Translations under genes and position numbers: made by a program | The notes under the pieces: model-generated | What the model was told of the DNA's origin: nothing | Database searches by the model: none | Seen by the model: only the letters and a program-made list of their open reading frames with translations | Source: Gammaproteobacteria bacterium | Lineage (GTDB): Bacteria; Pseudomonadota; Gammaproteobacteria; UBA4575 | Length of the DNA stretch: 64,000 bases | Assembly (NCBI GenBank): GCA_033344735.1 | Contig: JAWPMW010000001.1 | Coordinates: 911,869-975,868, forward strand | Direction: 5' to 3' | Shown: in pieces, positions 1-64,000 of the stretch | Layout of the letters: every line of letters starts with the position of its first letter | Numbering within the stretch: the first letter of the stretch is position 1

Positions 1-824
1 TGCAAAGAAATTGATTTCATTTTTAGCTTCTTAATATCAATATGATCTTGAGGGTCGTCAATTAACGCTAATTTTCCTTGTGGTGCTAGTACTTCAACTA
101 TTTGATCAAAATGCTGATCAGTATGGGTAAGGCTGATAACGTGAGTGACATGATTGATCCCCATATCATTCAATTGCTGCTTGAAAGGTTTGTGATGATT
201 AATTACATGGTTTGCACCTAATTCGCTTACCCAATCTTGGCTCTGTTGCCTTGAGGCAGTGCCAATAATTGTTGCATTTATCAGTTGCACAGCCAATTGA
301 GTTAATATCGAACCTACCCCGCCTGCAGCACCAATAATTAATATGCTTGACTTGGGTGATGCATGCCCATCAACGTGATTGTCTTTGCTTGATAGAGTGA
401 AACCAAAACGATCAAACAATATTTCCCAAGCTGTAATGGCAGTTAATGGCATCGCTGCCGCTTCGGTATTTGATAGCGAGGCTGGCTTTTTACCCACGAT
501 CCGTTCATCCACTAATTGATATTCTGCATTTGACCCAGCGCGAGTAATATCTCCGGCATACCAGACCTTGTCACCCACTTTAAATAACTCTACATCATTA
601 CCAATAGCGACAACTTCGCCCACTGCATCCCATCCAAGTATTTTATACTGGCCTGGTTCGGGTGATGCCGATGCGCGTACTTTAGTATCCACGGGATTAA
701 CAGAAACAGCCTGCACTTTGACTAATAAGTCTCGACCTTGTGCTTGAGGTGTGGGTATTTCAATATCGACTAGCGCATCTGCCTCATCGATTGATTTAGG
801 ATGTAAATAGCCAATTGCCTTCAT
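1..824 (-). CDS. Zinc-binding MDR-family alcohol dehydrogenase / quinone oxidoreductase (N-terminal ~275 aa in window; 3' end beyond window edge)
   Basis: Reverse translation from the ATG at 824 gives MKAIGYLHPKSIDEADALVDIEIPTPQ...VGEVVAIGNDV...IIGAAGGVGS, i.e. the GroES-like and Rossmann GxxGxxG motifs of MDR dehydrogenases. The frame stays open to position 1. It is absent from the ORF track because it is truncated by the window. Confidence 0.6.
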   Translation of the reverse strand, partial: MKAIGYLHPKSIDEADALVDIEIPTPQAQGRDLLVKVQAVSVNPVDTKVRASASPEPGQYKILGWDAVGEVVAIGNDVELFKVGDKVWYAGDITRAGSNAEYQLVDERIVGKKPASLSNTEAAAMPLTAITAWEILFDRFGFTLSSKDNHVDGHASPKSSILIIGAAGGVGSILTQLAVQLINATIIGTASRQQSQDWVSELGANHVINHHKPFKQQLNDMGINHVTHVISLTHTDQHFDQIVEVLAPQGKLALIDDPQDHIDIKKLKMKSISL

Positions 825-1091
825 TGTCAATCCTTATGATTGGTATAAGACTTTAATTGCTTAAAAGTCCATTCGTACAAGTATATGTAAGTATTATTCA
901 CAATCTAGGTAGTATATAAAGCCAACAAGCCAGGAAACATAATCAAATTATAATTGATAATGTGTATCAGGAAGTTTTACCCAACTGACAATGAGAAAGA
1001 ATCAGGAACAGACTAAGATTTTTTATAAAGCAAGGTGCCAATGTATTTACTTTGAAAGCGTCATGAGCAGAACAAACAGCAGCTGTTGCTT

Positions 1092-1379
1092 TCAAGGTGA
1101 ACCAAATATACATCCCTGCTCAGTCACGACTACAGGAAAATCACCCAATCCTCTCATCGTGCTCGCTACGGCATATTGTTCTAGCTGAGGTCCAATTTCA
1201 TTCGCGTCTCGGCTTTGGGTAGCAGAGTACATCACGCGAATAAAGTGCGAATCGGTTTGATTAATTAGTCGAAAGCAATAACTTTCTTTATCTTGTTCTT
1301 CTTGAATCTCGAAATCTGAGAATTCGATTTGTAAATATGACAAAACTGCGTCACGGATTTCAATACGATATTCAGACAC
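1092..1379 (-). CDS. hypothetical protein (95 aa), 12 nt downstream of the TlpA-like gene on the same strand
   Basis: ORF track only. No recognisable motifs. It could be co-transcribed with the mtoX-side cluster. Confidence 0.3.
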   Translation of the reverse strand: MSEYRIEIRDAVLSYLQIEFSDFEIQEEQDKESYCFRLINQTDSHFIRVMYSATQSRDANEIGPQLEQYAVASTMRGLGDFPVVVTEQGCIFGSP

Positions 1380-1390
1380 AATATTAAATA

Positions 1391-1978
1391 TTACCCTTTG
1401 TCTGAGTCAGCATCAGCAGTCGCTAAACGCTCATACTCTTTCATAATGCCACGTAGAAAATCAACCATTTCACCTGAATTCCAATCGCGTTCACCTGTGG
1501 CCTTATAAATCAATTTACCGGAAGGGCTAATAAGAAATGTAGTTGGCAAACCTGAGACTTCCCAATTAGACAATGACATATTTTTATCAATAACAATATC
1601 GAAATCGACTGGATTATCTTTTAAAAATTGTTTTACTGTGGCTAATGCTGGACCAACATGTACACCAACCACTTTCAATCCATTGCTAGAATTTAACTTA
1701 TTATGCAAATCATTCAGCGCAGGCATTTCTTTTATGCAGGGTGGACACCAAGTTGCCCAGAAATTGAGTAGTACAAATTTACCCTCATAATCAGATAAGC
1801 TGATATCTGATCCATGCGCGCTCATAAGAGTAAAGTTTGATGCTTTTGAGCCAGATATTTTGTCCATCAAACCATCTGCATGCGACAAAGATATCATTAC
1901 AACTATGACGAAGATAAGCGCTGTTAATAGAGCACCTGATTTAACGAAATTTCTCTTACTGCTAGAACTACACTTCAT
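1391..1978 (-). CDS. TlpA/ResA-like periplasmic thiol:disulfide oxidoreductase (thioredoxin fold, WCPPC)
   Basis: NFWATWCPPCIKEMP active site with a TlpA-like flanking pattern. The signal peptide begins at the internal Met (MKCSSSSKRNFVKSGALLTALIFVIVV), so the start is proposed at 1978 rather than the ORF-track 2056. Confidence 0.75.
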   Translation of the reverse strand: MKCSSSSKRNFVKSGALLTALIFVIVVMISLSHADGLMDKISGSKASNFTLMSAHGSDISLSDYEGKFVLLNFWATWCPPCIKEMPALNDLHNKLNSSNGLKVVGVHVGPALATVKQFLKDNPVDFDIVIDKNMSLSNWEVSGLPTTFLISPSGKLIYKATGERDWNSGEMVDFLRGIMKEYERLATADADSDKG

Positions 1979-2083
1979 AATTACCGCTTTGTATTTAATA
2001 TATACGTTAGTAGAGTCAAATATTATAATTAAGTTCGTTTCGAAACACTTGGCCAACCCTTATTAGATAGCCATTTATCTGGC

Positions 2084-2626
2084 TTATTTCTCAGATACTT
2101 TAGTTTCCTCGTAATCCACAAAGACTTTCTTTAAAAAATCCACCATTGGAGGCGAATTCCACAATCTTGAGCCTACCGCTCGATAAGCAAAATTACCTTC
2201 CGGTGTCAGCAAATAGGATGTTGGCAAGCTCGGCACACCCCAATGTCCTAACTCTAAATTGATATCCATAACTACTGGGTAGCTTACTGGAGAAAGCTCT
2301 AAATGTTCATTCACGCCAATGACATCTGGACCAGCATGCACGGCAACTACCTGCAAGATATTTTCTTCAGCGAGCTGATCTAACAAGTCCTGCATTAATG
2401 ACAATTCAGTACGACATACAGTGCATTTTGTAGTCCAAAAATTTACTAATACAAACTTACCTTGCAAGTCCTCAAGATTAAATTTACCACCCGTGGAATA
2501 AGGCAGCGAAAAGTTTTCAGCATGCATGGTACGCGGCATCGCATCTAATAATCTATCCGCATTTGCTATAGAGCATACAAAAATTAAGACAATGCTAGCA
2601 ATAAATTTTAGTTTCATATCTCTCAT
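2084..2626 (-). CDS. TlpA-like periplasmic thioredoxin, second copy (CxxC = TKCTVC)
   Basis: Signal peptide MKLKFIASIVLIFVCSIANA. Thioredoxin-fold motif NFWTTKCTVCRTE and overall similarity to the neighbouring TlpA-like protein. Confidence 0.7.
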   Translation of the reverse strand: MRDMKLKFIASIVLIFVCSIANADRLLDAMPRTMHAENFSLPYSTGGKFNLEDLQGKFVLVNFWTTKCTVCRTELSLMQDLLDQLAEENILQVVAVHAGPDVIGVNEHLELSPVSYPVVMDINLELGHWGVPSLPTSYLLTPEGNFAYRAVGSRLWNSPPMVDFLKKVFVDYEETKVSEK

Positions 2627-3976
2627 CTATTTCACTTTAAATTCTGAATCATGTGCCCAGTTAGGATCTTGTGAACGAATATCACCAATAGGTGCTGCAA
2701 ATCCATCTGCCACCAGGATTTGAATATTATCGCCCGTTAAAGCATTCATAAAGTCAACCAGCTGATCTATTTCTTGTTCAGTCAAATTCAAGGGCTGTAT
2801 CAACGGACTAAGCAGCTCATTAGGCACACCACCCTGATTGTAAAACTCGACAACCTGACGCAAATTAGTAAACGCACCATCATGCATATAAGGCGCTGTA
2901 AGCGAGATATTGCGTAAGATAGGTGTTCTAAATTTCCAACGATCAAATGGGTTTTGTGTAATTGTGTATAGACCTACATCATTCTGCTTAGGTGTTTGCC
3001 GAACAGAATCTATGACTTCATTATCAACATTCACAAAAACGCCAGGCGCCAACTGCACTCGTGTTTGCTTGGGTTTAACACCCATAGAAACATTGTAGCC
3101 ATGACCTGTATTATGCAGTAATTGATCAGTGAATAATGCGTATTCCTCATTGATCAAATGACAAGCTGAACACTTAGCTTTGCCCGTAAATAGTGCAAAA
3201 CCTGCCTTTTCATCTTTGGTCAATGCATCTTCTTGTTTACCATAATACCATTGATCAAATCTTGAGTTACCTGAATTCAACGTTCTCTGGTAACTTGCTA
3301 ATGCCTCTCCCACCGTCTCCATAGTGGGGCCTTTACCATCAAAGGCTTCTTCAAACAGTCCTTCGTATTCTTTGATGCCTTTTATCTTATTGATAACATA
3401 ACCTATAGAAGGATTTGCCATTTCATTCATAGCAAGAAGTGGTGACCATACTTGTTGCTCTAAACTATCTTCTCTCCCATCGTGGAAAAATATATCGAAG
3501 TAACCCACGTTATAAATTGTTGGGCTATTGCGCTTAACACTACGACCTTCAAAACCAATTGCTGTGGCTAACTCATTATTAGCATAACCTTGTTCAGGTA
3601 TATGGCAGATAGCACAAGAGAATGTATCGTTATGAGATAAACGACGATCAAAGAAGAGCCGACGACCTAAGCTAACCTTCTCTTCAGTCACGGGATTGCC
3701 ATCAGGCATCTTCATTTTTGGCAACCCAAGAGGTGTTTGATAAACAAATTGAAGTAAGTCTGCTTGCTTACCTTTTCGCGCTGTTACACTTAGCGAATTA
3801 GTGACATAAGTTTCTTCATCATAACCATGTTTACGATCGCCTGGTCCGAATATAGCATCTTCATTAATATCTTCATTACTAGCATTAGCAATGAGAAAGG
3901 TAGATGCACTTACATATACACAACAGCCAAATAAAACTAGAATCCAGTGGCGCAATTTTAAATAATCAAGTTTCAT
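2627..3976 (-). CDS. Di-haem cytochrome c peroxidase family protein, MauG-like
   Basis: Signal peptide. Two CxxCH haem motifs (FSCAICHIP and KCSACHLIN) in the spacing typical of the bacterial CCP/MauG family, with the conserved PYMHDG and FYNQGG C-terminal region. Confidence 0.85.
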   Translation of the reverse strand: MKLDYLKLRHWILVLFGCCVYVSASTFLIANASNEDINEDAIFGPGDRKHGYDEETYVTNSLSVTARKGKQADLLQFVYQTPLGLPKMKMPDGNPVTEEKVSLGRRLFFDRRLSHNDTFSCAICHIPEQGYANNELATAIGFEGRSVKRNSPTIYNVGYFDIFFHDGREDSLEQQVWSPLLAMNEMANPSIGYVINKIKGIKEYEGLFEEAFDGKGPTMETVGEALASYQRTLNSGNSRFDQWYYGKQEDALTKDEKAGFALFTGKAKCSACHLINEEYALFTDQLLHNTGHGYNVSMGVKPKQTRVQLAPGVFVNVDNEVIDSVRQTPKQNDVGLYTITQNPFDRWKFRTPILRNISLTAPYMHDGAFTNLRQVVEFYNQGGVPNELLSPLIQPLNLTEQEIDQLVDFMNALTGDNIQILVADGFAAPIGDIRSQDPNWAHDSEFKVK

Positions 3977-3982
3977 TTCAAG

Positions 3983-4711
3983 CTAGCTATCTTGCTCTTC
4001 CATTATTAATGTTTTCAAGTCTGCAATTATAGATTGATCATGTAAAAAGCTTGCACTGTATTGGGTTCTTTTATTACCTTGCTTATCAATTAGAAACACT
4101 CTTAAAATATGTGCAAAGCTATTTGTAGGGTTCCCTTCTTCATCGTATTCTTGATTGACATATTGCCCAAAACTTTGCGTAATTGGATCTAATTCATTAT
4201 GAGATGCTGTGGTTAAAAACTGCCATTCAGGACCACCAAAGTCTTTACTTCCTTGACCATAAAATTTCATCACTTCGGGCGTGTCATATTTTGGATCGAA
4301 ACTCAAACTCACCAACCTGAGTTGGTCCGATAATTCGGGGTCGTCTTTCAATGCCTCTTTTAATTTATAGTAGACTGCTGTTACAAGCGGGCAACCATTT
4401 AAATCAGAACATTGCGTAAACATAAAGCTAAGAAGAACAACTTTATCTCCATAAAATTCTGATAGACGTTTCTGCTCGCCTTCATCTGTTAACACATCAC
4501 CGTCGGCGGCCTTTCCAAACGGAGGTAACTCATAAGTCCCAGGCTCAGGCAATTCAAATTGCATATCACCCCACCCTGGTGCATGAAGAAGAACTTGATC
4601 TTCATGACTAGACAATACCGCAGAATGTTCTGCTTCATTATCTGTTTTATCGCATCCGTATAGCGATACAATTATTAGTGAAAAACAAACCAGATATACG
4701 TTTTTCATCAT
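3983..4711 (-). CDS. SCO1/SenC-family copper chaperone (lipoprotein)
   Basis: Lipobox LYGC. Thioredoxin-like core with FTQCSDLNGCP (Cx5CP variant of the Sco CxxxCP motif) and a SFDPKYDTPEVMKFY block resembling the Sco DPxRDTP region. Confidence 0.65.
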   Translation of the reverse strand: MMKNVYLVCFSLIIVSLYGCDKTDNEAEHSAVLSSHEDQVLLHAPGWGDMQFELPEPGTYELPPFGKAADGDVLTDEGEQKRLSEFYGDKVVLLSFMFTQCSDLNGCPLVTAVYYKLKEALKDDPELSDQLRLVSLSFDPKYDTPEVMKFYGQGSKDFGGPEWQFLTTASHNELDPITQSFGQYVNQEYDEEGNPTNSFAHILRVFLIDKQGNKRTQYSASFLHDQSIIADLKTLIMEEQDS

Positions 4712-4738
4712 TCCTTTTTAATCCTCTATATAAACAAA

Positions 4739-4765
4739 AGGCCGCCTTCTAAGGCGGCCTTTTTT
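4739..4765. terminator. Bidirectional rho-independent terminator hairpin
   Basis: aaaaGGCCGCCttctaaGGCGGCCtttttt: perfect 9-bp GC-rich stem flanked by A-run and T-run, 50 nt downstream of the mtoX stop (minus strand). Confidence 0.6.
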
Positions 4766-4816
4766 ATTTACAGCTTTTACGTTTACGTAATAAACGCTAG
4801 CCTAACCTCGGTTCAA

Positions 4817-6196
4817 TTATTTATCTACTTGAGACAACATTGTATCCGAAGAGTTCGGCTTTTGAGAGTAAAGCGAATAAGCGCCAAATCTCATTTGGTG
4901 TGCACGACCTAACTTCAATTGATAGAAGTCGATTGTGAACTGATGATCCAGTTTCTTACCATTCCAATGGAACAGTTTGAACCATTGCTCATCATCTTTA
5001 CCAGTCTTATCCCAGTTACCTAACAAGGAAGTAGTGAAGTAAGCACGCTTACCATCCCAGCTTTGAGAGATCATGTTCACTTGTGAACCAATTTGATGCT
5101 CATATGTTTGCTTAGGATTGTGTGGGTCACTGATGTCAAAGTAACGTGTCTTTCCGTCCATGAAAGTTTGAACCCAAAGACCTTGGTCATCAGCGGTGAT
5201 TGAGATATCAACAGGAAGAGGCACTTTTGAAGGATCGCCGATGTCAGCAACTTCCTCTGCTTGCCACTCACCATCTTTGTCTTCATAAACCAACCAGATT
5301 TTTGAAGTCAGAGCAGTTGTAGTAAAACAGAAGTTGTTAAGTCCAGACCATGCACAACGAATTTCTAAAGGTGCACCTGGTACATCAAATACCTTCTTAG
5401 GCTTACGAGTGTGCAAGTCCCAAAGTACCATTGTGTTACCAAAACGTTTCATAGCTTCTGGATCAGACAACATTTGACCGAAGTCCATCATGTAGTTTGA
5501 CCAACCAGTAAATGAAGAAGTTAACATCACGTTGCGTCGTGGAAGCACTCGCACATCGTATCCATAACCGTCAGCAAAATTACCAGTCTTGTTAGCACCA
5601 CGAAGATCGTCGTCAGTTGGGAACCAGTGTGCAGAAACGAAGTCGCCTTCACTAGTGTACTCGGCCATACCAGTTCGACCACCATGGTCTACATTGTTAG
5701 ACAGGGCAGATACCATAATACGTCCAGGTAATGCATAGAAAGTATGAGGGCCAACCATGCCACCAGTCTTGTCAACAAAGTCAGTGATCACTTTGTGAAG
5801 GCTAGGCTGACGTGGATTTGAATGGACATCAAAAATAAAGATCTTGTTGCTATCTAAGCCACCTGCCCATAAATAGCGACGGTCATCAGATAAACCAGAG
5901 TGATGAGCTTCGTTACGACCGCCCACTGAAACGATATGGACAACTTCACCATAATCATCAGCATCTGGGTTTACAGAAATTGTCACAAGCTTATCTTGCT
6001 CGTCACCCAATCCTTCAACACCTAACGTCCATACATATACATAATCTTCCTGGCCAACAATCTTAGCCATGTAAGGTGACATGCATGTCTCATCAGCTTG
6101 AACAGCTGCAGGCATTCCACCAACTAATGCTACTGCACTGATTAATGCTGAAGCTACTGTGCCTCTTGCCCATTTAAAAGGAAGCATTTTTTTCAT
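4817..6196 (-). CDS. mtoX: Methanethiol oxidase, selenium-binding protein 56 (SBP56) family, periplasmic
   Basis: Signal peptide. Full-length similarity to SELENBP1/MtoX (PSLHKVITDF, RYFDISDPHNPKQ, GKRAYFTTSLLGNWDKTG blocks). Flanked by SCO1 and MauG-like genes as in described mtoX loci. Confidence 0.85.
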   Translation of the reverse strand: MKKMLPFKWARGTVASALISAVALVGGMPAAVQADETCMSPYMAKIVGQEDYVYVWTLGVEGLGDEQDKLVTISVNPDADDYGEVVHIVSVGGRNEAHHSGLSDDRRYLWAGGLDSNKIFIFDVHSNPRQPSLHKVITDFVDKTGGMVGPHTFYALPGRIMVSALSNNVDHGGRTGMAEYTSEGDFVSAHWFPTDDDLRGANKTGNFADGYGYDVRVLPRRNVMLTSSFTGWSNYMMDFGQMLSDPEAMKRFGNTMVLWDLHTRKPKKVFDVPGAPLEIRCAWSGLNNFCFTTTALTSKIWLVYEDKDGEWQAEEVADIGDPSKVPLPVDISITADDQGLWVQTFMDGKTRYFDISDPHNPKQTYEHQIGSQVNMISQSWDGKRAYFTTSLLGNWDKTGKDDEQWFKLFHWNGKKLDHQFTIDFYQLKLGRAHQMRFGAYSLYSQKPNSSDTMLSQVDK

Positions 6197-6553
6197 TGTT
6201 TAAACTCCATAAATTTTACTAATTAAAGTAGATCTAATCTCGAATCAAGATACACAAATGGTAACGGCTTAGATCCACATAAACACACACCCACGGATGG
6301 GCTAACCAAAATCCAGTTCGATGTGCGACATTATGCCGCATCTAGCCCGACTATCAAGTTCTAATAAGATACTAGTTGTCATACATCAATTGAACGTAAG
6401 ATACTAAATTAGCTCGACTTATAGGTATATTCACTCAAACTGAGTGGATTTCTGAAATTAGACCCTTTTTGGTGCATTTATGACCTATATAGAGAGAAAC
6501 TGTCTAGCAGACTTATAGTCTTAAAAGTATAAATTCAACCTAAATCTTAAATT

Positions 6554-7129
6554 ATGGACATTTATAAAATTATCAAGCCATCTAGCCGCACAGCATATGC
6601 ATTTATCCTATGTGTTTTGTTGTCAGCTGGCCAGGTAAATGCAGCCAAATTGGGAGGTGAATTTGAGTTAACCTCCCACAAAGGAGAAACTTTTAGACTC
6701 AGTGATATTAAAGGGAAAGTTGGAATTATATTCTTTGGATTTACCCATTGCCCAGATGTATGTCCTAATACCCTGCTAGAAATCCAGCGTTTAATCATCA
6801 ACTTAGAAGACCAAGCAAAGCACTTAAAAGTACTCTTTATTAGCGTAGATCCTAAGAGAGATACTCCAAGTAAATTAAATAGTTATGTAACATACTTCAA
6901 CAAAAATATTATTGGTCTAACTGGCTCTCAAGAAGACATCGCTAAAGTACTTAAACAATTTAATGCTAGCGTAAAATTTAGCGGTGATACGAGCTCAGAA
7001 ACTTATAATGTAGAACACACCGCGAATATTTTTCTTATCAATAAGCAAGGCGACATTGGCAGCATCATTCTTCCTCGAACCCCCTTTAAAGTATTAGAGC
7101 AACAAGTACGCAAATTGATCTCAGAGTAA
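6554..7129 (+). CDS. SCO1/SenC-family copper chaperone
   Basis: Canonical FGFTHCPDVCP (CxxxCP) motif and SVDPKRDTP block. Signal peptide. Divergent from mtoX. Confidence 0.85.
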   Translation: MDIYKIIKPSSRTAYAFILCVLLSAGQVNAAKLGGEFELTSHKGETFRLSDIKGKVGIIFFGFTHCPDVCPNTLLEIQRLIINLEDQAKHLKVLFISVDPKRDTPSKLNSYVTYFNKNIIGLTGSQEDIAKVLKQFNASVKFSGDTSSETYNVEHTANIFLINKQGDIGSIILPRTPFKVLEQQVRKLISE

Positions 7130-7516
7130 TTAATCGTATTTTATATACGCAAAACGCTGATCATCAGGTACACCATCCAAATCAGGCTCATCCTTTGCTG
7201 GATCCCACTGGATAACTTCCTCTATCTTTTTAGCCAAGGCAAAATCTTTATTGGTAACGCCTTTGGCAGCGTGGTTCATCAATTTGACGACCACGAATGC
7301 ATAAGAAACTGTCAAATCCGGGTGATGCCAAGCAGCTTCAGCTAAGTGACCCACTGTATTCACCACCATCAGCGTCCCTTTCCAACTATTTGTCTTATAT
7401 TTACGTCGAATCCATCCATTCTCGTAGTACCAATTGGGTAACTCTTCAGCCAATCGGAGTTCAATTTGTTCATCGGTATAAGTTTCTTCAGGCTGGATAT
7501 CTCGCCACTTCGCCAT
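7130..7516 (-). CDS. Pterin-4a-carbinolamine dehydratase (PCD/DCoH)-like protein
   Basis: EAAWHHPDLTVSYAFVVVKLMNHAAKGVT resembles the PCD signature ExxxHHPxxxxxYxxVxVxLxTH...G[LV]T. Longer than canonical PCD, with an extra C-terminal region. Confidence 0.5.
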   Translation of the reverse strand: MAKWRDIQPEETYTDEQIELRLAEELPNWYYENGWIRRKYKTNSWKGTLMVVNTVGHLAEAAWHHPDLTVSYAFVVVKLMNHAAKGVTNKDFALAKKIEEVIQWDPAKDEPDLDGVPDDQRFAYIKYD

Positions 7517-7670
7517 ATTAGATCTCCATTTCTATATCGTTCGAGTTATGCTCGACTCAAAAGTCATAGCTATATTAAATCGATGATATACGCTTTCCGT
7601 CAGAAATCACGTAAAATAGCACCCTCGCATCAACTCAAATCAATTTTTACCTAGGAATCCAAGGCTCATT

Positions 7671-9347
7671 ATGGACAAAGCAGTCACGCGCAAACGGAAT
7701 AAAATGAGGGGAGAGAAACGTGGAAGAAGCGTTAATCCTCTGGCTTTACAACAAGTTCGTGAATTATTAGGTGACATGCCCATTCGGCGCGACCTATTAA
7801 TTGAATATTTACATTTAATTCAGGATAAATATTTCCATATCTCTGCCGACCATATGACGGCATTAGCAAGTGTCATGAAATTAGCGACGACAGAAGTATA
7901 CGAAGTCGCATCTTTCTATCATCACTTTGATTTAGTCAAAGAAGGTCATCATGCTCCACCAGAACTAACCATCAGAGTATGCGATTCGGTTAGTTGCGAA
8001 ATGAATGATGCAAAAGCAATTATTAACACACTTGGAGGTAAATATAACGGTGAAATTCGCGTTCAACCTGTGCCATGTGTAGGACGTTGCGAACAAGCTC
8101 CAGTTGCGGTTGTAGGGACTAATGCAATTCCGTATGCAAACATAGATAAGATTGTCGCTGCGGTAGATAAAAATGAAAAAGAAGCTGTCGCACCTGCCTG
8201 CATTAATTTTGAAGAATACAAAAAGGATGGCGGTTATCAAACCTTATCTAAATTAATTAATGGTTCACTTTCTAAAGAAGATGTCATAACTACATTAGAA
8301 GATTCAAACTTACGTGGCTTAGGTGGCGCTGGATTCCCCGCAGGTAGAAAGTGGAGAATTGTAGGCGACCAACCTGCACCAAGAATTATGGCTGTTAATA
8401 TCGATGAAGGAGAACCAGGCACCTTCAAAGATCGTTACTATCTTGAAAGAGATCCACACAGATTTTTAGAAGGCATGTTAATTGCCGCATACGTTGTTGG
8501 CACTGATGCTATTTATATTTACTTGCGAGATGAATACGCTGGTGTACGCAAAGCATTAACCAGTGAATTAGAAAAGTTAAAAGCGGGTCTACCGCACGAA
8601 CTCCCTCATATTGAATTAAGGCGTGGTGCTGGCGCATATATTTGTGGTGAAGAATCAGCAATGATTGAATCCATAGAAGGCAAACGTGGTATGCCTCGTT
8701 TACGACCTCCATTTGTTGCACAAGTTGGTGTATTTGGACGCCCTACCCTTGAACACAATATGGAAACTCTTTATTGGGTACGAGATTTAATTGAACGTGG
8801 TGCGGAATGGTTCACATCGAACGGAAGACACGATCGTAAAGGATTACGTTCATTCTCTGTCAGCGGACGTGTAAAAAATCCCGGCGTGCATTTAGCTCCA
8901 GCAGGAATCACAGTTAAAGAATTAATCGATGAGTTTTGTGGCGGAATGCTGGAAGGTCATGAATTTTATGGTTACTTTCCTGGGGGTGCTTCTGGTGGAA
9001 TTCTTCCCGCATCCATGGGCGACATTCCAATGGACTTTGATACACTCAATGAATACGGATGCTTTATTGGTTCAGCAGCAGTAATGATTTTCTCAAATCA
9101 AGACAGTGCAAAACAGTTAGCACATAACGCAATGAAATTTTTCTCGCATGAATCATGCGGTAAATGTACACCATGCCGAGTTGGCACTTCCAAAGCAGTT
9201 ATGTTGATGGATAAAGATGATTGGAACCAACCATTAATGAAAGAACTTTCTCAAACCATGAATGACGCTTCCATTTGCGGTTTAGGTCAAGCAGCATCGA
9301 ACCCAATGCAATGCGTCATCAATTATTTTCCAGAAGAATTGAAATGA
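7671..9347 (+). CDS. fdsB: NAD-dependent formate dehydrogenase beta subunit with fused N-terminal NuoE-like (gamma) [2Fe-2S] domain and NuoF-like NAD/FMN/[4Fe-4S] domain
   Basis: N-terminal Cys cluster CDSVSC...CVGRC (NuoE-like). GLGGAGFPAGRKW and ESCGKCTPCR motifs of the NuoF/FdsB family. Confidence 0.85.
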   Translation: MDKAVTRKRNKMRGEKRGRSVNPLALQQVRELLGDMPIRRDLLIEYLHLIQDKYFHISADHMTALASVMKLATTEVYEVASFYHHFDLVKEGHHAPPELTIRVCDSVSCEMNDAKAIINTLGGKYNGEIRVQPVPCVGRCEQAPVAVVGTNAIPYANIDKIVAAVDKNEKEAVAPACINFEEYKKDGGYQTLSKLINGSLSKEDVITTLEDSNLRGLGGAGFPAGRKWRIVGDQPAPRIMAVNIDEGEPGTFKDRYYLERDPHRFLEGMLIAAYVVGTDAIYIYLRDEYAGVRKALTSELEKLKAGLPHELPHIELRRGAGAYICGEESAMIESIEGKRGMPRLRPPFVAQVGVFGRPTLEHNMETLYWVRDLIERGAEWFTSNGRHDRKGLRSFSVSGRVKNPGVHLAPAGITVKELIDEFCGGMLEGHEFYGYFPGGASGGILPASMGDIPMDFDTLNEYGCFIGSAAVMIFSNQDSAKQLAHNAMKFFSHESCGKCTPCRVGTSKAVMLMDKDDWNQPLMKELSQTMNDASICGLGQAASNPMQCVINYFPEELK

Positions 9348-9379
9348 AGAACTCAAATAAGGAAATGGAGTAACCACAA

Positions 9380-12139
9380 ATGGCAGCTAACCCAAAAGAT
9401 TTAAAAGAATTAAAAACGGTTGAGTTCTCGTTAAACGGAGAAAAAATTCACGCGTTTGAAGATGAAACAATTTTACAAGCAGCACGAAGAAACGGCATAG
9501 AAATTCCACATTTATGTTATACCGATGGCATGCGCGCTGATGGCAACTGTCGTGCTTGTGTTGTTGAGATTGAAGGTGAACGTGTTTTACAACCATCGTG
9601 TGTTCGTACTCCAACTGAAGGCATGGTTGTTAGTACTGAAAATGACCGCGTTCTACATTCACAAAAAATGGTGCTTGAATTATTACAGTCAGACATCGTC
9701 GATAAAAAATATACTTTAAATAGCGAGCTTGATGAATGGTCACAAAAACTTGAAATTGGCTTGCCACGTTTTGAATCACGTCATAATCCTGAACAAGATC
9801 TATCTCACCCAGCAATTGCTGTAAATTTAGATGCTTGCATTCAATGCACACGTTGTTTACGTGCCTGCCGAGAAGAGCAGAACAATGATGTAATTGGCTA
9901 CGCTAACCGTGGTTCACATTCTGAAATTGTGTTTGATATAGCGGATCCGATGGGTGATAGCTCATGTGTCGCTTGCGGAGAATGTGTGCAGGCTTGTCCG
10001 ACGGGCGCTCTGATGCCATCAAAAGAATTAGGCCTGCAGGAACCAGACAAAAAAGTAGATTCAACCTGCCCTTACTGTGGTGTTGGCTGTTTACTTACAT
10101 TCAACATCAAAGATGAAAAAATTATTTACGTTGAAGGCCGCGATGGTCCCGCCAATAAGGGGCGGCTATGTGTCAAAGGGCGCTATGGTTTCGATTACAT
10201 CCATAATGAGCGTCGTTTAACCAAGCCTTTAATTCGCAAAGAAGGTGCAGCTAAAGTGACAGACATTGAAAATCTCTCGCAAGATGAGATTAGTGCAATG
10301 TTTAGAGAAGCCACTTGGGATGAAGCATTAGAGTTTGCTGCTAAAGGTCTTCGAGATATTCGTGATGACCTTGGTGGCAATGCACTAGCAGGCTTTGGTT
10401 CTGCTAAAGGCTCAAACGAAGAAGCCTACTTATTCCAGAAACTAATTCGCACTGGCTTCAAGACTAACAACGTTGATCACTGTACACGTTTGTGTCATGC
10501 CTCTTCTGTTGTCGCATTACTAGAAGGTTTGGGTTCAGGTGCAGTTTCCAATCAAGTTGCTGAGGTTGAAGACGCAGAAGTAATTTTAATTATTGGCTCA
10601 AACCCAACGACCAACCACCCAGTGGCTGCGACATTCATCAAGAATGCTGCGCGTGATGGTAAAAAATTAATCGTTATGGACCCTCGCCGCACTGAGATTG
10701 CACGTCACGCAGATTATGTATTGCAATTCAAACCAGACACAGATGTTGCCATGCTAAATGCCATTATGCATTCCATTGTTAAACAAGGCTTAGTGGATAA
10801 AGACTTTATTGAAAAACGTACAGAAGGTTATGCTGAACTTGAAGAACATCTAAAAGATTTCTCTCCTGAAGAAATGGAAAAAATCTGTGGCGTTCCTGCA
10901 GAAACATTACACGAGGTAGCACGAGTTTATGCATCTTCTAAAGCATCAATTATTTTCTGGGGCATGGGTGTTTCACAGCACATTCATGGCACCGATAATG
11001 CACGTTGTTTGATTGCATTATCATTAATTACCGGCCAGATTGGCAAACCCGGTTCTGGTTTACATCCCTTGCGCGGTCAAAACAATGTGCAAGGCGCATC
11101 AGATGTGGGCTTAATTCCAATGGTTTTCCCTGATTATCAACGTGTGGATAACCCAGAGGCACAGGCTAGATTTGAAAAACTTTGGGACACCCAATTAGAT
11201 CCTAACCCAGGGTTAACCGTAGTAGAGATCATGGACGAAATCACTGATGGCAAAATTTTAGGTATGTACGTTGAAGGAGAAAACCCTGCAATGTCTGACC
11301 CCAACTTAAACCACGCGCGTAAAGCCTTAGCATCACTAAAACATTTAGTCGTACAAGACATATTTATGACTGAGACCGCATTATTTGCTGATGTAGTTCT
11401 CCCAGCCTCTGCTTTCCCCGAGAAAGATGGCTCGTTTACCAATACTGATCGTCGCGTACAACTTGGACGCCAAGCAGTTAACCCACCAGGTGAGGCCAAA
11501 CAGGACTTGTGGATAATCCAAGAGATAGCCAAACGTTTAGACTGTGATTGGAACTATTCAAGTCCAAGTGACGTATTTGCAGAGATGCGTTTAGGTATGG
11601 ACTCAATTAAAGGCATGTCGTGGGAACGCTTAGAACAAGACAATTCAATCACATATCCATGTGATACCCCTGAAGATCCGGGTCAAGGCATTATATTTAT
11701 TGATGACTTCCCTACTGCAAGCGGTAAAGGCAAATTAGTGCCAGCCAAGTTTACTAATGCTGATGAATTACCTGATAGCGAATATAGTTTTGTATTAATC
11801 ACTGGCCGTCAATTAGAACATTGGCATACTGGTGCAATGACGAGACATGCATCAATGTTGGACGCAATTGAACCAGTACCAGTGGCATCAATTAACCCAA
11901 AAGATCTAGAGAAATTAGGATTAAAACCAAACGAAATGATCCGTTTAAGCTCACGTCGTGGCAGCATTGAATGTTATTCGCGTGTTGATAGTGGTTTGAG
12001 ACAAGGCCAAGTATTCATGCCATTCTGTTATCATGAAGCAGCTGCTAACCTATTAACGACAGATGCACTAGATCCGTTTGCTAAAATTCCAGAATTTAAA
12101 TTCTGTGCAATCAAATTAGGTCCGGTCGAAAAACATTAA
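9380..12139 (+). CDS. fdsA: NAD-dependent formate dehydrogenase alpha subunit (molybdopterin, NuoG-like N-terminal Fe-S domains)
   Basis: N-terminal 2Fe-2S (CYTDGMRADGNCRAC), two 4Fe-4S motifs (CIQCTRCLRAC, CVACGECVQACP) and a molybdopterin domain with HCTRLCHASS. 919 aa. Confidence 0.9.
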   Translation: MAANPKDLKELKTVEFSLNGEKIHAFEDETILQAARRNGIEIPHLCYTDGMRADGNCRACVVEIEGERVLQPSCVRTPTEGMVVSTENDRVLHSQKMVLELLQSDIVDKKYTLNSELDEWSQKLEIGLPRFESRHNPEQDLSHPAIAVNLDACIQCTRCLRACREEQNNDVIGYANRGSHSEIVFDIADPMGDSSCVACGECVQACPTGALMPSKELGLQEPDKKVDSTCPYCGVGCLLTFNIKDEKIIYVEGRDGPANKGRLCVKGRYGFDYIHNERRLTKPLIRKEGAAKVTDIENLSQDEISAMFREATWDEALEFAAKGLRDIRDDLGGNALAGFGSAKGSNEEAYLFQKLIRTGFKTNNVDHCTRLCHASSVVALLEGLGSGAVSNQVAEVEDAEVILIIGSNPTTNHPVAATFIKNAARDGKKLIVMDPRRTEIARHADYVLQFKPDTDVAMLNAIMHSIVKQGLVDKDFIEKRTEGYAELEEHLKDFSPEEMEKICGVPAETLHEVARVYASSKASIIFWGMGVSQHIHGTDNARCLIALSLITGQIGKPGSGLHPLRGQNNVQGASDVGLIPMVFPDYQRVDNPEAQARFEKLWDTQLDPNPGLTVVEIMDEITDGKILGMYVEGENPAMSDPNLNHARKALASLKHLVVQDIFMTETALFADVVLPASAFPEKDGSFTNTDRRVQLGRQAVNPPGEAKQDLWIIQEIAKRLDCDWNYSSPSDVFAEMRLGMDSIKGMSWERLEQDNSITYPCDTPEDPGQGIIFIDDFPTASGKGKLVPAKFTNADELPDSEYSFVLITGRQLEHWHTGAMTRHASMLDAIEPVPVASINPKDLEKLGLKPNEMIRLSSRRGSIECYSRVDSGLRQGQVFMPFCYHEAAANLLTTDALDPFAKIPEFKFCAIKLGPVEKH

Positions 12140-12154
12140 CCTAGATGTATCCTT

Positions 12155-12189
12155 CCAATCTCTGAGGTAGCAAATATGCCAGAGATTGG
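12155..12189. terminator. Stem-loop (10-bp perfect stem, 15-nt loop) just after the fdsA stop, possible terminator
   Basis: CCAATCTCTG-aggtagcaaatatgc-CAGAGATTGG. No clear T-tract follows, so intrinsic-terminator status is uncertain. Confidence 0.35.
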
Positions 12190-12213
12190 TAATTCTCCCA
12201 TTGAAATTACCCT

Positions 12214-12242
12214 ACCTTATATAAAGTTAAATTATATAAGGT
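12214..12242. promoter_or_regulatory. Perfect 11-bp inverted repeat (ACCTTATATAA-n7-TTATATAAGGT), candidate operator upstream of the His-rich protein gene
   Basis: Seen directly in sequence, about 160 bp upstream of the ORF at 12403. Confidence 0.3.
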
Positions 12243-12402
12243 ATTTCAATGTCAACCAATTAGCTTCTTCTTCGTTATAAGCAGTAAGAATTGTCGTTTT
12301 ATTACGATCTATTTCTTAAGCGCATTAAACTAAATAATTCACCATACGTTTAGTGCAGTCTTAAAATTTATGCCTTCGCAAAAGGCTTAAGGAGATTTAG
12401 CG

Positions 12403-12711
12403 ATGTCGATAAATTTCACCAAATCAACAACAATAGCTGGAACGGTATTATTACTTTCTTTATCTACTAGCAGTTTTGCTAGCGGCATCTATGGAAGTGT
12501 TGGATATGGACATCACCCTATCCATATAGTGGTCGGTTACAATGGACATGGTAAACATTATGGCCATAGACGCCATCACTACAAGCACTACAATCATAAA
12601 AGGCATTACAACCATCATAGACGTCATTACTATAAGCATGCTTACAATTACGGGCACAAAGCTCGTCACCATTATAATCAACCTAGAAAATATTGCAGAT
12701 CTGGATATTAA
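12403..12711 (+). CDS. Secreted His/Tyr/Gly-rich highly basic small protein (102 aa), putative metal-binding
   Basis: Signal peptide MSINFTKSTTIAGTVLLLSLSTSSFA followed by repeats of HYxH/RHHY/GHG. About 25% His. RBS aaggag 6 nt upstream. Followed by a terminator. Confidence 0.5.
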   Translation: MSINFTKSTTIAGTVLLLSLSTSSFASGIYGSVGYGHHPIHIVVGYNGHGKHYGHRRHHYKHYNHKRHYNHHRRHYYKHAYNYGHKARHHYNQPRKYCRSGY

Positions 12712-12734
12712 TAATTAAATAAAAAACTTGATAC

Positions 12735-12764
12735 AAAAAAGGCAAACTTAACGTTTGCCTTTTT
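12735..12764. terminator. Bidirectional rho-independent terminator between the His-rich gene (+) and folP (-)
   Basis: aaaaaaGGCAAACttaacGTTTGCCttttt: stem flanked by A-run and T-run. Confidence 0.7.
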
Positions 12765-12788
12765 AAATTCTAAATTCTTATGAGAGTT

Positions 12789-13616
12789 TTATTTACACAT
12801 TTTAATTGCATAACTAACATCTGCAGCCTGACGATTCTGCCAAACATCATGCACTCTAAATATTTTAACTCCTGCTTCTACACCTAATGCTGTAGTAGCA
12901 CAGGTTGCTGGCATGCGCTGCGACGGATCTTCAGTCGCACACACTTCACTCATAAATCGCTTTCGACTTGTACCTAACAATACAGAATAATCTGTTTCGC
13001 AAATTTGATTAAGCTGGTTTAACAATTCAAGATTATGTTGGGTACGCTTACCAAAACCAATTCCAGGATCCAAAATAATATTATTTTTAGATAGCCCTAA
13101 ATCTTGTATTTTTAATGCTTGCGTGACTAAGAATTCTTTAACTTCTTTTGCAGCATTAACATAACTCGGATTATCTTGCATATTATCTGGGCGACCTTGC
13201 ATATGCATAATGCAATATGGCACATTGCGTTCAGCAACTAGTTTCATAAGATTTGCATCGTCAGTACCACCTGTCACGTCATTAACAAATCCAGCCCCTG
13301 CATCTAAAGCTGCTTCTGCGACATCACTTAATGTAGTATCAATGCTAATAAGCACATCATCAGAAATTTCCTGAGATAAAGCAGAAATGACATCTAATAC
13401 ACGTCGCTTTTGTTCTACAGCATCAACACGCTCAGAACCGGGACGAGTAGACTCTCCACCAATATCAATAATATCTGCACCTTCATCCACCATCTCCAAA
13501 CCGCGTGCAACAGCATCTCGTGTACTTACATACCTTCCTCCATCTGAAAAACTATCGGGAGTGACATTTAATATGCCCATTATTAACGGACTTTGCTTAT
13601 ATAGAAGTTTACTCAT
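12789..13616 (-). CDS. folP: Dihydropteroate synthase
   Basis: GILNVTPDSFSDGG N-terminus and Pterin-binding domain motifs. 275 aa. Confidence 0.9.
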   Translation of the reverse strand: MSKLLYKQSPLIMGILNVTPDSFSDGGRYVSTRDAVARGLEMVDEGADIIDIGGESTRPGSERVDAVEQKRRVLDVISALSQEISDDVLISIDTTLSDVAEAALDAGAGFVNDVTGGTDDANLMKLVAERNVPYCIMHMQGRPDNMQDNPSYVNAAKEVKEFLVTQALKIQDLGLSKNNIILDPGIGFGKRTQHNLELLNQLNQICETDYSVLLGTSRKRFMSEVCATEDPSQRMPATCATTALGVEAGVKIFRVHDVWQNRQAADVSYAIKMCK

Positions 13617-13622
13617 GATTGA

Positions 13623-14543
13623 TTACTCAACATTTATACGCTGTATATCTATAGAACTACCGACACCAATTTTCATTAAATCATAACCCATGACAACATC
13701 ACCAGAATATTGTTGTTTAATTTCATCAATTACCTGACTCTCGGGCACACCAAATAATAAAACGTGGTTGAGAACCGTCATTTTTGGTTTAGTTTTATTT
13801 AAAGTATCAGCCATTTGCTCAGGATTTGTATGGTAGGCCACCACACTAGATAAACGCTTATTTCGTTTTAGCAATGATGGACTTGCTGCAGTAATTTCAT
13901 GAATCAGCAAATCTGCCTGCTGCGTATTTTTAATAAGATTTTCGGAGTAAGTAGTATCCCCTGAAATCACGACTGTTCGATCACCAAATTCAATTCGATA
14001 ACCATAGGCTGGTTTAACAGGTGAATGCTCGACGAGAAAAGCACTTATTTTGACATCTTCTTTTTCATAAATCGTATTAGGCGTAATTTCGACACTTTCT
14101 ATTTTTGCCTTTTCATCATCATGGCCAACATTTGCAACACGATATGAAATATCAGCTGCATACGCATTACGCAAACCCTCAACCAACTGATGGGTACCTA
14201 ACGGCCCATGAACATTTAATTTTTCCTGCCGCTGCCACACCCAGCCAGTAATCCATAAATCATCTAATCCCGAGATATGATCTGAATGTAAGTGTGTCAA
14301 AAACACCTTATCAATTTGATTAGGCGTGATGCCTGCTTGTTGAAGTCGAATCGTTGCCCCTCGACCAACATCAAATAGAAAATATTGACCGCCCGCATTA
14401 ACTAAAGTCGCTGACCCAAAACGCTCGATACTTGGTCGAGGAGTCCCTGTTCCTAGAAGGGTGACTTCCATATAGTCAGCATTTGCTGATTGCAGCAATA
14501 CGATTGATAAAAGCAATAAATTTAGTGTTTTTGTCATCGTCAT
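13623..14543 (-). CDS. Secreted MBL-fold metallo-hydrolase
   Basis: Signal peptide. THLHSDHISG metallo-beta-lactamase HxHxDH motif. Confidence 0.75.
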   Translation of the reverse strand: MTMTKTLNLLLLSIVLLQSANADYMEVTLLGTGTPRPSIERFGSATLVNAGGQYFLFDVGRGATIRLQQAGITPNQIDKVFLTHLHSDHISGLDDLWITGWVWQRQEKLNVHGPLGTHQLVEGLRNAYAADISYRVANVGHDDEKAKIESVEITPNTIYEKEDVKISAFLVEHSPVKPAYGYRIEFGDRTVVISGDTTYSENLIKNTQQADLLIHEITAASPSLLKRNKRLSSVVAYHTNPEQMADTLNKTKPKMTVLNHVLLFGVPESQVIDEIKQQYSGDVVMGYDLMKIGVGSSIDIQRINVE

Positions 14544-14614
14544 AATGAATCAGTTATTTTTCAACCTATTCAACACTCCACGAAACTTGTCATAACCATG
14601 GTAATGACAGAAAT

Positions 14615-16408
14615 TTATTTACTAACCTTCAATACCGCTAAGAATGCAGCTTGAGGCACTTCTACACTACCAATCTGCTTCATGCGTTTTTTTCCTTCTT
14701 TTTGTTTTTCTAATAATTTTTTCTTACGAGTAATATCTCCACCATAACATTTTGCAGTTACATTCTTGCGTAAAGCTTTAATGGTGGTACGTGCAATAAT
14801 TTGTGTTCCTATGGCAGCTTGCACAGCCACATCATACATTTGGCGCGGTATAAGATCTTTTAGCTTCACTGCCAATGCATTGCCATAAGTGCGCGAATGA
14901 TCAGTATGCACAATGACTGACAATGCATCGACTCGCTCACCATTAATTAATATATCCAGCTTCACTAATGGTGATGCTGAAAAATGTGAATGATGATAGT
15001 CAAACGAGGCATAACCACGACTAACAGATTTTAACCGATCAAAAAAATCTAGCACCACTTCATTCAATGGAATATCAAATGTAATGGCCACTTGGCTTCC
15101 GTGATATACAAGATTCTTTTGCACACCACGTTTTTCTATACACAATGTAATCACATTTCCCACATACTCATGTGGCACTAATATATTTGCAGTTATAACA
15201 GGCTCATGAATTGAGTCTACTTTATTTGTTGGTGGCAATTCTGCTGGATTATGAATATCTAAAATTTCGCCGTTCGTTAAATGAATCTGATAAACAACAG
15301 TAGGTGCTGTAGTGATTAAATCTAGATCATATTCACGCTCTAAACGTTCTTGAATAATTTCCATATGCAACATACCCAGGAATCCACAGCGAAAGCCAAA
15401 ACCTAATGCCTGCGAAGTTTCTGGTTCAAATGAAAATGATGCGTCATTTAATTTCAGTTTATCCAGCGCATCACGAAAATTTTCATAATCATCAGAATTA
15501 ACTGGAAAGATACCTGCGAATACATTGGGATTAACTTCTTTAAATCCTGACAAGGGTTCTTCTGCTTGTTTATCAGATGAAGTTAAAGTATCACCCACTT
15601 TTGCACTAGAAATATCTTTGATTCCACAAATCAAGAATCCTACTTGCCCGGCAGATAATTTATTACGTTCTTCTCGTTTAGGGGTAAACACACCAAGCCT
15701 GTCAACCTGATAAGCTCGCCCCGTAGACATTGAAATAATCTTTTGTTTTGGCCTAAGACAACCATCAAATACACGTACTAATGTAATAACGCCTACGTAG
15801 CTATCAAACCATGAATCAATAATCAGTGCCTTTAATGGTTTATCAGGATCACCCTGTGGTTCAGGAATGTTGTTGACTAGCGCTTCTAATACATCTTCAA
15901 CACCTTGACCGGTTTTTGCACTGACTAAAATCGGGTCAGTCGCATCAATGCCTATTACTTCTTCAATTTCTTCAGAAACGCGCACTGGTTCTGCTGCTGG
16001 TAAATCGATCTTATTCAGTATCGGTAGTACTTCTAACCCTAACTCAACTGCGGTGTAGCAGTTAGCGACACTCTGTGCTTCTACGCCTTGAGACGCATCG
16101 ACAATTAACAATGCGCCTTCGCATGCAGCTAAGGATCGTGAAACCTCATAAGAAAAATCGACATGTCCTGGCGTATCAATGAAATTCAGGTCATAGGTAT
16201 TTCCATCTTTAGCCTTATAAGGTAACGACACCGCCTGAGCTTTGATGGTTATGCCTCTTTCTTGCTCAAGATCCATTGAATCCAGTACTTGTGCACTCAT
16301 TTCACGGTCGCTTAGACCACCGCAATGCTGAATAAAGCGGTCGGCCAGGGTCGATTTGCCGTGATCAATATGAGCAATAATGGAAAAATTTCGTATGTAT
16401 TTCATCAA
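14615..16408 (-). CDS. lepA: Elongation factor 4
   Basis: [19 protein letters not shown]1 motif. Full-length LepA with C-terminal LepA-specific domain. 597 aa. Confidence 0.95.
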
Positions 16409-16433
16409 TGAGTGGGCAAAAATATTTGGTAAA

Positions 16434-16466
16434 CAATAAAAAAGCGGGCTTAGTCAGCCCGCTTCC
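16434..16466 (-). terminator. Rho-independent terminator downstream of the HtrA-family protease gene
   Basis: Minus strand reads GAAGCGGGCTgactaAGCCCGCTTTTTTATTG: 8-bp stem followed by a T-run. Confidence 0.6.
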
Positions 16467-16506
16467 AATGATACAACGCAATTATGGGGGAAATGTTTAC
16501 TAACTG

Positions 16507-17943
16507 CTACTTTTCCTCGTCAGCAGGGATCTTAAGCGCAAGGAATTGTGGACCTTGTCTGCGCTGGACCAAGATAGAAGCAAATTTACCTTTAGGTAAT
16601 TTTTCTACTATTTCCTTAAGACCCACCACCGTCTGAATTTTCTCGCCGTTAATTAGCTGTAGTACATCACCTTTACGTATACCTGCTGATTTTGCCGCAC
16701 CTTCAGCAACAGACGATATATACAATCCATGGGATAATTCAGATTCCTCTAGCTCATCTTTAGTTAATGCACGAACATCCATTCCTAGTATACCGTCAGA
16801 CACCTTCTCTACGGCCTCACCTGCCACTACTTGATCAGAGTCTGGTAATTGACCAATTATCACTTTCACGGTGCTTAACTTGCCATCACGCATTATTTTG
16901 AGTTTTACTTGCTCACCTACTCGCACTCGTCCCACCATTGGTGGCAGTGCTGCAGAATTTTGTACTTCTTGTCCATTAAAGAAAAGAATTACATCACCAA
17001 CTTTAATGTCGGCATCTTCGACTGGGCTACCATCCATAATTTTTGCAACTAATGCACCCATGGGTTTATCCATTCCAAATGACTCAGCTAACTCCCGTGT
17101 GACCTCTTGAATGTAAACACCTAGCCAACCACGCGATACATATCCATTTTCTTTAAGTTGATCAATAACATCCATCGCCACTTCAACAGGAATCGCAAAC
17201 GACAGGCCCATAAAGCCACCAGTACGACTGTATATTTGCGAGTTAATGCCAACCACTTCACCATCTAAATTGAATAATGGTCCACCTGAATTGCCAGGAT
17301 TAATTGCCACATCTGTTTGAATGAAAGGAACGTAGTTTTCATTAGGAAGGCTTCTACCTTTTGCACTAACAATACCTGACGTTACAGAATGATCAAAACC
17401 AAAAGGCGAGCCAATTGCTAAAACCCACTGGCCGACTTTTAGCTTTGTTGCAGAACCCAATTTCACCACAGGTAAATCTTTTGCATCAATTTTCAATAAC
17501 GCTATGTCACTACGTGGATCACTACCTATAAGCTCTGCTTCAAGTTGGCGTCGATCACTGAGTTTCACAATAATCTCATCAGCGCCTTTAACTACATGAT
17601 GATTAGTAACAACATAACCATCGTCAGACACAATAAAACCAGAACCTAAAGAACGAGAATTAAAGTAATCTTCATGCGGACCTTGCTGACCTCCAAAAAA
17701 CTTTTCGAGAAAATCACCCAATGGGCCATCTTGTGGAATGTCAGGAATTTCGGCATTAGGAGGTAGTCCACGACGTGCTGGCTGTTGCTTAGTAGTACTA
17801 ATATTCACCACTGCACCAGCATTATTTTCTACTAACTTAGTAAAATCTGGTAGGCCGTGCTCTGCATTAGCAATACTGCTATATGCAAATATAATTAAAA
17901 TTAAGAAATATAATAAATGTAACGTTCTATTTGTTTGCAACAA
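16507..17943 (-). CDS. Periplasmic serine endoprotease DegP/DegQ/MucD (HtrA family, two PDZ domains)
   Basis: Signal peptide. Trypsin-like domain with GNSGGPL. Two PDZ domains. Position after rseB as in the algU-mucABCD cluster. Confidence 0.85.
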   Translation of the reverse strand: MLQTNRTLHLLYFLILIIFAYSSIANAEHGLPDFTKLVENNAGAVVNISTTKQQPARRGLPPNAEIPDIPQDGPLGDFLEKFFGGQQGPHEDYFNSRSLGSGFIVSDDGYVVTNHHVVKGADEIIVKLSDRRQLEAELIGSDPRSDIALLKIDAKDLPVVKLGSATKLKVGQWVLAIGSPFGFDHSVTSGIVSAKGRSLPNENYVPFIQTDVAINPGNSGGPLFNLDGEVVGINSQIYSRTGGFMGLSFAIPVEVAMDVIDQLKENGYVSRGWLGVYIQEVTRELAESFGMDKPMGALVAKIMDGSPVEDADIKVGDVILFFNGQEVQNSAALPPMVGRVRVGEQVKLKIMRDGKLSTVKVIIGQLPDSDQVVAGEAVEKVSDGILGMDVRALTKDELEESELSHGLYISSVAEGAAKSAGIRKGDVLQLINGEKIQTVVGLKEIVEKLPKGKFASILVQRRQGPQFLALKIPADEEK

Positions 17944-18092
17944 AGCTATTCTCCTTCAAAAAAGCAGCTTTTTGTATTAGTAGTCTCACTTATGCTTGAT
18001 TCTTATATATTCCATTAGAATCATGATTCATTCCATTTTACGAATCACTTTACTACTGACAAAACCGACTAACGAAAAGTTCTCAAATAATT

Positions 18093-19112
18093 TTACTGTT
18101 CACCATGAACAATTGACGAACCGATCATTTTAACGGTCTCATTTGGCACTTCTCCTAGCACAGTAATTTGATGGTTATCAAACCCTCTAGAAAAAGCATT
18201 GATTGATCCGCGTCTACTTAACCCTTCAAACATTTTACTAAGTTTACGTGGCTTGATAATAAACACTGATACTGAAGCAACACCATCAGATACCACCATA
18301 TGGTGTACTGGCTCATCACTGGTTGTCATTAAACGCTGACTTATTTTACTCACAGAAAAACCAGGAGGTAGCTTTGATACACGCCAGCTTTTTTCATAAT
18401 TTTGTTGGATTTGCGCTTTCTCGCCCGGATGCTTTGATTTGCGCCATGTGAAGCCCTCTATATCATTTTCAGGGTGAAAATTAATATGATCCACAGACTC
18501 TAAGTACTGCACATTAGTAAACATCACTTCTTCAAGCAAATGCCCACGAGGATGAATCATTTTAGATCGAAGAAGCATTCCACTTTCAGGTTCAATACAT
18601 AATTCATAGCCATATCGAAATTGATCAATGGGCTTAATTGCAAGTACCTTGCAGTCATGCTCTGCAATTCTACTAACTGAGCCTGAAATAACCGTATAAT
18701 TTTGAGTAAGACTCTCTAACTCTCTTGGTACGATAGTTGGAATACCATGATGAGCGGAGGATGGATCTACAGTCACCAAATTACGCATAGGCCAAACACA
18801 CGTGACTGTCTCATCATCTCGCACTACTTCGCGAGGTTCACCACTTAACGAAGTTAATCGCTCTTTGACTTCCCCATCGACAACACCATGAACAATTCGC
18901 ATCGAATCTAATTGGCCATTGTGCATAAAAACAAATGTGCCTTGATAATTCACTTTATCGACGTGGTTAAGCATTTTTGTTATTAGCTCATGACCCTCCG
19001 TATTGGCATTAATTTGTACTGGTGTGGTGGTAGGAGTTTGTGCTTGCACATAAGTTGCAAACATAATAATTCCTATGGTCACTATAGATCGCATGGAATT
19101 ATTCTTTAACAT
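18093..19112 (-). CDS. rseB: Sigma-E regulatory protein RseB/MucB
   Basis: Secreted 339-aa protein immediately downstream of and overlapping the anti-sigma gene. The rpoE-rseA-rseB order is conserved. Confidence 0.65.
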   Translation of the reverse strand: MLKNNSMRSIVTIGIIMFATYVQAQTPTTTPVQINANTEGHELITKMLNHVDKVNYQGTFVFMHNGQLDSMRIVHGVVDGEVKERLTSLSGEPREVVRDDETVTCVWPMRNLVTVDPSSAHHGIPTIVPRELESLTQNYTVISGSVSRIAEHDCKVLAIKPIDQFRYGYELCIEPESGMLLRSKMIHPRGHLLEEVMFTNVQYLESVDHINFHPENDIEGFTWRKSKHPGEKAQIQQNYEKSWRVSKLPPGFSVSKISQRLMTTSDEPVHHMVVSDGVASVSVFIIKPRKLSKMFEGLSRRGSINAFSRGFDNHQITVLGEVPNETVKMIGSSIVHGEQ

Positions 19113-19749
19113 CCTTCAGCTCAATTATTTCAACGTAAGGAGAAATAATACGTTGGCTTCCATAGCCAGCATGACCTTGGATATAAGGATTCAACTCTTG
19201 ATAATATACTTTTTCTTCTACTTGAGGATTACTCTGTATAGCTTCCAGCTGTTGAACTGTAGCGGGCGCAAATTCAACTTGCTGAGAATCATTTATTGCA
19301 ATTGATTCAGCAGGCATCATCTCATCGGCAGCTTCCTGTTGACTAATAGCAACTTCTGGAATATCTACAGCAGTAGGTTGATTGAAATTTTGATAGGTGA
19401 CAATTGAAAATGCTGCAACTGATGCAGCAACTGCTAAGCCGGCAACTTGCTTAACATAACTACCGACACGTTTAATACTTGCTTTGGCTGGAGACTCTTG
19501 TTCTTGCTCATAACCTTCTTTACTGATTGCCTGCATAACTTGTTGTGAAAAATCATTATCAATTTGCGCAGGAAAGTGTTTATTCATAATAGCGCTAACT
19601 GCATTATAACGTACCCAAGTTTTTTCACCTTCAGGTTTTGCTAGCACACTGGAATTTAATCTACGTCTTTCAAATTCCGATAAATCTTCATCAATACTTG
19701 CACTGATTAATTCCAGATCTTTTTCAGATATTTCTGTTTCTATACTCAT
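19099..19749 (-). CDS. rseA: Anti-sigma-E factor RseA/MucA
   Basis: Immediately downstream of rpoE. N-terminal anti-sigma region (LISASIDEDLSEFERRRL) and a single central TM helix (VAGLAVAASVAAFSIV). Confidence 0.6.
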   Translation of the reverse strand: MSIETEISEKDLELISASIDEDLSEFERRRLNSSVLAKPEGEKTWVRYNAVSAIMNKHFPAQIDNDFSQQVMQAISKEGYEQEQESPAKASIKRVGSYVKQVAGLAVAASVAAFSIVTYQNFNQPTAVDIPEVAISQQEAADEMMPAESIAINDSQQVEFAPATVQQLEAIQSNPQVEEKVYYQELNPYIQGHAGYGSQRIISPYVEIIELKDVKE

Positions 19750-19771
19750 AATAGTGACTCTATTAAAATAA

Positions 19772-20347
19772 TTAATCCATTAATGGCTGCACAACTTTAT
19801 CGATCGCCTCACGCGCTCTAAAGATTCGCGATCGGACAGTACCAATAGGACATTCCATTGCCTCTGCTATTTCTTCGTAGCTCATTCCCTCTAACTCACG
19901 CAGTGTAATCGCCATCTTTAAATCATCGGGCAATTGACCGATCGCATCAAACACCCTGTTTTCTAACTCTTGCGATTGTAATACCCGATCTGGTGTAGCG
20001 TGATCGCGTAAAACAACAGCATCGTCAAAATACTCTGCATCATCAACATCCACTTGACGATCTGCCTGTCTGCGTGATGCTGATAACAAGTAATTCTTAG
20101 CAGAGTTCACCGCTATCCTATACAGCCATGTATAAAATGCCGCGTCTCCACGAAAATTTTTCAATCCTCGATAAGCCTTAATGAACGCTTCCTGCGCCAC
20201 ATCTTGAGCTTCCTCAGAGCGGACATAACGACTGACCAAGTTGACGACTTTAAATTGGTATTTCTTTACCAATAAGTCGAACGCGCGCGTATCTCCTTCT
20301 TTTGCTCGTGCAACCAGTTCTTTATCGTTATTATTATTCTCGCCCAT
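19772..20347 (-). CDS. rpoE: RNA polymerase sigma-E (sigma-24, ECF)
   Basis: ELVARAKEGDTRAFDLLVKKYQFKV matches the RpoE N-terminus. A region 4 HTH is present. Start proposed at the internal Met (MGENNNNDKELV) with a GGAG RBS, rather than the ORF-track 20440. Confidence 0.9.
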   Translation of the reverse strand: MGENNNNDKELVARAKEGDTRAFDLLVKKYQFKVVNLVSRYVRSEEAQDVAQEAFIKAYRGLKNFRGDAAFYTWLYRIAVNSAKNYLLSASRRQADRQVDVDDAEYFDDAVVLRDHATPDRVLQSQELENRVFDAIGQLPDDLKMAITLRELEGMSYEEIAEAMECPIGTVRSRIFRAREAIDKVVQPLMD

Positions 20348-20388
20348 CTTGGGGCTATCTCCTTGGGCGAATAGGTATCCGCTGGTGG

Positions 20389-20415
20389 TATGACTATTTT
20401 GAGTCAATGAAGTTC
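20389..20415 (-). promoter_or_regulatory. Candidate sigma-E-dependent (autoregulated) promoter of rpoE
   Basis: Minus strand reads GAACTT-n16-TCATA, matching the sigma-E consensus GGAACTT-n16-TCnnA, about 40 nt upstream of the proposed rpoE start. Confidence 0.4.
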
Positions 20416-20504
20416 GCTCAAGCTCAGGTAGAGTGAGCAATTACGGCGATATACTAACGATTGATGCTAACGGCGTCACATATTTTATGACAGAATTAGA
20501 AGAT

Positions 20505-22187
20505 ATGAGCTTAAAATCAACAAATTCGAAGCCAAAATCGCACGATTACGATGTGCTTATCCTCGGCAGCGGTGCTGCAGGATTAAGTACCGCACTACAT
20601 ATTGAACAAAATTTGCGCATTGCAGTGCTATCCAAGGCTGAATTAAGCAGTGGAAATACATCCTACGCCCAAGGCGGCATCTCTGCAGTATTGGATGATA
20701 ATGACTCATTTGAGCAACATATTGCCGATACTATCTCTGCTGGTGCTGGCCTTTGTGACCCAGATGTTGTCGCTAAAACCGTTTCCGAAGGCAGTGAAGT
20801 GATTGATTGGTTATTGTCTATTGGTGTAGATTTCACGCGCGACAATAACCCTCAAAATTCTCAGCAATTACACCTTACTCGAGAAGGTGGTCATACGCAT
20901 CGGCGAGTTGCTCATGTGGCAGATGCTACTGGCAATGCCGTGCAAAACCAGCTCATAGATGAAGTGCGCAAATGTAATCATATAGACCTGCATTCTAACT
21001 ACATAGCGGTTGATCTAATCACTACTCGAAAGTTGGGCATAAAAGACAACCGCTGTGTAGGTGCATATATTCTCAATATTCAAACTGGAGAAGTCGAAGT
21101 TTTCCGTGCCAAAAATGTAGTATTAGCTACCGGCGGCGCTAGCAAAGTGTACTTATATACTAGCAACCCTGATGGTGCCTGCGGAGATGGCCTTGCCATG
21201 GCATGGCGTGCAGGTTGTCGAACGGCAAATATGGAATTTATGCAATTCCATCCTACTTGTTTATATCACCCCAAAGCTAAATCTTATTTATTGAGTGAAG
21301 CCATTCGCGGTGAAGGTGGCAAAATTACCCTAGAAGATGGCACAGAATTTCTACATAACTTCGACCCCCGGGGTGTATTGGCACCGCGTGATATTGTGGC
21401 GCGAGCCATAGACTATATGATGAAAAAACATGGTCTAGACAATGTATTCTTAGATATTAGCCATAAATCAGCAGAATTCATTCAAAGCCACTTTCCCAAT
21501 ATTCATGCACGATGCCTTTCTTTAGGGTACGACATGACTAAACAGCCTATCCCTGTTGTGCCAGCAGCTCATTACACTTGTGGCGGCATTATTACCGACG
21601 AACATGGGCAGACTGATGTTGAACAGCTCTATGCAATTGGCGAAGTTGCATTTACAGGTCTTCATGGCGCAAACCGTATGGCAAGCAATTCCTTACTAGA
21701 ATGTTTAGCTTATGGACGTTTCGCAGGTAGGCATATAAATAAATCAACTAACATCAATACAAACCACGCAGATATCCCAGCATGGGATGCCAGCCGCGTA
21801 TCTGATTCAGATGAAGAAATTGTTGTTGCTCACAACTGGGATGAACTACGTCGCTTTATGTGGGATTACGTTGGCATAGTACGCAGCACAAAACGCATGC
21901 AGCGTGCAAAACATCGAGTGGATTTATTACTAAGCGAGATTGATGAGTACTACAGCAACTTTAAAGTCACAAGTGACTTAATCGAACTACGTAATATTGC
22001 AGTAGTTGCAGATTTAATTATTCGCAGCGCTTTAGAGCGCAGAGAAAGCCGCGGCTTACATTACACCTTAGATCATCCTGATACAGACACTTCAATGGAT
22101 AATGTAAATACAATTCTAACACCGAATTTAAATGAACCTGTAGCAGGCTGGGATACTGAAACTCAATTAGCTGGAAACGACAAATAA
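20505..22187 (+). CDS. nadB: L-aspartate oxidase
   Basis: [16 protein letters not shown] motif and full-length NadB similarity. Divergent from rpoE as in E. coli and Pseudomonas. Start taken at the Met preceding YDVLILG. Confidence 0.9.
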
Positions 22188-22724
22188 TTTTGCACGATAA
22201 TGTTTTAATTCATCTATTGAATCACGTATATCTGCTAATGCTAAATGCTCTGATTCTTTATCAAATTCATATTCTTTACCTGGATACCAACGCTTAACTA
22301 GTTCTTTTAAAGTGCTGACATCTAAGTTTCGATAATGAAAAAATTCTTCCAAGGCTGGCATTTGTCGCGCCATAAAACGTCGATCTTGACAAATACTATT
22401 ACCACACATAGGCGACGCACCTGCAGGCACGTGTTTTTCTAAGAAAGCAATGGTTTCAGCCTCAGCTTGAGCCAAATTATATTGACTATCCAGTACACGT
22501 TTAATTAGACCCGATTTACCATGTTGCTTTTGATTCCACTCATCCATCTGGTCCAAACGACTTTGTGGTAAGTGAATAGCAATCATTGGGCCTTCAGCAA
22601 TTATATTGAGTTCTTTATCTGTGACAATGGTGGCTATTTCAATGATTTCATCATTGATCGTATCCAATCCGGTCATTTCTAAATCAATCCAAATGAGATT
22701 ATTATCGTCTGTAGAATTTTCCAT
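22167..22724 (-). CDS. orn: Oligoribonuclease
   Basis: [13 protein letters not shown] DEDDh exonuclease motif. 185 aa. Confidence 0.9.
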
Positions 22725-22839
22725 CTATAGGCCCACTATGCTATGACTAGCTGTATAATTGAGAAAAATCAGAGTGTACACCAACTCTCTTCATTTTATA
22801 AAAATTCAACTGTTAAAAATATCGAGAAATATTTATCTT

Positions 22840-23127
22840 ATGAAATTATTACCCGTCCTACTATTACAACTCTTAATACTTATCTCACTGACCGCGCACG
22901 CACAGGATGGTCAGGCATTACACCAGTCAGAGTGCATTGAATGCCACAGTCGCATGACAGGCGGAGATGGACACGTAATTTATTCTCGTGATGATCGTAT
23001 AGTAAAAAATATATCTGAGCTCTCAACACGTGTTACACATTGCTCAAATGGAGCCAATACTGGCTGGAATGCAAACCAAATTGATGCTGTAACAAAATAT
23101 CTAAACGAGCGGTACTATAACTATTAA
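22840..23127 (+). CDS. Small secreted mono-haem cytochrome c
   Basis: Signal peptide MKLLPVLLLQLLILISLTAHA and a single CIECH haem-binding motif. Start chosen at the internal Met. Confidence 0.5.
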   Translation: MKLLPVLLLQLLILISLTAHAQDGQALHQSECIECHSRMTGGDGHVIYSRDDRIVKNISELSTRVTHCSNGANTGWNANQIDAVTKYLNERYYNY

Positions 23128-23140
23128 TAGCACTTTATTT

Positions 23141-24022
23141 ATGTATTTAGCACATGTCATCGCACGACAAGGAAATACATTTATTGTCGAAGATAAACAT
23201 GGAAAACAGCATATCTGTCACGCAAGGAGCAAATCGGTTGATGCCGTTTGTGGAGACAAGGTTGAATGCGAACACAAAGATCAATCAAAAGACGTTATTA
23301 AAAAAATATGCTCACGTAAAAATCAAATAACACGTATAGACAACTTCAAACGAGAAAAAACCATTGCTGCAAACATCGATCATATTATTATCGTTGTCGC
23401 TGCTACACCAATATTTTCAACATCGCTGATTGACAAATATTTAGCCTGCGCACAACTCAATAATTGCAAAGCGACACTTACAATCAATAAAGCAGAAATA
23501 CTCAATGATAATAATGTTAATATTTCTGAATTAGAGAATCTTTATAAAGAAATAGTAGATAATTTTATAATCACTAGTGCAAAACTAGGTTACGGCATTC
23601 AAACATTACGCCAAGCACTTTCCAATGAAACAAGCATTTTAGTTGGTCAATCAGGCGTTGGGAAATCATCATTAATTAACCGCCTACTTAGTAATAATAA
23701 TATTAAAATTGGCGAGCTCTCAGAAAATATACAACAAGGCAAACACACCACCACTAATGCTTTTGCACATAACATTAATGATAATGGCAAACTAATAGAC
23801 TCACCTGGCGTACGCATGTTCATGCCAATCTTCAAAAACTTAAAAGAAGTGATGCTAGGTTATAGCGAATTTCTTCCTCACATAGGAAAATGTAAATTCA
23901 CAGACTGCCAACATATAAAAGAACCTAATTGCGCAATCAAAGCGGCCGTAGAAAAAAATACTATTCACAGAGATCGCTACAATAGCTATTTAGAAAATAT
24001 ACAGGAAGTTAAAAATACATAA
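23141..24022 (+). CDS. rsgA: Small ribosomal subunit biogenesis GTPase RsgA (YjeQ)
   Basis: VGQSGVGKSSLINRL G1 motif, circularly permuted GTPase, C-terminal zinc finger CKFTDCQHIKEPNCA. Adjacent to orn as in E. coli. Confidence 0.85.
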   Translation: MYLAHVIARQGNTFIVEDKHGKQHICHARSKSVDAVCGDKVECEHKDQSKDVIKKICSRKNQITRIDNFKREKTIAANIDHIIIVVAATPIFSTSLIDKYLACAQLNNCKATLTINKAEILNDNNVNISELENLYKEIVDNFIITSAKLGYGIQTLRQALSNETSILVGQSGVGKSSLINRLLSNNNIKIGELSENIQQGKHTTTNAFAHNINDNGKLIDSPGVRMFMPIFKNLKEVMLGYSEFLPHIGKCKFTDCQHIKEPNCAIKAAVEKNTIHRDRYNSYLENIQEVKNT

Positions 24023-24153
24023 TATTTATCTGCAAATATCTTATACCAGGAAAACTCTACTCTTAACTACACTATCCCAGTTTGGATTATTTGCTATGAG
24101 ATTTGTGCATCACCATAAAGGCGACGCACAAATAAAGAACAACTAAATACTAT

Positions 24154-27100
24154 TTAAAATGCTTGAATTAGATTAAGTCTAACACCACTAATTTGAGTAT
24201 TATCTTCACGAAGGAAGAATGTTACTACGTGTTGCCCTGGTGTAAGATTAAGTGTTACCGCACCACTCTCTCCTCGGTTTGTAACAAGTGTAGGCACAAA
24301 TGAACTATAGTGTTGTCCTGTATCCCATAAGTATGGTGTTGATGGACCACCATCAACTTGGACAAAGAATGAATCTGAGCCAAAGCTATTTGCAAAAATA
24401 TCTGCTTCTATTTGATAGAGTCCTGCAGTTGTAACATTAAATGTAAACTGCGCTGATCCAGTACTTGGCGTGAAACTATAGTAATCACCAAATGATTCTG
24501 GCACGTGTATGTACTGGCCATTTGCAGCTAACACAAAGGCACCTGATAAACTTGCAGAACTAGCAGGCAAATCTAGTACTTCAGGACCACCACCAGTATC
24601 AGCCTCAACTGTAATAGACACCGCTGCGCTGGTTGTCGTGGCTGCTTCATTATCTGTCACTACTGCTGTCAAGCTATACGCACCTTCAGTCGCACCATTC
24701 CAAGTAAAGCTGTATGGTGCAGTGATGTCACTACTTAACAATGTTGTTCCAGCATAAAAATCTACACTGGTAACACTACCGTCACTATCTGAAGCAGATG
24801 CTGTAATGTTTATTGTATCACCGACAGTAAATGTTGCATTCGCGGCAGGTGCTGTAATCACTACTGTAGGATCAACATTAGCTGGCACCGTAACCGTGAT
24901 ATCAATTGCCACACTTGTAGTGGTCGCGGCTTCATTATCAGTCGCAACTGCTGTCAAGCTGTGAGCACCTTCAGTCGCACCATTCCAAGTGAAACTATAT
25001 GGCGCAGTAGTGTCTGTACTTAACAATGTTGCTCCGTCATAAAAATCCACACTTGTTACAGTACCATCACTATCCGATGCAGATGCTGTGATGTTTATTG
25101 CATCGCCTAGAGTAAATGTCGCGTTTGCGGCAGGTGCTGTAATCGCTACTGTAGGATCAACATTAGCTGCCGGAGTATTTACATTGATATTTATAGCTGC
25201 ACTTGTAGTGGTCGCGGCTTCATTATCTGTCGCAATTGCTGTCAAGCTGTGAGCACCTTCAGTCGCACCATTCCAAGTGAAGCTATATGGTGCAGTGGTA
25301 TCTGTACTTAATAGTATTGCTCCATCATAAAAATCTACACTGGTAATACTACCGTCACTATCTGAAGCAGATGCTGTAATGTTTATTGCATCACCCACAG
25401 TGAATGTTGCATTCGCAGCAGGTGCTGTAATCGCTACTGTAGGATCAACATTAGGTGGCGGTGTTACCGTGATATTAACATCACCACTTACAGAAACATC
25501 ACCATCATCATCAGTTGCAACCGCAGTGACTATATGTGCACCCTCTGCAGCACCATTCCAGGTAAAGCTATATGGCGCAGTGGTATCTGTGCTTAACAAT
25601 ATTGCTCCATCATAAAACTCTACACTTGTTACAGTGCCGTCACTATCTGAGGCATCAGCAATTAAGGTAATAGCGTTACCAAAAACAAATGATGCATTGT
25701 CGGATGGTGCCGTTAAATTTACAGTTGGTTCAATATTTGGAATTGGCTGATTGACGCTGATATTAACTATCGCACTTGTCGTTGCCGCCCCTTCATTGTC
25801 AGTTGCAACTGCAGTCAAGCTATGAGCACCTAATGATGCTCCATTCCAAATGAAGCTGTAAGGCGCATTAACATCGGTACTTAACAACGTGGCACCATCA
25901 TAAAACTCAACACTTATAATTGAACCACCTGGATCTGTTGCATCAGCAGTTAATGAAATAGCGTCACCGACAGTATAGGTAGCATTTGCTATAGGCGCAG
26001 TAAGGCCTACTGTTGGCGCAACATTTTGAGATGGTTGATCTAGGATTAGTTTTACGTTACTTAACTGAGTACCAGATTCTCGATGGTAAAAAGTTACGAC
26101 ATGCTCACCTGCTGATAAATTAACAGTCACTGGATCAGTTTCACCACGATTAATGATCAGTAGAGGTGTGAAAGTATTCTGTATTTCCGTATCCCATAAA
26201 TAAGGTGTATTTGGCACACCATCAACACGAATATAAAATGAATCCGACGTATCATCATTAGCTAGTACCGTTGCCTCAATCTGATATGTCCCCGCAGTCA
26301 CAACATTAAATGTAAACTCTGCATAACCTGCACTTATTCCAAAGTCATAGGCAGGTTCGATATTTTGTGGAACCTCGATAAACTGATTATCAGGAGAAAG
26401 TGCAAATGCTCCAAATATAACTGCATCTTGAGCTGCCTGCTCTAAAACCTCTAAACCTGTATCGCCGAATGGTGTTTCATCAGCATTATCACCAATACCA
26501 TCACCATCGGTATCTTGTGTTTCCGTTGGATCATTCGGGAATACATCACTGTTATCACCAACACCGTCACCATCGGTATCTTGTGTTTCTGTTGGATCAT
26601 TCGGGAATGCATCTTCTGTATCTAGAACGCCATCACCGTCACTATCTATAAAGCTAGCTTGTTCTAGGTAAGCAGACAATTGATCAAGTTCTGTAGAACT
26701 TAAGGTTACAGTATTATGCGCACTAATCGCTTCAGCAACAGTTTGTGCCGAGCCGTCATGTAAATAAGGTGCAGTCTTAAAGATACCAAGCAATGTTGGA
26801 GTATCAAAGCCATCAAGAGTTGACCCTAAACGTTGGCCACTAGCGGTATCAATTGTGCCAATATCATGCAATAGAGCTTGCTCAGAATCTGTCAACAAAA
26901 TCCCAGTATGGCAACTTGTACAACCACTATTATTAAATACAATTTCACCCGCGATTGCTTCAGCTGTCATATCAACCGCAGCAACGGCATATGGATTGGC
27001 AGGTATTTCAGTCAATGAATTCACGTAAGCGGCTAATGCATCAAGATCAGCACTAAGACCTGCCTTTGGAATACCCAGCGTGTCGCTAGTTGCAGTAAAA

Positions 27101-30100
27101 TCAGCTTCACTCATCAAACCAGTGCCCGCCGATAGATCGCGAATTTGTCCTTCAAAGTCTTGCACTTCATCAAAGTTACTTGACCAGTGAAGTCTGCCAT
27201 GACCTGCGCCATGACCTTGTAATGAAATGGTGTTACGTAGACCTTCACCAAATGCACTGATGTCCCAAACTCGACCATCACTATCACCTTCGTTATGACA
27301 TGACGCACAACTCATGTAATTATCAAGTGCTAAACGATCATCAGCTGCATCATAAAATAGTTGCTTGCCTAGGAAGACATCAGATGTTAATTGCTCACCA
27401 CCTACAACATTCACCGGACTAAGCAAATTCAATGCAGGCAGATCCGTTTCAATCATTTCAGTCAAGTCAAAGCGTGAAATACTTCTATCCATAAAGTTAT
27501 GCACATACGCAATACTACTATCAGTAGATAACGCAACGCCTTGAGGTGCACGGCCTGTTGGTAAACGCATTACTTCAAAATTATTAACAATATCAAACAC
27601 ACCAAGTTCACGACTGGTCTCTAAAGCAACGAGCAAGTAACGACTGTTGCCTGTTATTGCAGCACCAGTAGCAACACTAGCATTATCAAAATCAATACTA
27701 ATGTTTACACTGTCTTCAGTTTCAGTAGTTAGATCAATACGTGATGTATTCGCTCTAACAGTTGTATCGAATGTCATGCCTGGCTTGCCGCGCAATAGAC
27801 CTGAATCAACATTATCTTTCTTAGAAGGAATAAACCCGTTCTGATTATCAAAAGAAATAACAGGCGCATTCAGATAGTTTGGCATGCCTGGTCCCTGACT
27901 CTCAGAGATGAAACGATTATCGTAACTAAGTGCGATAGTATTGGTTAAACTCATTGATGGTGGATCGATAACAAATACTTCAGCAGCACCATTTTGCGTA
28001 TCTACAACCAATGTACTCTCACCAGGAATTGGTGGCGTTATAAAATTAGTAACTAACAAACGACTATCATCATATGTCATCGCAATATGACGCGGTGTGC
28101 CTGTCAATTGAGTACTCGCAATGACAGCGTGAGTCACAGCATTACGCGCTTCTACATGCGCCGTTGCTTCCAATACTAAGTAGTAGTTCGAACCAAGACT
28201 GTCGAAAACAATTCCGTGAGGTTGCGTGCCAAACGGCAAGCTAATTGTTTGCTCAACAACGAGTGTTTGAGTATTGATAACACTGATTGTTGCATCTTTT
28301 TTATTGGTTACATATACAAGATTTGCATTAGGTGCTTTAGCCAACGACCAAGGATTAAGACCAACAGGAATTTCTTGAATTAGATTTCCAGCTTCACTTG
28401 TTACAGACACCGAATTATTATCTGGGTTAACATTCCAGATACGGTCAGCACCAGTACTAGTTTCAACAATTAGTGTTGTCGAATTGCGGGGGGCTGTTGG
28501 TAAGTTAGCAAGATTTGAACCACCCGTAGGTGTTGAATCAATATTATCTCCATAACCATCACCATCGGAATCTGCTGTTTCAGTAGGATCATTCGGGAAT
28601 GCATCTGCATTATCACCCACACCATCACCGTCTGTGTCGGCTGATTCAGCTGGATCATTCGGGAACGCATCTGCATTATCACCGACGCCATCACCATCAG
28701 TATCAACTGTTTCAGTTGGATCATTAGGGAACGCATCTTCCGTATCAATGACACCATCTCCATCGCTGTCAACTGGGCCATTTGCCTGTACTAAAATCAG
28801 CTTTAACTCACTTAATTGCGTGCCTGATTCTCGATGGTATAGCGTGACTACGTGATTGCCTGCTGAAAGATCTACCGCAACTGGGTCTGTCTCACCGCGA
28901 TTAATTATTAGCAATGGTGTGAAAGTGTTTTGTATTTCTGTATCCCATAAATACGGTGTGCCCGGCGCACCATCGACACGTACATAAAATGAATCTGATG
29001 TATCATCAGTTGCTTGAACTGTCGCTTCTATTTGATAAATACCAGGAGTTGTTACATTGAATGTAAATTCAGCAGATCCTGCACTTTCACTAAAATCATA
29101 AGCGGGCACAACAGATTGCGGCACCTGAATGAATTGATTGTCTGGAGATAACTCAAAAGCACCAGACAGAACAGCTGCATTGGCTAACAACGCAAGCTCA
29201 GTATTGCCTCCACCATTATTACCGCTACCTTCTTCCACAACTATAGAGACTGGGACACTAGTGGCAATGGCACCGTCATTATCAGTTGCATCTGCAGTTA
29301 AAATATGAGCACCCTCAGTGGCACCATTCCAAATAAAACTATATGGAGCAGTGGTGTCAGTACCTAGCAATACTGCACCATCATAAAAGTCTACACTTGT
29401 AATATTACCATCACTGTCAGCTGCATCCGCAGTTATCGTTATAGCATCATCTTCTGTAAAGATTGCATTAGCTGCCGGTGCAGTTATGCTAACAGTTGGT
29501 AATATATACGGTGTTGGGTCAGAGTTGTCTCCGATACCATCACCATCTGTATCTTTTGTTTCGGTAGGATCATTAGGAAATGCGTCACTATTATCGCCGA
29601 CACCATCGCCATCTGAGTCTGTAGTTTCAGTAGGATCATTAGGAAAAGCATCTTCGCTATCTGGCACACCATCACCATCACTGTCACCTGGACTTTGAGG
29701 ATCTCTTAAAATTTGAATAGTCCTTCCAATCGATGGCGTATCATCACCGTTCATAGCAAATAACCAGTAATTACCTGCAATTAAAACGTTTGGATTAGAA
29801 AACATTGTCAAAGTAAATGTACCGTCACCATTATCGATAGAAGACACAGGGACAACACGCTGATCAGTATTCAAATGGTGAGTCGTTGCTGATAAACGAA
29901 CCATTGAAAAACTTTGTGTATCAGCACTTGCGCTTACAGTTATCTCATCACCAGCTCCAGCTTGTGATGGAGCGTTTGTGATTACCGGACGCGTTGCGAG
30001 TGAACCATCATTGTTGTACAAATAGGGAGGAGAATAAATCTGTGCATCAAGATGATTTGCATCACAATTACCACACGCTCCACCGCCGGCAGAAAATACG

Positions 30101-31614
30101 CGCGCATCTTTCATCAATATAGCAGTTGAGTGATATGTTCTAGGAATTGTTATCGAATCAACAATTCTCCAGCTATCTGTTTCTGGAGTATATATTTCTG
30201 ATTCAAAGACAGCGCCGAAGTCAGTAAAATTAAATGCGCTTGTATTTCCACCAACTACAATCACTTCACCATTTGGCAAGGTCACTGAGTTACTGTATGC
30301 ACGTGGAAAAGTCATCGGCGCACCTTGTGTAATAACAGGTGTAGGACCATTCAGGTCAACAAGATGCACATTAGTGTTAAGGACTGGTGGGGTCTCGCGT
30401 GTGTCTGAACCACCAATTAAAAGAACTTTACCTACATCATAAGTAACTACATTTCCCCACATTCTTGCGCGATTACCTGTAGGTTGTCCCAAATCTTGGT
30501 TTGCAGTGTCATCTATGGGATCAAAAGAATGCAAGGTCGGTGTCGGTCCACCATGAAATACTCTGCCATTAGGTTGAACTGCTAAAAGAGCATACCACTC
30601 CATATTTCCGCCGCCGCCTTGGATATTATTATGCTCTTGCAATAAAGTTTGCATACTAACGTTTGGCGTCCTGATCCAAGAGTTTAAATCCGGGTCATAT
30701 TTTTCAGAGCGATTGCCCGCACCTCTTGCAAACGTTGAAAATATTTGATTATTTGGCAGCGTTATATTTGTTCCATACCATCTTTCATCAAACATGTCCG
30801 GTAATGGCCCCCACGTTAAAGTATTTGGATCAAAACTACTTGTACGTGCATCTTGAGGATTTCCACCTGACGCAACTATGACGCCATTTTCTAAAGTAGA
30901 TACACCAGTACAGAACATATCGTGAAAATTATTGTCAGTCGTTTGAAAAGTATTATTTGATGGATCAAAAACAGCTGAATGTGTATAAAAATTTCCCGCA
31001 GGAAAACTATCCGGCTCACTAGCCGACCACGTCAATATACGTCCATCAGTTAATGTAGCAGCGTAAATAGCAATATGAGGCCAATCAATTACTGGTCCCC
31101 ATTGGCCCATTTCTTTCAGTGTGGAGAGATCACCATTTAGTGCACCATCGGCTGGAATCGCCTCAAATCCTCCACCAGCAACTCTATATTGGACGTCTAA
31201 AAATCCATTTGTACCTTTAGAAAAATATTCAACACGTAATTGATATACACCAGGGTTTAAAAACAATTGCCCACCTACCGTAATCGGTGCATGCAAGCCA
31301 TCATTATCAACAATAAGATTGTTATCAATTAAAAGTGCCGAACCATCATCAGAAGTAGTTTGAAATTCATAAGTTCCAGCTGTAGTGACTGATATTTGAT
31401 TTGTAAAAACTAAACCGAAGGTATCAGTTTGGGACGTCACGTTTAGAGAAATAGTATCGTTGGTACCTGTTGCTATAGGACTTAAAGCAGTAAAATCTGG
31501 CAATTCATCATAATCTCCATCGTACACACTGTAGTCGAACTGTGAATATGCTGTTGAGCAAAATACGATTAACAACAGTGTAAAAGCTGAAGTTAGTCTA
31601 ACTAATTGTGACAT
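24154..31614 (-). CDS. Giant secreted multidomain protein (2486 aa): PA14, galactose-oxidase-like copper radical oxidase, TSP3 Ca-binding repeats, Ig-like domain, CBM-like module, YVTN beta-propeller, di-haem cytochrome c peroxidase domain, TSP3 repeats, CBM-like module, 5 tandem Ig-like repeats, C-terminal CBM-like module
   Basis: Signal peptide. Copper radical oxidase active-site residues conserved (HDMFC235TG, ERWY280, RTY494H495S, TTHH580). DxDGDGxxDxxDAFPNDP thrombospondin-type-3 repeats in three blocks (about 29515-29690, 28500-28790 and 26470-26650). YVTN propeller (LVYVTNKKDATISV). Di-haem CCP domain with CASCH (27296-27310) and CTSCH (26907-26921). Tandem 95-96-aa Ig-like repeats (APYSFTWNGATEGAHSLTA). 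Confidence 0.85.
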   Translation of the reverse strand: MSQLVRLTSAFTLLLIVFCSTAYSQFDYSVYDGDYDELPDFTALSPIATGTNDTISLNVTSQTDTFGLVFTNQISVTTAGTYEFQTTSDDGSALLIDNNLIVDNDGLHAPITVGGQLFLNPGVYQLRVEYFSKGTNGFLDVQYRVAGGGFEAIPADGALNGDLSTLKEMGQWGPVIDWPHIAIYAATLTDGRILTWSASEPDSFPAGNFYTHSAVFDPSNNTFQTTDNNFHDMFCTGVSTLENGVIVASGGNPQDARTSSFDPNTLTWGPLPDMFDERWYGTNITLPNNQIFSTFARGAGNRSEKYDPDLNSWIRTPNVSMQTLLQEHNNIQGGGGNMEWYALLAVQPNGRVFHGGPTPTLHSFDPIDDTANQDLGQPTGNRARMWGNVVTYDVGKVLLIGGSDTRETPPVLNTNVHLVDLNGPTPVITQGAPMTFPRAYSNSVTLPNGEVIVVGGNTSAFNFTDFGAVFESEIYTPETDSWRIVDSITIPRTYHSTAILMKDARVFSAGGGACGNCDANHLDAQIYSPPYLYNNDGSLATRPVITNAPSQAGAGDEITVSASADTQSFSMVRLSATTHHLNTDQRVVPVSSIDNGDGTFTLTMFSNPNVLIAGNYWLFAMNGDDTPSIGRTIQILRDPQSPGDSDGDGVPDSEDAFPNDPTETTDSDGDGVGDNSDAFPNDPTETKDTDGDGIGDNSDPTPYILPTVSITAPAANAIFTEDDAITITADAADSDGNITSVDFYDGAVLLGTDTTAPYSFIWNGATEGAHILTADATDNDGAIATSVPVSIVVEEGSGNNGGGNTELALLANAAVLSGAFELSPDNQFIQVPQSVVPAYDFSESAGSAEFTFNVTTPGIYQIEATVQATDDTSDSFYVRVDGAPGTPYLWDTEIQNTFTPLLIINRGETDPVAVDLSAGNHVVTLYHRESGTQLSELKLILVQANGPVDSDGDGVIDTEDAFPNDPTETVDTDGDGVGDNADAFPNDPAESADTDGDGVGDNADAFPNDPTETADSDGDGYGDNIDSTPTGGSNLANLPTAPRNSTTLIVETSTGADRIWNVNPDNNSVSVTSEAGNLIQEIPVGLNPWSLAKAPNANLVYVTNKKDATISVINTQTLVVEQTISLPFGTQPHGIVFDSLGSNYYLVLEATAHVEARNAVTHAVIASTQLTGTPRHIAMTYDDSRLLVTNFITPPIPGESTLVVDTQNGAAEVFVIDPPSMSLTNTIALSYDNRFISESQGPGMPNYLNAPVISFDNQNGFIPSKKDNVDSGLLRGKPGMTFDTTVRANTSRIDLTTETEDSVNISIDFDNASVATGAAITGNSRYLLVALETSRELGVFDIVNNFEVMRLPTGRAPQGVALSTDSSIAYVHNFMDRSISRFDLTEMIETDLPALNLLSPVNVVGGEQLTSDVFLGKQLFYDAADDRLALDNYMSCASCHNEGDSDGRVWDISAFGEGLRNTISLQGHGAGHGRLHWSSNFDEVQDFEGQIRDLSAGTGLMSEADFTATSDTLGIPKAGLSADLDALAAYVNSLTEIPANPYAVAAVDMTAEAIAGEIVFNNSGCTSCHTGILLTDSEQALLHDIGTIDTASGQRLGSTLDGFDTPTLLGIFKTAPYLHDGSAQTVAEAISAHNTVTLSSTELDQLSAYLEQASFIDSDGDGVLDTEDAFPNDPTETQDTDGDGVGDNSDVFPNDPTETQDTDGDGIGDNADETPFGDTGLEVLEQAAQDAVIFGAFALSPDNQFIEVPQNIEPAYDFGISAGYAEFTFNVVTAGTYQIEATVLANDDTSDSFYIRVDGVPNTPYLWDTEIQNTFTPLLIINRGETDPVTVNLSAGEHVVTFYHRESGTQLSNVKLILDQPSQNVAPTVGLTAPIANATYTVGDAISLTADATDPGGSIISVEFYDGATLLSTDVNAPYSFIWNGASLGAHSLTAVATDNEGAATTSAIVNISVNQPIPNIEPTVNLTAPSDNASFVFGNAITLIADASDSDGTVTSVEFYDGAILLSTDTTAPYSFTWNGAAEGAHIVTAVATDDDGDVSVSGDVNITVTPPPNVDPTVAITAPAANATFTVGDAINITASASDSDGSITSVDFYDGAILLSTDTTAPYSFTWNGATEGAHSLTAIATDNEAATTTSAAININVNTPAANVDPTVAITAPAANATFTLGDAINITASASDSDGTVTSVDFYDGATLLSTDTTAPYSFTWNGATEGAHSLTAVATDNEAATTTSVAIDITVTVPANVDPTVVITAPAANATFTVGDTINITASASDSDGSVTSVDFYAGTTLLSSDITAPYSFTWNGATEGAYSLTAVVTDNEAATTTSAAVSITVEADTGGGPEVLDLPASSASLSGAFVLAANGQYIHVPESFGDYYSFTPSTGSAQFTFNVTTAGLYQIEADIFANSFGSDSFFVQVDGGPSTPYLWDTGQHYSSFVPTLVTNRGESGAVTLNLTPGQHVVTFFLREDNTQISGVRLNLIQAF
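24600..26050 (-). repeat. Five tandem in-frame 285-288-bp repeats encoding Ig-like domains inside the giant gene
   Basis: Near-identical DNA units start at 24670, 24955 and 25243 (caagct[ag]t[ga][ca]gcaccttcagtcgcaccattccaagt), with further copies upstream. A separate pair of about 400-bp CBM-encoding duplications lies at roughly 26055-26460 and 28800-29200. Confidence 0.7.
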
Positions 31615-31885
31615 AGTAAGTTTCTCAAAATTATTAGTATTTAAGCGGTAAATAAATTTTATTACCCTGATCTTATATAATGAGTACTACTAATTCATTA
31701 CTACTATTACGTATTTGTGATCATCTTCTCCCTTTTATCTGGAGTAATGTCTTTTTTGTCTAATCCGACAGTTTTACTTGTATAAATTAGGATAAAGCAG
31801 AAAAGATAAATATTTTTGAGAGAATATTATGAGAAAAGATAAATTCTTTCTCTCACAATAAGTTAAGGTCTGAATTGTTCCGCAG

Positions 31886-33118
31886 TTATTTAACTGACAA
31901 CATATTTAAAAAAGCGACTAAATGATCAAGCTGCTCTGATTGTAAATTCAGTGGCTTTAATTCATGAGCGCCATTATCAGTAGGTGGATGATTATAAAAT
32001 TCCACAACCTCCTTTAATGTGTTAAATCGACCATCATGAAAATAAGGTCCAGTTAACTCAACGTTGCGCAGTGATGGAGTTTTGTAGGCTCCATGAAGTG
32101 GAATATGATTAGTGCGATTTAGAAATCTCAGCGCCGTGCAACTATCAGGTTTAGCATCACTATAAGCACCCAAGCAATTAAATTCATCCATCAACACTGC
32201 TTGAAGTCCAAAGACGCGACCAAAATCAAGCTTGCCTCCTTCAAATCTTCCACTACCAACATTATGAAATCCACCATTAGTCAATAACGCTCCATTATGG
32301 CACTGCATACATTGTGTTTTCTCAGGATCAATAAACAATTTAATCCCTTCTATCTCATCTTTAGTGGGTTCAATGACTTGATTATTTTTATCGAATAACT
32401 GATCAACATAGTTATCAAATCGACTAGGCTTAGGTGCTAACGTTCTTTCATAGGCTTCAATCACCTTACCTAGATTAGAGTACACTCTATTTATCTTTTT
32501 CTGCGTTAAAATAGGTAAACGATACCAGTTATCCTGTGTTTTCATATCACCAAATGGTCCAGCGTGTTTAGGCAAATCACTACTTAGAAAATTTTTCGGA
32601 AATTCACCAAAAATTGACTCGTACATGTCGCGATAGTTCTCATCTTGAGTGACAATACGTACCACAGCAAGGCGACTGCTGCCCATCTCGTCCTTTGCCT
32701 CAAATGGTATAAGCGCTTGTGCCCAAAGTGAATCTCGACGACCATCCCAATAAAACCATCGCAACCATCCACTACCAACAATCGTGGGAGTATTTCTTCC
32801 TGCAGTGTTTTTACTGTTTATATGAGGCAGACCATCTGTGAAATATTTATCTGGTTGATGACAAGTAGCACAAGATGTATCACCATTGCCACTTAAACGT
32901 TCATCAAAAAAAAGTTTCTCTCCAAATGATTTGGCTTGAGGAAGATCAGCAAAACGATTAGATGCGCTATCAGGCAAAGAAGGCAACGCAGAAAGTGATA
33001 GCGACTGCAATATAGATAACTCATATTTAGTCCACTGCCTGTCGCCTGCAAAACAGAATACTGGCAGGCAAAAAGTTATAAGCAAAGTTAACGCGTTAAA
33101 ACGAGAGTTCAATATCAA
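31886..33118 (-). CDS. Di-haem cytochrome c peroxidase family protein (CcpA/MauG-like)
   Basis: Signal peptide. CATCH and CMQCH haem motifs. GPYFHDGRFNTLKEVVEFYN C-terminal block. Overlaps the upstream small gene by 23 nt. Confidence 0.85.
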   Translation of the reverse strand: MILNSRFNALTLLITFCLPVFCFAGDRQWTKYELSILQSLSLSALPSLPDSASNRFADLPQAKSFGEKLFFDERLSGNGDTSCATCHQPDKYFTDGLPHINSKNTAGRNTPTIVGSGWLRWFYWDGRRDSLWAQALIPFEAKDEMGSSRLAVVRIVTQDENYRDMYESIFGEFPKNFLSSDLPKHAGPFGDMKTQDNWYRLPILTQKKINRVYSNLGKVIEAYERTLAPKPSRFDNYVDQLFDKNNQVIEPTKDEIEGIKLFIDPEKTQCMQCHNGALLTNGGFHNVGSGRFEGGKLDFGRVFGLQAVLMDEFNCLGAYSDAKPDSCTALRFLNRTNHIPLHGAYKTPSLRNVELTGPYFHDGRFNTLKEVVEFYNHPPTDNGAHELKPLNLQSEQLDHLVAFLNMLSVK

Positions 33119-33515
33119 AACGTGCTCGATCTTTATAAGATGAATTTTGGATATAAAAATTCAATGTCCATTCTCCAGACATATTAAACAACATACCTTC
33201 AATCAAATAGCTTCCATCACCGAAATATTCAGTGACAATTGGTTGCGAAGGCAACCCATGTCCATGTCCCAACATTCCGCCTTCCACAGTAATATTTACA
33301 TCATCAATCGCATAACCAGAAAGATCTTTAACAACTATTATCCAATTATGGTACTGACCAATCTGATATTGCTCAGCTTGCGGTTGAATTAACACTTTTA
33401 GAGATCCGCTTTGAGAAAAAACTTCCCAGGAAGCTTTATCTGCATGCAGTACAAAACTGATGAGAATAATTAAAACTCCAAAAATACTAGAATTAAAAGC
33501 ACGAAATTTATTCAT
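33096..33515 (-). CDS. Small periplasmic beta-sandwich-like protein (139 aa) with HGHG motif, partner of the di-haem peroxidase
   Basis: Signal peptide. Mature region of about 110 aa containing MLGHGHGLPSQP (possible metal site). Translationally coupled to the downstream CCP gene. Confidence 0.45.
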   Translation of the reverse strand: MNKFRAFNSSIFGVLIILISFVLHADKASWEVFSQSGSLKVLIQPQAEQYQIGQYHNWIIVVKDLSGYAIDDVNITVEGGMLGHGHGLPSQPIVTEYFGDGSYLIEGMLFNMSGEWTLNFYIQNSSYKDRARFDIELSF

Positions 33516-33562
33516 AAACTAAAGCATATAGGTTGCACCACAACTCGACATCATTGGCATTT

Positions 33563-33583
33563 TCTATTCGTGATCATTATCAC
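33563..33583. promoter_or_regulatory. Fur-box-like sequence upstream of the small-protein/CCP/giant-protein gene string
   Basis: tctattcgTGATCATTATCac. TGATCATTATC matches the Fur-box half TAATCATTATC at 10 of 11 positions. 13 of 19 positions match the full 19-mer. Confidence 0.3.
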
Positions 33584-33737
33584 TATTTTATATGAATCAA
33601 TATATTATTTGTCTAAAATCACTCACCACTCAGAGGGATTAATCGAGGAAAGTCATAGCATTCTCACAAAGACTAGACCTGTACTTAAAAACACACAATA
33701 ATCGCCTATTATTATATTTATTTAGAGGGATTTCTTC

Positions 33738-34049
33738 ATGTCTAAATTCGACAATGTTTCCATTGTTAAAGAAGCAAATGTTTACTTTGACGGGCAAGTC
33801 ACTAGCCGTTCAGTGATTTTTCAAGATGGCTCTCTCAAAACTCTCGGTATAATGTTACCTGGCGAGTATGAGTTCAGTACCGATGACAAAGAGCTAATGG
33901 AAATCACCATAGGCTCTCTAAAAGTACTCCTGCCGGGCAGTGATTGGAAAAATATCAACGCTGGAGATAGCTTTGAAGTTCCAGCAAATTCAAAGTTCCA
34001 ATTAAAAGTCTCAAAAACGACAGATTATTGCTGTAGCTTTATTAAATAA
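33738..34049 (+). CDS. ppnP: Pyrimidine/purine nucleoside phosphorylase PpnP (YaiE, UPF0345)
   Basis: About 100 aa. [13 protein letters not shown]...[15 protein letters not shown] matches the cupin-like YaiE family. Confidence 0.75.
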
Positions 34050-34201
34050 TGGATTGGGTCAGCGCACTTCTAATTGGTTTATTAGCCTCCACCTTATTGG
34101 CTTACTTTTTTGGTATATTTCACTACCCCTATGGTGTTCTCATTCTACTCGCGTTATTAGTATCTAGAATTTTATTAATTAAAAGCAAAGGAAAGTAACA
34201 A
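34049..34201 (+). CDS. Small hydrophobic membrane peptide (50 aa)
   Basis: The ATG overlaps the ppnP stop (taATGg). It encodes [49 protein letters not shown] and ends 1 nt before the TraR-like start. It is below the ORF-track length cutoff. Confidence 0.3.
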
Positions 34202-34467
34202 TGGCAGGAGGATGGTCACGAGATGGCGCAATTCAAGATCAAATTGATGCAAGCATTGAAGACGCAGTTAAGCAAGCGCGCAGTCAATTACCAAAAGGCT
34301 CAGGACTAGACTATTGCGAAGAATGTGAAACTGAGATTCCACAAGCACGTCGAGATGCTATGCCTGGAGTTCGCCTATGCATAAAATGTCAGGAGCAACT
34401 TGATGCGACTCAAAAAAATTTTGTCGGATTTAATCGACGTGGCAGCAAAGATAGCCAACTAAGATAA
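34201..34467 (+). CDS. DksA/TraR-family C4-type zinc-finger protein (short, YbiI-like)
   Basis: CEECETEIPQARRDAMPGVRLCIKCQ: a CxxC-n17-CxxC zinc finger typical of the TraR/DksA family. Confidence 0.75.
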   Translation: MAGGWSRDGAIQDQIDASIEDAVKQARSQLPKGSGLDYCEECETEIPQARRDAMPGVRLCIKCQEQLDATQKNFVGFNRRGSKDSQLR

Positions 34468-34531
34468 TTATAAATATGAATCAAATAGCCTTTTGGGAGT
34501 TTTTCATTTGTACAACTCTTATATAAAAACT

Positions 34532-35134
34532 TCAATCATATTCAGTTCTTGTTTCAAAAGCTTGAGATAATGTATTGAGGTCTAAGTATTCTAGCTCACC
34601 TCCTATAGGCACACCTTGCGCTAATCTAGTGGTTTTTAAGCCATTTTTCTTCACCATTTCTGCAATGACGTGTGCAGTCACCTCACCCTCCATGGTTGAA
34701 CTAGTAGCTAAGATGATTTCTTCAAGGTTACCCGACTTCAGGCGATCTTCTAATATATCCAAACCTAATTTTTCAGGGCCAATTCCATCTAAAGGTGATA
34801 ATTTCCCCATTAATACAAAATAAACACCGTTGTAGATTGTACCATTTTCGATTGCCATTAAGTCTGTAGGAGTCTCCACAATACACATTTGAGAAGATTT
34901 GCGATTTGGACTATTGCAGATTTCACATACTTTTTCTTCTGTGTAGTTTCGGCATTGGCTACAATGCTTAATACTCTCCACTGCCTTACAAATAACCTGA
35001 CCAAGCTTGATCGATTTATCTTGCTCAATTTTTAATAGGTGTAGCGCCATGCGTTGCGCTGACTTTTGACCAACACCTGGTAACAATTTCAGAGAATCTA
35101 TTAGCTCTGTGAGCAATGGGGAATGTTCCGCCAT
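34532..35134 (-). CDS. recR: Recombination protein RecR
   Basis: C4 zinc finger (CSQCRNYTEEKVCEIC) and Toprim domain. 200 aa. Confidence 0.95.
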   Translation of the reverse strand: MAEHSPLLTELIDSLKLLPGVGQKSAQRMALHLLKIEQDKSIKLGQVICKAVESIKHCSQCRNYTEEKVCEICNSPNRKSSQMCIVETPTDLMAIENGTIYNGVYFVLMGKLSPLDGIGPEKLGLDILEDRLKSGNLEEIILATSSTMEGEVTAHVIAEMVKKNGLKTTRLAQGVPIGGELEYLDLNTLSQAFETRTEYD

Positions 35135-35146
35135 TCGCAGTCCTTT

Positions 35147-35470
35147 TTAGAAAGGTAGCTTCATGCCTGGTGGCAACGACATGCCAGAAGTGAGACCTGC
35201 ATATTTTTCTTTGGTAGTTTCCTCTAGCTTATGAACTGCATCATTCATTGCTGCAGCAATTAAGTCTTCTAACATATCTTTATCATCACCAATTAAACTA
35301 TCGTCAATCGCAATACGTTTGACTTCGTGACTACCCATCATGGTGATCTTAACCATACCGCCACCTGATTGACCCTCCACTTCAATGAGCTTGATTTCTT
35401 CCTGCGCTTTTTGCATGTCTTCTTGCATTTTTTGCGCCTGCTTCATCAAATTACCTAACCCACCTTTCAT
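35147..35470 (-). CDS. ybaB: Nucleoid-associated protein YbaB/EbfC
   Basis: 107 aa with [17 protein letters not shown]. Conserved dnaX-ybaB-recR arrangement. Confidence 0.9.
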
Positions 35471-37161
35471 TATTTACCCTCTTGTTTTGGTTGTAGTGAT
35501 CCTGGCACTATTTCAGCCTGCATATCTCTCTTTAATGCCTTAATAAATTCATCTTGCTCTAAACCAACTTCCGCTTTACTTAAGCGCTCTGCTTCACGGT
35601 CCCTAGTATGCTGTGCTGGACTGTCAATGCTATCCGCTATCACTTCAATTAACACTTTCGTATTTTCACCAAATGTCTCTTTTAGTTTTTGCGTTAACTT
35701 CGACACTGTGGCTCCGGCCATTAAGCTTTCATGCTCACTTGCTAATAATAACTTCATGTCATTGCCTTGATAACTTTGTAGTGCGCAATGAGTGGCAAGG
35801 GCTCTTACCACACCAGCAAATTCGGCTTTTTCAATAATCTCCAACCAATCAGCTGGATCAGCTGTTACAGGACGCACTGCAGGCTGCGCAACTTTGACTG
35901 AGCCTTGTTCAGACGCAGATTGTATATCAATTGATTTCGGTGTTTCGACTTGTTGTCTAGATGATGGCGGTGCTGCTTTAGACGACGGATTATTTTCTGG
36001 AATAGCTCCAACCATCGCTGTAGCTTTACCTGACGGCACTGTAGATATTCTCTTAGCATGTGGTACTTTACTTTCACCGCCCGGCCTAAACATAATCATA
36101 CGCAAGACTGCCATTTCAAAACCAGCACGCGGGGAATGTGCTAAATATAGATCTTTACGGCTATTCAATACAATTTGATAAAACAATTGAATATCTTCAG
36201 CCGTAAGTTTTCCGCTGACCATTTTTATAGTATCACCAAACAAGGCAATCTGTTCTTTATGTTCTGGGACAGCTTGCGAAATTGCAGATGCATGAAAAAT
36301 CATGATCATCTGATCAAGTAATTTAGTAAAATCCACATTCAAGGTCGTTAATGAATGAATTAACTCAATTGATTTAGCTGGATCAAAATCACAAATAGCA
36401 TCAATTAATGCATTAACCTGTTCACTCGGTACTGTGCCAAGCATTTGACTCACAGTTTGCTCAGAAACATCTGCACCTGAATAAGCGATTGCTTGATCAA
36501 GCAAACTCAAAGCATCACGCATACTGCCATCTGCTGATTCGGCCAATTGAATAAGTGCCGGTGTTTCATATTTAATCTCTTCTAACGCTAATACCTTAGC
36601 TAACTGTTCAGCAATTTTTTCGGTGGAGATATGGCGCAATGTAAATTGCAAACAACGAGACAATACCGTCACTGGAAGCTTTTGTGGATCTGTCGTCGCC
36701 AATAAAAACTTCACATGTTCAGGCGGCTCCTCTAAAGTCTTTAGCAATGCATTGAAACTATGCCCTGATAACATGTGCACTTCATCAATCAGGTATATTT
36801 TAAATCGACCTCTGGTAGGAGCGTATTGAACATTCTCCAATAATTCACGCGTATCTTCTACGCGCGTTCTGGATGCTGCATCAACTTCTATTAAATCAAC
36901 GAAACGCCCTTCAGTAATCGACTGACAAGCATCACAGTTTCCACATGGTTCGCTAGTAATTCCTTGCTCACAAGTAAGTGCTTTAGCCAGCACTCTTGCT
37001 ACGGTAGTTTTACCCACCCCACGAGTACCGGAAAATAAATAAGCATGGTGAAGTCGATTCGCCTTAAGCGCATTCACCAGTGCCGTGACCACATGGTCTT
37101 GGCCAACAATATCGGCAAACGTCTGCGGACGCCATTTTCGCGCTAGTACTTGATGAGACAT
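35470..37161 (-). CDS. dnaX: DNA polymerase III subunit tau/gamma
   Basis: AAA+ motifs GTRGVGKTT and LIDEVHML, zinc module CGNCDAC. 563 aa. Confidence 0.95.
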
Positions 37162-37177
37162 TGATTAAATTTTGTTT

Positions 37178-37295
37178 TGGCGGCAACCTGTGCCAGTAGG
37201 AACTCAGCACCCGAATCAACTGTTACCGTTGCTCCCTTCCGGGCCTGGCGGGGTTCACAATTTATCGCTGCAAAGGAACCGACACAGATCACCAG
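37178..37295 (-). ncRNA. ffs: Signal recognition particle 4.5S RNA (ffs)
   Basis: The minus strand contains CCGCCAGGCCCGGAAGGGAGCAACGG, matching the conserved SRP RNA domain IV (E. coli GGUCCGGAAGGAAGCAGCC). A terminal helix forms between CCUGUGCCAG (37187-37196) and CCGACACAG (37279-37287). It lies immediately upstream of dnaX, as in many gammaproteobacteria. Exact ends are uncertain. Confidence 0.6.
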
Positions 37296-37609
37296 TACAC
37301 TTTACGTCATAGTAACATTTCAGCATCAAAAAGCCGTGTTTTAGCAAGCCCTATAAATTTGCTGAGACGTTTATATTATTAAGGTGTGGGCAACATACTT
37401 GGATTAAAAGTGAAGTCAAGATACAAATACTTTGTCATAATTATATCTTTACAAATCAATACTATATAAACAATTATTAAATTTTAATTTTCAAATACGA
37501 GATAAGTTAAAATTTTATGACAAGCAGAATTGTATGCAATTTGCTCAATAAAACGTGAATTACATGTATCTGAGAATGTAATGTACTCACAAATTTCTTG
37601 GTGATCTCA

Positions 37610-38692
37610 CTATGAGGTTTGCAAATTGACCAACCAAGCGATAATAAATATTTGCGGAACAGTAATTAAAGGTAAAAATAAGGCTATCTTCCAGGAGCGT
37701 GTCGATTCTTTAAGCACCATTACTTCCGTATAGTCTGTGGAAACACCAGCCATTAAAAACGCAAAACTATTACCAGGAGATTTAGCACGTGTTAGTAAAT
37801 CAGCAGCGATTGGTGCTGAACCTTCAGAACATACTTCTATTACCGTGGCTGCTATAAGGGTAAAAATTAGACCAACCATGGTCGGACCGAAATATTGCTG
37901 AAACAAAGATACGTCAACAAAGGCACGAATTAGACTGGCCAGTAACACTCCGAATAAAATCCATCTCACTACCATGCGTGATTCTAAAATCCCGCTTTTG
38001 AGCATATCCAAACATGTATTTGTGTTAAATGTTGCTAAGGACAACTGCATTTTGGCTTCATACCAGAAATTAAATTCGCTAGGTAATTCTATGGTATGAG
38101 AGTTAGCGGGCAATACACCTTTTTTTTCCAAAGAATCAAATAACCAACCAGAAAACAAGGCAATAAGCATTGAGGCAAAAATAAAAAATAATGTCCACTT
38201 CAAACCAATCAAAGCAAATAAAATTATTGTTAATGAAAATGAATTCCATGGGCTTGCAATTAAAAATGCCATCACTTGCCCAACACTCGCACCTCTTTCA
38301 TATAATTTAGCACCTACCATCAAGATACCATGACTACATAAATCTAATAAGACGCCACCTATAGTTGCACGCATTATTCCACCAAAGCCTGTTCCGGTAC
38401 CTAAAACACAAATAACAAATTCACGTGGCACTTTTGATAATAACGCCAGCATTACTATACCTAGCAATATTCCCCACCATACGATATTCAATAAAGAATA
38501 TACGGATTGCGCCATTACTTCTAACCATTGCACTTGCTCTATAACAACTAAAAACTGCCAATGCAAAACATATAATATAGTGCAGAATAATATCGAACCC
38601 CATAGCAAATAATCCACTGAACTACCGGGCTCATGACAGCTACTTTCCTGTTTAGGTGAATTACAACAACTTGACATCAAATTCCAATGCAA
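37610..38692 (-). CDS. Polytopic membrane permease with Cys-rich N-terminus (UPF0718/DUF318-like)
   Basis: 360 aa with about 8-10 predicted TM helices. N-terminal SSCCNSPKQESSCHEPGSS suggests a metal/thiol-binding tail. Confidence 0.45.
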   Translation of the reverse strand: MHWNLMSSCCNSPKQESSCHEPGSSVDYLLWGSILFCTILYVLHWQFLVVIEQVQWLEVMAQSVYSLLNIVWWGILLGIVMLALLSKVPREFVICVLGTGTGFGGIMRATIGGVLLDLCSHGILMVGAKLYERGASVGQVMAFLIASPWNSFSLTIILFALIGLKWTLFFIFASMLIALFSGWLFDSLEKKGVLPANSHTIELPSEFNFWYEAKMQLSLATFNTNTCLDMLKSGILESRMVVRWILFGVLLASLIRAFVDVSLFQQYFGPTMVGLIFTLIAATVIEVCSEGSAPIAADLLTRAKSPGNSFAFLMAGVSTDYTEVMVLKESTRSWKIALFLPLITVPQIFIIAWLVNLQTS

Positions 38693-38880
38693 TAGGGTTA
38701 ATTAACTTATGCTAAATAAAAAAGTTTAATCATTAAACATGTAATCTCTATATTACACTGATTCACTGGGCAATTCTCACAGCAATATAACCCGATTGTT
38801 TAAGCAAAAATTAATCACAGAATTGCGGGGATGTGCTTTTGATATTGTATTAAAATTTAATAGCACTAATTTATAATCTA

Positions 38881-39705
38881 TTACTCAGAAACTGCAAATG
38901 TTTCCAGCCGAACCAAATGCATTAACTCTTTAAAATCATCAACAATAACATCAGGTCTATGTGGATGCGTGACTGTACCTGGAAAAATTTTATCCAGCCA
39001 TTCTTTGCTCCAATCTGCCCCATTGTAGTAAATTGCTGTTACGCCAGCTTCTTTTGCCGCAATAATATCGGTAGTACTATCACCCACATACCAGCAAGAC
39101 AAACTTGCTTCTTCATCTAATTCATGGAGTGCTTTTAAAATTTGGTCAGGAGCCGGCTTCCTCTTCGGCACATCATCTCCACAAACAATAACATCAAAGA
39201 AATGCTCCCAACCAGTTTCGTTAACCACCGAAACCTCATGCATCATAAATTCGCGATTTCGATTAGTTAGCGCCCCTACGGCCAAGTTCAATTCACGTAG
39301 ATCTGTTAACATTTTTTCAACACCTTCCTCAAAAGGGTGTACATCACCAAAATAATCACGATAAGCATCATCAAATGCTTCATGGACCAATTTCTTTGCC
39401 TCTTCATCATCGCCAAACAGCACTTGAAAAATATCAGTACGTGAGACTTTACGAGCAACCTTTAACTTTGGGTGTAGTTTTTTATTATCGCGCACATACT
39501 TAACTAATTTAGCATCTTCCAGTGTTTTGCTATCCTCAGTTTTCACCATCCTATCCACTACACCCAGCTCATTTAGCTTAGGCAAAACATCATCAATAGC
39601 GTGATACATAGCATCATGCGTATCAACCAATGTGGCGTGCCAATCAAACAATATAATTTTTGGTGCCGCGTAAGGTATATCTACTATGCTCACTATATAA
39701 TCCAC
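38881..39705 (-). CDS. HAD-superfamily hydrolase
   Basis: IILFDWHATLVDT (DxHxT/D motif I), GDS..D motif IV (YVGDSTTDIIAAKEAG). Confidence 0.65.
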   Translation of the reverse strand: MDYIVSIVDIPYAAPKIILFDWHATLVDTHDAMYHAIDDVLPKLNELGVVDRMVKTEDSKTLEDAKLVKYVRDNKKLHPKLKVARKVSRTDIFQVLFGDDEEAKKLVHEAFDDAYRDYFGDVHPFEEGVEKMLTDLRELNLAVGALTNRNREFMMHEVSVVNETGWEHFFDVIVCGDDVPKRKPAPDQILKALHELDEEASLSCWYVGDSTTDIIAAKEAGVTAIYYNGADWSKEWLDKIFPGTVTHPHRPDVIVDDFKELMHLVRLETFAVSE

Positions 39706-39928
39706 CCATAATTTAATATTAGAATTTCAAACAAGTTCATTTAACAATTAAAATATCAGCATTGGTACGCATAAATTGTAAAAAAATGTTACTCAATTTA
39801 CTGATGTGATTTAACTCACTTATCAATACCAACATTCTATTACAATTGCTTCTCTTGAAATTCAAAACAATAATAAATGGACTATCTAATCACAATTAAT
39901 ACAGATAAGCCCACAAAGAGACTCTACA

Positions 39929-40165
39929 ATGATTGATGATCCAAATGACACGCTAACTACTATCGAAGCAAAAGTACTTTGCTTGAGATACGGAATTAAG
40001 AATATTGATGCTAGTAATAGCGTGAAAAAGCTAAGTACGCATCAAGTAGAAGAACGGAACCCAAGTCGCAGCATAACTGTTATAGCAAAAGCACTTGGCT
40101 CAGATAAAGATACCGTAAAGTATACAGAGCAAAATGCTCTCAGAAAACTGAACATTAGCAAATAA
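39929..40165 (+). CDS. Stand-alone sigma-70 region-4-like small protein (78 aa)
   Basis: LTTIEAKVLCLRYGI......ITVIAKALGSDKDTVKYTEQNALRKL parallels RpoD region 4.2 (LTAREAKVLRMRFGI...[26 protein letters not shown]). Confidence 0.4.
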   Translation: MIDDPNDTLTTIEAKVLCLRYGIKNIDASNSVKKLSTHQVEERNPSRSITVIAKALGSDKDTVKYTEQNALRKLNISK

Positions 40166-40353
40166 TCATGATTTTCGAATTGGGCTAACCATATAATTTT
40201 TGGTCAATTAAATTCTAAATAGCATGCCATACAGCCCTATACTAGCGCGGATTATCCGTTTATTCGGAAATTTACCCCAATAAAGCACAGGAATTGGATA
40301 TAGTTTGCCTACAATTTTCAAACTAAACCCAACTACATTTCTATCTAGCTACA

Positions 40354-40677
40354 ATGTCTAGCCAAAAAAATAAAAAAGAACATTTCGCTGTGATTGGTAT
40401 TCCATGGTATTCGGAAAGGTCCTGGAATAAAATGAAGGATATATCGGAGGATCAAGATAATTTCCACGCGTCTTATCAAATATGGTTGGCTCACGCAGAC
40501 AAAAGTGTTGTTATTTTAACCAATCGTGGCAAGCTATTTGAACGCTTGAAAATTGATCCAACGAGTTATTCCTGGTGGTGCAAAAATCAATCTATTCCTC
40601 GCGACAAAGAATCGCGCCGATTGTACATAAAATATTTATTAGAAAATAAAATCAGTCAACAAGAAGCTATTGATTAA
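40354..40677 (+). CDS. hypothetical protein (107 aa)
   Basis: ORF track only, no motifs recognised. Confidence 0.3.
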   Translation: MSSQKNKKEHFAVIGIPWYSERSWNKMKDISEDQDNFHASYQIWLAHADKSVVILTNRGKLFERLKIDPTSYSWWCKNQSIPRDKESRRLYIKYLLENKISQQEAID

Positions 40678-40739
40678 TCATTTAATAAAATGCTGTTATT
40701 TTTATTATCTTTATAAGCAACGAAAATACTTAAAGGAAT

Positions 40740-41447
40740 TCATTCATTTAAAGTCTTTAGCACAGTAATTATCTCTTCTGGAGTTGCTCTATTTTTATAA
40801 TCCGCATCTAAGAATGCATATTCAACCACACCATTTTTAGCAATCACATATGTAACAGCTAACGGCAGCCTATTTTCATTATCACCATTATGAGCATTCA
40901 ATTTAGATGACAAATCGTAATGGTCTACTACATAATTAGGCACGGTATAAGCAAGCTTATACCTATCTGCAACTTTATTTTTGGTATCACTAAGCACCTG
41001 AAATTCAAGCATATGTCGCTCTTTGGTAGACATTGTTTTGTCCGGTAGCTCTGGCGAGATAGCAATAACCTGTCCACCAGCCTGATGAATTTCATTTAAT
41101 TTCTTTTGTATGTGTTGAAGTTGTAAATTACAGTAAGGACACCAACCACCACGGTACCAAACGAGAACCACAGGACCTTTCTCTAATTGATCATATAAAC
41201 TGACATATTTTCCTATAGCATTAACGAGATTGAACTCAGGCGCATAATCACCAACATTTATTGCTTTATCTAGAATTCCTGAATATCTTACTTCATCAAC
41301 CCCATTATTGAAGTCACTCTGCACATCCTCTGGCGCTGTTTCAATGAAATCTTTTACAAATCTATCAAGATCTTCAGACAGACTAGTCGTTGCATAAGCA
41401 ATATTAGAAACACATATAGCTATTAATACCAAAATCAGTTTAGTCAT
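40740..41447 (-). CDS. Secreted redoxin / AhpC-TSA-family thiol peroxidase-like protein
   Basis: Signal peptide. VWYRGGWCPYCNLQL (thioredoxin-fold CxxC, peroxiredoxin/redoxin family). Confidence 0.7.
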   Translation of the reverse strand: MTKLILVLIAICVSNIAYATTSLSEDLDRFVKDFIETAPEDVQSDFNNGVDEVRYSGILDKAINVGDYAPEFNLVNAIGKYVSLYDQLEKGPVVLVWYRGGWCPYCNLQLQHIQKKLNEIHQAGGQVIAISPELPDKTMSTKERHMLEFQVLSDTKNKVADRYKLAYTVPNYVVDHYDLSSKLNAHNGDNENRLPLAVTYVIAKNGVVEYAFLDADYKNRATPEEIITVLKTLNE

Positions 41448-41639
41448 GGATTTTCCACCCGCATAGAAAGCAAGTTAATGAATTTTATGCTGACAAGATA
41501 ACATTGGCACCTTAAAACTTGCAACTTGATAGGTGCAGAATGGTGTTATTCATTTCAATAATTTTTGTAAGCTATTATTCAGAAGAGATATTCCTACTTA
41601 ACAATCAAGAAACACTAAGAGATTCTTTAGGTATAAGCT

Positions 41640-43046
41640 TTAATCTTGATAATTTTGCGAGGCAGATTTTTTAGTACGATACAAACCCCATCTATTTCGT
41701 CGCATCCAAAGCGCTTTTCTGCCTATACCTAATAGTGATGCAAGTTGCTGTTCGCTGTATTCGTGCTGATAGTCTTTAACAATTTTTTTGGTAAACTCTT
41801 CAATAGACATAGGCGCAATTTCGCTTTCGTCCGATAATGTTGAATTTAAATTAGACGCATGATGACTCCTTATATGCTTGAAGTCTTTTATTTTCAATTC
41901 ATCATCTGTGGCTAATATGATAGCCCTTTCAATTGAATTTTCTAGCTCTCTAATATTACCAGGCCATTCATATTCCATTAAATATTCAATCAACTCATTG
42001 TTTGCACTATTAACTTTTCTGCCTAATTTCTTATTGTGCATTTCAATAAAATGATCTACTAATAATACTAAATCATTTGCTCTTTTTCTTAATGGAGGAA
42101 CTAATATCTGTACAACATTAAGTCGATAATAAAGATCTTCACGCATTTTGCCCTTACTAACTTCGTAATGCAGGTCTCTATTGCCCGCTGCAATGATTCT
42201 TATATCAACATTGTAATCTTTATTACTTCCAACAGGTCTAACAATTCTTTCTTCTATTACTCTAAGCAGTTTAACTTGAAGCGAAAGATCCAACTCAGCT
42301 ATTTCATCCAGAAATAAAGTGCCGCCATTAGCTTGTCGTATTAAACCTTCTGTTTCATTCGTTGCTCCGGTATAAGCACCTTTTGCATGACCAAAAAATT
42401 CTGACTCCATCAGCTCCTTTGGAATAGCGCCGCAATTGACTGCAACAAATCTGCCTTCTCTTCTTGGGCTTGCTCTATGAATAGCTTGCGCAACAAGCTC
42501 CTTTCCGGTTCCACTTTCACCTTGTATTAATACAGTTGCTTCACAGGGGCCAACACGAGTAATCAATGACTTCAATTCAATCATCGATTGGCTTTCACCA
42601 ATTATTTCTCTTTTCTGACGCAATGCTACATCTAGGTCACGTTTGAGATTTTTATTTTCTTTTTTAATACTTCTTTCATTGATTACACGTACAACAGCAT
42701 GTAACAAATATGAATCTGTAAACGGACGCAAAATATAGTCTGCTGCACCTAGACGCAACGCTTGAGCTGCACACTTTATAGAAGTATAGCTTGTATATAT
42801 TATAATAGGACATTCCAACTTTTCAGATCTAACTTTTCTAAGTAGATCCAAGCCAGATTGGCCATTCATATTAAGGTCGCTGAGTACCAAGTCGAAATGT
42901 TCAGATAACAGCATATCAACCGCGTTATCTACTTTTCTAACGTGTTTTACATCAAACTGTTCTTCCATGAGAGGTTCTAAGACTGTTTCAGCAAATTCTA
43001 TATCGCTATCAACGACTAAAATTTTATGTACATGCGTAAAACCCAT
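41640..43046 (-). CDS. Sigma-54-dependent response regulator (NtrC family: REC + AAA+ sigma-54 activator + Fis-type HTH)
   Basis: REC domain with acceptor Asp (LVLSDLNM). GESGTGKE Walker A, GAFTGA-like loop (GAYTGA), ESEFFGH, and a C-terminal HTH (LASLLGIGRKALWMRRNRWGL). Confidence 0.85.
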   Translation of the reverse strand: MGFTHVHKILVVDSDIEFAETVLEPLMEEQFDVKHVRKVDNAVDMLLSEHFDLVLSDLNMNGQSGLDLLRKVRSEKLECPIIIYTSYTSIKCAAQALRLGAADYILRPFTDSYLLHAVVRVINERSIKKENKNLKRDLDVALRQKREIIGESQSMIELKSLITRVGPCEATVLIQGESGTGKELVAQAIHRASPRREGRFVAVNCGAIPKELMESEFFGHAKGAYTGATNETEGLIRQANGGTLFLDEIAELDLSLQVKLLRVIEERIVRPVGSNKDYNVDIRIIAAGNRDLHYEVSKGKMREDLYYRLNVVQILVPPLRKRANDLVLLVDHFIEMHNKKLGRKVNSANNELIEYLMEYEWPGNIRELENSIERAIILATDDELKIKDFKHIRSHHASNLNSTLSDESEIAPMSIEEFTKKIVKDYQHEYSEQQLASLLGIGRKALWMRRNRWGLYRTKKSASQNYQD

Positions 43047-43251
43047 AATGATTTACCTTGATTCTTTAATTTTTTTCTTGTCTTGTACTTTAGCTATTAA
43101 TGTCATAAAAGTGGGGAGTAATGATTCATTACAATATTTTAAGAAATTTATATAAATCAAATCTACTACTTGAAATTAACACCCATCATATTTTCAACAA
43201 CATGATCTAATTGATTTATAAAATATCAGTCTTAAAATCCATAATATATAA

Positions 43252-43515
43252 TTATGGATTCAAATCTAATACTTCCTCAATTTCTTCAAAAGGTAGAGAA
43301 GCCTCCTCATTTACTGACTTTACAGTAGCAGCATCACCCGCCTCGAATAAGCACGTACACTTTTCGCTACTTGGGTAAAAATTACTTCTAATATATTTAA
43401 CAGATGTTCCTTTTTCAGAAAATTCATTGCTTTTTTCTATTGCTGCTTTTTGAGCAGCGCCAAGATCTTCCATTGATATACCCGCTAAGTTTCTTTGTAC
43501 GGCAAATATAGGCAT
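43252..43515 (-). CDS. DUF4242-like small protein (87 aa)
   Basis: MPIF..Q......S.EDL..A...........G.......F.....K..CLFEA......K.......PFEEIEEV matches the DUF4242 pattern. Confidence 0.45.
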   Translation of the reverse strand: MPIFAVQRNLAGISMEDLGAAQKAAIEKSNEFSEKGTSVKYIRSNFYPSSEKCTCLFEAGDAATVKSVNEEASLPFEEIEEVLDLNP

Positions 43516-43603
43516 TTCTCACCTCCAATTATTTTTACGTAACAATGTGCCAGATAGAATACTCACTTATCTGGCACATTAAACTACTACAGTATAATTT
43601 TGC

Positions 43604-45055
43604 TTAGTGGGCATGAAAATGTTTTGCGCCTGCCCATGGCGAATCAGTTGTACCATCTTCGATAGATTCTTTACCTTTATATGAACCTCGAACTTTAGTT
43701 GCAGGATGATCACTACCTGTATATGGACTTGACGGATCAACCAGTTTCTCTCTAAATGTGCCTGGCGCATATTCTGTTTGTGCGCGTCCTCGCTTCACAA
43801 GTTCAGGCCTTACATAATCAATAAAGTCGGTGACAGATCCTGGAGTGATAGCATACGCAAGGTTAAACCCATCAACACCGCCGTAATCTACCCATCGCTC
43901 TAACTCATTAGCGACTTTTTCAGGCCCACCAACAAGTACTGGACCAAGACCACCAATGCAACGCTCTTTAATCACATCACGCACGGACACATTTTTTCCA
44001 CCATCTTCAGTTAATGATTCAAGTGTTGTACGCAGAGCATCATTATCTAATGCCTTGAGTGGCTCATCAGGTTCTAATTTAGAGAAATCTATACCAGTCC
44101 AACCACCGTATAGTGCCAACATGCCTTCAGGATTTACATATTGTAAATAATCTTCGTATTTCTGTTGTGCTTGCTCATCGGTTGAGCCCGTCACAACTGT
44201 TAAAAGTGTAAAGATTTTAATTGAACCAGGATTGCGCCCTGCTTCCTTTTCATATTTTCTTATATCATCCGTAACTGTTTTCGAATGCTCAGGGCTAGTT
44301 GTCAAAATGAACATTGCTTCACAATGCTTGGCTGCAAACTGACGGCCACGACTAGATGCACCAGCCTGAAAGATAACCGGGGTACGTTGTGGTGAAGGCT
44401 CGCATAAATGGAACCCTGGAACTTTAAAGTATTTACCTTCATGTTTAATAGGATGAACTTTTGTAGGATCAGTAAATATTCCACTTTCTTTATCACGTTT
44501 AACAGCGTCTTCTTCCCATGAGCCTTCCCATAACTTATACATCACTTCCATATATTCATCTGCATAGTCGTAACGTTCATCATGTGCCATCTGTTGATCC
44601 ATACCAATATTAAGCGCGGCACTATTCAAATATGAAGACACCACGTTCCATGCAACACGGCCTTTGGTAAGATGATCTAGGGTTGATAATCGGCTTGCAA
44701 GAAGATAAGGAGGCTCAAATGTCACTGCAGCGGTTACGCCGAATCCGACATTCTTTGTGGCAGCTGCCATTGCTGCAATTGCGCAAAATGGATCATTAAC
44801 TGGAATTTGTGCTGCGTCTTTAAGCGATGCCGCTGCAGTACCACGGTATACATCATACATACCTTTAACATCAGCAATGAACAAAGTATCGAAAACTCCA
44901 CGTTCAAGCTCAATAGCCATGTTCGTCCAATACTCTATATCATTATATCTTGAAGCCTGGCTATTTGGATGAGTCCACATCCCTGATGATTGATGGCTCA
45001 CACATGTCATATCAAAAGCATTTAAAATAATGCGCTTTTTTGCACCCTTACTCAT
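43604..45055 (-). CDS. Luciferase-like (LLM) FMNH2-dependent monooxygenase, NtaA/SnaA/DszA/DmoA subfamily (483 aa)
   Basis: ILNAFDMTCVSHQSSGMWTHP N-terminal signature of the NtaA/DszA family. TIM-barrel LLM length of about 450-480 aa. Start reassigned to the second Met (MSKGAKKR, AGGAG RBS) because a sigma-54 promoter overlaps the first. Confidence 0.8.
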   Translation of the reverse strand: MSKGAKKRIILNAFDMTCVSHQSSGMWTHPNSQASRYNDIEYWTNMAIELERGVFDTLFIADVKGMYDVYRGTAAASLKDAAQIPVNDPFCAIAAMAAATKNVGFGVTAAVTFEPPYLLASRLSTLDHLTKGRVAWNVVSSYLNSAALNIGMDQQMAHDERYDYADEYMEVMYKLWEGSWEEDAVKRDKESGIFTDPTKVHPIKHEGKYFKVPGFHLCEPSPQRTPVIFQAGASSRGRQFAAKHCEAMFILTTSPEHSKTVTDDIRKYEKEAGRNPGSIKIFTLLTVVTGSTDEQAQQKYEDYLQYVNPEGMLALYGGWTGIDFSKLEPDEPLKALDNDALRTTLESLTEDGGKNVSVRDVIKERCIGGLGPVLVGGPEKVANELERWVDYGGVDGFNLAYAITPGSVTDFIDYVRPELVKRGRAQTEYAPGTFREKLVDPSSPYTGSDHPATKVRGSYKGKESIEDGTTDSPWAGAKHFHAH

Positions 45056-45099
45056 AATTCTCCTACCCTTCTTTGAATTGATGTTATCCAAAGTAGTAC

Positions 45100-45114
45100 T
45101 GCAAATGACATGCC
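45100..45114 (-). promoter_or_regulatory. Sigma-54 (-24/-12) promoter for the LLM monooxygenase operon
   Basis: Minus strand reads aGGCATGtcatTTGCAg, matching the TGGCAC-n5-TTGCA consensus with correct GG-n10-GC spacing. An NtrC-type activator gene lies in the same gene string. Confidence 0.5.
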
Positions 45115-45456
45115 TAGAACATAACTAGTTAAAATATATGGAATATATTATATAGGTACCTCCCTATATGATTCGAAATGACACAAATTATCTTAAATTT
45201 ATTTCACATTGTTTCTATTTGACTCATCATAAAATATTCTGCAGTGCATTTTCATTATTATTATACTTAATGAAACCAATTATGATTACCTAATATAAAT
45301 TCAAGTAACAGGTAAAGTAAGTAAAGAGAACATCTGGAAACACTTAAAACCGCTTTTTAAATTGATAACATATAAACTTATGATAAGTATTGATCATTCA
45401 TTATCTCTATTAAAAGACTCTTACTTACCCTCTATTAGAATCCTGGAGTTGGAATA

Positions 45457-45822
45457 ATGTCAGAGGCTGTAGCCATACTTGGAGCAAGCAATCAACATTA
45501 TAGGCATGCATATAAAGCTCAATTATCATTGATCTCAAATGGACACACTGCCGTTCCAATTAATCCAAAATACGACATCATTGATGGGATTCAGTGTCAC
45601 CCTGATCTAGCATCATGCTCACACAAGATTGATACAATCACAGTGTATGTGCGTCCATTTATCTTATCGAACTTGGTCGCAGACATCATAGAGTCCTCTC
45701 CTGGCCGAGTTATTTTGAACCCAGGGACTGAGGATTCGAATATCATAAAACAATTGCAAAAGGCTGATATTCTAGTTGAAGTGGCCTGTACGCTTGTACT
45801 CCTTCGCACTTCAGAATTTTAA
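45457..45822 (+). CDS. CoA-binding domain protein (YccU-like)
   Basis: VAILGASNQHYRHAYKA...GHTAVPINP matches the CoA-binding (PF13380) N-terminal Rossmann-like motif. Confidence 0.6.
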   Translation: MSEAVAILGASNQHYRHAYKAQLSLISNGHTAVPINPKYDIIDGIQCHPDLASCSHKIDTITVYVRPFILSNLVADIIESSPGRVILNPGTEDSNIIKQLQKADILVEVACTLVLLRTSEF

Positions 45823-46000
45823 TTTTATATAATTTTTCTCAATATCCTAAAAATACTTTGCAAAGAAATATTTAATATATTCCGGCACTGCACTCAAGCA
45901 AAAAATGATTGGATGTGCACACATTAAGATAAATAATTAACATACACTAATTATCTCAAAGCCAAGATTAAGCATGCATCTTCTTTTAAATTGCAGAGCT

Positions 46001-47758
46001 TTAATTTCGCCTTTTTCTTTTCTTAGGATTATCTGAGTTCACCAAGAAAACATTCTCTTGAATCTCTCTACCAATACGTGTGTTACGACGAATCACTTGC
46101 GCAAGAGATGTCTGCTCAATTGAACGTACTTGACGAGGTGACATGCTGTTTTCATACCAGAAGCGGTCACCATCACGCAGCCTTTCAAATTGGTCCTTTA
46201 AAATAGCAAAGAAAACTTCTCCCACTAATGCCCCGGCTACTTTATCTTCTGCGAGGCCACCTACCCAAAGATCAACTTCGTTAACGGTCGTATAAGCTTC
46301 AGCCAACTTTGCTTGTATGTCAGTATTCGATGAAATATCTGCGAAGTTCACAACAGGTGCCAGACCTAATGCGACGCGAGTATCATTATAACTAGCTAAA
46401 CCATGATCACGCCCACGTTGTATATTGAGTGAAGCTAAATCAAACCCTCCATTACCAGGTAGACCAAATAAAAAATTACGAACATCATCAATGATAAGCA
46501 CATCAAGGTCTTGGCAAGCCTGTTTTGCCAGCCCCCTTAATATAGGGTCAATACCACCTTCATTGATAATACTACCGGGAGAGAAGAAAGCATCTCGCAA
46601 GGAGAGATTTCCAAAAGCAATTTCATTACCACTTCGATCCAATCGCAGTATTTGTGGTGAAAGTAAACTATGTCCCAAGCGATATGCAGCAGTAGAAAAT
46701 TCATTACGAATGCTTGCATCAAGATCGGGGTTATAACCACTGTATTCACTTAATGCATTTGGTCCAAGTAGCACGGGTATAAATTCTTTATAAGTAATGA
46801 CCTGCATAAGCGCAGCTACTTTATTACGTGCACGTTGATAAATTTCATCACCGCTTAAATTGGATTGACGTCTAGCAATTCTTGTTGCCAGTCGATTATG
46901 CTCGCGAACAAATAAAGTATGCATAGCTGTGAGTCCAACTTGCTCATTAGCACGCACATCACCTGCCAAGAATAATGTCTCACTTGGACCACCAGCATTA
47001 CTTAAACCCGCAGTATTAAATGGTAGTAGGTTGCCCTCACTGGTTTTTAATTTTCCGGTACCATCTAAAGTACGCAATTCAGCGGCACGCTCATCATCAG
47101 AACCATATACATTAGATGCATCAATCCAGCCGGTGATTTCGTTAACTTGTTGGCGTGGATTATCAGCATTGAGTCCTGTCAGTTCATCATAGTTTGATCG
47201 GTTGAATGGCAGCACCACATCACCCGCATCATTAGGATCAAAAAGCTCATCTCCAGAAGGGATAGCAATGTTAGCAGGTTCTGGTATCGGCACGCCTTCG
47301 GTTAAATCAATATCGTGATCTAGAAATTGGCCCCACTGCCAAAGAAAGTCACTGGCAACATTTGGGGTTTGTGTTGAGATGGCTTGCGCCAATACACTAT
47401 TACTAACGACACGTGGATTGGGTCGTGTTGCTCCTGCTAATGCTGATATGTCATCACTATATGCATTTGGTGCAATGCGAGCCAACTGTGTGTGAGGCGT
47501 ATTCATGTCTGGGACTGCAATATTATTATTCGTTCCATTAATCGAGCGAATAAATACTTCGATGTTATTATTTTTATTGCGTCGATTATGGTCACGTTCG
47601 ATTCGTCGAACAGGAGAAGCATTTCGATCTTGTACGGTTTTATCCGCTTCTTTTAATAATTCGCCACCAGAAAGCCTTTGCCGTTGCTCTCCAATAACAA
47701 CTGTTGATACAAAAAAAGCACCTAATATAATAAAAATAATTATACTTTTTCTTGTCAT
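46001..47758 (-). CDS. Secreted animal-type haem peroxidase (peroxidase-cyclooxygenase superfamily)
   Basis: Signal peptide. LWQWGQFLDHDIDLT distal-His motif, GDVRANEQVGLTAMHTLFVREHNRLA proximal-His region, NIQRGRDHGLASYN, DLWVGGLAEDKV, RDGDRFWYEN. Confidence 0.85.
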   Translation of the reverse strand: MTRKSIIIFIILGAFFVSTVVIGEQRQRLSGGELLKEADKTVQDRNASPVRRIERDHNRRNKNNNIEVFIRSINGTNNNIAVPDMNTPHTQLARIAPNAYSDDISALAGATRPNPRVVSNSVLAQAISTQTPNVASDFLWQWGQFLDHDIDLTEGVPIPEPANIAIPSGDELFDPNDAGDVVLPFNRSNYDELTGLNADNPRQQVNEITGWIDASNVYGSDDERAAELRTLDGTGKLKTSEGNLLPFNTAGLSNAGGPSETLFLAGDVRANEQVGLTAMHTLFVREHNRLATRIARRQSNLSGDEIYQRARNKVAALMQVITYKEFIPVLLGPNALSEYSGYNPDLDASIRNEFSTAAYRLGHSLLSPQILRLDRSGNEIAFGNLSLRDAFFSPGSIINEGGIDPILRGLAKQACQDLDVLIIDDVRNFLFGLPGNGGFDLASLNIQRGRDHGLASYNDTRVALGLAPVVNFADISSNTDIQAKLAEAYTTVNEVDLWVGGLAEDKVAGALVGEVFFAILKDQFERLRDGDRFWYENSMSPRQVRSIEQTSLAQVIRRNTRIGREIQENVFLVNSDNPKKRKRRN

Positions 47759-47796
47759 GCCGCCGCCTTATTTTCTTGATTAAGTTGTTTTACTCA

Positions 47797-47841
47797 TAAT
47801 TCACACTTTGTAATATGTGTTAATTCACACTTTTTAATATG
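47797..47841. promoter_or_regulatory. Two 21-bp direct repeats (TAATTCACACTTT[G/T]TAATATG, 24-bp period) in the haem peroxidase promoter region
   Basis: Seen directly in sequence. 20 of 21 positions identical. 39-83 bp upstream of the peroxidase start codon. Confidence 0.4.
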
Positions 47842-48232
47842 CATTATTTTTAAATGATGTTGAATCAAGGCCAACGGTAGTCTGAGACTGACAAACGGTA
47901 GAGAAAGCTCGCTAATCAATTGAATTAATTTGAATTTATCTTTTGTGAACGACTTAACGTGCATTCTAAGCCCTAGAGTTGTTACTGGTAGGAAGCAGGC
48001 TTAATCCAATAACGCATAGCATGTTTTCAAGTAATGTCCACTTTCGACCCAAAACGACATTCAAGATTATAGTAAACCTTGATCTCGTTTTGCATTTTTG
48101 TCTATATTTCTTATATTTAAACACTGTTTTGGTTACCAATAACTTGTGTAATTATATAAGTAATTGCGAATGATATTAACTTGACTCTGCAGATTTATAT
48201 AACAGCTGTTAGCAGCATAACGGATCAAATCG

Positions 48233-49231
48233 ATGAACTATAATAATATTCCGAAACAGTCTTTAGGTTTTTTCCCAACACCGATTGTCGAACTTTCCAA
48301 GTTAAGCAAAATGTTTGGCGGCCCTAAATTATTTATGAAACGAGATGATAATACGGGTCTTGCATTGGGTGGTAACAAAACCAGAAAGCTAGAGTTTATT
48401 CTTGGAGATGCGTTGGCGTGTGGTGCAGATACTATAATTACTGCCGGAGCAACACAATCAAACCATTGTCGGCAAACTGCTGCCGCAGCTGCAAGTCTGC
48501 AACTTGAATGCCATCTTGTTTTAGGTGGAGAAAAACCTGAAATTATTAACGGCAATTTATTGCTTGATCAAATATTTGGCTGCCATATTCATTGGGCTGG
48601 AATTAATCGCAAGGGAGAAGACATTCCTCAAATTGTTAAACAACTACAACAAGCAGGAAAGAAGCCTTATGTTGTGCCATATGGTGGCTCGAATGAACTA
48701 GGAGCTTTAGCATGTGTAGATGCATTGAAAGAAATTATAGCGCAAAGTCATAACATGAATGAGTCGTTCACACATATCGTTTTTGCCTCAAGCTCAGGTG
48801 GAACACAAGCTGGACTAATGCTTGGCAAGAAGATACTTAATTCATCATATCAAATCATTGGCATAAATATTGATAAAGGAGAAACAGATATGGTTTCTTT
48901 TGATCAATTCATATTGTCTCTTGCAAACAGTACTGCAAATTTCATTGATTTTAATCAAGAATTCTTAGAAGAAGATTTAAATTTAAATTCTGACTATGTT
49001 GGCGAAGGTTACGGCGTGCTTGGTCACTTGGAGAACGAAGCAATTTCGTTGACAGCACAAACAGAAGGAATATTGTTAGATCCTGTTTATACAGGAAGGG
49101 CTATGGGTGGCTTAATTGATATGATCCGAACCGGAAAATTTGACAAGAGAGATAACATTTTATTTTGGCATACCGGAGGCACACCTGCTCTATTTGCTTA
49201 TTCAAATAGATTGAATTCCATGGAATTTTAG
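48233..49231 (+). CDS. PLP-dependent 1-aminocyclopropane-1-carboxylate deaminase / D-cysteine desulfhydrase family protein
   Basis: GGNKTRKLEF PLP-lysine motif and fold-type II PLP enzyme length (332 aa). Confidence 0.8.
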   Translation: MNYNNIPKQSLGFFPTPIVELSKLSKMFGGPKLFMKRDDNTGLALGGNKTRKLEFILGDALACGADTIITAGATQSNHCRQTAAAAASLQLECHLVLGGEKPEIINGNLLLDQIFGCHIHWAGINRKGEDIPQIVKQLQQAGKKPYVVPYGGSNELGALACVDALKEIIAQSHNMNESFTHIVFASSSGGTQAGLMLGKKILNSSYQIIGINIDKGETDMVSFDQFILSLANSTANFIDFNQEFLEEDLNLNSDYVGEGYGVLGHLENEAISLTAQTEGILLDPVYTGRAMGGLIDMIRTGKFDKRDNILFWHTGGTPALFAYSNRLNSMEF

Positions 49232-49294
49232 CATAGCACTGCAGCAGACGAATTTAAATAATTAAATCTTAAAAATAATTTATGAGGAATTTTA

Positions 49295-49705
49295 GTGGAT
49301 AAAATAGAAAGTTATAAAGCTAGTTGCAGTTGTGGAATAATTGAAGTCTCTATGCAAGGAAACCCAAAAGTAAAAGGATTTTGTCATTGCGAAGATTGTC
49401 GAGAACTATTAAATGTACCTTATCATTCTGTAAACGCATGGGATAATAATAATGTTACGGTCTTAAAAGGCAGTGTTTATATTAGAGAATATCAGCACTC
49501 TAAACTTAAAATGAAGAAGTTCTATTGTAGTGAATGTGGAGACACTATTTACAACTCTAATGCTATGGATTGGAAAGTATTTTCACAGTTGTTGATTAGC
49601 AAGTCTTATAGTGGAAATCTACCTAAAGAGCTTCATCCAGAATCCCATTTTTTTTATGACAGCCGTATTATTGATATTAATGATGATTTGCCGAAACATA
49701 GTTAG
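49295..49705 (+). CDS. GFA-family protein (glutathione-dependent formaldehyde-activating enzyme / CENP-V-like)
   Basis: Cys ligand pattern CSCG...CHCEDC...CSECG, characteristic of the Gfa zinc sites. 136 aa. Confidence 0.75.
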   Translation: MDKIESYKASCSCGIIEVSMQGNPKVKGFCHCEDCRELLNVPYHSVNAWDNNNVTVLKGSVYIREYQHSKLKMKKFYCSECGDTIYNSNAMDWKVFSQLLISKSYSGNLPKELHPESHFFYDSRIIDINDDLPKHS

Positions 49706-49822
49706 AAGAGAACCAATCTGAATGAAGGTGTTATTTAGCTCTATACAGCAGGAACCGGCCTCAAGCAGAAATTCGCAACTGGATAATAAAGAAGACAACT
49801 TAGTGATAGAATAACTTTCTTC

Positions 49823-50653
49823 TTGTTTTTATCATTAAAATCAAATAAGAGGTACGCCATTTTGGAAGATCAATCAGTTGACGCTTATAAACCTGCAAAA
49901 ATTGCTGAACTAGTAGAAAATATTGGTGTGACTAAAGCTGTCATGCCTACTGTACCAACGATTATGTTGGGCTTAATGGCAGGTGCTTTCATAGCATTTG
50001 GTGCTATGTTTTACACACTAGTCATGACCAATAACGATATGGGACTAGGTCCCGCTAGATTGCTAGGTGGTCTAGCATTTTCATTGGGTTTGATACTGGT
50101 GCTGGTGGGTGGAGCAGAGCTTTTCACAGGTAATAATTTTATTGTGATGGCATGGGCCGAGAAAAAAGTAACAACGCTTCAGCTGTTAAGAAACTGGTCT
50201 ATCGTCTATATCGCAAATTTTGTAGGAGCTGTTGGAACGGCATTATTAATTTTTTGGTCTGGTGTACTTACTATTGGTGAGAACGCTTTCGCCGAGAATG
50301 CATTAAACATTGCAGTCTACAAAACTAACCTAGACCCCTTACAAGCATTTATTAGAGGTATTTTATGTAATGCACTGGTATGTCTATCAGTTTGGATATG
50401 CTTTGCAGCACGTGATGTAGCAAGCAAAATTTTAGCAATTATTTTTCCTGTCTCAGCTTTTGTTGCATTAGGCTTTGAGCATTGTATTGCAAATATGTAC
50501 TTTATCCCGCTTGGCATGATTCTAAGCGATGGACAAATAGGAATTACTGATTTTATGACAAACATAATTCCTGTAACCGCTGGAAATATAGTTGGAGGGA
50601 GTATATTTGTAGCATTTGTGTATTGGATTGTTTATGTAAGGGATTATAAGTAA
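49823..50653 (+). CDS. Formate/nitrite transporter (FNT) family channel
   Basis: Six TM helices. GGAELFTGNN and L..GNIVGG FNT signature loops. The exact start is uncertain (possible TTG start near 49860). Confidence 0.8.
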   Translation: MFLSLKSNKRYAILEDQSVDAYKPAKIAELVENIGVTKAVMPTVPTIMLGLMAGAFIAFGAMFYTLVMTNNDMGLGPARLLGGLAFSLGLILVLVGGAELFTGNNFIVMAWAEKKVTTLQLLRNWSIVYIANFVGAVGTALLIFWSGVLTIGENAFAENALNIAVYKTNLDPLQAFIRGILCNALVCLSVWICFAARDVASKILAIIFPVSAFVALGFEHCIANMYFIPLGMILSDGQIGITDFMTNIIPVTAGNIVGGSIFVAFVYWIVYVRDYK

Positions 50654-50851
50654 GGAGACATCTACCAAATTTACTTTAAATGCTCAAATCCACTTGCACT
50701 TAACGAAATTTGATCTTCATGAATCTTGCAGAAATAGCTATTTTTATTGAAGAATTTACAATGTCTCTTAGCAGGTACAAGATTAATTCGCAGTATTAGG
50801 CTTATGAGGCGAGCCCTGCTCTACTCTCGTTTACCAGTTAAACAGTCAATA

Positions 50852-51412
50852 CTAAATGTTTAATTCTTGAAGATGCTCAATTAGTGACTTGATATTATTT
50901 CGAGCCGAACCCTCATTAGCCAATCTTAATCTCTCTACCCCTAAGAAAGCAGCATTCCACTTTGCTGTAAAGGGCGTTGTGATTTTTTTATAAAATACTT
51001 CTTTTTTGGTTTCATTTTCCACTAAGGAATATGAAATTATTGTAGTGACTGTCATACTTGCACCAAGTATAGGCTGCTTAACTTCTATTAATACTGCTGA
51101 GAGTGAATAATCACTATTTACTGAAGATCTATTTAGAAATTGCGCATCTGCCAACGAATTAATCATCGCCTGCTTATAATCTTCGTTACTAATTTCTGAT
51201 GTCCATAGTGGATTGGTACTTTTACCTCCGGAGACTGTATCCACTATTAAATTATTTTTTAAATTATCACTTCCTTTGTACTGCCCCCAATCTTCTGAGG
51301 GAATAGTCATATTCTCCATTTTTGCAGGAGAGGCACAGCCGCTTATTAGCAAAATAATTGCAAGAGCTAAAAAGTAAATTATATGTTGATTTTTCATATA
51401 TGATTTATACAC
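50852..51412 (-). CDS. hypothetical lipoprotein (186 aa)
   Basis: Signal peptide plus lipobox LISGC. Confidence 0.4.
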   Translation of the reverse strand: MYKSYMKNQHIIYFLALAIILLISGCASPAKMENMTIPSEDWGQYKGSDNLKNNLIVDTVSGGKSTNPLWTSEISNEDYKQAMINSLADAQFLNRSSVNSDYSLSAVLIEVKQPILGASMTVTTIISYSLVENETKKEVFYKKITTPFTAKWNAAFLGVERLRLANEGSARNNIKSLIEHLQELNI

Positions 51413-51443
51413 CTGTTTGATTTTTGTAGTATATCTATTTTAT

Positions 51444-51902
51444 CTAAGGATTATTTGGCTGTGCAGATTTAGCTTTCTTTCTAGCTTCTTCCTCTTCTAT
51501 AGCAATTTCGCGTTTAATTTCATCTACCGGATCTTCTGGCACAATAGATACATCACACTTATTTACAATAGTTACTCTTTGAAGCGCATCCCATTCGCCA
51601 CGAAGCTGTGAGAATTCTTCTGCTTCAGGCCCATCACCCCCTTCTAGAGCCAATAAAGCAGGCCAAAACAAGAGACCACCGATCCATGATTGCGCTACAT
51701 CATCATCGCGTTCTTGTTTAAGACTTCGATATAAATCTTTCGTACGACGGTGATTTCGCTCAAATTCATTTCCAATCATTTCACAATTATAGTCACTGAA
51801 CTTATCAGAAGAGACTTGTTTTTTTTGAAGCTCATCCGGATTAGATGCACATCCAACAAATAAACATACAGAAAATGCTATTAAATTATTATTCAAAGAC
51901 AT
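51444..51902 (-). CDS. hypothetical lipoprotein (152 aa), acidic C-terminus
   Basis: Signal peptide plus lipobox LFVGC. Confidence 0.4.
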   Translation of the reverse strand: MSLNNNLIAFSVCLFVGCASNPDELQKKQVSSDKFSDYNCEMIGNEFERNHRRTKDLYRSLKQERDDDVAQSWIGGLLFWPALLALEGGDGPEAEEFSQLRGEWDALQRVTIVNKCDVSIVPEDPVDEIKREIAIEEEEARKKAKSAQPNNP

Positions 51903-52153
51903 AATTAATTATTTTAATATTTTATTGAAATACATAATCCCTTAAATTGATATAAATAACAATAGTAAAAATTATTAATTATTTTTTGAATGACATATGT
52001 TTAAATTTCAAGGTAATGATAAGTTAACCGAATTTGACTGACGATTTTTAAATGAATATCACCACGAAGTGAAAAGATCTCTGGCTTTGATAAACTTTGG
52101 CTATGAAATATACTTTATTGCCTAAACATAATGGCTAAAAAGGAATTGTAAAA

Positions 52154-53533
52154 ATGACACATTATGATGCCATCATCATTGGCGCAGGTCAGGCTGGCCC
52201 TTCATTGGCTGCCTCTCTCACATCCAATGGGCAAAAAGTAGCAATAGCAGAGCGGCATTTATTTGGTGGTACCTGCGTAAACACTGGGTGTATACCAACT
52301 AAAACTTTAGTGGCCAGCGCCAAAGTAGCAAACATGGCTCGTCGTGCCAAAGAATACGGAATTATGTTGGATAGTGACATTACCGTAGACATGAAATTAG
52401 TCAAAGCACGAAAAGATGACATTGTGGCCAAATCGAATCAGGGTGTAACAGGCTGGTTGAAAGGCATGAATAATCTGGATGTATATGAAGGCCATGCTAC
52501 TTTTGAAAGTGCAAATTCTGTATTAGTGAATGGAAAAACAATTAGCGCAGATAAATTGTTTATTAATGTTGGTGCTCGCGCGCGAGTTCCAGATATGCCA
52601 GGTATAGGTGATATAGAGTATTTTACTAACACCACCATAATGGATGTTGATACCTTGCCAGAGCATCTGATAATTGTGGGTGGTAGTTATATTGGACTAG
52701 AGTTTGCACAAATTTATAAACGTTTTGGCAGCAAAGTGACAGTCATTGAAATGTCTGACCGTGTAATTGCCAGAGAAGACGATGATGTCTCTACGAGTGT
52801 TCAGGAAATTCTTGAACACGAAGGTATTCAAATTGAATGCAATGCTGAATGCATCAGTTTTGAAAAGCAAGGCGACAAAGTAGTAGCTAGCTTGTCATGT
52901 TCAGATGAAACTAGAAAGATTGTTGGTAGCCATGTGTTGTTGGCAGTAGGCAGAGTGCCAAATACAGATGATCTTGGTTTGGAGAAAGCAGGCTTGGAAA
53001 CGGATGTTCGAGGTTTGATTCCGGTTAATGATCAGCTTCAAACTAGTGTTTCAGGAATCTGGGCATTAGGAGAATGCAACGGTAAAGGTGCATTTACTCA
53101 TACGACATATAATGATTATGAAATTGTTGCTGATCAGTTACTGGGTTCAAAAACACGCTTAGTCAGTGATCGTATTCCTTGTTATGGCTTATACATTGAC
53201 CCTCCTTTAGGTCGCGTAGGAATGACAGAGCAACAAGTCAAAAATAGTGGAAAAAATGCATTAGTTGGGAAAATGATGATGGCAAATGTAGGACGTGCAA
53301 AAGAAAAAGGTGAAACTCAAGGATTCATGAAAGTGATGGTAGATGCTGACAGCAAGGAAATACTAGGTGCAAATATACTTGGTGTAGGTGGTGATGAAAT
53401 TATACATCTTTTTCTAGATACAATGTACGCTGGGCAAAGTTATGAAGTCATCAAGAATGCAGTACACATTCACCCTACGGTTGCTGAGTTGGTTCCTACT
53501 ATGTTGCAAAACCTAACACCTTTAAAACAATAA
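52154..53533 (+). CDS. Class I FAD-dependent pyridine nucleotide-disulfide oxidoreductase (glutathione reductase / mercuric reductase-like core, no NmerA)
   Basis: GGTCVNTGCIPTK redox-active disulfide motif. GAGQAGP FAD motif. C-terminal dimerisation domain with HIHPTVAE. Confidence 0.8.
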   Translation: MTHYDAIIIGAGQAGPSLAASLTSNGQKVAIAERHLFGGTCVNTGCIPTKTLVASAKVANMARRAKEYGIMLDSDITVDMKLVKARKDDIVAKSNQGVTGWLKGMNNLDVYEGHATFESANSVLVNGKTISADKLFINVGARARVPDMPGIGDIEYFTNTTIMDVDTLPEHLIIVGGSYIGLEFAQIYKRFGSKVTVIEMSDRVIAREDDDVSTSVQEILEHEGIQIECNAECISFEKQGDKVVASLSCSDETRKIVGSHVLLAVGRVPNTDDLGLEKAGLETDVRGLIPVNDQLQTSVSGIWALGECNGKGAFTHTTYNDYEIVADQLLGSKTRLVSDRIPCYGLYIDPPLGRVGMTEQQVKNSGKNALVGKMMMANVGRAKEKGETQGFMKVMVDADSKEILGANILGVGGDEIIHLFLDTMYAGQSYEVIKNAVHIHPTVAELVPTMLQNLTPLKQ

Positions 53534-53583
53534 ATAGAGTATTGAACAGATATCTAGTCAGTTCATTTTTAAAATTGACTGAT

Positions 53584-54141
53584 TTAACTCGGGTATAGCC
53601 ATTTAAAAAATAGCCTTGTCAACCAAGGCATTATCAGCCAAACCATAATAGGTACTGATAATATTATCGACAATAAAATTTGAATTAAGTAAGACCAGTC
53701 TGAAACAAAAGGAGATAAAATATAATCTAATAACAAGACTAGTGGGTACAAACCGAGAACCAGCAATATGGCTGTTTTATATTTTGGTGGCGCTTGGCTT
53801 ATACTGCGATCGGGTAAAGTAAACCACTTCTCCATACCAGTTAACGTTGTAACTTCTTGTGAATCTAACGTGATGGTATCAAGCTTATTAATCCATTCTG
53901 CACGTAATTCAGAATTTAACCAGTTTTCTAAATTTTCCGTGGAATCAAACTGCACGACAGATATATATTCTAAATTATTTCCACTAGGCCTGATAATTGT
54001 TGTTCCTTGATTACCTTTAAAAGAGTTTGAAACATTAGTTATATCTTTGAGCCATTGTTCATAATCATTTTCATAGCCAGCTTTTACTCTTCTTGAGAAA
54101 ATTGTTGTTACAGGACAAGGAAATTGCTTAGTCATTAGCAA
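53584..54141 (-). CDS. hypothetical protein with two C-terminal TM helices
   Basis: ORF track only. Soluble N-terminal part plus a hydrophobic C-terminal tail. Confidence 0.3.
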   Translation of the reverse strand: MLMTKQFPCPVTTIFSRRVKAGYENDYEQWLKDITNVSNSFKGNQGTTIIRPSGNNLEYISVVQFDSTENLENWLNSELRAEWINKLDTITLDSQEVTTLTGMEKWFTLPDRSISQAPPKYKTAILLVLGLYPLVLLLDYILSPFVSDWSYLIQILLSIILSVPIMVWLIMPWLTRLFFKWLYPS

Positions 54142-54226
54142 TTCTCAGCATAATAGAATTCCAACATGGTAATACAAAACTCTCGATTTCAATGGATAAG
54201 TTAATTTTATTATTACAAGGACGCAT

Positions 54227-54676
54227 CTAGAATTCTCGGAATATTCGACCTACATTTTTAATTTTTTCATTAAAACCATTCTCTCTTAATGCATACCAAA
54301 ATAGTGTAGTATTGATACTTAGCACCGGAATTTCGATAATAGGTTCAAGTTTCTCTGCCACATCTATCATACTCATATTCGTACCACATTGAACTATTGC
54401 ATCAAGATCATCAGCTGCGAGCAATTCTGTAATTGCTTTTTCTTTAGCCTAGTTGGGAATATGAGCTATATGCAATGCATTAGCGCATGAAAATCCCACA
54501 GATGAAACAACTTTAAAACCCATATCCACAAACATGCGAGCAGCATTTTGATTTCCATTCTTGTCAAATGGAGTAATTAAGCCAATGCGCTTTGCGTTAT
54601 ATAACTTTAATGCGACTGGTATTGCTTCATGCCAAGTGGCCCATGAAAGACCAGAATAGCTTTCTATATCAAGCAT
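54227..54676 (-). pseudogene. Asp/Glu/hydantoin racemase superfamily (maleate isomerase / arylmalonate decarboxylase-like) gene remnant: 5'-truncated by IS insertion and carrying an in-frame TAG
   Basis: Two same-frame ORFs (54449-54676 and 54227-54424) separated by one in-frame TAG at 54449-54451 (minus strand). VQCGTNMS motif typical of the family. No N-terminal about 100 aa. The IS left inverted repeat begins at 54701. Confidence 0.6.
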
Positions 54677-54700
54677 TGGTGCATTAATCTCTGTGATGCC

Positions 54701-55901
54701 TTGTGCATGGCGAATTAGTATTTTTGCATAATATCACTTGAATTCGCAGTCTTGTTATTGATTGGAATCTAACTATGATAAGTCTGCATGAAGGATGTAC
54801 TCTTACTTGCCATTCATTTTGTAACGCTACTTATCCGCCTGCTTCAACCCAGTGGAATAAAGGCAGTTGCGGCTGAAAACTTGACGCTAAAGAAACAACT
54901 GTTAGTCATTCAACGATCGAGATCGAAAGCACCCAACCTCACTACTATGGATCGACTGATCTTTGGGTGGTTGGCAATGTTGCTTTCTCCCAAACGAATC
55001 TCTCGATCTTGCATCATTTTAAAACCTTCGACCCTTCTCTCGTTTCACAAGGCACTCGTGAAACGAAAATACTTACAACTTTTTTCTTCTACTGGCAAAG
55101 GAAAACCTGGCCCTAAAGGTCCCAACAGTGATTTGATTAAAGCCATTATCGAAATTAAACAACGCAATCCCAGGTTTGGCTGCCCACGTATTGCACTCAT
55201 TATTACAAATACATTTGGTATCGAAATTAACAAAGATGTTGTGCGAAGGATATTGATGAAACATTATCATCCAAGCCCTAATGACAAAGGCGGCCCTTCT
55301 TGGTTATCTTTTATTGCTAACATGAAAGACAGCTTGTGGAGTATTGATCTATTCTGTTGTGAATCCACTACACTGAAAACGCATTGGGTACTCGTCGTCA
55401 TGGATATCTGGAGTCGACGGATGATTGGATGTTCAGTCAATAAAGGACCTGTCGATGGCCCAACTCTTTGCAGGATGTTCAATCAGATCATATCTAATAA
55501 AAGTGCACCTCATTATATAAGTACGGACAACGACCCTCTTTTTCAATTTCATCGATGGAAAGCCAACCTTAGAATTCTGGAAATTGAAGAAGTGAAATCC
55601 ATTCCCTTTACGCCAATTTCACACCCTTATGTCGAACGAGTGATTGGCACTATAAGGCGCGAGTGTCTGGACCAGACATTATTTTGGAATGAAGTTGATC
55701 TGCAGAATAAACTGGATGACTTCATCGACTACTATAACAATCATCGCGTGCATGCTTCGCTTAATGGCAATGTGCCCGCCAATTTTGGCGAAGAAAGATT
55801 GCAATCAGTTGCGAATCTAAAAAAGTTTAACTGGAAAACACTTTGTCGCGGACTGGTTCAACTCCCAATCCCAGCTTAAATTACCAATTCGCCATGCACA
55901 A
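54701..55901 (+). mobile_element. IS481-like insertion sequence (about 1.2 kb) with 20-bp imperfect terminal inverted repeats
   Basis: Left inverted repeat TTGTGCATGGCGAATTAGTA (54701-54720). Right inverted repeat reverse complement TTGTGCATGGCGAATTGGTAA (55881-55901), matching at 19 of 20 positions. TGT termini. A single DDE transposase ORF. No obvious target-site duplication. Confidence 0.7.
54788..55879 (+). CDS. DDE transposase (rve integrase-core domain)
   Basis: D (VVMDIWSRR)...D (YISTDNDPLF)...E (HPYVERVIGTIRRE) catalytic triad spacing. C-terminal YNNHRVHASL. Confidence 0.85.
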   Translation: MKDVLLLAIHFVTLLIRLLQPSGIKAVAAENLTLKKQLLVIQRSRSKAPNLTTMDRLIFGWLAMLLSPKRISRSCIILKPSTLLSFHKALVKRKYLQLFSSTGKGKPGPKGPNSDLIKAIIEIKQRNPRFGCPRIALIITNTFGIEINKDVVRRILMKHYHPSPNDKGGPSWLSFIANMKDSLWSIDLFCCESTTLKTHWVLVVMDIWSRRMIGCSVNKGPVDGPTLCRMFNQIISNKSAPHYISTDNDPLFQFHRWKANLRILEIEEVKSIPFTPISHPYVERVIGTIRRECLDQTLFWNEVDLQNKLDDFIDYYNNHRVHASLNGNVPANFGEERLQSVANLKKFNWKTLCRGLVQLPIPA

Positions 55902-55942
55902 CTTATTTAATCAATGATATCTCATGACATTCTGGTCATATT

Positions 55943-56527
55943 TCAATCATCATCAAAACTTTTTCTCATCGCAAGAATATGTTCTTGATATCTTTCAGAG
56001 TTGCCGAAGTCAGAGAATTTTAAGTAACGTCTATGTGGATCAAGTACTTTACGTGCATGCTTAATAGGACACCAATATTGTTCGGTTCTAGCCACTATTT
56101 CACGCATGTAGGATATTAATCCATTTATATACCCACAATACATACAATGCATTCTCTCTATCGCATTTAAATATTTCAAATGATGCCGATCAACTACAAT
56201 ATATTCTGATCTTTTAACTAAAGGAATTTTATATAAAGAAAAACATATAAGTTGATATATAGAAATAAATATATCAATCAATAAAAATGGAATAATCATA
56301 GAGTATATAAATGGAGCAGTAATTACGTTTCTAAGTTCACTATTTAGAAACCACTGTATAAGCCCTGTCTTTAATTGACGATGCGCATCTTCAATGAGCT
56401 TATCAAATTTGACTTTTGTACCTTCAATTTTATAAAAAAATTCACCTTCGTATGATTTAATTACTTCTTCTAACTCGTCTTCACGCTCTTTAATTTCTTT
56501 CAATAATTCAGTTATTCTAGAATTCAT
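55943..56527 (-). CDS. hypothetical membrane protein (194 aa) with CMYCGY motif, upstream partner of cls
   Basis: ORF track only. Central TM helices. Coiled-coil N-terminus. Confidence 0.35.
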   Translation of the reverse strand: MNSRITELLKEIKEREDELEEVIKSYEGEFFYKIEGTKVKFDKLIEDAHRQLKTGLIQWFLNSELRNVITAPFIYSMIIPFLLIDIFISIYQLICFSLYKIPLVKRSEYIVVDRHHLKYLNAIERMHCMYCGYINGLISYMREIVARTEQYWCPIKHARKVLDPHRRYLKFSDFGNSERYQEHILAMRKSFDDD

Positions 56528-56571
56528 GTATTACTACCTTTTCATATAAACTAGTGAAATATATTTTTACA

Positions 56572-57975
56572 TTATAAATATGGTGAAAAAAGCCAAGCAA
56601 TTCCATCTCTTATTTTTATCATTAATGGTCTACGTTCCAGCTCATCTAACGCAACTCGACGACTAACTTTAATAATGCTATTCAAATTTTGAGTTAGCTT
56701 AAATGCCACAGGAGCATCATAAATCTCAACAGCCACTTCATAATTAAGCCTTAAACTTCTTGGGTCTATATTTGCGGATCCAATCAAACTATAAAATTCA
56801 TCAACGACAAATATTTTAGAATGATCAAATGGTGGTGGCTGATAGTATATTGTCACACCCGAGGTAATAAGTTGAGACAACATGTGTCGACTTGCCCAAT
56901 TGACAAAATTAAGATTATTTTTTAGAGGCAATACCACAGATACATCTACATTTCGCAAAGCTGCTACTTGCAGCGCATGCAGTAGTTCTTTACTAGGCAA
57001 AAAGTATGGAGTCATTATACAAATGCTCTTCGTAGCTGCATTGATAGCACTAAATATCACGAGCGATAAATGCCCTAGATTTTCTCCAGGACCATCACTA
57101 ATAACTCGACACCAAGTCAGATTATTAGATGTAAAAAAAGGTTTATTTTGATTTTTATCAATACCACCATTAGCAAAATCCCAATCAGATTCGAATAATG
57201 CTTTTAATTGATAAGTTAATTCTCCTTTAATTTTAAAATGAATATCTTTCATGGGTGATACTTCAAGCATATATTCATTACATATATTCATACCACCAAC
57301 AAAACACACTTCATCATCTACTACCAATATTTTTCTGTGGTTTCTTAAATTAACATTCATATTAAATGGAAAAAGCTTGGGCGGTAAAAACCTATCCACC
57401 TTAACGCCCTGCTTAGATAATATACGTCGCGCTTTAATCCTCGAGTAATGTTCGCCTATCCCATCAATTAATACATATACGTCAATACCACGGTCATTCG
57501 CTTCAATCAACGCCTGTACAAATTTCGCGCCAATTTCATCCACTTTAAAAATATAAGTTGATAAGTAAATATATTTTTTAGCGGCTCTTATTGATTCAAG
57601 CATTGCAGGATAGGTTTGTCCTCCAGAAAATAATACTTCTATCGTATTACCTGCAACCAATGGCAATTTGGTTAATTGATAAGAAATATGCTGGATATTG
57701 ATTAAAGAATCAGGAATTTCTGATTGAAGATTTTGTGTGTAGGAATCAAATTTAAGTGGCGGATAATCAAGTTTTTTTGCCCTCTCATGAACACGATTAA
57801 TACCAAATAAAAAGTATAATATTGGACCAAATAACGGAAGCAACAAAGAAATAGTAATCCAGCCAAACGCAGCTCGTGAGTCTGTCTTATGTAAAAGTGC
57901 ATGAATCGCAGAGTAAACTGCAAGAAGGAATAATAGTAGGCTTACCAAATAATAATATGGCATACAAGTTAACAT
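56572..57975 (-). CDS. cls: Cardiolipin synthase (phospholipase D superfamily, two HKD motifs)
   Basis: N-terminal two TM helices. HRKILVVDD and HSKIFVVDE HxKx4D motifs. 467 aa. Confidence 0.85.
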   Translation of the reverse strand: MLTCMPYYYLVSLLLFLLAVYSAIHALLHKTDSRAAFGWITISLLLPLFGPILYFLFGINRVHERAKKLDYPPLKFDSYTQNLQSEIPDSLINIQHISYQLTKLPLVAGNTIEVLFSGGQTYPAMLESIRAAKKYIYLSTYIFKVDEIGAKFVQALIEANDRGIDVYVLIDGIGEHYSRIKARRILSKQGVKVDRFLPPKLFPFNMNVNLRNHRKILVVDDEVCFVGGMNICNEYMLEVSPMKDIHFKIKGELTYQLKALFESDWDFANGGIDKNQNKPFFTSNNLTWCRVISDGPGENLGHLSLVIFSAINAATKSICIMTPYFLPSKELLHALQVAALRNVDVSVVLPLKNNLNFVNWASRHMLSQLITSGVTIYYQPPPFDHSKIFVVDEFYSLIGSANIDPRSLRLNYEVAVEIYDAPVAFKLTQNLNSIIKVSRRVALDELERRPLMIKIRDGIAWLFSPYL

Positions 57976-58143
57976 CCTTTAAACACTTGACTTGTAAGCC
58001 GTCAAGATAAAATATAAATTGATAATCCCACTGTTTTCAGAGTAGTCTGATCGACAAGATTATTATTGATGCAAATCAATCATCATTCGTCTTATTTCAC
58101 TATATTACTACATATTATGTGCTAATTAATATTAGGAGCTGCT

Positions 58144-58527
58144 ATGGACTTATTAAGACATGGTTTATCAGTAGGAATAGAACGGTCAGATAATAACTAT
58201 TATTTATATATCAAGGCCATTGGAAAACTGACTCACGAGGATTATGGGATTATTGTACCAATGATTGAAGGTGCACTTGAAGGTATAAAAGATCCTAATA
58301 TTATCGCATTAATAGATGGATCTGAATTCGAAGGCTGGGAGATAAGAGCTGCATGGGACGATTTCAAACTGAGTTTAAAGCATGGTAGCGAATTTAAAAA
58401 AGTCGCAGTAATTGGCAATAAGAAATGGTTACAAGTTGGCTCTAAAATAGGTTCATGGTTGATATCGGGAAGAGTTAGACAGTTTGAAGACAATAATACG
58501 GCTTTACAATGGTTACTCGACAAATAG
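58144..58527 (+). CDS. STAS / SpoIIAA-like domain protein (127 aa)
   Basis: KVAVIGNKKWLQVGSKIGSWL resembles the SpoIIAA-like (PF11964) family. Confidence 0.45.
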   Translation: MDLLRHGLSVGIERSDNNYYLYIKAIGKLTHEDYGIIVPMIEGALEGIKDPNIIALIDGSEFEGWEIRAAWDDFKLSLKHGSEFKKVAVIGNKKWLQVGSKIGSWLISGRVRQFEDNNTALQWLLDK

Positions 58528-58559
58528 AAAATTAAGATATTTATAACAGAAAGGGTATT

Positions 58560-59288
58560 ATGCAATTTCGAGTAATGTCTTACAACATACATAAATGTAT
58601 AGGTAGCATTGATCGCAAATATAGACCTGAAAGAATAGTAGAGACAATTCGCCACTATCAACCGGACATCGTCTTGCTTCAAGAAGTCGACAAAGGCGTG
58701 CCGCGCTCAAGACATGATAACCAAGTTAAATTATTAGCAAATAATTTAGACTTTAAGTATTCGCTGTTTCAAGCTAACGTTAAATTAAAATATGGCTGTT
58801 ATGGTAATGCTATTCTTAGCCATTACCCTTTAAGCTATCATTCTAATATTGATCTCACTGTCCCACCTAAGAAAAAGAGACGCAGTTTAGCCACACAAAT
58901 TAAAATAAAATCTGGCGGTCATGTAAGATCAGTTAAATTTATTAATGTTCATCTTGGTTTAGCTGCCTATGAACGGAAAATTCAAGTCACACGAATTGTA
59001 AACGACAATTATACAACGAGTAATCCACATAAATTACCCATTATTTTAGGTGGTGATTTCAACGATCTGTGGCAAAATCTATGCAGAAAAGTATTGTATG
59101 CAAATGATTTCACACCAGTTTTAGGCAAGACTAAAACCTTCCCTTCAATATTACCCTCTCGAGCACTAGATAGAATATTTTATCGAGGAGATCTAGAAGT
59201 AATTAACTCTTTTGCTGGACACATAAAATTAGCTCGCGCCGCATCAGACCACTTGCCAATTATTACTGATTTTTACCTGCCTATTTAA
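58560..59288 (+). CDS. Endonuclease/exonuclease/phosphatase (EEP) family protein, YbhP-like
   Basis: MSYNIHKCIG...IVLLQEVD N-terminal EEP motifs and C-terminal SDHLPI. Confidence 0.8.
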   Translation: MQFRVMSYNIHKCIGSIDRKYRPERIVETIRHYQPDIVLLQEVDKGVPRSRHDNQVKLLANNLDFKYSLFQANVKLKYGCYGNAILSHYPLSYHSNIDLTVPPKKKRRSLATQIKIKSGGHVRSVKFINVHLGLAAYERKIQVTRIVNDNYTTSNPHKLPIILGGDFNDLWQNLCRKVLYANDFTPVLGKTKTFPSILPSRALDRIFYRGDLEVINSFAGHIKLARAASDHLPIITDFYLPI

Positions 59289-59303
59289 TTTATAGTTTAA
59301 TGG

Positions 59304-59525
59304 CTAATCCCACTCATGAATCAATGAGCAATCAATAACAGCACTATCATCCATCCAATCTACAAGACAATATTTCCCAATATATTTACGATTAACTGAT
59401 TTACTATCCTTTTTGTCTTTAACAATATTTCTGTTGTCTGCAAATACTCTTTCGCTTAATGTATGAGTTGACAATAAAGGCTTGGTATAGACAATTACAT
59501 TCTCAGACATACTAGCATCTCTCAA
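59304..59525 (-). CDS. hypothetical protein (73 aa)
   Basis: ORF track only. Confidence 0.2.
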   Translation of the reverse strand: MRDASMSENVIVYTKPLLSTHTLSERVFADNRNIVKDKKDSKSVNRKYIGKYCLVDWMDDSAVIDCSLIHEWD

Positions 59526-59598
59526 TCACTTAATTAGTTATACATATAACAACTAGCCTATTAAAGATTATTGATTTAGCTCAATTAAATCAGCAAAT

Positions 59599-59910
59599 TT
59601 ATTCATGTGACTCTACATACAACTTAAGATGAAATCTTAATCTATCAATTTCTTCAATTAAATCTAAAGCTAACGCGACTCCTTCGATATTGATGCCTAA
59701 GTCATTCCCAAGTCTAATTGCAGCTTGGACACTCTTTAAATGAGTCGCGGAAAATTTCCAGTTTTCATAATTTTCGCCGTTCGGCTCTATTACACCTTCA
59801 TCCACTAACTTTATTATCAAATCTTCTTCACTGTTACTGACCAAACATAATTCGCTTAATGTAAATTCAACCTGTTCATCTAACAATTCACCAACATGGA
59901 GTTTTTTCAT
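59599..59910 (-). CDS. cbpM: Chaperone modulatory protein CbpM (MerR-like)
   Basis: About 100 aa. Located immediately downstream of cbpA. LSELCLVSNSEEDLIIKLVDEGVIEP matches CbpM. Confidence 0.7.
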   Translation of the reverse strand: MKKLHVGELLDEQVEFTLSELCLVSNSEEDLIIKLVDEGVIEPNGENYENWKFSATHLKSVQAAIRLGNDLGINIEGVALALDLIEEIDRLRFHLKLYVESHE

Positions 59911-59916
59911 CAGTTT

Positions 59917-60864
59917 TTACACTCCTAACGCTTTACGTGGATTAAACTGAAATGTCTGTTCCATCTGTCGATAGAGTGATTTTTCAGCGTCAGACTTTGC
60001 ATTAGGAACTGAAACCTCCAGGACAGCAATAATATCTCCAGATGGTTTTCCAGGGATGCCCTGACCTTTTAATCGAAGTTTACTTCCACCAGACGACCCA
60101 GGCGGAATTTTTAATTCCACCTTACTAACTGGTGTAGGTAAAGTGATAGTTGCTCCTAATGCAGCTTCCCATGGGCTCACAGGCAACTTAATGTATATAT
60201 CTCTATCTTCAACACTAAACATAGGATGAGAACTAAATTCAACCTCCAAATAAAGATCTCCTGCAGGACCACCACCAATACCTTTCGCACCCTGTGCTGC
60301 CAATCTGATTTTCTGTCTTTGTTTTACTCCCTTAGGTATCTTTACATTTAATGTTCTTTGCTTATTAACAAGCTTTCCATGCTCATCTATTTCTGGTGTT
60401 TTCAATACTAAATCTCTTATAATGCCATTATATGAGTCTGAGATATCAATCAATATTTTTGCATGGTGATCTTCACCTCGAGAGTGGCTATTAGAAAAGT
60501 GTTGATAGCCGGCTTTAGAGCGTGCAGCATGACCAAATAATGATTCAAAAAAATCGCTTGAATGCATATCACTATAATTAGTGTATCTATCACTAAACTC
60601 GAAACCAGCATCCCAGTTAGGTGGTGGTTTAAAATCTTGACCAGATTGCCAATTAGAGCCTAATTGATCATAAGCAGCTCTTTTCTCTGGATCTTTCAAA
60701 ACCTCATAAGCCTCACCTAATTCTTTAAATTTAGCTTCAGCATCTTTTTCTTTACTGACATCGGGGTGATATTTACGGGCAAGTTTACGATAGGCACGCT
60801 TAATGTCATCTTGAGTTGCGCCTCGTTCAACACCAATGACTTTGTAATAATCTTTATAATCCAT
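59917..60864 (-). CDS. cbpA: Curved DNA-binding protein CbpA (DnaJ homolog)
   Basis: J domain with [14 protein letters not shown] (HPD motif). No Cys-rich zinc domain. 315 aa. Confidence 0.85.
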
Positions 60865-61573
60865 ACACCCTCAACGTAATTTAGAGTTCATATTGACGTT
60901 GGGTAAAAACATAGTTATTGATACAAATCAATAATAAGCATTAAATTAATTAATCAATATAAAAATTGCTCTGAATCAATATATGATTAACCGTTAAATT
61001 GATAATTTGTGATAGTGATTAATAAATAGGATAGGTCTAATGGACAAACAACTACACACACTGATTCAATCTTATCAGACCACTTTTCCCAGAAAATTCG
61101 AAATAAACATCCGAATCAACTATGGAAGATTTCTTGGTGACTGTATCATGGTTACTTAATAATGATCCAAGTCAACCCAACAAGAGATCTAGAAACGTAG
61201 TTATAGAAATACCAAAGGACACTATTAATGACTATTCGAGTAAAAAAGATAACCAAAAAGACAATGATGATAAAAAATTATGCAAATAGGTTATAGAATT
61301 CTTGCATTTATTAAACCCAAATCATGATTCATTAGGTGATACTTGCGCACCCGAAGTGAAATTAATTGCATGCGGATCGGTACTGAATAGTTGATATAAG
61401 AAAAAAATTTATTAAATGGCCGCCGAATATAGATCAGAGGTAACATGTCAGATAAAAAAACCTGTATATATACACTAGTAGCTATAATATTACTTACAGC
61501 AACTATCTCATGGGTGCTCATTGAGATAGGATTATTAAGTATTACTTTCGGTTAGATCTTATAAATAATATAC

Positions 61574-62455
61574 TTATGGTTCTTCAGGCTCAATGTGTAT
61601 CACCACATCTTCCATACCATAAAGTTCTGCCAATTTATGTTCTATTTGATCTGCTATAGCATGTGATTCATTTGTCGATAAATGACGACCTACAATCACG
61701 ATTATGTCTGCAAAGATACCATGTTCAATGACTCTCGAACGCATTCGCCTTACTTTTACAACACCGTGTAGCTGTTCAATATAGCTAATGACCTGTTCGT
61801 GATCTAAAGATGTGCTATCAACTAATATTGGGATGCACTTACTGAATAATGTATAAGCGAGGTATAACACAAATATAGAAATTCCTAGTGAAAGTAAAAA
61901 ATCAAACATTGGATAGCCACGAGCAGCTAATTGCCAACCTCCAATCACGGCAACTGTTGTCAATATATCGCTAAGCGTGTGTCTTGCATCTGCTTTTAAT
62001 ATTTCCGAATCAAGACGCACAGCCCAATAATGCTCCCAACTAGATATGCCAATATTAATTACTAGTACTCCGCACATCAAAATAAAACCCCATTGACTAA
62101 GCAGTATTGGATTTCCAATTCGCTCAAAAGCTCGAAAAACAATCTCTATGGCAACAACACTTAAAAGCGTTGCCAATATAAATACAGCCAAGGTTTCAAA
62201 TTTTCGATGACCATATGGGTGATTCAGATCCGGGCCATAAGAAGAAATCTTAATTAATGTAAATGCGAGAATATTGTTAAATAAATCTGACAATGAATGT
62301 AATGCGTCGCTTAAAATGGCACTAGATCCAGTATATATTCCAACCCAGGCTTTTATAGTTAAAATAATGAGGTTTGCAAACCCTTCTATAATTAAAATTG
62401 AACGAACTTTTCTATTCTTTTCAACGATGGATTTATGTTGAAGCAACTTGGTCAT
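61574..62455 (-). CDS. Cation diffusion facilitator (CDF) family metal efflux transporter
   Basis: Six TM helices, HSLSD and H..D motifs in TM2/TM5, cytoplasmic C-terminal domain. 293 aa. Confidence 0.85.
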   Translation of the reverse strand: MTKLLQHKSIVEKNRKVRSILIIEGFANLIILTIKAWVGIYTGSSAILSDALHSLSDLFNNILAFTLIKISSYGPDLNHPYGHRKFETLAVFILATLLSVVAIEIVFRAFERIGNPILLSQWGFILMCGVLVINIGISSWEHYWAVRLDSEILKADARHTLSDILTTVAVIGGWQLAARGYPMFDFLLSLGISIFVLYLAYTLFSKCIPILVDSTSLDHEQVISYIEQLHGVVKVRRMRSRVIEHGIFADIIVIVGRHLSTNESHAIADQIEHKLAELYGMEDVVIHIEPEEP

Positions 62456-62588
62456 AATTAACTCGAATCTATGCTCTACATTGCAATTAAAATAATAGTG
62501 TTGTATTCAAAACTAATCGCTATACATTAAGAATTTTGGAAAATTTAATATTGCCAATTAAATTATTTGGAAATGAGAAGCATTTTTC

Positions 62589-63929
62589 TTAAAGAATGAA
62601 TGATATTCCGAACGCTAGAATATTTGCATGTACATCATATTCACCGACAAGGTTACCTCTTGAAACATTTGGTTCTGAAGAGGTTGATAATACCAATGTA
62701 GGATCATCTAAATTTAGATGCGAATATGCACCATGGACTTTTATATGATTATTTATGGCATAAGTCCCTCCTAATGAAAACCAATATCGATCTGCATCAG
62801 GAACACGTGGTGATCTGAATTCATTTGATGACGCACCTTCTTCATAAGCAATACCTCCACGTAATTGTAGACGATCATTGGGACGATATTCTATTCCAAA
62901 AGAAGCAAACCAGGTGTCATCCCATTTCAAATTCGTAATATTATTACTTTGACTTGGATTCTCAAATTGTATAACAAGCTGATCCACTCTCGACCAACGT
63001 GTAAAATCAAATTCAGACATAATGGACCATGACTTATTTATATCATGACGAATTCCAAAAGTGATAAATTCTGGCGTTTCAATTCGGCTAAATGAGTCTG
63101 TATTTATGAAAGCATCGGTTGCACCACTGAGTGTAGCTCCAATCCCTTGCGGGTCTAATCTAAAATCTGCCTTCCCCTTCAATTGATAAGAAATTTTAGA
63201 ACGATACGCTATACCCAGCTTAGTGGTTGGTGAAGTCTCAAATAAAAAACCTGCTGTCCAACCAAATCCCCAATCATCACCTTTTATACTTACGAATCCA
63301 TCTTGGTTAGTGCTTGCTGGAATAGCTCCCGGGACTGAATTTAAGAAGCCCAAAGTGCCAAAATCAATAGCGTTATCAATTTCAACTTCTAGATACTGAG
63401 CTTGAATGCCAATTGAATATGAAAATTTATTATTAACTTTAAATGCAAGTAATGGATTAATATTGATTGAACGTAATTCAGATTGGATCGCGTAATAACG
63501 TCCCACCCAATTATGATCATAATTCGTTTTCAGTCCCCAAGGCGCACTGACGTTAATCCCGAATTTTAAATTATCAGCCCAGCTATAAACTGCAGAAATT
63601 GCAGGTACCCTCGATGTTTCATGTTTAAATGTCCCAGAACCTTCAATTAAGCTACCAGAAATTGTTGAGGAATTTCCATTATTATAATCGCCTGAGAAAT
63701 GAATAACAGAAGCACTACTAGAAAGTGTATTTCTATCATATAGCGTCATTGATGCACCATTGAAAAAAATAGCATTGGCGTCATGGCTACCTGCAGCAAT
63801 GCCAGCGAATGAATTTCCCTGTCCCAGTGCAGACTGCTCACGAATCTGAAAACCTGACGCATCACCATCCTGATGATGAATCAGAAATAATAACGCGAAA
63901 ATACATAATTTTTTAGATCGAAGAATCAT
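62589..63929 (-). CDS. Outer-membrane long-chain fatty acid / hydrophobic compound transporter (FadL/TodX/OmpP1 family)
   Basis: Signal peptide from the internal Met (MILRSKKLCIFALLF). GFQIREQSALGQGNSFAG N-terminal hatch motif. C-terminal beta-strand ending in F. Confidence 0.75.
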   Translation of the reverse strand: MILRSKKLCIFALLFLIHHQDGDASGFQIREQSALGQGNSFAGIAAGSHDANAIFFNGASMTLYDRNTLSSSASVIHFSGDYNNGNSSTISGSLIEGSGTFKHETSRVPAISAVYSWADNLKFGINVSAPWGLKTNYDHNWVGRYYAIQSELRSININPLLAFKVNNKFSYSIGIQAQYLEVEIDNAIDFGTLGFLNSVPGAIPASTNQDGFVSIKGDDWGFGWTAGFLFETSPTTKLGIAYRSKISYQLKGKADFRLDPQGIGATLSGATDAFINTDSFSRIETPEFITFGIRHDINKSWSIMSEFDFTRWSRVDQLVIQFENPSQSNNITNLKWDDTWFASFGIEYRPNDRLQLRGGIAYEEGASSNEFRSPRVPDADRYWFSLGGTYAINNHIKVHGAYSHLNLDDPTLVLSTSSEPNVSRGNLVGEYDVHANILAFGISFIL

Positions 63930-64000
63930 TTGATATATCAATAACTGTAATTTCAAGCCATTTAAAATTATACATTCAAATCGAGTTGTTTATCAGGAGA

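Follow-up and report, generated by a model that had tools for sequence, protein, structure and literature searches.

In the stretch of gammaproteobacterial DNA that was analysed (64,000 nucleotides, hereafter the window), a gene for a small exported protein of the YtkA/CtaK family overlaps a gene for an exported MauG-class di-haem protein, and both precede a giant gene that encodes a copper radical oxidase. Here we propose, with a probability of about 0.5, that the two products form a periplasmic copper-delivery and oxidative-activation module that serves the megaprotein's copper radical oxidase domain. Loading or activation of the oxidase is the most likely role, because the pair stands by the oxidase where related genomes carry a Sco gene. 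The proposal is built on established features of the locus and of its relatives, namely gene structure, family membership, the residues at the ligand positions, synteny, gene fusions and a mutual exclusion with Sco, and it provides a testable function for a widespread gene pair whose members now bear no other labels than 'FixH family protein' and 'cytochrome c peroxidase'.

Gene organization of the locus

The sequence-only reading of this DNA had described a 139-aa signal-peptide protein with the motif MLGHGHGLP, a separate di-haem gene overlapping it by 23 nt, and the location of both ahead of the megaprotein gene on the same strand. All three statements were borne out by the ORFs, with the signal-peptide-like N-terminus and the motif present in the small protein and two CXXCH motifs in the 410-aa protein (Table 1). 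Inspection of the small-gene ORF showed that an in-frame extension 5′ of the ATG is blocked by a TAG. The overlap with the di-haem gene is of 23 nt with TTG 33118 as start codon, and of 17 nt if TTG 33112 is used. We consider the overlap to be real, because the di-haem N-terminus that is encoded inside it, (L)ILNxRF, is kept at the protein level in two related loci (L001 and L004).

The 271-nt spacer that separates the di-haem gene from the megaprotein gene carries a 15-bp hairpin right behind the di-haem stop codon (fold z = -2.1), and a promoter- or operator-like block that is conserved in loci L004, L001 and L006; in an Rfam search of the spacer nothing was found at or near the gathering score of any family. 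With this hairpin and this conserved block, transcription of the giant gene may start at a separate promoter, and the earlier suggestion of co-transcription of the pair with the megaprotein is unsupported as an obligatory arrangement. A 13-mer, ATGATCACRAATA, is shared by the regions upstream of the pair and of the giant gene. It was discarded, since a match of this kind is expected by chance with an estimated value of ~0.3 (a rough figure for two 250-nt regions), and since its statistics are circular, the 13-mer having been defined after its two copies were seen.

Table 1. Features of the locus, with positions in the window.
Feature	Position	Strand	Basis or remark
Megaprotein gene (2486 aa), presumed client	24154..31614	-	Domain matches
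Spacer between di-haem gene and megaprotein gene, 271 nt	31615..31885	-	Hairpin ~31825-31860; conserved block ~31661-31754
Gene of 410-aa exported MauG-class di-haem enzyme	31886..33118	-	TTG start; 23-nt overlap with small gene
Codon of Tyr375, predicted sixth ligand of second haem	31994..31996	-	Alignment and conservation
Second haem motif, C270-M-Q-C-H274	32297..32311	-	98-100% of relatives
First haem motif, C83-A-T-C-H87, peroxide-binding haem	32858..32872	-	97% of 65 paired relatives
Gene of 139-aa exported YtkA/CtaK-family protein, putative His/Met copper carrier	33096..33515	-	ATG start
Codons of loop G79-G-M81-L-G-H84-G-H86-G-L-P-S-Q-P92, putative copper site with M112	33240..33281	-	Conservation
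Signal peptide of small protein, residues 1-25	33441..33515	-	Predicted cut after LHA, judged by eye
Palindrome GTGATCATTATCAC, Fur-like site in divergent ppnP/small-gene intergenic region	33570..33583	.	Sequence inspection

Sequence features place the 410-aa protein in the MauG class

The 410-aa protein matched the Pfam family CCP_MauG (PF03150) with an E-value of 4.4e-41, and public records name it 'cytochrome c peroxidase'. A canonical cytochrome c peroxidase has a His/Met-ligated electron-transfer haem; nonetheless, the Met position of this protein is occupied by a Tyr. Tyr375 aligns with the haem ligand Tyr294 of MauG; in the Nitrosomonas peroxidase (1iqc) the aligned residue is the ligand Met258, and a Tyr is found at this position in 64 of 65 paired relatives. 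In addition, W124, which is 95% conserved, lies at the position of MauG Trp93, in a motif FYWDGR that corresponds to FWDGR in MauG. Because of the residues at these two positions the protein is assigned to the MauG class rather than to the canonical peroxidases, with a predicted Tyr/His ligation of the second haem, so that the CCP/MauG-like label of the sequence-only reading can be narrowed to MauG-like.

A conserved Cys315/Cys327 pair resembles the disulfide of BthA, an orphan MauG-class protein from Burkholderia (PDB 6nx0) whose haem ligation is Tyr/His and whose disulfide lies close to the six-coordinate haem (PMC6405878), so that both Tyr375 and the Cys pair match features of this protein. 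BthA, however, is of 477 aa, is paired with a putative phosphatase and has a Ser in place of the inter-haem Trp, whereas the 410-aa protein keeps W124. The model of true MauG, the enzyme of TTQ biosynthesis (TIGR03791), gave 124 bits against a cutoff of 443.85, and no methylamine dehydrogenase genes were found in the flanks. The MbnH family model (TIGR04039), whose cutoff is 362.85 bits, gave a score of 126, and the adjoining partner is without similarity to MbnP; in the PDB, MbnH (6e1c) was the second-best sequence match of the 410-aa protein.

The small protein is a putative copper carrier

The N-terminus of the small protein, MNKFRAFNSSIFGVLIILISFVLHA/DK, resembles a signal peptide without a lipobox Cys, and the structure model has an N-terminal helix at residues 3-22. 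Residues 51-118 matched Pfam YtkA (PF13115) with 30.8 bits (gathering score 25.9), and this domain is present in all 23 relatives for which precomputed domains exist (23/23). A search of NCBIfam gave no match at all, the NCBI label being merely 'FixH family protein', and no match was obtained in the PDB by sequence, either with the single sequence or with a family profile. Fold comparison, by contrast, revealed a CrdA-like fold, and the protein is regarded as a beta-sandwich of the YtkA/CtaK type. Helicobacter pylori CrdA (PDB 9ll2 and 9ll4), a CopC-like Cu(I)/Ag(I) binder, is 17-20% identical to the small protein with no sequence-level match, and it uses a Met-rich, His-free loop in a copper-efflux context (PMC9182242).

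The G79-P92 loop is invariant in 25 close relatives, and M81, H84, H86, M112, W58 and W116 are each conserved in at least 91% of 57 sequences, with both Trp residues (91-93%) placed beside Met/His residues. The same loop signature was found in proteins fused to the copper chaperone PCuAC (P0118 and P0172). The mature protein contains no Cys. His56 was considered as a marker of the partnership, since paired genes encode His or Gln there and five orphans encode Leu, but this pattern was too loose to be used. Since the YtkA match lies above the cutoff, the four Met/His residues are conserved and the same signature is fused to PCuAC, the small protein is a putative copper-binding carrier.

In B. 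subtilis, CtaK (YtkA) acts in CuA assembly (PMC13344008), and so does the YtkA domain of YcnJ (PMC9145763). These are extracytoplasmic members of the same Pfam family whose conserved His/Met residues are proposed copper ligands, and they act in the delivery of copper to an oxidase, either together with Sco and PCuAC or in their place. CtaK is a lipoprotein that serves the CuA site of cytochrome caa3; the small protein differs in that its signal peptide is plain, its GGMxxHGHGLP loop is distinctive and its partner is a di-haem protein. The earlier reading had counted membership of a known, unrelated family against its maturation idea. The family is indeed a known one (Pfam YtkA), but it is not unrelated: the family and its structural neighbours handle copper, and therefore the membership strengthens the maturation idea instead of refuting it.

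The two genes form a unit

The pair family was surveyed in 76 loci and comes from 167 species among genome representatives, and in all it extends to ~1100 protein clusters at an E-value of 1e-10 or better. In 67 of the 76 loci the di-haem gene lies directly downstream of the small gene on the same strand. The two are one fused ORF in 17 of 73 loci, and among the 120 best relatives 19 are fusions; the di-haem portion of one fusion protein, P0097, no longer has a signal peptide of its own. This adjacency, the fusions and the lost signal peptide indicate that the two genes form a tight unit, as the sequence-only reading had supposed. In the literature that was searched for YtkA-like or FixH-family proteins together with peroxidases, no description of this pairing was found.

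In nine loci, mostly of Granulosicoccaceae, the small gene has no adjoining di-haem gene. A DAO flavoprotein encoded downstream of the orphan genes in Granulosicoccaceae was considered as an alternative partner and rejected, because it is of the PuuB/OrdL kind and lacks a signal peptide. The pair lies amid unrelated housekeeping genes in Nitratireductor and Mesorhizobium, and the ~1200-aa gene that adjoins it in rhizobia is an unrelated PutA. At one Thiothrix locus a gene with a copper amine oxidase domain adjoins the pair.

The pair and Sco exclude each other beside the megaprotein

The megaprotein is composed of PA14, a galactose-oxidase-like copper radical oxidase, a YVTN beta-propeller, a di-haem domain and Big_7 repeats. 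Its oxidase domain, at about residues 190-650, matched galactose oxidase (9g8h) with an E-value of 3.5e-90; the motifs HDMFCTG, RWYGTN, TYHST and THHLNTDQR align with those of galactose oxidase, and every copper and cross-link residue of that enzyme (Cys, Tyr, Tyr-His, His) is retained. The trio of pair and megaprotein is conserved in three gene orders and amid unrelated flanks, although a megaprotein was present within 10 kb in only 19 of 45 fully flanked pair loci. This conserved synteny upholds the proposed link of the pair with the copper radical oxidase, and a role in maturation is the best-supported reading.

Among the megaprotein-bearing loci, a Sco gene was found in none of the 41 that have the pair and in 31 of the 69 that lack it (Fisher p 2e-8 overall, and 0.005 in an unbiased metagenome set). 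In these 31 loci the SCO1/SenC gene directly adjoins the giant gene on the same strand. In the wider megaprotein family most members have neither a separate MauG-like gene nor the pair.

The Fur-like site is at chance level

It had also been proposed that a Fur box places these genes under iron-responsive control, and the corresponding reading, i.e., a Fur-controlled operon of iron or haem metabolism, is now very improbable. The half-site is there: TGATCATTATC, at 33571-33581, matches the right half of the E. coli Fur consensus at 10 of 11 positions, 9 of them contiguous, in a site 55-68 nt upstream of the small gene. However, the match to the full 19-mer consensus is only 13/19, a score that ~48 positions of the window reach or exceed, and six half-site matches of 10/11 were present in the window against 3.7 expected from shuffled sequence. 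In L004, the closest relative, where ppnP is also the flanking gene, the block is identical, but this says little because the whole intergenic region is 84% identical in L004. No Fur-like site of at least 13/19 was found upstream of the pair in 22 other loci, and the site in the window is common to the divergent ppnP promoter region. The match itself therefore stands, whereas the iron control deduced from it is unsupported, with consensus scoring, the 11-mer test and the 23 upstream regions of relatives all at chance level and the site without a phylogenetic footprint beyond L004.

The palindrome, GTGAT-N4-ATCAC, fits a CRP/FNR-type pair of half-sites at least as well as Fur. This exact form occurs once in the window, and GTGA-N6-TCAC occurs twice against 0.76 expected; neither count is significant and neither form is conserved beyond L004, so that a CRP/FNR-type site was rejected as well.

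Discussion

From the conserved residues and the exchange with Sco we infer that the small protein binds copper on the Met81/His84/His86 loop, probably with Met112, and that it would then hand the metal to the apo-oxidase, thereby taking the role of Sco for related megaproteins and for Streptomyces GlxA. The di-haem enzyme, with its predicted Tyr/His-ligated second haem and translationally coupled to the carrier, would reach a high-valent state with the H2O2 produced by the oxidase itself, and would oxidise a protein-bound target instead of detoxifying peroxide. The likely target would be the Cu/Tyr-Cys centre of the client while this is being matured or re-activated; copper bound to the carrier is another possible target.

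In our best reading, drawn by analogy, the pair would be a variant on a known theme of a chaperone combined with a haem enzyme, and two systems are precedents that support such a delivery and activation module. The mtoX-SCO1/senC-mauG operons of the Cu-dependent methanethiol oxidase (Eyice et al. 2018) include SCO1-MauG fusions (PMC5739008), and the window itself contains such a cluster, at 2627-6196, with a MauG-like protein that is only 29% identical to that of the pair. As in the locus under study, a periplasmic copper enzyme is accompanied by a chaperone and a MauG-like enzyme in an operon-like arrangement with chaperone/MauG fusions. The mto chaperone, however, is a thioredoxin-fold Sco and its client an SBP56 enzyme, whereas here the chaperone would be a Cys-free YtkA-fold protein and the client a galactose-oxidase-like domain in a 2486-aa fusion protein. 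In Streptomyces lividans the maturation of GlxA needs Sco and the haem peroxidase DtpA (PMC4736821); there also, a radical copper oxidase is matured by a chaperone and a secreted haem peroxidase that uses the H2O2 of the oxidase. DtpA, unlike the di-haem c-type MauG relative found here, is a DyP-type mono-haem Tat substrate, the chaperone is again Sco, and the genes are neither translationally coupled nor fused. If the module operates as proposed, the YtkA/CtaK fold would be extended from cytochrome oxidase assembly in Firmicutes to copper radical oxidases of Gram-negative bacteria, and the natural swap, in which related megaproteins carry either Sco or a YtkA plus MauG-like pair, could reveal the redox help that a Cys-free copper chaperone needs.

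Several observations count against the module. The pair is often far from a megaprotein (only 19/45 loci have one within 10 kb, and there are the housekeeping flanks described above), and therefore it has a function that does not require the client nearby. Most of the megaprotein family lacks both the pair and a separate MauG-like gene, and the megaprotein has a di-haem domain of its own, so that an extra di-haem enzyme is not generally needed by such oxidases. The small genes without an adjoining di-haem gene were counted against a two-part module, and in fungal galactose oxidase the Tyr-Cys cofactor arises by autocatalysis, which counts against enzymatic activation.

The frequent occurrence of the pair without a megaprotein also favours another reading, to which we give the place of a minor contender: the pair could be an autonomous system of the MbnP/MbnH kind, in which the di-haem enzyme oxidises a conserved residue of the small protein such as Trp58 or Trp116, e.g., to kynurenine, so as to create or tune a copper site, and the mature protein serves general copper acquisition or buffering in the periplasm, its proximity to the oxidase reflecting local copper demand. 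The copper site of MbnP is made up of His, Met and Kyn, the last of which (Kyn174) is a product of MbnH; MopE and CorA are also kynurenine-containing copper proteins (PMC11951088). In MbnP/MbnH, CorA/CorB and MopE, as here, the gene of a secreted copper protein is followed by that of a MauG-like di-haem enzyme; the MbnP site uses His and Met, as proposed for the small protein, and the two Trp residues are conserved near such residues. The fusions, which place both domains in one polypeptide, fit with this reading, and the absence of a nearby separate MauG-like gene from megaprotein loci with Sco suggests that the di-haem enzyme goes with the YtkA-type carrier and not with the oxidase. However, the small protein differs from MbnP in sequence and fold and has no NCBIfam match, no methanobactin or TonB genes were found near the pair, and conserved Trp residues in an Ig-like sandwich may be mere core residues. 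Small genes also occur without an adjoining di-haem gene, and the SCO1-MauG fusions of the mto clusters show that fusion of a chaperone to MauG need not imply that one is the substrate of the other. The strict exclusion with Sco beside the megaprotein points instead to a role directed at the client.

A peroxide-disposal unit, in which the 410-aa protein would clear the H2O2 of the oxidase and the small copper protein would be its dedicated electron donor, as azurin or pseudoazurin is for canonical bacterial peroxidases, is distinctly unlikely. The pair does adjoin an H2O2-producing oxidase, the Thiothrix locus carries the gene for another potential H2O2 producer, and BthA, whose Tyr/His ligation is the same, retains the ability to reduce H2O2 if an electron donor is supplied (PMC6405878). 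Against these stand the Tyr that replaces the Met ligand of canonical peroxidases, and the Cys-free mature small protein, which cannot form a type-1 electron-transfer copper site because it has no Cys. Moreover, the megaprotein already carries its own di-haem domain, and replacement by a chaperone such as Sco is not what a peroxide scavenger would predict.

Within the delivery and activation module, a bolder version that we regard as unlikely is that the MauG-class enzyme is a dedicated activase, which through H2O2 and long-range electron transfer would install or re-oxidise the Tyr-Cys radical cofactor while the YtkA-type domain, fused or coupled to it, supplies copper; alternatively, the small protein could have a copper site of a new, protein-derived kind that its partner produces. 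If true, the activase would be the first enzymatic, non-autocatalytic route to a Tyr-Cys cofactor, and the oxidase the first physiological client, beyond the chemistry of TTQ and kynurenine, of an orphan bis-Fe(IV) enzyme. More generally, the class of orphan MauG-like enzymes is growing, and the megaprotein is a candidate for a physiological client of such an enzyme. Culturable hosts, e.g., Marinobacter salicampi ISL-40 and Lentisalinibacter sediminis C23, could allow the study of the giant oxidase/di-haem protein itself.

Organization of the carrier and di-haem genes

The sequence-only reading had placed the gene of a 139-aa signal-peptide protein, overlapped over 23 nt by a di-haem gene, ahead of the gene of the giant oxidase on the same strand, and both statements were borne out by the layout of the ORFs (see the table). 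For the small ORF the ATG start is fixed, as the upstream in-frame extension present in some relatives is ended by a TAG in the window. The 410-aa ORF begins within the 3′ end of the small gene, and its N-terminal (L)ILNxRF sequence is kept at the protein level in L004, the closest related locus, and in L001, so that the overlap (17 nt with the second TTG) can be taken as real. As read from the sequence, it implies that the two genes would be translationally coupled, and a single transcript is surely to be predicted for them. By eye, both proteins carry Sec-type signal peptides at their N-termini. On one flank of the three genes lie ppnP and a dksA/traR-like gene, in divergent orientation, followed by recR, ybaB and dnaX, and on the other rsgA and the RNase T gene; hence, with housekeeping genes on both sides, the trio forms a self-contained island. 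The upstream flanks of L001 (SGMAG-67) and L006 (SGMAG-20) carry tetrahydromethanopterin-linked C1 genes (FTR, MCH, Mpt_N, Fhc-like), which hints at methylotrophic hosts.

Coordinates of the features discussed (in the window unless a locus is named)
Feature	Position	Strand	Remark
139-aa ORF (putative copper carrier)	33515 to 33096	minus	
410-aa ORF (di-haem protein)	33118 to 31886	minus	TTG start at 33118
Spacer		 	271 nt, between the 410-aa and 2486-aa ORFs
2486-aa ORF (giant)	31614 to 24154	minus	
Di-haem domain of the giant	roughly 26660-27330	minus	residues about 1429-1652
Palindrome GTGATCATTATCAC	33570-33583		includes the Fur-like sequence; between the small gene and divergent ppnP
13-mer ATGATCACRAATA, copy 1	31712-31724	minus	upstream of the giant gene
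13-mer ATGATCACRAATA, copy 2	33565-33577	minus	upstream of the small gene, inside the palindrome
AT-rich hairpin	31825-31860	minus	about 15 bp
mtoX (SBP56)	4817-6196	minus	
SCO1/SenC gene	3983-4711	minus	mtoX cluster
MauG-like di-haem gene	2627-3976	minus	mtoX cluster
Thioredoxin/Sco-like genes (two) and a further Sco gene	regions 1391-2626; 6554-7129	minus; plus	near the mtoX cluster
Sco genes at the giant 3′ end (examples)	L113:11214-11807; L152:11241-11825; L141:6229-6807		
780-aa protein gene, Thiothrix MAG	L084:7507-9849	plus	

When one genome per species was scanned, the GGMx[GAS]HGHGL signature of the small protein was found in 167 species. Among the 80 signature loci kept, 76 had room to judge the downstream gene, and in 67 of these it was a di-haem gene on the same strand. 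The two genes form a single open reading frame in 17/73 loci, and among the 120 relatives that match the di-haem protein best, 19 have both Pfam domains. In the fusion P0097, whose gene sits directly behind a megaprotein homologue, the carrier C-terminus is joined to the mature di-haem N-terminus without a second signal peptide, so that the fusion is genuine rather than an artefact of a frameshift. The small gene stands alone in nine loci, mostly of Granulosicoccaceae (MAG loci L021, L023, L027, L032, L035, L039, L048 and L066); five of the latter have Leu at the His56 position and retain the Met/His loop and Trp58. The flavoprotein encoded downstream of these orphan genes was rejected as a partner, being cytoplasmic and PuuB-like.

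The small protein is a putative copper carrier

The small protein, named 'FixH family protein' in the public record, scored 30.8 bits against the Pfam YtkA model (cutoff 25.9), and no NCBIfam model matched it. In 25 close relatives, whose lengths span 120-180 aa, the invariant residues include H56, W58, G79-G80-M81, H84, H86-G-L-P-S and Y103. In a set of 57 sequences drawn from many phyla, W58, M81, H84, H86, M112 and W116 are each conserved in at least 91%, and H56 in only 56%. An AlphaFold model built on the family alignment was confident (pLDDT 87.8), and predicted an eight-strand sandwich behind a signal helix. Searches of the PDB by sequence gave no match. By fold, the only significant Foldseek match of the model (E 7.6e-6) was the silver-bound form of Helicobacter pylori CrdA. 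This protein resembles CopC, and its Met-rich loop has been proposed to bind Cu(I) with nanomolar or higher affinity (PMC9182242). In Bacillus subtilis, CtaK (YtkA) and the YtkA domain of YcnJ work with Sco in CuA assembly (PMC13344008; PMC9145763). A profile search of 1.8 billion representatives gave 3297 clusters at E ≤1e-3 and 1100 at E ≤1e-10; the best matches include tandem-duplicated forms, and the same HxW ... GGMPxHGHGLP ... FNMxGxW signature is also fused to the copper chaperone PCuAC. The YtkA family, the conserved Met/His residues, the CrdA-like fold and the PCuAC fusions thus make copper binding a well-supported, though putative, property of the small protein. Further architectures of the family (P0033, P0037 and P0038, of about 280-300 aa, P0169 and P0167) include tandem double YtkA domains on a lipoprotein with an MxxHGHGxP loop in each, a DUF3703-YtkA fusion, and a 345-aa protein that combines an unknown N-terminal domain with a membrane helix and a YtkA domain.

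The 410-aa protein is of the MauG class by sequence

The 410-aa protein belongs to the CCP_MauG superfamily (E 4e-41); its scores against the models for MauG, MbnH and the His-Xaa-Ser MauG-like proteins are far under cutoff. In the PDB, the sequences that match it best are those of the Nitrosomonas peroxidase (1iqc) and of MbnH (6e1c). The sixth ligand of the second haem separates the classes: peroxidases have Met there, whereas MauG and BthA have Tyr (PMC6405878). In HMMER alignments Tyr375 aligned with MauG Tyr294 and 1iqc Met258, and 64 of the 65 paired relatives have Tyr at this position. Both CXXCH motifs, Trp124 (the position of MauG Trp93) and the distal-pocket residues Gln134, Pro138 and Glu144 are also conserved, and the conserved Cys315/Cys327 pair resembles the disulfide of BthA. 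The other MauG-like gene of the window is only 29% identical, so that the 410-aa gene is no recent duplicate of it.

Sco or the pair beside the giant oxidase

The giant matches galactose oxidase over residues 191-650 (E 3.5e-90) and keeps both cross-link residues, Cys (in HDMFC) and Tyr, as well as the Tyr-His pair and the final His; with all these residues in place, the domain needs copper. The giant gene was found upstream of the pair on the same strand in 17 cases, downstream on the same strand in 9 and divergent in 3, and the trio recurs in unrelated flanks in Gammaproteobacteria, Myxococcota, Spirochaetales and one Polaribacter MAG. A reverse survey of metagenomes, seeded with the di-haem domain of the giant, gave 80 loci, 11 of which carried the pair and tended to have the oxidase domains closest to that of the window. 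In pair-less loci the same-strand gene immediately beside the giant was very often that of a SCO1/SenC copper chaperone (8 of 10 downstream ORFs tested by Pfam). By tblastn, Sco lay beside the giant in 31/69 pair-less loci but in 0/41 pair-bearing ones (Fisher p 2e-8 overall and 0.005 in the metagenome set alone, values that are optimistic because some loci are near-duplicates). We read this as a non-orthologous displacement, in which the chaperone's position beside the oxidase family is taken by either Sco or a YtkA-type carrier together with the MauG-like enzyme paired with it.

The wider family of oxidase-propeller-di-haem megaproteins (loci L089-L168, 1450-3000 aa) comes mostly from soil and rhizosphere metagenomes, and there the SCO1/SenC gene usually abuts or overlaps the 3′ end of the giant gene; in pair-less L107, a heavy-metal-binding-domain (HMBD) protein takes Sco's place. 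The giant's own di-haem domain, which also matches a RoxA-like Pfam model, apparently has a His (PYLHDGSAQTVAEAISAH) at the MauG-Tyr/peroxidase-Met position in a by-eye alignment, which suggests a third ligation type. In a Thiothrix MAG, the gene directly upstream of the pair, in the same orientation, encodes a 780-aa protein that combines a copper amine oxidase enzyme domain with a MAM-like domain. This protein may represent another type of client for the pair, a copper/quinone oxidase. The full trio is also present in cultured isolates, L018, L038 and L045 (Marinobacter) and L080 (Lentisalinibacter sediminis C23, with carrier and di-haem enzyme fused), which are tractable hosts for genetics.

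Role of the pair

In the model that we propose, the small protein would bring copper to the oxidase domain of the giant, and the MauG-class enzyme, beside or fused to the carrier, would use H2O2 to oxidise a protein target and so complete or restore the active Cu/Tyr-Cys centre. We give this reading a probability of about 0.5. Two known systems share its logic of copper oxidase, chaperone and haem enzyme. Maturation of the Streptomyces radical copper oxidase GlxA requires Sco as a chaperone and DtpA, a secreted haem peroxidase, and mtoX, the gene of a copper-dependent methanethiol oxidase, is clustered with SCO1/senC and mauG, which in some genomes are one fused gene (PMC5739008). The window itself holds two separate sets of copper enzyme, chaperone and MauG-like protein, of which the mtoX cluster is complete and of a known type. 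Among the papers searched, none described a YtkA-fold carrier and MauG-like pair serving a copper radical oxidase.

The proposal that the pair matures the copper radical oxidase domain is thus partly supported: synteny, the exclusion of Sco and the MauG-type Tyr375 speak for it, but the giant gene is present in only 19 of the 45 fully flanked pair loci, and in Nitratireductor and Mesorhizobium the pair adjoins putA and lrp. Pairs with no giant gene nearby, together with the carrier/di-haem fusions and the Sco-type loci that have no separate MauG-like gene, speak for an MbnP/MbnH-like relation, in which the di-haem enzyme would modify the carrier itself, and we hold this main rival to be possible, if rather unlikely. 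That the di-haem protein scavenges peroxide is improbable, given its predicted Tyr ligand, a carrier without Cys and the replacement of the pair by Sco.

Intergenic elements

Iron-responsive control had been suggested from a Fur-box-like site upstream of the small gene. The sequence is there, within a palindrome, but its significance did not hold: it has 13 matches to the 19-bp Fur consensus, a score reached or exceeded at 48 positions in the window, the 10-of-11 core has 6 occurrences where 3.7 are expected, and none of 22 other upstream regions checked had a match of at least 13/19. The palindrome block is identical in L004, whose whole intergenic region is 84% identical, and it also fits the CRP core GTGA-N6-TCAC, without statistical support. 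Rfam gave no match to the spacer, a block of which (roughly 95 nt, with a TATATA-like element at its end) is conserved in L004, L001 and L006. The 13-mer ATGATCACRAATA has exactly two copies in the 64 kb, the spacer copy falling in this common block, and may be a shared operator, a pattern defined after the fact. Directly after the di-haem stop codon, the hairpin is followed by a U/C-rich stretch with no clean U-run; it is not obviously conserved in L004, and may serve as a weak terminator or affect RNA stability.

Follow-up and report, generated by a model that had tools for sequence, protein, structure and literature searches.

Among the sulfur gases of biological origin dimethylsulfide (DMS) is the main one; it is relevant to climate, and the flavin-dependent monooxygenase DmoA is one of the few enzymes known to remove it. 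The enzyme has been assigned chiefly to actinobacteria, alphaproteobacteria and betaproteobacteria (PMC7039863); Methylophaga isolates that degrade DMS are devoid of it (PMC6548844). Its partner reductase, DmoB, has so far not been pinned down genetically (PMC9259527), and our literature search found no paper pairing dmoA with sigma-54 and nothing on dmoA regulation. The nearest described regulatory system is that of Pseudomonas SfnR, which acts on sfnFG and the msu genes; according to the references cited in PMC13352529 and PMC8234197, the SfnR systems described so far depend on sigma-54, and sulfate starvation is what they respond to.

The DNA analysed here, called the window, is a 64-kb stretch from an uncultured gammaproteobacterium. 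We read its dmoA locus, with a probability of about 0.75, as a sigma-54-dependent DMS monooxygenase module, in which a known enzyme is governed by a form of sigma-54 control that has not been described before. The locus provides a first testable model for the switching on of dmoA, in which a dedicated activator acts on a promoter with two operator-like dyads, and it places dmoA, mtoX and formate dehydrogenase together in one gammaproteobacterial lineage. The advance is incremental rather than conceptual.

The dmoA gene and its product

43604..45055, minus strand: dmoA, large subunit of an FMNH2-dependent, luciferase-like dimethylsulfide monooxygenase, 483 aa (TIGR03860 and PDB 6AK1)

The predicted protein matched NCBIfam TIGR03860 over all model positions (1–422 of 422) with 519.7 bits against a cutoff of 279.7, and in a PDB search it matched DmoA of Hyphomicrobium sulfonivorans (6AK1) over the full length (E 5e-246), the two proteins being equally long and ~74% identical from end to end. 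The bit scores, which give a ranking and not a tree, placed DmoA (820) ahead of LadA (476; E 1.7e-141), HcbA (347), riboflavin lyase (305) and DszA (251), with NtaA (191; E 4.8e-55), EmoA (145), SfnG (58) and SsuD (41) at the lower end. The earlier note had suggested a DmoA-like enzyme and proposed a check of its placement; by this ranking it groups with DmoA and not with NtaA, SsuD or SfnG. When the FMN- and substrate-binding residues listed for H. sulfonivorans DmoA in PMC9259527 were compared, 19 of the 20 were identical, and the only change (G231, Ser in the window copy) falls in a column that is variable among 18 orthologues. Judged by its sequence, the protein is an orthologue of H. sulfonivorans DmoA, although its host is a gammaproteobacterium of ~38% GC and not an alphaproteobacterium.

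Promoter and upstream dyads of dmoA

45059..45064, minus strand: ribosome-binding site AGGAGA ahead of the real ATG (45055..45053)
45100..45115, minus strand: sigma-54 type -24/-12 promoter AGGCATGTCATTTGCA, with GG at 45114-45113 and GC at 45102-45101, conserved in relatives
45170..45184, minus strand: dyad GTGTCATTTCGAATC, proximal predicted upstream activator site, 8/10 matches
45211..45225, minus strand: dyad GAGTCAAATAGAAAC, distal predicted upstream activator site, 8/10 matches to GTTTC-N5-GAAAC

The promoter element has the correct GG-N10-GC spacing and matches six of the eight remaining consensus positions; it is situated 45 nt upstream of the dmoA ATG (45055), and the transcript start is predicted at ~45089. 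Since this position falls on the TTG (45091) at which the listed reading frame opens, the real start of dmoA is taken to be the ATG at 45055. The earlier note had likewise chosen the second Met, preceded by AGGAG (45064..45060), and its choice agrees with the related loci L006, L007 and L008, where the orthologues begin at the equivalent ATG and conservation starts there. The overlap it had described between the -24/-12 element and the listed start was not found, the element ending 9 nt upstream of the TTG.

Counted alone, the promoter match is not statistically unusual, as TGGCACGN4TTGCW with up to two mismatches occurs 14 times in the window against 8.8 expected, and three sites of the same quality as AGGCATGTCATTTGCA exist in the 64 kb, only the dmoA one preceding a gene. 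This count, together with the presence of sigma-70-like hexamers upstream, would suit the explanation that the match arose by chance, that dmoA is transcribed from an ordinary sigma-70 promoter and that the activator controls other genes. We consider this extremely unlikely. The sigma-70-like hexamers are not enriched (22 against 24.1 in shuffled sequence), whereas the 16-mer is kept as AGGCAyGyCAATTGCA in L006, L007 and L008 amid otherwise diverged intergenic DNA, and the combination of promoter and dyad is seen again in front of five or more further module genes. These three loci come from uncultured gammaproteobacteria; in the related locus L003 the -12 half of the element is present.

The two dyads are centred ~87 nt (proximal) and ~128 nt (distal) upstream of the predicted transcript start and are 41 bp apart. 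Relative to the -24/-12 element the proximal dyad is found at -62 in the window and at -60 to -62 in L006, L007 and L008, and the distal one at -103 and at -102 or -103, respectively, while GTnTC-N5-GAnAC dyads have a background rate of 0.17 per 240 nt. Both window dyads are weaker than those of the relatives. It is the conservation of the 16-mer in three loci and the matching offsets of the two dyads that lift the promoter above chance, so the sigma-54 promoter claimed for dmoA in the earlier note is now backed by related loci and by upstream sites of activator type.

Sites of the quality of AGGCATGTCATTTGCA upstream of dmoA were confined to this gammaproteobacterial clade; weaker ones occurred in a small number of more distant loci, among them those of pseudomonads. 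In contrast to the window, where dmoA has a sigma-54 promoter and a dedicated activator, the Hyphomicrobium loci showed no such site ahead of dmoA. One genome has its dmoA ~286 kb away from the activator gene; even there a -24/-12-like site is present, with one dyad ~340 nt upstream, farther than in loci of the adjacent type. No rpoN was found among the ORFs of the window.

The activator and its proposed regulon in related loci

41640..43046, minus strand: sigma-54 enhancer-binding protein, 468 aa, with receiver, AAA+ domain and a C-terminal stretch resembling a Fis-type HTH (Pfam)

The activator matched Sigma54_activat (PF00158) with 233.9 bits and Response_reg with 75 bits; its C-terminus gave no Pfam HTH match, and the stretch reads as a Fis-type HTH. 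The AAA+ domain appeared complete in the translation (GESGTGKE, LFLDEI and a GAYTGA loop, the last being a natural variant of GAFTGA). The best structural matches in the PDB were 4L4U (E 7e-85), 1NY5 (E 4e-84) and 3DZD (E 2e-79), and the protein shares the receiver, AAA+ and DNA-binding architecture of the NtrC1/NtrC4-type activators of Aquifex. It differs from them in its degenerate receiver, where the equivalents of NtrC D11 and K104 (in the numbering of the NtrC reference sequence) are Ser and Arg. Independently of that reference, one metal-binding Asp is missing in 53 of 54 orthologues and Arg replaces the conserved Lys in 18 of 55, while the next-closest homologues, used as an outgroup, have the canonical receiver residues in 65 of 65. 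A further difference is the lack of a histidine kinase gene in any examined locus, with no kinase gene in the region of the window or in L003, L006–L008, L083 and L084. Because a metal-binding Asp and, in this copy, the conserved Lys are lost and no kinase gene lies nearby, the activator is probably not driven by a classical phosphorelay.

Upon a presumed signal, the activator would bind as dimers to the two GTnTC-N5-GAnAC dyads, oligomerise and, by ATP hydrolysis, open the sigma-54 holoenzyme at the -24/-12 element, thereby switching on dmoA together with the downstream DUF4242 gene.

Orthologues of the activator (76–83% identity) are located within the same module in L003, L006, L007 and L008. 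In the relatives (L001–L008 and L083–L085), the same pairing of promoter and dyad also precedes genes for a flavin reductase, a periplasmic binding protein, a porin and ribBA, and in some loci a crp-type regulator gene; the window holds only dmoA, the DUF4242 gene and the activator gene of this module. A PF01613 reductase gene with its own -24/-12 element and dyad was detected in L003, L006, L007, L008, L083 and L084, which makes this co-regulated reductase a candidate for DmoB. A wider proposal, possible but advanced here only tentatively, is that the orphan activator, with its degenerate and probably phosphorylation-independent receiver, acts as the master switch for methylated-sulfur genes throughout the lineage, in a sigma-54 regulon that would comprise the DMS monooxygenase, flavin reductase, riboflavin synthesis, binding protein, porin and, after ribBA, the sfnG–msuE pair, with a Crp/FNR-type relay in some genomes; the PF01613 reductase would then be DmoB and the CxC-containing DUF4242 protein an accessory factor of the enzyme.

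In function the activator appears analogous to SfnR of Pseudomonas; the earlier note had drawn this parallel, and the related loci strengthen it. Both systems join a sigma-54 activator with flavin-dependent luciferase-like monooxygenases for methylated sulfur compounds, and in relatives of the window the orthologous activator gene has as neighbours sfnG (equivalog, 556.8 bits, cutoff 383) and a gene for an FMN reductase of msuE type, the promoter and dyad signals likewise being close by. These signals stand before ribBA, upstream of sfnG, and may control sfnG as well. Unlike in the SfnR system, the target here is dmoA, whose product would cleave the C–S bond of DMS to release methanethiol, and the window activator has an N-terminal receiver, although a degenerate one, whereas SfnR is shorter and is not known to carry this domain.

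The Peripla_BP_6 binding protein and the porin of the relatives, each with its own sigma-54 promoter, would be superfluous for a freely diffusing gas, so the range of inducers or substrates may exceed DMS. Taken further, they could mean that the physiological substrate of the DmoA-like enzyme is not DMS but another thioether or a polar compound that enters through the co-regulated porin and binding protein. Homologous binding proteins are encoded near DmoA-like genes in many other bacteria, group C flavin monooxygenases show little conservation at the substrate site (PMC8234197), and in one study methanethiol was not detectable with recombinant DmoA homologues (PMC9259527). We nevertheless regard this explanation as quite improbable, given the ~74% identity over the full length to a purified DMS enzyme and the agreement in binding residues, the window mtoX, which fits methanethiol as the product, and the neighbourhood of dmoA in H. 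sulfonivorans itself, which contains the same sfnG, ribBA and PF01613 flavin reductase genes as the relatives of the window.

Methanethiol oxidation genes and the neighbours of dmoA

4817..6196: mtoX
40740..41447, minus strand: secreted AhpC/TSA-type redoxin with WCPYC motif and signal peptide (Pfam AhpC-TSA, 94.5 bits)
43252..43515, minus strand: DUF4242/SCO4226-like small protein, 87 aa, with conserved CxC (Pfam PF14026, 56 bits)
43544..43580, minus strand: intercistronic hairpin between dmoA and the DUF4242 gene, 13-14 bp stem AATGTGCCAGATA ... TATCTGGCACATT, no U tract

The mtoX gene reported in the earlier note was verified as an NCBIfam MtoX equivalog (759.8 bits, cutoff 650). It belongs to a full operon with SCO1 and MauG partners, ~38 kb from the dmoA module, and formate dehydrogenase subunit genes stand beside it; a GFA gene and a gene for an FNT channel are also present in the window. 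Upstream of mtoX neither a -24/-12 element paired with a dyad nor any other sign of control by the activator was found. In the module as we read it, DmoA would convert DMS with FMNH2 and O2 to methanethiol and formaldehyde, methanethiol would be passed to the periplasmic methanethiol oxidase MtoX, and the C1 units would proceed to formate and to the formate dehydrogenase. The FMNH2 would have to be supplied by a reductase whose gene lies beyond the window; in relatives the regulon includes a PF01613 reductase.

The same machinery could instead serve a sulfur-scavenging regulon like Pseudomonas SfnR/sfn-msu, in which the sulfur of DMS and dimethylsulfone is directed to biosynthesis and not to carbon and energy supply through MtoX and formate dehydrogenase. 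The activator of the relatives, adjoining sfnG and the msuE-type reductase gene after a ribBA with sigma-54 promoter and dyads, is in line with this, as is the sulfate-starvation response attributed to SfnR systems. However, the window contains neither sfnG nor msuE and does contain the full mtoX operon and formate dehydrogenase, the product of DmoA is methanethiol and not sulfite, and a Tara Oceans data set contains relatives of the activator, which points to sulfate-rich sea water where scavenging would be needless. On balance, we consider scavenging unlikely and retain the DMS monooxygenase module as the preferred reading.

No NAD(P)H:FMN reductase encoded with dmoA was found in the 64-kb window, in agreement with the earlier note: tblastn of the window with PF01613-type and MsuE-type queries gave nothing with E below 2, and Pfam scans revealed no reductase family among the non-nested ORFs that reach 100 aa or more, four excepted (24154..31614, 33738..34049, the 50852..51412 region, excepted as having no hit, and 59599..59910). 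As seen in the window, the enzyme is incomplete.

The same-strand string of monooxygenase, DUF4242, NtrC-type activator and redoxin genes that the earlier note described exists in this order; the redoxin, absent from all related loci, is a same-strand neighbour outside the conserved module. The DUF4242 gene, which follows dmoA here as a point of difference from the H. sulfonivorans locus, adjoins dmoA in 8 of 11 close gammaproteobacterial loci, whereas the other dmoA loci fetched (L012–L082) all lack it at this place. Its product shares PF14026 with the nickel-binding protein SCO4226 (PDB 4OI3), but the similarity to the PDB chain is very weak (E 0.23), and C53 and C55, which at least 98% of 113 homologues retain, form a conserved CxC where SCO4226 has one Cys. 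Assignment as an SCO4226 equivalog was rejected (NF033706, 22.8 bits against a cutoff of 125), leaving membership of the broad Pfam family. The 88-nt spacer between dmoA and the DUF4242 gene folds with -23.3 kcal/mol (z = -3.4); its hairpin is conserved in L003, L007 and L008, several pairs being kept through changes on both sides (in four sequences only), and it may act as an mRNA stabiliser or a processing site.

The monooxygenase and its module

Among all PDB chains, the luciferase-like monooxygenase (LLM) matched most strongly the dimethylsulfide (DMS) monooxygenase DmoA of Hyphomicrobium sulfonivorans (6AK1; E 5e-246, 820 bits, residues 6–478 versus 2–475), with 73–74% identity to the H. 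sulfonivorans protein. Lower matches were LadA (476 bits), HcbA (347), riboflavin lyase (305), DszA (251) and NtaA (191), and the weakest were EmoA (145), SfnG (58) and SsuD (41). Nineteen of the 20 binding residues listed for DmoA (PMC9259527) are identical in the window protein, the exception being G231, which is replaced by Ser in a column that is variable among 18 orthologues. The earlier note had named clustering with a non-sulfur clade as the contrary outcome; on the PDB score ranking no such affiliation was found, and by its sequence the LLM belongs to the DmoA clade. The genes of the region, all on the minus strand, are as follows.

43604..45091, minus: LLM gene (dmoA) in the ORF-track frame; Bac_luciferase (Pfam), NtaA/DmoA family TIGR03860, 519.7 bits (cutoff 279.7)
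43252..43515, minus: SCO4226-like/DUF4242 protein, 87 aa (Pfam)
41640..43046, minus: activator, 468 aa; Response_reg + Sigma54_activat + AAA_lid_14
40740..41447, minus: AhpC/TSA redoxin, 235 aa, with signal peptide (Pfam/NCBIfam)

The same-strand string had been described as comprising all four genes. The LLM, DUF4242 and activator genes stand as the only module members in the window, while the redoxin is a local neighbour only, since the module flanks show no synteny between the window and its relatives; it also has only distant kinship to both redoxins of the mtoX (methanethiol oxidase) operon. As these flanks differ in every related genome, the dmoA module may be mobile. Elsewhere in the window, integrase core (rve) domains in an ORF at 54788..55879 (plus) suggest an insertion sequence, and a single ORF of 2486 aa occupies 24154..31614 (minus).

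A CoA_binding_2 gene (45457..45822, plus) lies divergent from dmoA and is a recurrent neighbour of it, homologues also adjoining dmoA in three related loci (L001, L005 and L008). Beyond it, at a short distance upstream of the module, 46001..47758 (minus) encodes a 585-aa bacterial protein that belongs to the animal haem peroxidase family (Pfam 531 bits) and for which NCBIfam gave no match.

Predicted promoter and start codon of dmoA

The sequence upstream of dmoA (...ttctAGGCATGTCATTTGCAgtactacTTGgataac...aagggtAGGAGaattATGagtaag) contains the following elements.

45115..45100, minus: −24/−12 (sigma-54 type) element; GG at 45114–45113, GC at 45102–45101, spacing exactly 10 nt
45225..45211 and 45184..45170, minus: two dyads; distance to the start of the 16-mer −24/−12 element, 103 and 62 nt

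The element had been thought to overlap the ORF-track start of dmoA; it stops 9 nt ahead of that TTG (45091). The predicted sigma-54 transcript start would lie at approximately 45089, on the TTG itself, thus the true dmoA start is ATG 45055. The later start codon of the earlier note was thereby upheld: AGGAG stands ahead of this ATG, the orthologues begin at the equivalent Met, and nucleotide conservation among them sets in at the same position.

Allowing at most two mismatches, the consensus TGGCACGN4TTGCW gave 14 matches in the window against 8.8 expected, which is not significant alone. When GG and GC were required, three sites of equal quality were found in the 64 kb, that of dmoA being the only one before a gene. 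The dmoA match by itself is not beyond chance, and therefore comparative evidence was sought. A second good match (TGGCATTCAAGTTGCA; 48498..48513, minus) lies within a PLP-enzyme gene; it has no dyads, stands 740 nt ahead of the haem peroxidase gene, and is probably due to chance.

A DmoA alignment was used to scan species-representative genomes and yielded 80 loci; the closest of them (82–96% protein identity) belong to MAGs that bear the label uncultured Gammaproteobacteria or Thiotrichales. In four of these closest loci (L003, L006, L007 and L008) an activator orthologue (76–83% identity) is likewise present. The dmoA upstream regions have diverged from that of the window (mean column identity 52%), with the 16-mer kept as AGGCAyGyCAATTGCA. 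Farther upstream, two more conserved blocks form imperfect GTnTC-N5-GAnAC dyads, whose offsets from the 16-mer are 102–103 and 60–62 nt in L006, L007 and L008, at a background rate of 0.17 dyads per 240 nt in these sequences. This comparative evidence, drawn from aligned sequences, is decisive for the predicted dmoA promoter.

Within 400 nt upstream of dmoA, sites of sigma-54 quality are present in the gammaproteobacterial clade of the window and weaker ones in a few more distant loci, for example in pseudomonads; the Hyphomicrobium loci yielded none. In Azomonas and pseudomonads (L068, L069, L070 and L082), the DmoA-like genes (63–66% identity) have CGGCAC-N5-TGCA-like −24/−12 sites 54–87 nt upstream of the LLM gene, and binding-protein homologues occur nearby in L068, L070 and L082. 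The gene neighbourhood sfnG-ribBA-reductase-dmoA is preserved in H. sulfonivorans and other alphaproteobacteria, but upstream of dmoA no −24/−12 element was found there. A window-wide search for further −24/−12 sites and for the dyad gave only chance-level matches within coding regions, and no sign of activator control over mtoX; in 40000..46500, Rfam matched no known RNA.

The activator and its putative regulon

The closest structural relatives of the activator are NtrC1/NtrC4-type proteins, and the Walker A, Walker B and GAYTGA loop motifs could be read in its translation. A protein with 100% identity to it is recorded from a gammaproteobacterial MAG contig at NCBI (2.40 Mb). Its receiver domain was aligned with 120 homologues, namely 55 orthologues (at least 60% identity) and the 65 next-closest proteins (48–52% identity). 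The equivalent of NtrC D11 is lost in 53 of 54 orthologues, being Ser in the window activator, and Arg replaces the conserved Lys in 18 of 55, the window activator among them; all 65 next-closest homologues are canonical at all five receiver positions. Judged from this alignment, the receiver domain is unusual and degenerate. Since, in addition, no histidine kinase gene was present in any locus examined, we infer that the activity of the protein is probably not under classical phosphorelay control.

In related loci (L003, L006–L008, L083–L085), the paired signals seen at dmoA, a −24/−12 element with GTTTC-N5-GAAAC dyads 60–125 nt upstream, precede four further genes: a PF01613 flavin reductase gene divergent from the activator gene, the gene of a Peripla_BP_6 binding protein (475–480 aa) immediately downstream of the activator, a porin gene, and ribBA, which is followed by an sfnG equivalog (556.8 bits, cutoff 383) and an msuE-type FMN reductase. 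In the L011 genome the activator cluster lies approximately 286 kb from dmoA, which still has, some 340 nt upstream, a −24/−12-like site with one dyad.

Alignment of the dmoA upstream region with L001 and L002, the closest dmoA contigs, revealed no homology. Five close loci have no activator gene next to dmoA; in them a Crp/FNR-family gene lies divergent upstream of dmoA, and it has itself a conserved reverse-strand −24/−12 element (TGGCTTnCTTATTGCA) and GTTTC-N5-GAAAC dyads at −81 and −124, while a conserved AACTGATTnCAATCAGTGT box stands ahead of the orf101-dmoA unit.

Crp-type gene −24/−12 element with dyads, and AACTGATTnCAATCAGTGT box, in the five loci
L001: 8990..9136
L002: 8535..8712
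L004: 1856..2002
L005: 7411..7426
L010: 8909..9078

A simple swap of regulators in L001 and L002 was dropped as an explanation because the Crp-type gene carries the −24/−12 element and the same dyads. Together with the AACTGATTnCAATCAGTGT box, these signals suggest a relay in which the activator would act on the Crp-type regulator and the latter on dmoA.

Of 11 close gammaproteobacterial loci, 8 have the DUF4242 gene alongside dmoA; it was absent from the remaining loci fetched with dmoA (L012–L082). Between the two genes lies a hairpin of 13–14 bp without a U tract (43580..43544, minus; −23.3 kcal/mol, z = −3.4), retained in L003, L007 and L008 with several compensatory changes. The protein is far from the nickel-binding SCO4226 and gave only insignificant matches to solved structures; at least 98% of 113 homologues share its CxC motif. 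In two loci without dmoA (L084, 4516..4853; L085, 277..614), a near-identical dmoA promoter and dyad directly precede the DUF4242 gene, which gives the appearance that an intervening dmoA was lost. In other bacteria, remoter CxC subfamily members stand alone or come first, before aldehyde dehydrogenase and acetyl-CoA synthetase genes (L088, 6001..10201; L090, 6001..9881), which weakens the case for a dmoA-specific partner. From these gene contexts, the DUF4242 gene appears to be a regulon member not specific to dmoA.

According to references cited in PMC13352529 and PMC8234197, SfnR is a sigma-54 activator of sfnFG in Pseudomonas. The control logic proposed here resembles that system, as the earlier note had suggested; it differs in that the target is dmoA and the window activator bears a degenerate receiver domain. 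No paper in the literature searched named dmoA and sigma-54 together. The published host range of DmoA consists mainly of alpha- and betaproteobacteria and actinobacteria (PMC7039863), and DMS-degrading Methylophaga isolates are without dmoA (PMC6548844). The original observation was thus confirmed and its interpretation supported: the enzyme is known, its proposed control is of a known type in a new form, and the lineage is poorly known.

The flavin reductase and the pathway context

As previously stated for the window, a flavin reductase is missing: none was found by tblastn, and no reductase family appeared in Pfam scans of nearly all ORFs with a length of 100 aa or more, the 2486-aa ORF being among the few outside these scans. 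The tblastn search of the 64 kb likewise did not find the binding protein, ribBA, sfnG, msuE, the porin, orf101 or the Crp-type regulator. A reductase remnant was sought in the 205-bp spacer 43047..43251, where nothing aligns with the reductase-activator spacers of the relatives. The gene of DmoB, the flavin reductase partner of DmoA, is still uncharacterised in Hyphomicrobium (PMC9259527); the main value of the analysis lies in a testable regulatory model and a co-regulated DmoB candidate, which is located in the relatives and not in the window.

The presence of mtoX was corroborated, 4817..6196 being an MtoX equivalog (759.8 bits, cutoff 650). Its operon, within 1391..12139, is complete, with SCO1/SenC, a MauG-like peroxidase and two TlpA/AhpC-type redoxins following. 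The same region also encodes an SCO1 protein, a pterin-4a-carbinolamine dehydratase and formate dehydrogenase subunits (7671..12139). The gene content fits a route in which DMS would be converted to methanethiol and formaldehyde, methanethiol to sulfide, formaldehyde and H2O2, and formaldehyde via formate to CO2.

A GFA-family protein and an FNT (formate/nitrite-family) channel are encoded at 49295..50653 (plus). The PLP enzyme ahead of them is closest to CuyA/D-cysteine desulfhydrase models, all below cutoff, and the whole stretch (48233..50653, plus) could be a small sulfur/C1 unit.

Follow-up and report, generated by a model that had tools for sequence, protein, structure and literature searches.

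What is the origin of two near-identical 21-mers that directly precede the gene for an animal-type haem peroxidase in a gammaproteobacterial genome, and do they control the gene? The window (the whole 64-kb stretch of DNA that was analysed) carries the gene on its minus strand, with the following parts:

46001-47758, minus strand: haem peroxidase CDS, 585 aa, peroxidase-cyclooxygenase superfamily (by PF03098 and identity to CyanoPOX)
47690-47758, minus strand: predicted N-terminal export signal, codons 1-23, MTRK plus a 19-residue hydrophobic core ending VIG/E (by hydropathy and homologue N-termini)
47766-47769, minus strand: Shine-Dalgarno-like AAGG, 7 nt before the ATG, in an AATAAGG context shared with the relatives L004 and L005

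The first-pass annotation had named the product an animal-type haem peroxidase, checkable with PF03098, and had stated that all catalytic motifs are present; both points were borne out. The An_peroxidase profile (PF03098, gathering cut-off 25 bits) matched the 585-aa ORF over profile positions 2-530 of 530 (E 2.9e-159, 531.5 bits). The best solved-structure match was CyanoPOX (PDB 8S6C; E 2e-174, 57% identity over 500 residues), the crystallised, iodide-oxidising ‘bacterial lactoperoxidase’ of Cyanobacterium sp. TDX16 (PMC11776367), other PDB matches being DdPoxA (6ERC, E 1e-94) and MPO and LPO (E 1e-83 to 1e-70). Every catalytic and Ca-binding residue was found and aligned to CyanoPOX. The distal Gln-His-Arg triad (motifs Q-x3-D-H-D and X-R-X-X-E-X) comprises Q141 and H148 of QWGQFLDHD, which also carries D147 and D149, and R269 of GDVRANE, which also carries E272; H148 and R269 align to His81 and Arg199 of CyanoPOX. 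The proximal His-Asn-Arg triad is formed by H363 of RLGH, which also carries R360, and by N445 and R448 of NIQRGRDHG, corresponding to His294, Asn376 and Arg379, and the Ca site is T209/W211/D213/S215. The ester-forming Asp and Glu are both in place as residues (D147 and E272). Because of this level of identity to an assayed enzyme, the protein is predicted to bind haem and to have H2O2-dependent peroxidase/halogenation activity, and it appears closest to the short bacterial CyanoPOX/LspPOX type.

Given an identical protein at NCBI (MDW3095007.1, ‘peroxidase family protein’), the likeness to CyanoPOX and the 14,323 clusters at 50% identity that make up the PF03098-type family (E ≤ 1e-3), the enzyme counts as ordinary: it had been annotated before, and its large family is known biochemically. 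More than 8000 homologues were found at E ≤ 1e-10 in a collection clustered at 90%, and in view of these counts and of the assayed bacterial relative, the earlier description of such enzymes as sporadic in bacteria was overstated. The genes next to the peroxidase are different in every relative (synteny comparison), and the gene is therefore without usable operon context.

The 19-residue stretch after MTRK has a mean Kyte-Doolittle value of 2.66, and homologues have classical Sec signals ending VIGA/Q, with lipoboxes in some; Sec signals occur throughout the family. A basic n-region and a hydrophobic h-region are present in the window protein, which reads VIGE-Q where its relatives have VIGA/Q, and cleavage would therefore need to fall after G23. 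The signal peptide and secretion proposed at first thus stand in part: export appears well supported by MTRK, the hydrophobic core and the Sec signals of the homologues, but this does not extend to the cleavage site, for which VIG/E is a prediction, or to secretion past the periplasm.

The two 21-bp direct repeats lie where they were first reported, at 47797-47817 (TAATTCACACTTTGTAATATG) and 47821-47841 (TAATTCACACTTTTTAATATG), with a period of 24 and 39-83 nt upstream of the ATG at 47758. None of 100 dinucleotide-preserving shuffles gave a repeat match at ≤3 mismatches, and elsewhere in the 64-kb window, non-coding DNA contains no near-tandem repeat as long. Compared as 24-mers, the copies are identical at 21 of 24 positions, and two of the three mismatches fall in the 3-nt spacer, a clustering that a constrained 21-bp site could also yield. 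The repeat scores below 30 and was therefore not listed by TRF, but find_repeats detected it.

The repeats had been taken for adjacent operators through which a tandem-binding response regulator, of OmpR/PhoB type or similar, would control the peroxidase. In keeping with this, they are real, non-random and promoter-proximal, the inter-copy mismatches are mostly in the spacer, a response-regulator gene (41640-43046) lies 4.7 kb away, and OmpR/PhoB-family operators are likewise direct repeats close to the promoter. Such sites, however, have a 10-11-bp periodicity, whereas the period here is 24 bp, or ~2.3 helical turns, with no internal sub-repeat of 10-11 bp: the self-identity of the repeat region is 0.88 at offset 24, and 0.37 and 0.27 at offsets 10 and 11. 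Moreover, the only response regulator nearby depends on sigma-54, and no -24/-12 promoter was found in the intergenic region; the best match to a sigma-54 promoter tied to this NtrC-type regulator has 4 mismatches and lacks the GG/GC core, and was rejected.

The motif also fails to recur in the sequences searched. Beyond the two copies, no further match to the 21-mer was found in the 64-kb window of this 2.4-Mb genome, elsewhere in which more copies may lie, and none was found in 85 other fetched loci. A search of 185,579 reference genomes (596 Gb; source genome not included) gave one single-copy match, in an unrelated Fluviicola, which is probably at chance level given our estimated expectation of 0.5-1. 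Near-matches to the 13-mer core TAATTCACACTTT (12 at ≤2 mismatches, against 4.5 expected) are nearly all within coding regions, and the core was rejected as a regulon signal because nine of the ten extra matches lie inside ORFs. A second 13-mer, AAAAGATAAATTC, which is common to the regions upstream of a giant ORF and of the peroxidase, was not enriched relative to shuffles and was likewise discarded.

Five independent relatives were close enough to align, at 75-87% protein identity (L007/L008, 87%; L004 and L005, 78%; L087/L088 and L002, 75%), and no direct repeat was found at the corresponding place in any of them. They have in common a gap-free 125-nt upstream block in which the repeated segment is single-copy; the second copy and the AAAGTGTGAATTA core are missing from all five, so that the repeats, unlike OmpR/PhoB operators, are not conserved in orthologous promoters. 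With the second copy absent in relatives, the period wrong, and neither a recurrence of the motif in the sequences searched nor a -24/-12 promoter, the tandem response-regulator site lost its support, and we regard it as improbable.

Compared with the relatives, the window has every conserved landmark a further 21-24 nt upstream of the ATG. CTACCG lies at -122 in the window and at -101, -98, -99 and -97 in L007, L004, L005 and L087, respectively; CATATT lies at -83 and -59 in the window and at -62, -59 and -58 in relatives; and the CRP-type site lies at -201 in the window and at -180, -177, -178, -177 and -177 in relatives. The 24-nt length difference, which also counts against an operator, maps exactly to the duplicated segment. 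The distance from CTACCG to CATATT is 39 nt in L007, L004 and L087, and the same in the window when measured to the distal copy, while the proximal copy retains the ancestral 59 nt to the ATG. Since the spacing to the upstream landmark is retained by the distal copy and that to the start codon by the proximal one, the repeats bear the signature of a 24-bp tandem duplication that is specific to the lineage and known from this genome alone, and are probably not an ancestral operator. A probability of about 0.72 is given to the whole explanation, that is, to the enzyme, the upstream control region and the duplication together. The duplicated segment is laid out as follows:

47797-47820, minus strand: proximal copy of the 24-bp tandem duplication (gene-sense CATATTACAAAGTGTGAATTATGA... 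register), CATATT-to-ATG distance ancestral
47821-47844, minus strand: distal copy of the 24-bp tandem duplication, CTACCG-to-CATATT distance ancestral
47812-47817, minus strand: proximal CATATT, the duplicated copy by comparison with relatives
47836-47841, minus strand: distal CATATT, candidate -10 hexamer, conserved in L007, L004 and L087

The source is a metagenome-assembled genome and a second sample of the species was not found, which would leave room for a spurious duplication created in assembly. Artefactual duplications are normally identical, however, and the copies differ at 3 of 24 positions, which argues against an artefact and for some age; the contig, in addition, is 2.4 Mb long. 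We consider an assembly error extremely unlikely.

Upstream of the tandem duplication, the comparison points to a control region that is conserved within the clade and would include a candidate CRP-type site (E1), two (T/A)ACCGTT elements 21 bp apart (E4 and E5) and CATATTA, the assignment of the last as a -10 element being a guess:

47836-47959, minus strand: conserved upstream block from E1 to CATATT, gap-free in five relatives despite differing flanking genes
47944-47959, minus strand: E1, candidate CRP-type site CGTTAAGTCGTTCACA, 2 mismatches, position conserved; counterpart in L087 perfect (TGTGAATAACCTCACA)
47894-47901, minus strand: E4, CTACCGTT, conserved (T/A)ACC element, in each of the five relatives exactly 21 nt before E5
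47873-47880, minus strand: E5, CTACCGTT, positioned 39 nt ahead of CATATT (the distal one in the window), conserved in L007, L004 and L087

Sites of the CRP type occur upstream of the peroxidase family at 0.56/kb, against 0.067/kb in other non-ORF DNA (~eight-fold), and the enrichment across the family is limited to the N6 spacing. TGTGAA/TTCACA is the top specifically enriched hexamer upstream of the family (16 of 57, against 2.7 expected). Sites with 2 mismatches arise by chance in ~10% of shuffled 300-nt regions. The scanned ORFs, which cover most window ORFs of at least 110 aa, yielded no cNMP-binding/HTH_Crp protein. Readings of E1, E4 and E5 as ECF-type promoter, ArcA-type or OxyR-type elements were tried by eye and dropped, the spacings being unsuitable. 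To our knowledge, there is no published study on the regulation of this peroxidase family.

Since each repeat copy carries TGTGAA, the hexamer most specifically enriched in the family, the duplication may not be functionally neutral. Two further features would owe their existence to it:

47814-47829, minus strand: CRP-like 16-mer TGTGAATTAACACATA, 2 mismatches, across the copy junction (consensus scan)
47796-47823, minus strand: sigma-70-like promoter TTAACA-16-AATTAT, 9/12, a consensus match only

The 16-mer across the junction exists solely because of the duplication, and the TTAACA and AATTAT hexamers are each derived from the GAATTA end of a repeat copy. It is conceivable that the duplication is an adaptive remodelling of the promoter, in which a second TGTGAA half-site, the junction site and possibly a new sigma-70-like promoter were gained. 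The peroxidase would then differ in its basal expression or in its cAMP-CRP-type control. It would fit the strong, N6-only enrichment of CRP-type sites upstream of the family, the 2 mismatches of the junction site, the same number as in the conserved E1 of this genome, and a promoter scan that puts both hexamers inside the repeats. An independent 21-nt repeat in L004, with 31-bp spacing, lies over the TCACA half of E1 and could be a parallel case. Sites with 2 mismatches are common by chance, however, the junction site lacks a key C in its right half (ACATA), and the promoter match is just 9/12. That the second TGTGAA half-site and/or the -10-like element rewires cAMP-CRP-type control of an exported haloperoxidase is accordingly doubtful in our judgement, albeit of wider consequence: short bacterial peroxidases would then be unrecognised, recurrent members of CRP-family regulons in marine Proteobacteria, and carbon/energy status would be linked to extracellular peroxide and halide chemistry.

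The repeats might alternatively act at the level of RNA or peptide, as a structured 5' leader or as a 16-codon upstream ORF (MHIKKCELTHITKCEL; 47844-47794, minus strand). The period of 24 nt equals 8 codons, and an ATG-to-TGA frame covers both copies, but the upstream ATG has no Shine-Dalgarno sequence and is missing in L007. The fold of the repeat region has z = -0.96, with 34 of 200 shuffles folding as well, RNAalifold gave zero pairs and hence no consensus structure in the conserved block, and an Rfam search of the intergenic region returned nothing above noise. A riboswitch or structured leader was rejected on the zero pairs and the z value, and a role as RNA or peptide is very unlikely.

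The combined results suggest a model in which a monocistronic gene, preceded by a clade-conserved control region, would yield a haem b peroxidase that is exported and falls in the short, CyanoPOX/LspPOX-like bacterial branch of its superfamily. Judged from its homologues, the enzyme would oxidise iodide, bromide, thiocyanate and phenolic substrates with H2O2, and after exposure to peroxide its haem could become ester-linked to D147 and E272. In the promoter, the duplication would have copied CATATTA and the next 17 nt and placed every upstream element 24 bp further from the ATG, with a probable effect that is neutral or a modest retuning of promoter/leader geometry. As first stated, the finding matters little, the enzyme being routine and annotated and the duplication private. 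Two by-products are of modest value: a clean natural case of a bacterial promoter that contains a small tandem duplication, the polarity of which was resolved via relatives, and the frequent presence of CRP-type sites ahead of a widespread, physiologically unexplained peroxidase family, which offers a handle on when bacteria deploy these enzymes.

Among known regulatory systems, the CRP/Vfr/Clp-type operators (TGTGA-N6-TCACA) resemble E1, which is at a fixed position in the clade and has a perfect counterpart in L087. In contrast to such operators, the left half-site of E1 in the window is degenerate (CGTTA), and if CATATT is the -10 element, the centre of E1 would be ~122 nt ahead of the start, outside the canonical class I and class II positions.

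Among known enzymes, CyanoPOX is a haem b enzyme with a kcat of 885 s-1 on KI, and its conserved Asp and Glu are still without ester links to the haem (PMC11776367). It has in common with the window protein the distal His and Arg, the proximal His, Asn and Arg, the Asp and Glu at the ester positions, and the Ca ligands. Each protein is a single domain of about 55-60 kDa that lacks disulfides; the window protein has one Cys. The C-termini differ, with a PEP-CTERM sorting motif in CyanoPOX and a short polybasic tail, NPKKRKRRN, without a hydrophobic helix in the window protein, which also has, unlike CyanoPOX, a conserved ~45-residue N-terminal extension (LSGxELLKxAD...SPVRRI) after the signal peptide. 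LspPOX of Lyngbya sp. PCC 8106 and the Family 6 ‘peroxidockerins’ belong to the same bacterial branch, towards the animal peroxidases (PMC4420034, PMC5787809). The window protein resembles them in having both ester-forming residues and, as in LPO, Gln rather than Met after the Glu (RANEQ), a feature that predicts iodide, bromide and thiocyanate, in place of chloride, as substrates of the halogenation cycle; unlike the peroxidockerins, it has no dockerin or other accessory domain, and its putative Family 6 membership is based on similarity to CyanoPOX and DdPoxA. The MopA-type bacterial animal haem peroxidases, which have the same Pfam domain, are exported or outer-membrane-associated enzymes with a demonstrated extracellular redox role in Mn(II) oxidation and extracellular superoxide production (PMC6247904, PMC6414704). 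They are long, multidomain ‘peroxicins’ with haemolysin-type Ca-binding repeats, whereas the window protein is short and single-domain.

The peroxidase gene carries two 21-bp direct repeats at 39-83 bp upstream of its start codon, with a period of 24 bp, and the description of them in the first-pass annotation was borne out in every detail. Taken as 24-mers, the copies are identical at 21/24 positions. The 21-mer had zero matches in shuffled windows, and the pair is the sole non-coding near-tandem repeat of that length within the 64-kb window. The features of the region are as follows.

46001-47758, minus strand: ORF encoding the 585-residue peroxidase, ATG at 47758
47797-47817: 21-mer, copy proximal to the ATG
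47821-47841: 21-mer, distal copy
47873-47880: E5, (T/A)ACCGTT element
47894-47901: E4, (T/A)ACCGTT element
47944-47959: E1, CRP-type 16-mer

The relatives retrieved for comparison were L001/L007 and L008 (one species, 87% protein identity), L004 and L005 (78%), and L087/L088, L002 and L003 (75%), and the genes flanking the peroxidase differ in all of them. A 125-nt upstream block nevertheless aligns without gaps between the window, L007, L004, L005 and L087, and comprises, in gene sense, E1, the pair E4 and E5, and a CATATTA 39 nt past E5. From CATATT to the ATG there are 58-62 nt in the relatives, as against 83 in the window.

Positions of upstream elements relative to the ATG
E1: window -201; relatives -177 to -180
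E5: window -122; relatives -97 to -101
CATATT: window -83 and -59; relatives -58 to -62

Distances to all upstream elements are ancestral when measured from the distal copy, and the distance to the start codon is ancestral when measured from the proximal one. This is precisely the pattern that a 24-bp tandem duplication leaves behind, and since every outgroup is single-copy, the duplicated state is the derived one, acquired in the lineage of the window. The repeat core AAAGTGTGAATTA was found in no relative, CATATTA being the only common element. The three positions at which the copies differ argue against an assembly artefact or a very recent event. On this comparative evidence, the repeats are best read as a 24-bp tandem duplication private to this lineage, involving part of the promoter or leader, rather than as a conserved tandem operator.

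The suggestion that the repeats form a binding site for a tandem-binding response regulator did not hold: the site is not conserved, the second copy being absent from the relatives, the period corresponds to ~2.3 helical turns, and no 10-11-bp sub-periodicity was found in the repeat. The sole nearby response regulator (41640-43046) is a sigma-54 activator, and its control of the gene was rejected because the peroxidase intergenic region has no -24/-12 element. Nor did a regulon marked by the 21-mer emerge from the sequences searched. It did not recur in the remainder of the window or in 85 other loci, and among 185,579 species-representative genomes (a collection that evidently lacks the source genome) it gave one single-copy match, in a Fluviicola MAG, which is at chance level (expectation 0.5-1 by our own arithmetic); relaxed matches to its 13-mer core lie nearly all within coding sequences. 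A role at the RNA level is unlikely, given that the intergenic region has no Rfam match, the conserved block no consensus structure and the repeat region an unremarkable fold energy. A 16-codon upstream ORF, MHIKKCELTHITKCEL (47794-47844, minus strand), has the two copies as its halves (24 nt equalling 8 codons); it has no Shine-Dalgarno ribosome-binding site, is not conserved in L007, and probably spans the copies by coincidence.

The position of E1 is fixed throughout the clade. The element is a perfect TGTGAATAACCTCACA in L087/L088, reads TGTGGATTACTTCGCA in L002, and is (C/T)(G/T)TTA-N6-TCACA in the window, L007, L004 and L005. Across 64 distinct upstream regions of peroxidase homologues (300 nt each, L007-L088), TGTGA-N6-TCACA with at most one mismatch occurs in 13 (9/56 independent clusters), compared with 0.45 ± 0.63 in shuffles, and is perfect in L022, L076/L082 and L087/L088. 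The excess is confined to the 6-nt spacer, other spacers of 2-10 nt giving 0-3. With redundant loci removed, these sites occur at 0.56/kb, compared with 0.067/kb in the remaining non-ORF DNA of those loci, a ~8-fold enrichment (Poisson P ~4e-6, for cases that are phylogenetically not fully independent), and an unbiased hexamer scan returned TGTGAA/TTCACA as the top specific motif (16/57, 2.7 expected). The enrichment, its N6 specificity and the top hexamer together make it seem that this peroxidase family is under CRP-family control in many lineages. The window as a whole has a single CRP-type site with one mismatch or none, TGTGATTTAACTCACT (39805-39820); it is intergenic, ~100 nt upstream of a HAD-hydrolase gene (38881-39705, minus strand), consistent with an organism using a CRP-family regulator.

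E4 and E5 (CTACCGTT) are separated by exactly 21 bp, and five relatives have retained both elements in the same register. To judge from this conservation, the pair looks like a genuine direct-repeat operator, situated immediately upstream of the candidate core promoter; no match to a known regulator was found.

The duplication leaves room for regulatory consequences, in that the repeat unit contains TGTGAA, the junction between the copies creates a CRP-like 16-mer with two mismatches, and a consensus promoter scan found a sigma-70-like promoter (9/12) composed of the two GAATTA ends; we nonetheless consider such consequences improbable. An independent 21-nt direct repeat with 31-bp spacing, CA(T/C)AAAATG(C/T)AAGTTCATTTT, is present in the 78% relative L004 (3125-3176), in the same promoter block and over the TCACA half of E1. 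Only the family-wide CRP-type signal and the natural experiment of one copy versus two appear worth pursuing.

The window holds several further features.

1391-7129, 31886-33118 and 40740-41447: unusually dense peroxide/thiol redox genes (three AhpC/TSA, two di-haem cytochrome c peroxidases (CCP_MauG), two SCO1/SenC, one SBP56 of the methanethiol-oxidase family)
7671-12139: formate-dehydrogenase-like pair
24154-31614, minus strand: 2486-aa giant ORF with PA14, glyoxal/galactose-oxidase-like (H2O2-producing type) and six Big_7 domains, a weak CCP_MauG match, and coding tandem repeats of 285 and 66 nt
31799-31849: 18-nt direct repeat upstream of the giant ORF, AGAAAAGATAAAT(AT/TC)TTT, 33-bp spacing
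49295-49705: GFA
49823-50653: formate/nitrite transporter
54788-55879, plus strand: rve-family integrase/transposase ORF, a sign of a mobile element ~7 kb from the peroxidase

The redox genes, with the formate, GFA and transporter genes, suggest a C1 or organosulfur lifestyle. That the giant ORF supplies extracellular H2O2 to the peroxidase is pure speculation. A 13-mer, AAAAGATAAATTC, is common to the repeat at 31799-31849 and the block upstream of the peroxidase (47932-47944), and is not enriched relative to shuffles.

The assignment of the enzyme as a haem peroxidase with all catalytic motifs was upheld. A Pfam search matched PF03098 (animal haem peroxidase) end to end (E 2.9e-159), and no NCBIfam model matched. 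The distal (Q141, D147, H148, D149, R269, E272), proximal (R360, H363, N445, R448) and Ca-site residues (T209, W211, D213, S215) are complete in both the motif search and a residue-by-residue cross-check against the alignment to the best solved structure, 8S6C. Export across the inner membrane, the safe reading of 'secreted', is well supported by an N-terminus in which MTRK precedes a hydrophobic stretch of 19 residues, and by classical Sec signals in 60-odd homologues, several with lipoboxes. The signal ends in VIGA before Q in the nearest relatives and reads VIGE-Q in the window protein, so cleavage would be needed after G23, or else the segment would remain as an anchor. After the signal (residues 24-70) comes an extension conserved across the family, LSGxELLKxAD...SPVRRI. 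The polybasic C-terminal tail NPKK(R/S)KRRN (46001-46045) recurs in the 87% relative alone.

The enzyme is an ordinary member of a known, already characterised kind. An identical sequence is deposited as MDW3095007.1 ('MAG: peroxidase family protein [Gammaproteobacteria bacterium]', 2.4-Mb contig), at least 8000 homologues occur at E<=1e-10 in a 90%-clustered collection, and at 50% identity the family has 14,323 clusters with E<=1e-3 and 3,742 with E<=1e-30. The nearest solved structure is 8S6C (E 2e-174, 57% identity across 500 aligned residues), ahead of Dictyostelium DdPoxA (6ERC) and, after that, mammalian MPO, EPO and LPO. It is the structure of CyanoPOX, a haem b monomer of Cyanobacterium sp. 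TDX16 that is active on iodide (kcat 885 s-1), guaiacol, ABTS and 2,6-DMP, and in which the conserved Asp/Glu are still without ester link because the protein was never exposed to peroxide (PMC11776367). The two proteins are alike in their distal and proximal residues and conserved Ca site (PMC11776367), whereas the CyanoPOX homologue ends in a PEP-CTERM motif and the window protein in its polybasic tail. Under the classification used by Zamocky et al. (PMC4420034) and Nicolussi et al. (PMC5787809), sequence similarity would put the window protein in Family 6, alongside bacterial and early-eukaryote enzymes such as LspPOX, which perform a halogenation cycle with iodide, thiocyanate and bromide. 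The long bacterial MopA-type peroxidases, known for Mn(II) oxidation or superoxide production (PMC6247904, PMC6414704), have the domain in common with it but differ in architecture.

Follow-up and report, generated by a model that had tools for sequence, protein, structure and literature searches.

Introduction

Glu295 and Leu322 (Pseudomonas numbering) separate ACC deaminase from D-cysteine desulfhydrase, and the zinc protein Gfa (S-hydroxymethylglutathione synthase) is roughly 190 aa long. The catalytic residues of the desulfhydrase StDcyD are Asn50, Lys51, Ser78, Asn79, Tyr287 and Thr315, and a D-specific Tyr is conserved between DcyD and two CuyAs; pairing of CuyA genes with a sulfite exporter is documented, and CuyB is found near 668 of 1720 putative CuyAs, an association that is frequent but not universal (PMC11193023). 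Whether true Gfa acts as a catalyst is a matter of dispute (PMC4682968). For FocA, a member of the FNT family of channels, positions 92, 93, 100 and 167 are 80–100% conserved (PMC5525234). Relatives of all three proteins are encoded side by side in a 64-kb stretch of gammaproteobacterial DNA (the window), where a sequence-only reading had proposed that they form a detox and export module for small molecules made by MtoX and formate dehydrogenase (FDH). The comparison presented here points instead to three independent genes that have become neighbours.

Results

Three intact genes on one strand

The span attributed to the cluster, 48233–50653, was confirmed exactly, being filled by three consecutive plus-strand ORFs. 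The first (48233–49231) encodes a 332-aa PLP-dependent fold-type-II lyase (PF00291 PALP, 140.9 bits), the second (49295–49705) a 136-aa GFA/CENP-V-fold zinc protein (PF04828 GFA) and the third (49862–50653) a 263-aa FNT-family channel (PF01226 Form_Nir_trans). Counted from its first TTG, the mechanical ORF of the FNT gene spans 49823–50653 (276 aa); its true start is most likely the TTG at 49862, yielding the 263-aa product, since a Shine–Dalgarno sequence (AAGAGG) is found 9 nt before it, and the product annotated in the source record, also of 263 aa, is 100% identical to this version. The GFA gene has a GTG start with GAGGAA ahead of it. With the corrected FNT start, the PLP–GFA and GFA–FNT gaps are 63 and 156 bp. 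A terminator scan revealed no terminator-like site in either gap, every plus-strand site reported falling within the FNT coding region, and given these short same-strand gaps with no predicted terminator, co-transcription of the three genes is possible. Ortholog identities reach 75–86% for the PLP enzyme, up to 78% for the GFA protein and up to 92% for the FNT channel. With orthologs present and their catalytic or metal-binding residues invariant, all three genes are real, intact and under selection.

The PLP gene is separated from a divergent haem-peroxidase gene by a 474-bp intergenic region (47759–48232) with promoter-like hexamers, in which a tandem 24-nt repeat (47797–47844) lies upstream of the haem-peroxidase gene. 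This repeat was the only one found in a search that identified no mobile-element-like boundaries flanking the three genes. An Rfam scan of 47500–51200 (E<=1) returned no family at threshold and no riboswitch or leader, its lone match, a snoRNA with E=0.22, being taken as chance. An NtaA/DmoA-family monooxygenase is encoded 3 kb upstream of the cluster. At 4 kb downstream, a transposase of the IS type and a truncated pseudogene mark what appears to be a variable stretch of the chromosome around the three genes. The pseudogene (54227–54676) consists of two short ORFs that correspond to one 5′-truncated gene with an in-frame TAG, the remnant of an Asp/Glu-racemase-superfamily member with weak Amdase matches (E 0.004 and 0.065). 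A CuyB-like racemase was considered here and rejected, so weakly matched and truncated a pseudogene giving no support for a cuy pathway.

The PLP enzyme falls on the DcyD/CuyA side of its family

NCBIfam scores for the PLP enzyme lay below cutoff for CuyA (NF052482; 361.4 versus 450) and XcbE (291 versus 450), for TIGR01275 (ACC_deam_rel, the D-cysteine desulfhydrase family; 288.7 bits, cutoff 289.4), for the enterobacterial DcyD equivalogs (239–260 bits, cutoffs 429–610) and for the ACC deaminase models TIGR01274 (223.9 versus 392) and NF010646 (230.4 versus 550). Against PDB entries, it scored 263 bits with the D-Cys desulfhydrase 7ysk, 221 with Salmonella DcyD and 200 with ACC deaminase. 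The StDcyD catalytic set is present, aligned and conserved, as N48, K49, S76, N77, Y286 and T314, and the segments N48-K49, Q75-S76-N77-H78 and Y286-T287, together with T314, are invariant in 119–120 of 120 homologs. Where the Pseudomonas ACC deaminase 1RQX has DPVYEG and AHLGG, the enzyme has DPVYTG and WHTGG, with Thr at the equivalents of both Glu295 and Leu322, and these two Thr are likewise invariant (119–120 of 120). ACC deaminase identity is ruled out by this Thr/Thr pair and by HMM scores far below cutoff.

Of the joint DcyD/ACC-deaminase label given earlier, the superfamily assignment holds and the ACC-deaminase alternative fails. Judged by its sequence, the protein is a predicted beta-elimination lyase of the DcyD/CuyA (D-cysteine desulfhydrase/D-cysteate sulfo-lyase) branch. 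It is named ‘D-cysteine desulfhydrase family protein’ in the source record, and some sources label close orthologs L-cysteate sulfo-lyase. Homologs retrieved in a plasmid search were at most 46% identical; one of these, on a Phaeobacter plasmid beside an amino-acid ABC transporter, is uninformative for the clade to which the enzyme in the window belongs.

A short GFA-fold protein that is not Gfa

The second protein, described earlier as Gfa-like and formaldehyde-activating, belongs to that family at the level of the Pfam domain only (PF04828, 64.5 bits versus a gathering threshold of 24.3). Its seven zinc-ligand Cys (11, 13, 30, 32, 35, 78 and 81) are kept in 43–47 of 47 orthologs. No NCBIfam model matched at E<=1e-3, and a PDB search at E<=1 gave four matches (8ajq, 3fac and two viral polymerases), the best being 8ajq, an uncharacterised CENP-V/GFA domain protein (32.7 bits). 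With the Paracoccus Gfa structures absent from these PDB matches and no NCBIfam match, identity with true Gfa was rejected. Genes for a GSH-dependent formaldehyde dehydrogenase or an S-formylglutathione hydrolase (frmA/fghA-type) were found neither among the window ORFs scanned nor in three loci with GFA orthologs.

An FNT channel apparently outside the published subfamilies

That the third gene encodes an FNT-family channel was borne out by its PF01226 score (262.7 bits) and by the presence of the family residues L89, T91, H209, N121 and N262 and the vestibule Lys156; all of these are invariant in 120 clade members, with the exception of N121, mapped for the query alone. HMM scores were 224.8 for TIGR04060 FocA (cutoff 290.1), 224.6 for TIGR00790 (cutoff 232.3) and 98 for NirC (cutoff 293), and PDB scores were 177–185 bits for FocA, 101 for HSC 3TDO and 84, the weakest, for NirC. 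Grouping with nitrite channels, raised in the sequence-only reading, is therefore not what we find. Identity is 41% to E. coli FocA, V. cholerae FocA and algal LCIA alike.

Pore residues were mapped onto 3KCU numbering and set against Table 4 of PMC5525234. This check, suggested earlier as a means of choosing between FocA, NirC and HSC, shows a channel that is not NirC-like and scores best with FocA, but for which no published subfamily fits in full. It carries F75, L79, L89, T91, K156, N172, V175, F202, H209 and A212 and differs from FocA at G92, N93, W100 and R167, the last two being W98 and R165 in the numbering of the protein in the window; these four residues with a short loop E constitute a clade signature that does not correspond to any of the eight subfamilies published. 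T34, F90, G92, N93, W100, R167, E208 and the short loop E are found in 120 cluster representatives of the clade, which occurs largely in metagenome assemblies. Among the subfamilies considered, FocA was rejected for want of S92, T/S93, K/R100, L167, a long loop E, a score above the TIGR04060 cutoff and pfl linkage; FdhC, with V/L/I90, Q208, a hydrophobic residue at 34, S167 and a small residue at 100, where the channel has F, E, T, R and W; and the NirC subfamilies, both for the weakest PDB match and for conflicts at L79, A212, N93, L37 and T34 with the NirC-alpha, -beta and -gamma consensus. The HSC subfamily matches at 11 of 13 defined signature positions, T34 and W100 being the mismatches, with 101 bits to 3TDO. 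The channel apparently belongs to a coherent, unclassified clade, whose physiological substrate could be other than formate (HS−, nitrite, bicarbonate or bisulfite).

We identified no asr genes near the FNT gene, and no pflB/PFL gene beside it or in 87 homolog loci. An FDH-alpha gene adjoins, or lies within ~4 kb of, six of 86 more distant FNT homologs, and relatives at 47–52% identity adjoin formate-dehydrogenase genes. A search for FNR boxes upstream of the FNT gene in the window gave only sites with two mismatches, and perfect or near-perfect FNR-type boxes were found upstream of four FNT orthologs.

The arrangement does not recur, and MtoX and FDH lie apart

The three genes were not found together in any other genome surveyed. 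No FNT gene occurred within up to 10 kb of the PLP ortholog in 29 loci (PLP identity 67–86%) from Psychrobacter, Cognaticolwellia, Glaciecola, Cellvibrionaceae, Geobacteraceae and Polaribacter; no PLP or GFA gene in 87 FNT loci (FNT identity 40–92%); and no PLP or FNT partner in three GFA-ortholog loci (GFA identity 52–73%). Neighbours of the PLP orthologs were heterogeneous: among the 78 that remained after near-duplicate Psychrobacter neighbours were dropped, the top families, GNAT acetyltransferase and DUF3141, accounted for four each, and none was CuyB (PF01177), CuyR or CuyZ/TauE. FNT relatives at 89–90% identity adjoin DUF302 or EAL/GGDEF/beta-lactamase genes. Further GFA-family ORFs were found neither elsewhere in the window nor in ~690 kb of FNT loci. 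Missing conservation does not prove missing function in the source organism.

MtoX (4817–6196, minus strand; above cutoff for NF052453 with 760 bits) and an NAD-type formate dehydrogenase (7671–9347 and 9380–12139; Fdh-alpha, 773 bits) are indeed present in the window, as stated in the sequence-only reading, but the link drawn from them to the PLP–GFA–FNT cluster is not upheld. They lie 36–43 kb from it, in a compact cluster of their own (1.4–12.1 kb) with SCO1, MauG-like and redoxin genes, and folP, lepA, degP, rseB, nadB, dnaX and recR intervene.

Discussion

Since their relatives are never found together in other genomes, we favour chance juxtaposition over a dedicated module: the PLP, GFA and FNT genes would be independent neighbours in the source lineage that serve no dedicated pathway, a reading to which we assign a probability of about 0.6. 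The PLP enzyme would then act as a D-specific beta-eliminating lyase, in which the internal-aldimine Lys49 binds PLP and the Tyr286 equivalent takes the alpha-proton from a D-amino acid that carries a good leaving group at the beta position, presumably D-cysteine or D-cysteate, to yield pyruvate, NH4+ and HS− or HSO3−. The GFA-fold protein would bind two zinc ions through its seven Cys; what it handles is probably a thiol or carbon–sulfur adduct. The FNT protein would assemble into a pentamer that conducts a small monovalent anion, or the corresponding acid, with the canonical Thr91–His209 pair and Lys156 in the vestibule; formate is its most likely substrate, FocA being the best-scoring characterised relative and relatives at 47–52% identity lying beside formate-dehydrogenase genes. 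Against chance stand the short gaps with no predicted terminator, which would allow an operon, and the chemical coherence of a theme shared through small sulfur and C1 compounds. In two other lineages, moreover, GFA-family paralogs are again found adjacent to PLP orthologs or in their vicinity, so that the PLP–GFA adjacency may not be pure chance.

The lyase and the GFA protein may instead be a functional pair, in which the latter would trap or convert a reactive sulfur or carbonyl product, with the FNT gene an unrelated neighbour. Such a pair is suggested by a Geobacteraceae MAG (L038), where the PLP ortholog is followed on the same strand, after 75 bp, by a 136-aa GFA paralog, and by the L016/L017 lineage with one to three GFA paralogs within 7 kb upstream of the PLP ortholog (the nearest at 1.6 kb); with no other GFA in the window or in the ~690 kb of FNT loci, a rough post hoc estimate puts the chance of this at ~1e-3. 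However, the GFA genes concerned are different paralogs (22–27% identity), those near the L001/L017 PLP ortholog, tried as orthologs of the GFA gene in the window, proving at 24–26% identity to be paralogs. Moreover, orthologs of the GFA gene in the window have no PLP neighbour (3 of 3 loci), ~20 Psychrobacter loci and those of Cognaticolwellia, Glaciecola and Polaribacter have no GFA gene nearby, and the test is a post hoc one on small numbers with genes that are multi-copy in many genomes. We regard the pair as unlikely. A joint view, in which the unclassified FNT clade has a substrate that is perhaps not formate and the highly conserved lyase clade is perhaps repeatedly paired with GFA-fold proteins, which would suggest a two-protein carbon–sulfur chemistry so far undescribed, seems to us decidedly unlikely.

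The module originally proposed, in which sulfide or ammonia comes from the lyase, formaldehyde is activated with a thiol by the Gfa homolog and HS− or formate is exported through the FNT channel, so that H2S, formaldehyde and formate are dealt with on behalf of MtoX and FDH, would tie organosulfur breakdown (methanethiol, D-cysteine, cysteate) to a dedicated anion export route; short GFA-fold proteins and unclassified FNT channels, both of them poorly understood as families, would thereby gain a function. The true presence of MtoX and FDH in the window, the NtaA/DmoA-family monooxygenase upstream, the fit of the channel to the HSC consensus (N93 and a basic residue at 167 included) and the general permissiveness of FNTs for small monovalent anions are all in keeping with it. 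Comparative support is nonetheless absent, the arrangement recurring in 0 of 29 PLP, 0 of 87 FNT and 0 of 3 GFA loci; MtoX and FDH are distant, behind housekeeping genes and with accessory genes of their own; frmA/fghA-type genes are missing from the ORFs scanned, and the GFA protein itself is no true Gfa; making sulfide, as such a lyase would, is not detoxification; and the whole-sequence similarity of the channel to HSC is low. This makes the module very doubtful. Organosulfonate catabolism, with a CuyA-like D-cysteate sulfo-lyase and the FNT channel exporting bisulfite in place of a CuyZ/TauE-type exporter, draws on CuyA as the best NCBIfam match (361 bits versus 239–260 for the DcyD equivalogs), the sulfo-lyase name of some close orthologs, the precedent of CuyA paired with a sulfite exporter (PMC11193023) and the racemase-superfamily remnant at 54227–54676. 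Yet the CuyA score is under its cutoff, CuyB, CuyR and TauE are beside none of the 29 PLP orthologs, the remnant is a truncated pseudogene with a weak Amdase match, bisulfite transport is not known for any FNT and the FNT orthologs never adjoin sulfonate genes, so that we consider this a most improbable reading.

Chance juxtaposition of independent genes remains the preferred explanation, and as the evidence stands the main value of the analysis is negative: of the sequence-only reading, the superfamily assignments survive and ACC deaminase, formaldehyde activation and the module do not. A theme common to genes inside one 64-kb window does not amount to evidence for a pathway; neither the ACC-deaminase nor the ‘formaldehyde-activating’ label ought to be carried forward, and annotation of the FNT gene should stop at the family level.

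Comparison with known systems

With DcyD (Salmonella/E. coli, PDB 4D8T) and 7YSK, the PLP enzyme shares the fold-type-II PLP scaffold and an identical catalytic set (the PLP-binding Asn-Lys, Ser-Asn-His, Tyr-Thr and the Thr315 equivalent). It differs in being ~42% identical to plasmid-borne Klebsiella DcyD and under every DcyD equivalog cutoff, and its gene lacks the cystine/amino-acid ABC transporter neighbour of the Phaeobacter DcyD locus. CuyA (Ruegeria pomeroyi, Bilophila wadsworthia; PMC11193023) provides the top-scoring curated model, albeit below cutoff, and the D-specific Tyr of DcyD and CuyA is present here too; unlike at cuy loci, the cuyB racemase gene, cuyR and cuyZ are absent from this neighbourhood and from the 29 ortholog loci. 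ACC deaminase (Pseudomonas, PDB 1TYZ/1RQX) has in common the family, the PLP lysine and a 200-bit match, but reads QSNQ where the PLP enzyme reads QSNH, besides the two Thr replacements. Paracoccus Gfa and the GFA protein share the Pfam domain and the CxC...CxCxxC...CxxC zinc-ligand pattern, the latter being only 136 aa long and without detectable similarity to Gfa itself.

FocA (E. coli 3KCU, V. cholerae 3KLY), the best-scoring characterised FNT relative (177–185 bits, 41% identity), shares with the channel the central constriction (F75, F202, H209 and A212), the cytoplasmic slit (L79, L89, T91 and V175) and F90, E208, T34, L37 and N113, and differs in its long loop E, ~17 residues shorter here, and at S92G, T93N, K100W and L167R. 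HSC differs in its low score, at T34 and W100, which are off the HSC consensus, and in its asrABC linkage, missing here, and LCIA in being a plastid protein. Nevertheless, G92, N93 and a basic residue at 167 are common to the channel, HSC (C. difficile 3TDO; Table 4 consensus) and LCIA/NAR1 (9V2A; alignment), and with LCIA it further shares a short loop E and 41% identity.

Layout of the three genes

The PLP enzyme, GFA protein and FNT channel are encoded by three consecutive plus-strand ORFs, and both this arrangement and the family assignments of the sequence-only reading were borne out by ORF positions and Pfam: a 332-aa ORF at 48233–49231 (PALP, 140.9 bits), a 136-aa ORF with a GTG start at 49295–49705 (GFA, 64.5 bits) and an ORF at 49823–50653 that is 276 aa from its first TTG (Form_Nir_trans, 262.7 bits). 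The true start of the latter is most likely the TTG at 49862, with an AAGAGG putative ribosome-binding site 9 nt before it, and the resulting 263-aa protein is the same sequence as that in the source record (100% identity). The protein collection contains the source MAG's own PLP and FNT proteins (100% identity); best identity for the GFA ORF is no higher than 78%, and this small GTG-start gene may have been left unannotated in the source record. Intact relatives are numerous for all three genes and retain the catalytic and metal-binding residues. The genes are spaced by 63 and 156 bp, with no terminator-like hairpins predicted in either gap, and their co-transcription would be possible.

Conservation of gene neighbourhoods

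The cluster had been proposed to form a detoxification and export module with MtoX and formate dehydrogenase (FDH), a hypothesis that we tested by synteny from the PLP, FNT and GFA sides separately. In 29 distinct PLP-ortholog loci, taken with as much as 10 kb of flanking sequence, tblastn found no FNT, and no recurrent partner emerged when 78 neighbouring proteins were assigned to Pfam families, the commonest being GNAT acetyltransferase and DUF3141 (4/78 each). No PLP or GFA homologs were detected in 87 FNT loci (tblastn; iterated GFA HMM), whose neighbours are heterogeneous, even FNT relatives at 89–90% identity adjoining DUF302 or EAL/GGDEF/beta-lactamase genes. A PLP or FNT partner was likewise found in 0/3 GFA-ortholog loci. 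With no synteny shared from any side, the module is not supported, and the most economical reading of the cluster is an incidental, lineage-specific juxtaposition.

A narrower alternative, in which the PLP lyase and the GFA protein form a functional pair, we consider unlikely. In a Geobacteraceae MAG (L038, 2215–3723), a GFA-family gene does lie downstream of the PLP ortholog, across a gap of 75 bp, and at two further PLP loci of one lineage (L016, 4784–7795; L017, 2594–10984) others lie upstream, no closer than 1.6 kb, so that an association recurrent across lineages is possible; moreover, GFA ORFs are absent from ~690 kb of FNT loci and from the rest of the window. However, the GFA genes at these three loci are non-orthologous paralogs, only 22–27% identical to that of the window, around 20 Psychrobacter PLP loci have no GFA gene, orthologs of the window GFA occur without a PLP neighbour, and the co-location was noticed post hoc in small numbers. 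Incidental juxtaposition remains our preferred reading for all three genes.

Genomic surroundings

MtoX and FDH are both genuinely encoded in the window, in a compact unit of their own at 1.4–12.1 kb; between it and the cluster lie folP, lepA, degP, rseB, nadB, a 2486-aa ORF, recR and dnaX. On the minus strand this unit comprises mtoX (4817–6196; 760 bits, above cutoff), SCO1/SenC (3983–4711), a MauG/MbnH-like di-haem peroxidase (2627–3976) and two AhpC/redoxin-like genes (1391–2626), and on the plus strand a second SCO1 (6554–7129) and the NuoEF-like (7671–9347) and Fdh-alpha (9380–12139) genes of an NAD-type FDH; together the methanethiol-oxidase and SCO1/FDH genes span 1391–12139. The 2486-aa ORF (24154–31614, −) adjoins a second MauG/CCP-like di-haem peroxidase (31886–33118, −), and a YtkA-like protein is encoded at 33096–33515 (−).

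The surroundings of the cluster look like a variable region: besides an rve transposase and a truncated Amdase-like pseudogene, they contain a haem peroxidase of the animal type and two lipoprotein-like ORFs without a family assignment. The peroxidase (46001–47758, −; 585 aa; PF03098, 531 bits) is divergent from the PLP gene, and its upstream region contains a tandem 24-nt direct repeat (47797–47844, TAATTCACACTTTGTAATATGTGT / TAATTCACACTTTTTAATATGCAT), possibly an operator. An NtaA/DmoA-family FMN-dependent monooxygenase is encoded 3 kb upstream of the cluster (43604–45091, −; TIGR03860, 520 bits); this family takes in dimethylsulfide monooxygenase, and the family match alone does not tell the substrate. 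The Amdase/Asp-Glu-racemase-superfamily remnant (54227–54676, −), lacking ~85 N-terminal residues and split into two same-frame ORFs by an in-frame TAG (54449–54451), abuts the rve-type (IS3/IS481-like) transposase (54788–55879, +), which suggests an insertion-disrupted, decaying region. An FAD-dependent pyridine-nucleotide-disulfide oxidoreductase (52154–53533, +; PRK06370 group, 752 bits, above cutoff), resembling both RclA and the hypothiocyanite reductase MerA below cutoff (349–359 bits), adjoins an ABM-domain membrane protein (53584–54141, −); with the haem peroxidase, these genes may point to a theme of oxidant or (pseudo)hypohalite stress.

The GFA protein and the PLP enzyme

All seven zinc-ligand cysteines (C11, C13, C30, C32, C35, C78, C81) are present in the GFA protein and conserved among its 47 detectable orthologs, in keeping with its family. 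Its reading as a true Gfa did not hold up: no NCBIfam model matched, and likeness in the PDB was limited to an uncharacterised CENP-V/GFA domain protein (8ajq, 32.7 bits), Paracoccus Gfa structures being absent even at E≤1. Neither glutathione-dependent formaldehyde dehydrogenase nor S-formylglutathione hydrolase was found among the scanned window ORFs (several, including the 2486-aa ORF, were outside the scan), and whether even authentic Gfa acts as a catalyst has been disputed (PMC4682968). 'Formaldehyde-activating' is therefore a family name here, the function being unsupported.

For the PLP enzyme, the top curated NCBIfam model was D-cysteate sulfo-lyase CuyA (361 bits; cutoff 450), followed by XcbE (291), the DcyD-family subfamily TIGR01275 (288.7; cutoff 289.4), DcyD equivalogs (239–260) and ACC deaminase (224–230), every score being under its cutoff. 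Among solved structures, the highest scores went to D-cysteine desulfhydrases (7ysk, 263 bits; Salmonella DcyD, 221), with ACC deaminases at 200 bits and below. By alignment, the enzyme has N48-K49, Q75-S76-N77-H78, Y286-T287 and T314, the DcyD/CuyA residue set (PMC11193023), invariant in 119–120 of 120 homologs, whereas Pseudomonas ACC deaminase has QSNQ, YE and HL at the corresponding places. These residues, with its sub-cutoff scores, rule out the ACC deaminase option; the residues argue that the enzyme is a D-specific beta-eliminating lyase, D-cysteine, D-cysteate and other substrates not being separable by sequence. Plasmid-borne DcyD homologs are ~42–46% identical to it. Within its clade, identity is 75–86% in several gammaproteobacterial orders (Psychrobacter, Colwellia, Arenicella, Cellvibrionaceae), 70% in a Polaribacter MAG and 67–72% in MAGs of Geobacteraceae; such unusual conservation in distant taxa points to strong constraint, horizontal transfer or MAG binning errors.

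The FNT channel

Whole-sequence similarity ranked FocA (177–185 bits) above LCIA (153), HSC (101), PfFNT (87) and NirC (84), and HMM scores, both under cutoff, gave the same ranking (FocA 225, NirC 98). Since FocA outscores NirC in both, the nitrite-channel identity that would have spoken against the sequence-only reading does not apply. In percent identity, however, the channel is as close to algal LCIA (41%) as to the FocA proteins of E. coli and V. cholerae (41% each). Formate is our best guess for the substrate, because FocA is the best-scoring characterised relative, an FDH-alpha gene adjoins FNT or lies within ~4 kb in 6/86 homolog loci (47–52% identity), and FNR-type boxes precede four orthologs. 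These predicted FNR/CRP-type boxes, perfect (TTGATACTTATCAA, TTGATATTCATCAA) or with one mismatch, lie 74–156 nt upstream of the orthologs at L011, L047, L012 and L045 (71–85% identity) and are consistent with low-oxygen expression, suggesting such regulation for the clade; upstream of the window FNT we found only FNR-type sites with two mismatches and no good box. A Crp/Fnr-family regulator is also encoded at L011, and Usp, HSP20, globin and hemerythrin genes are close by at L011/L012.

Pore residues were placed on 3KCU numbering and set against the subfamily consensus of PMC5525234 (its Table 4). Canonical residues form both the central constriction (F75, F202, H209, A212) and the cytoplasmic slit (L79, L89, T91, V175, F90, N172), and K156 is present. 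This selectivity-filter comparison did not yield a nitrite channel, and the channel departs from the FocA and FdhC signatures. T34, L37, F90, G92, N93, W100, R167 and E208 are essentially invariant among 120 cluster representatives (61–100% identity), a group that, judged from these residues, is a coherent clade predicted to fall outside all eight published subfamilies. The window channel conflicts with FdhC at five positions; relative to FocA, it carries S92G, T93N, K100W and L167R at sites 80–100% conserved in that subfamily (PMC5525234) and is missing the characteristic long loop E; and it agrees with the HSC consensus at 11/13 defined positions, despite low overall similarity to HSC.
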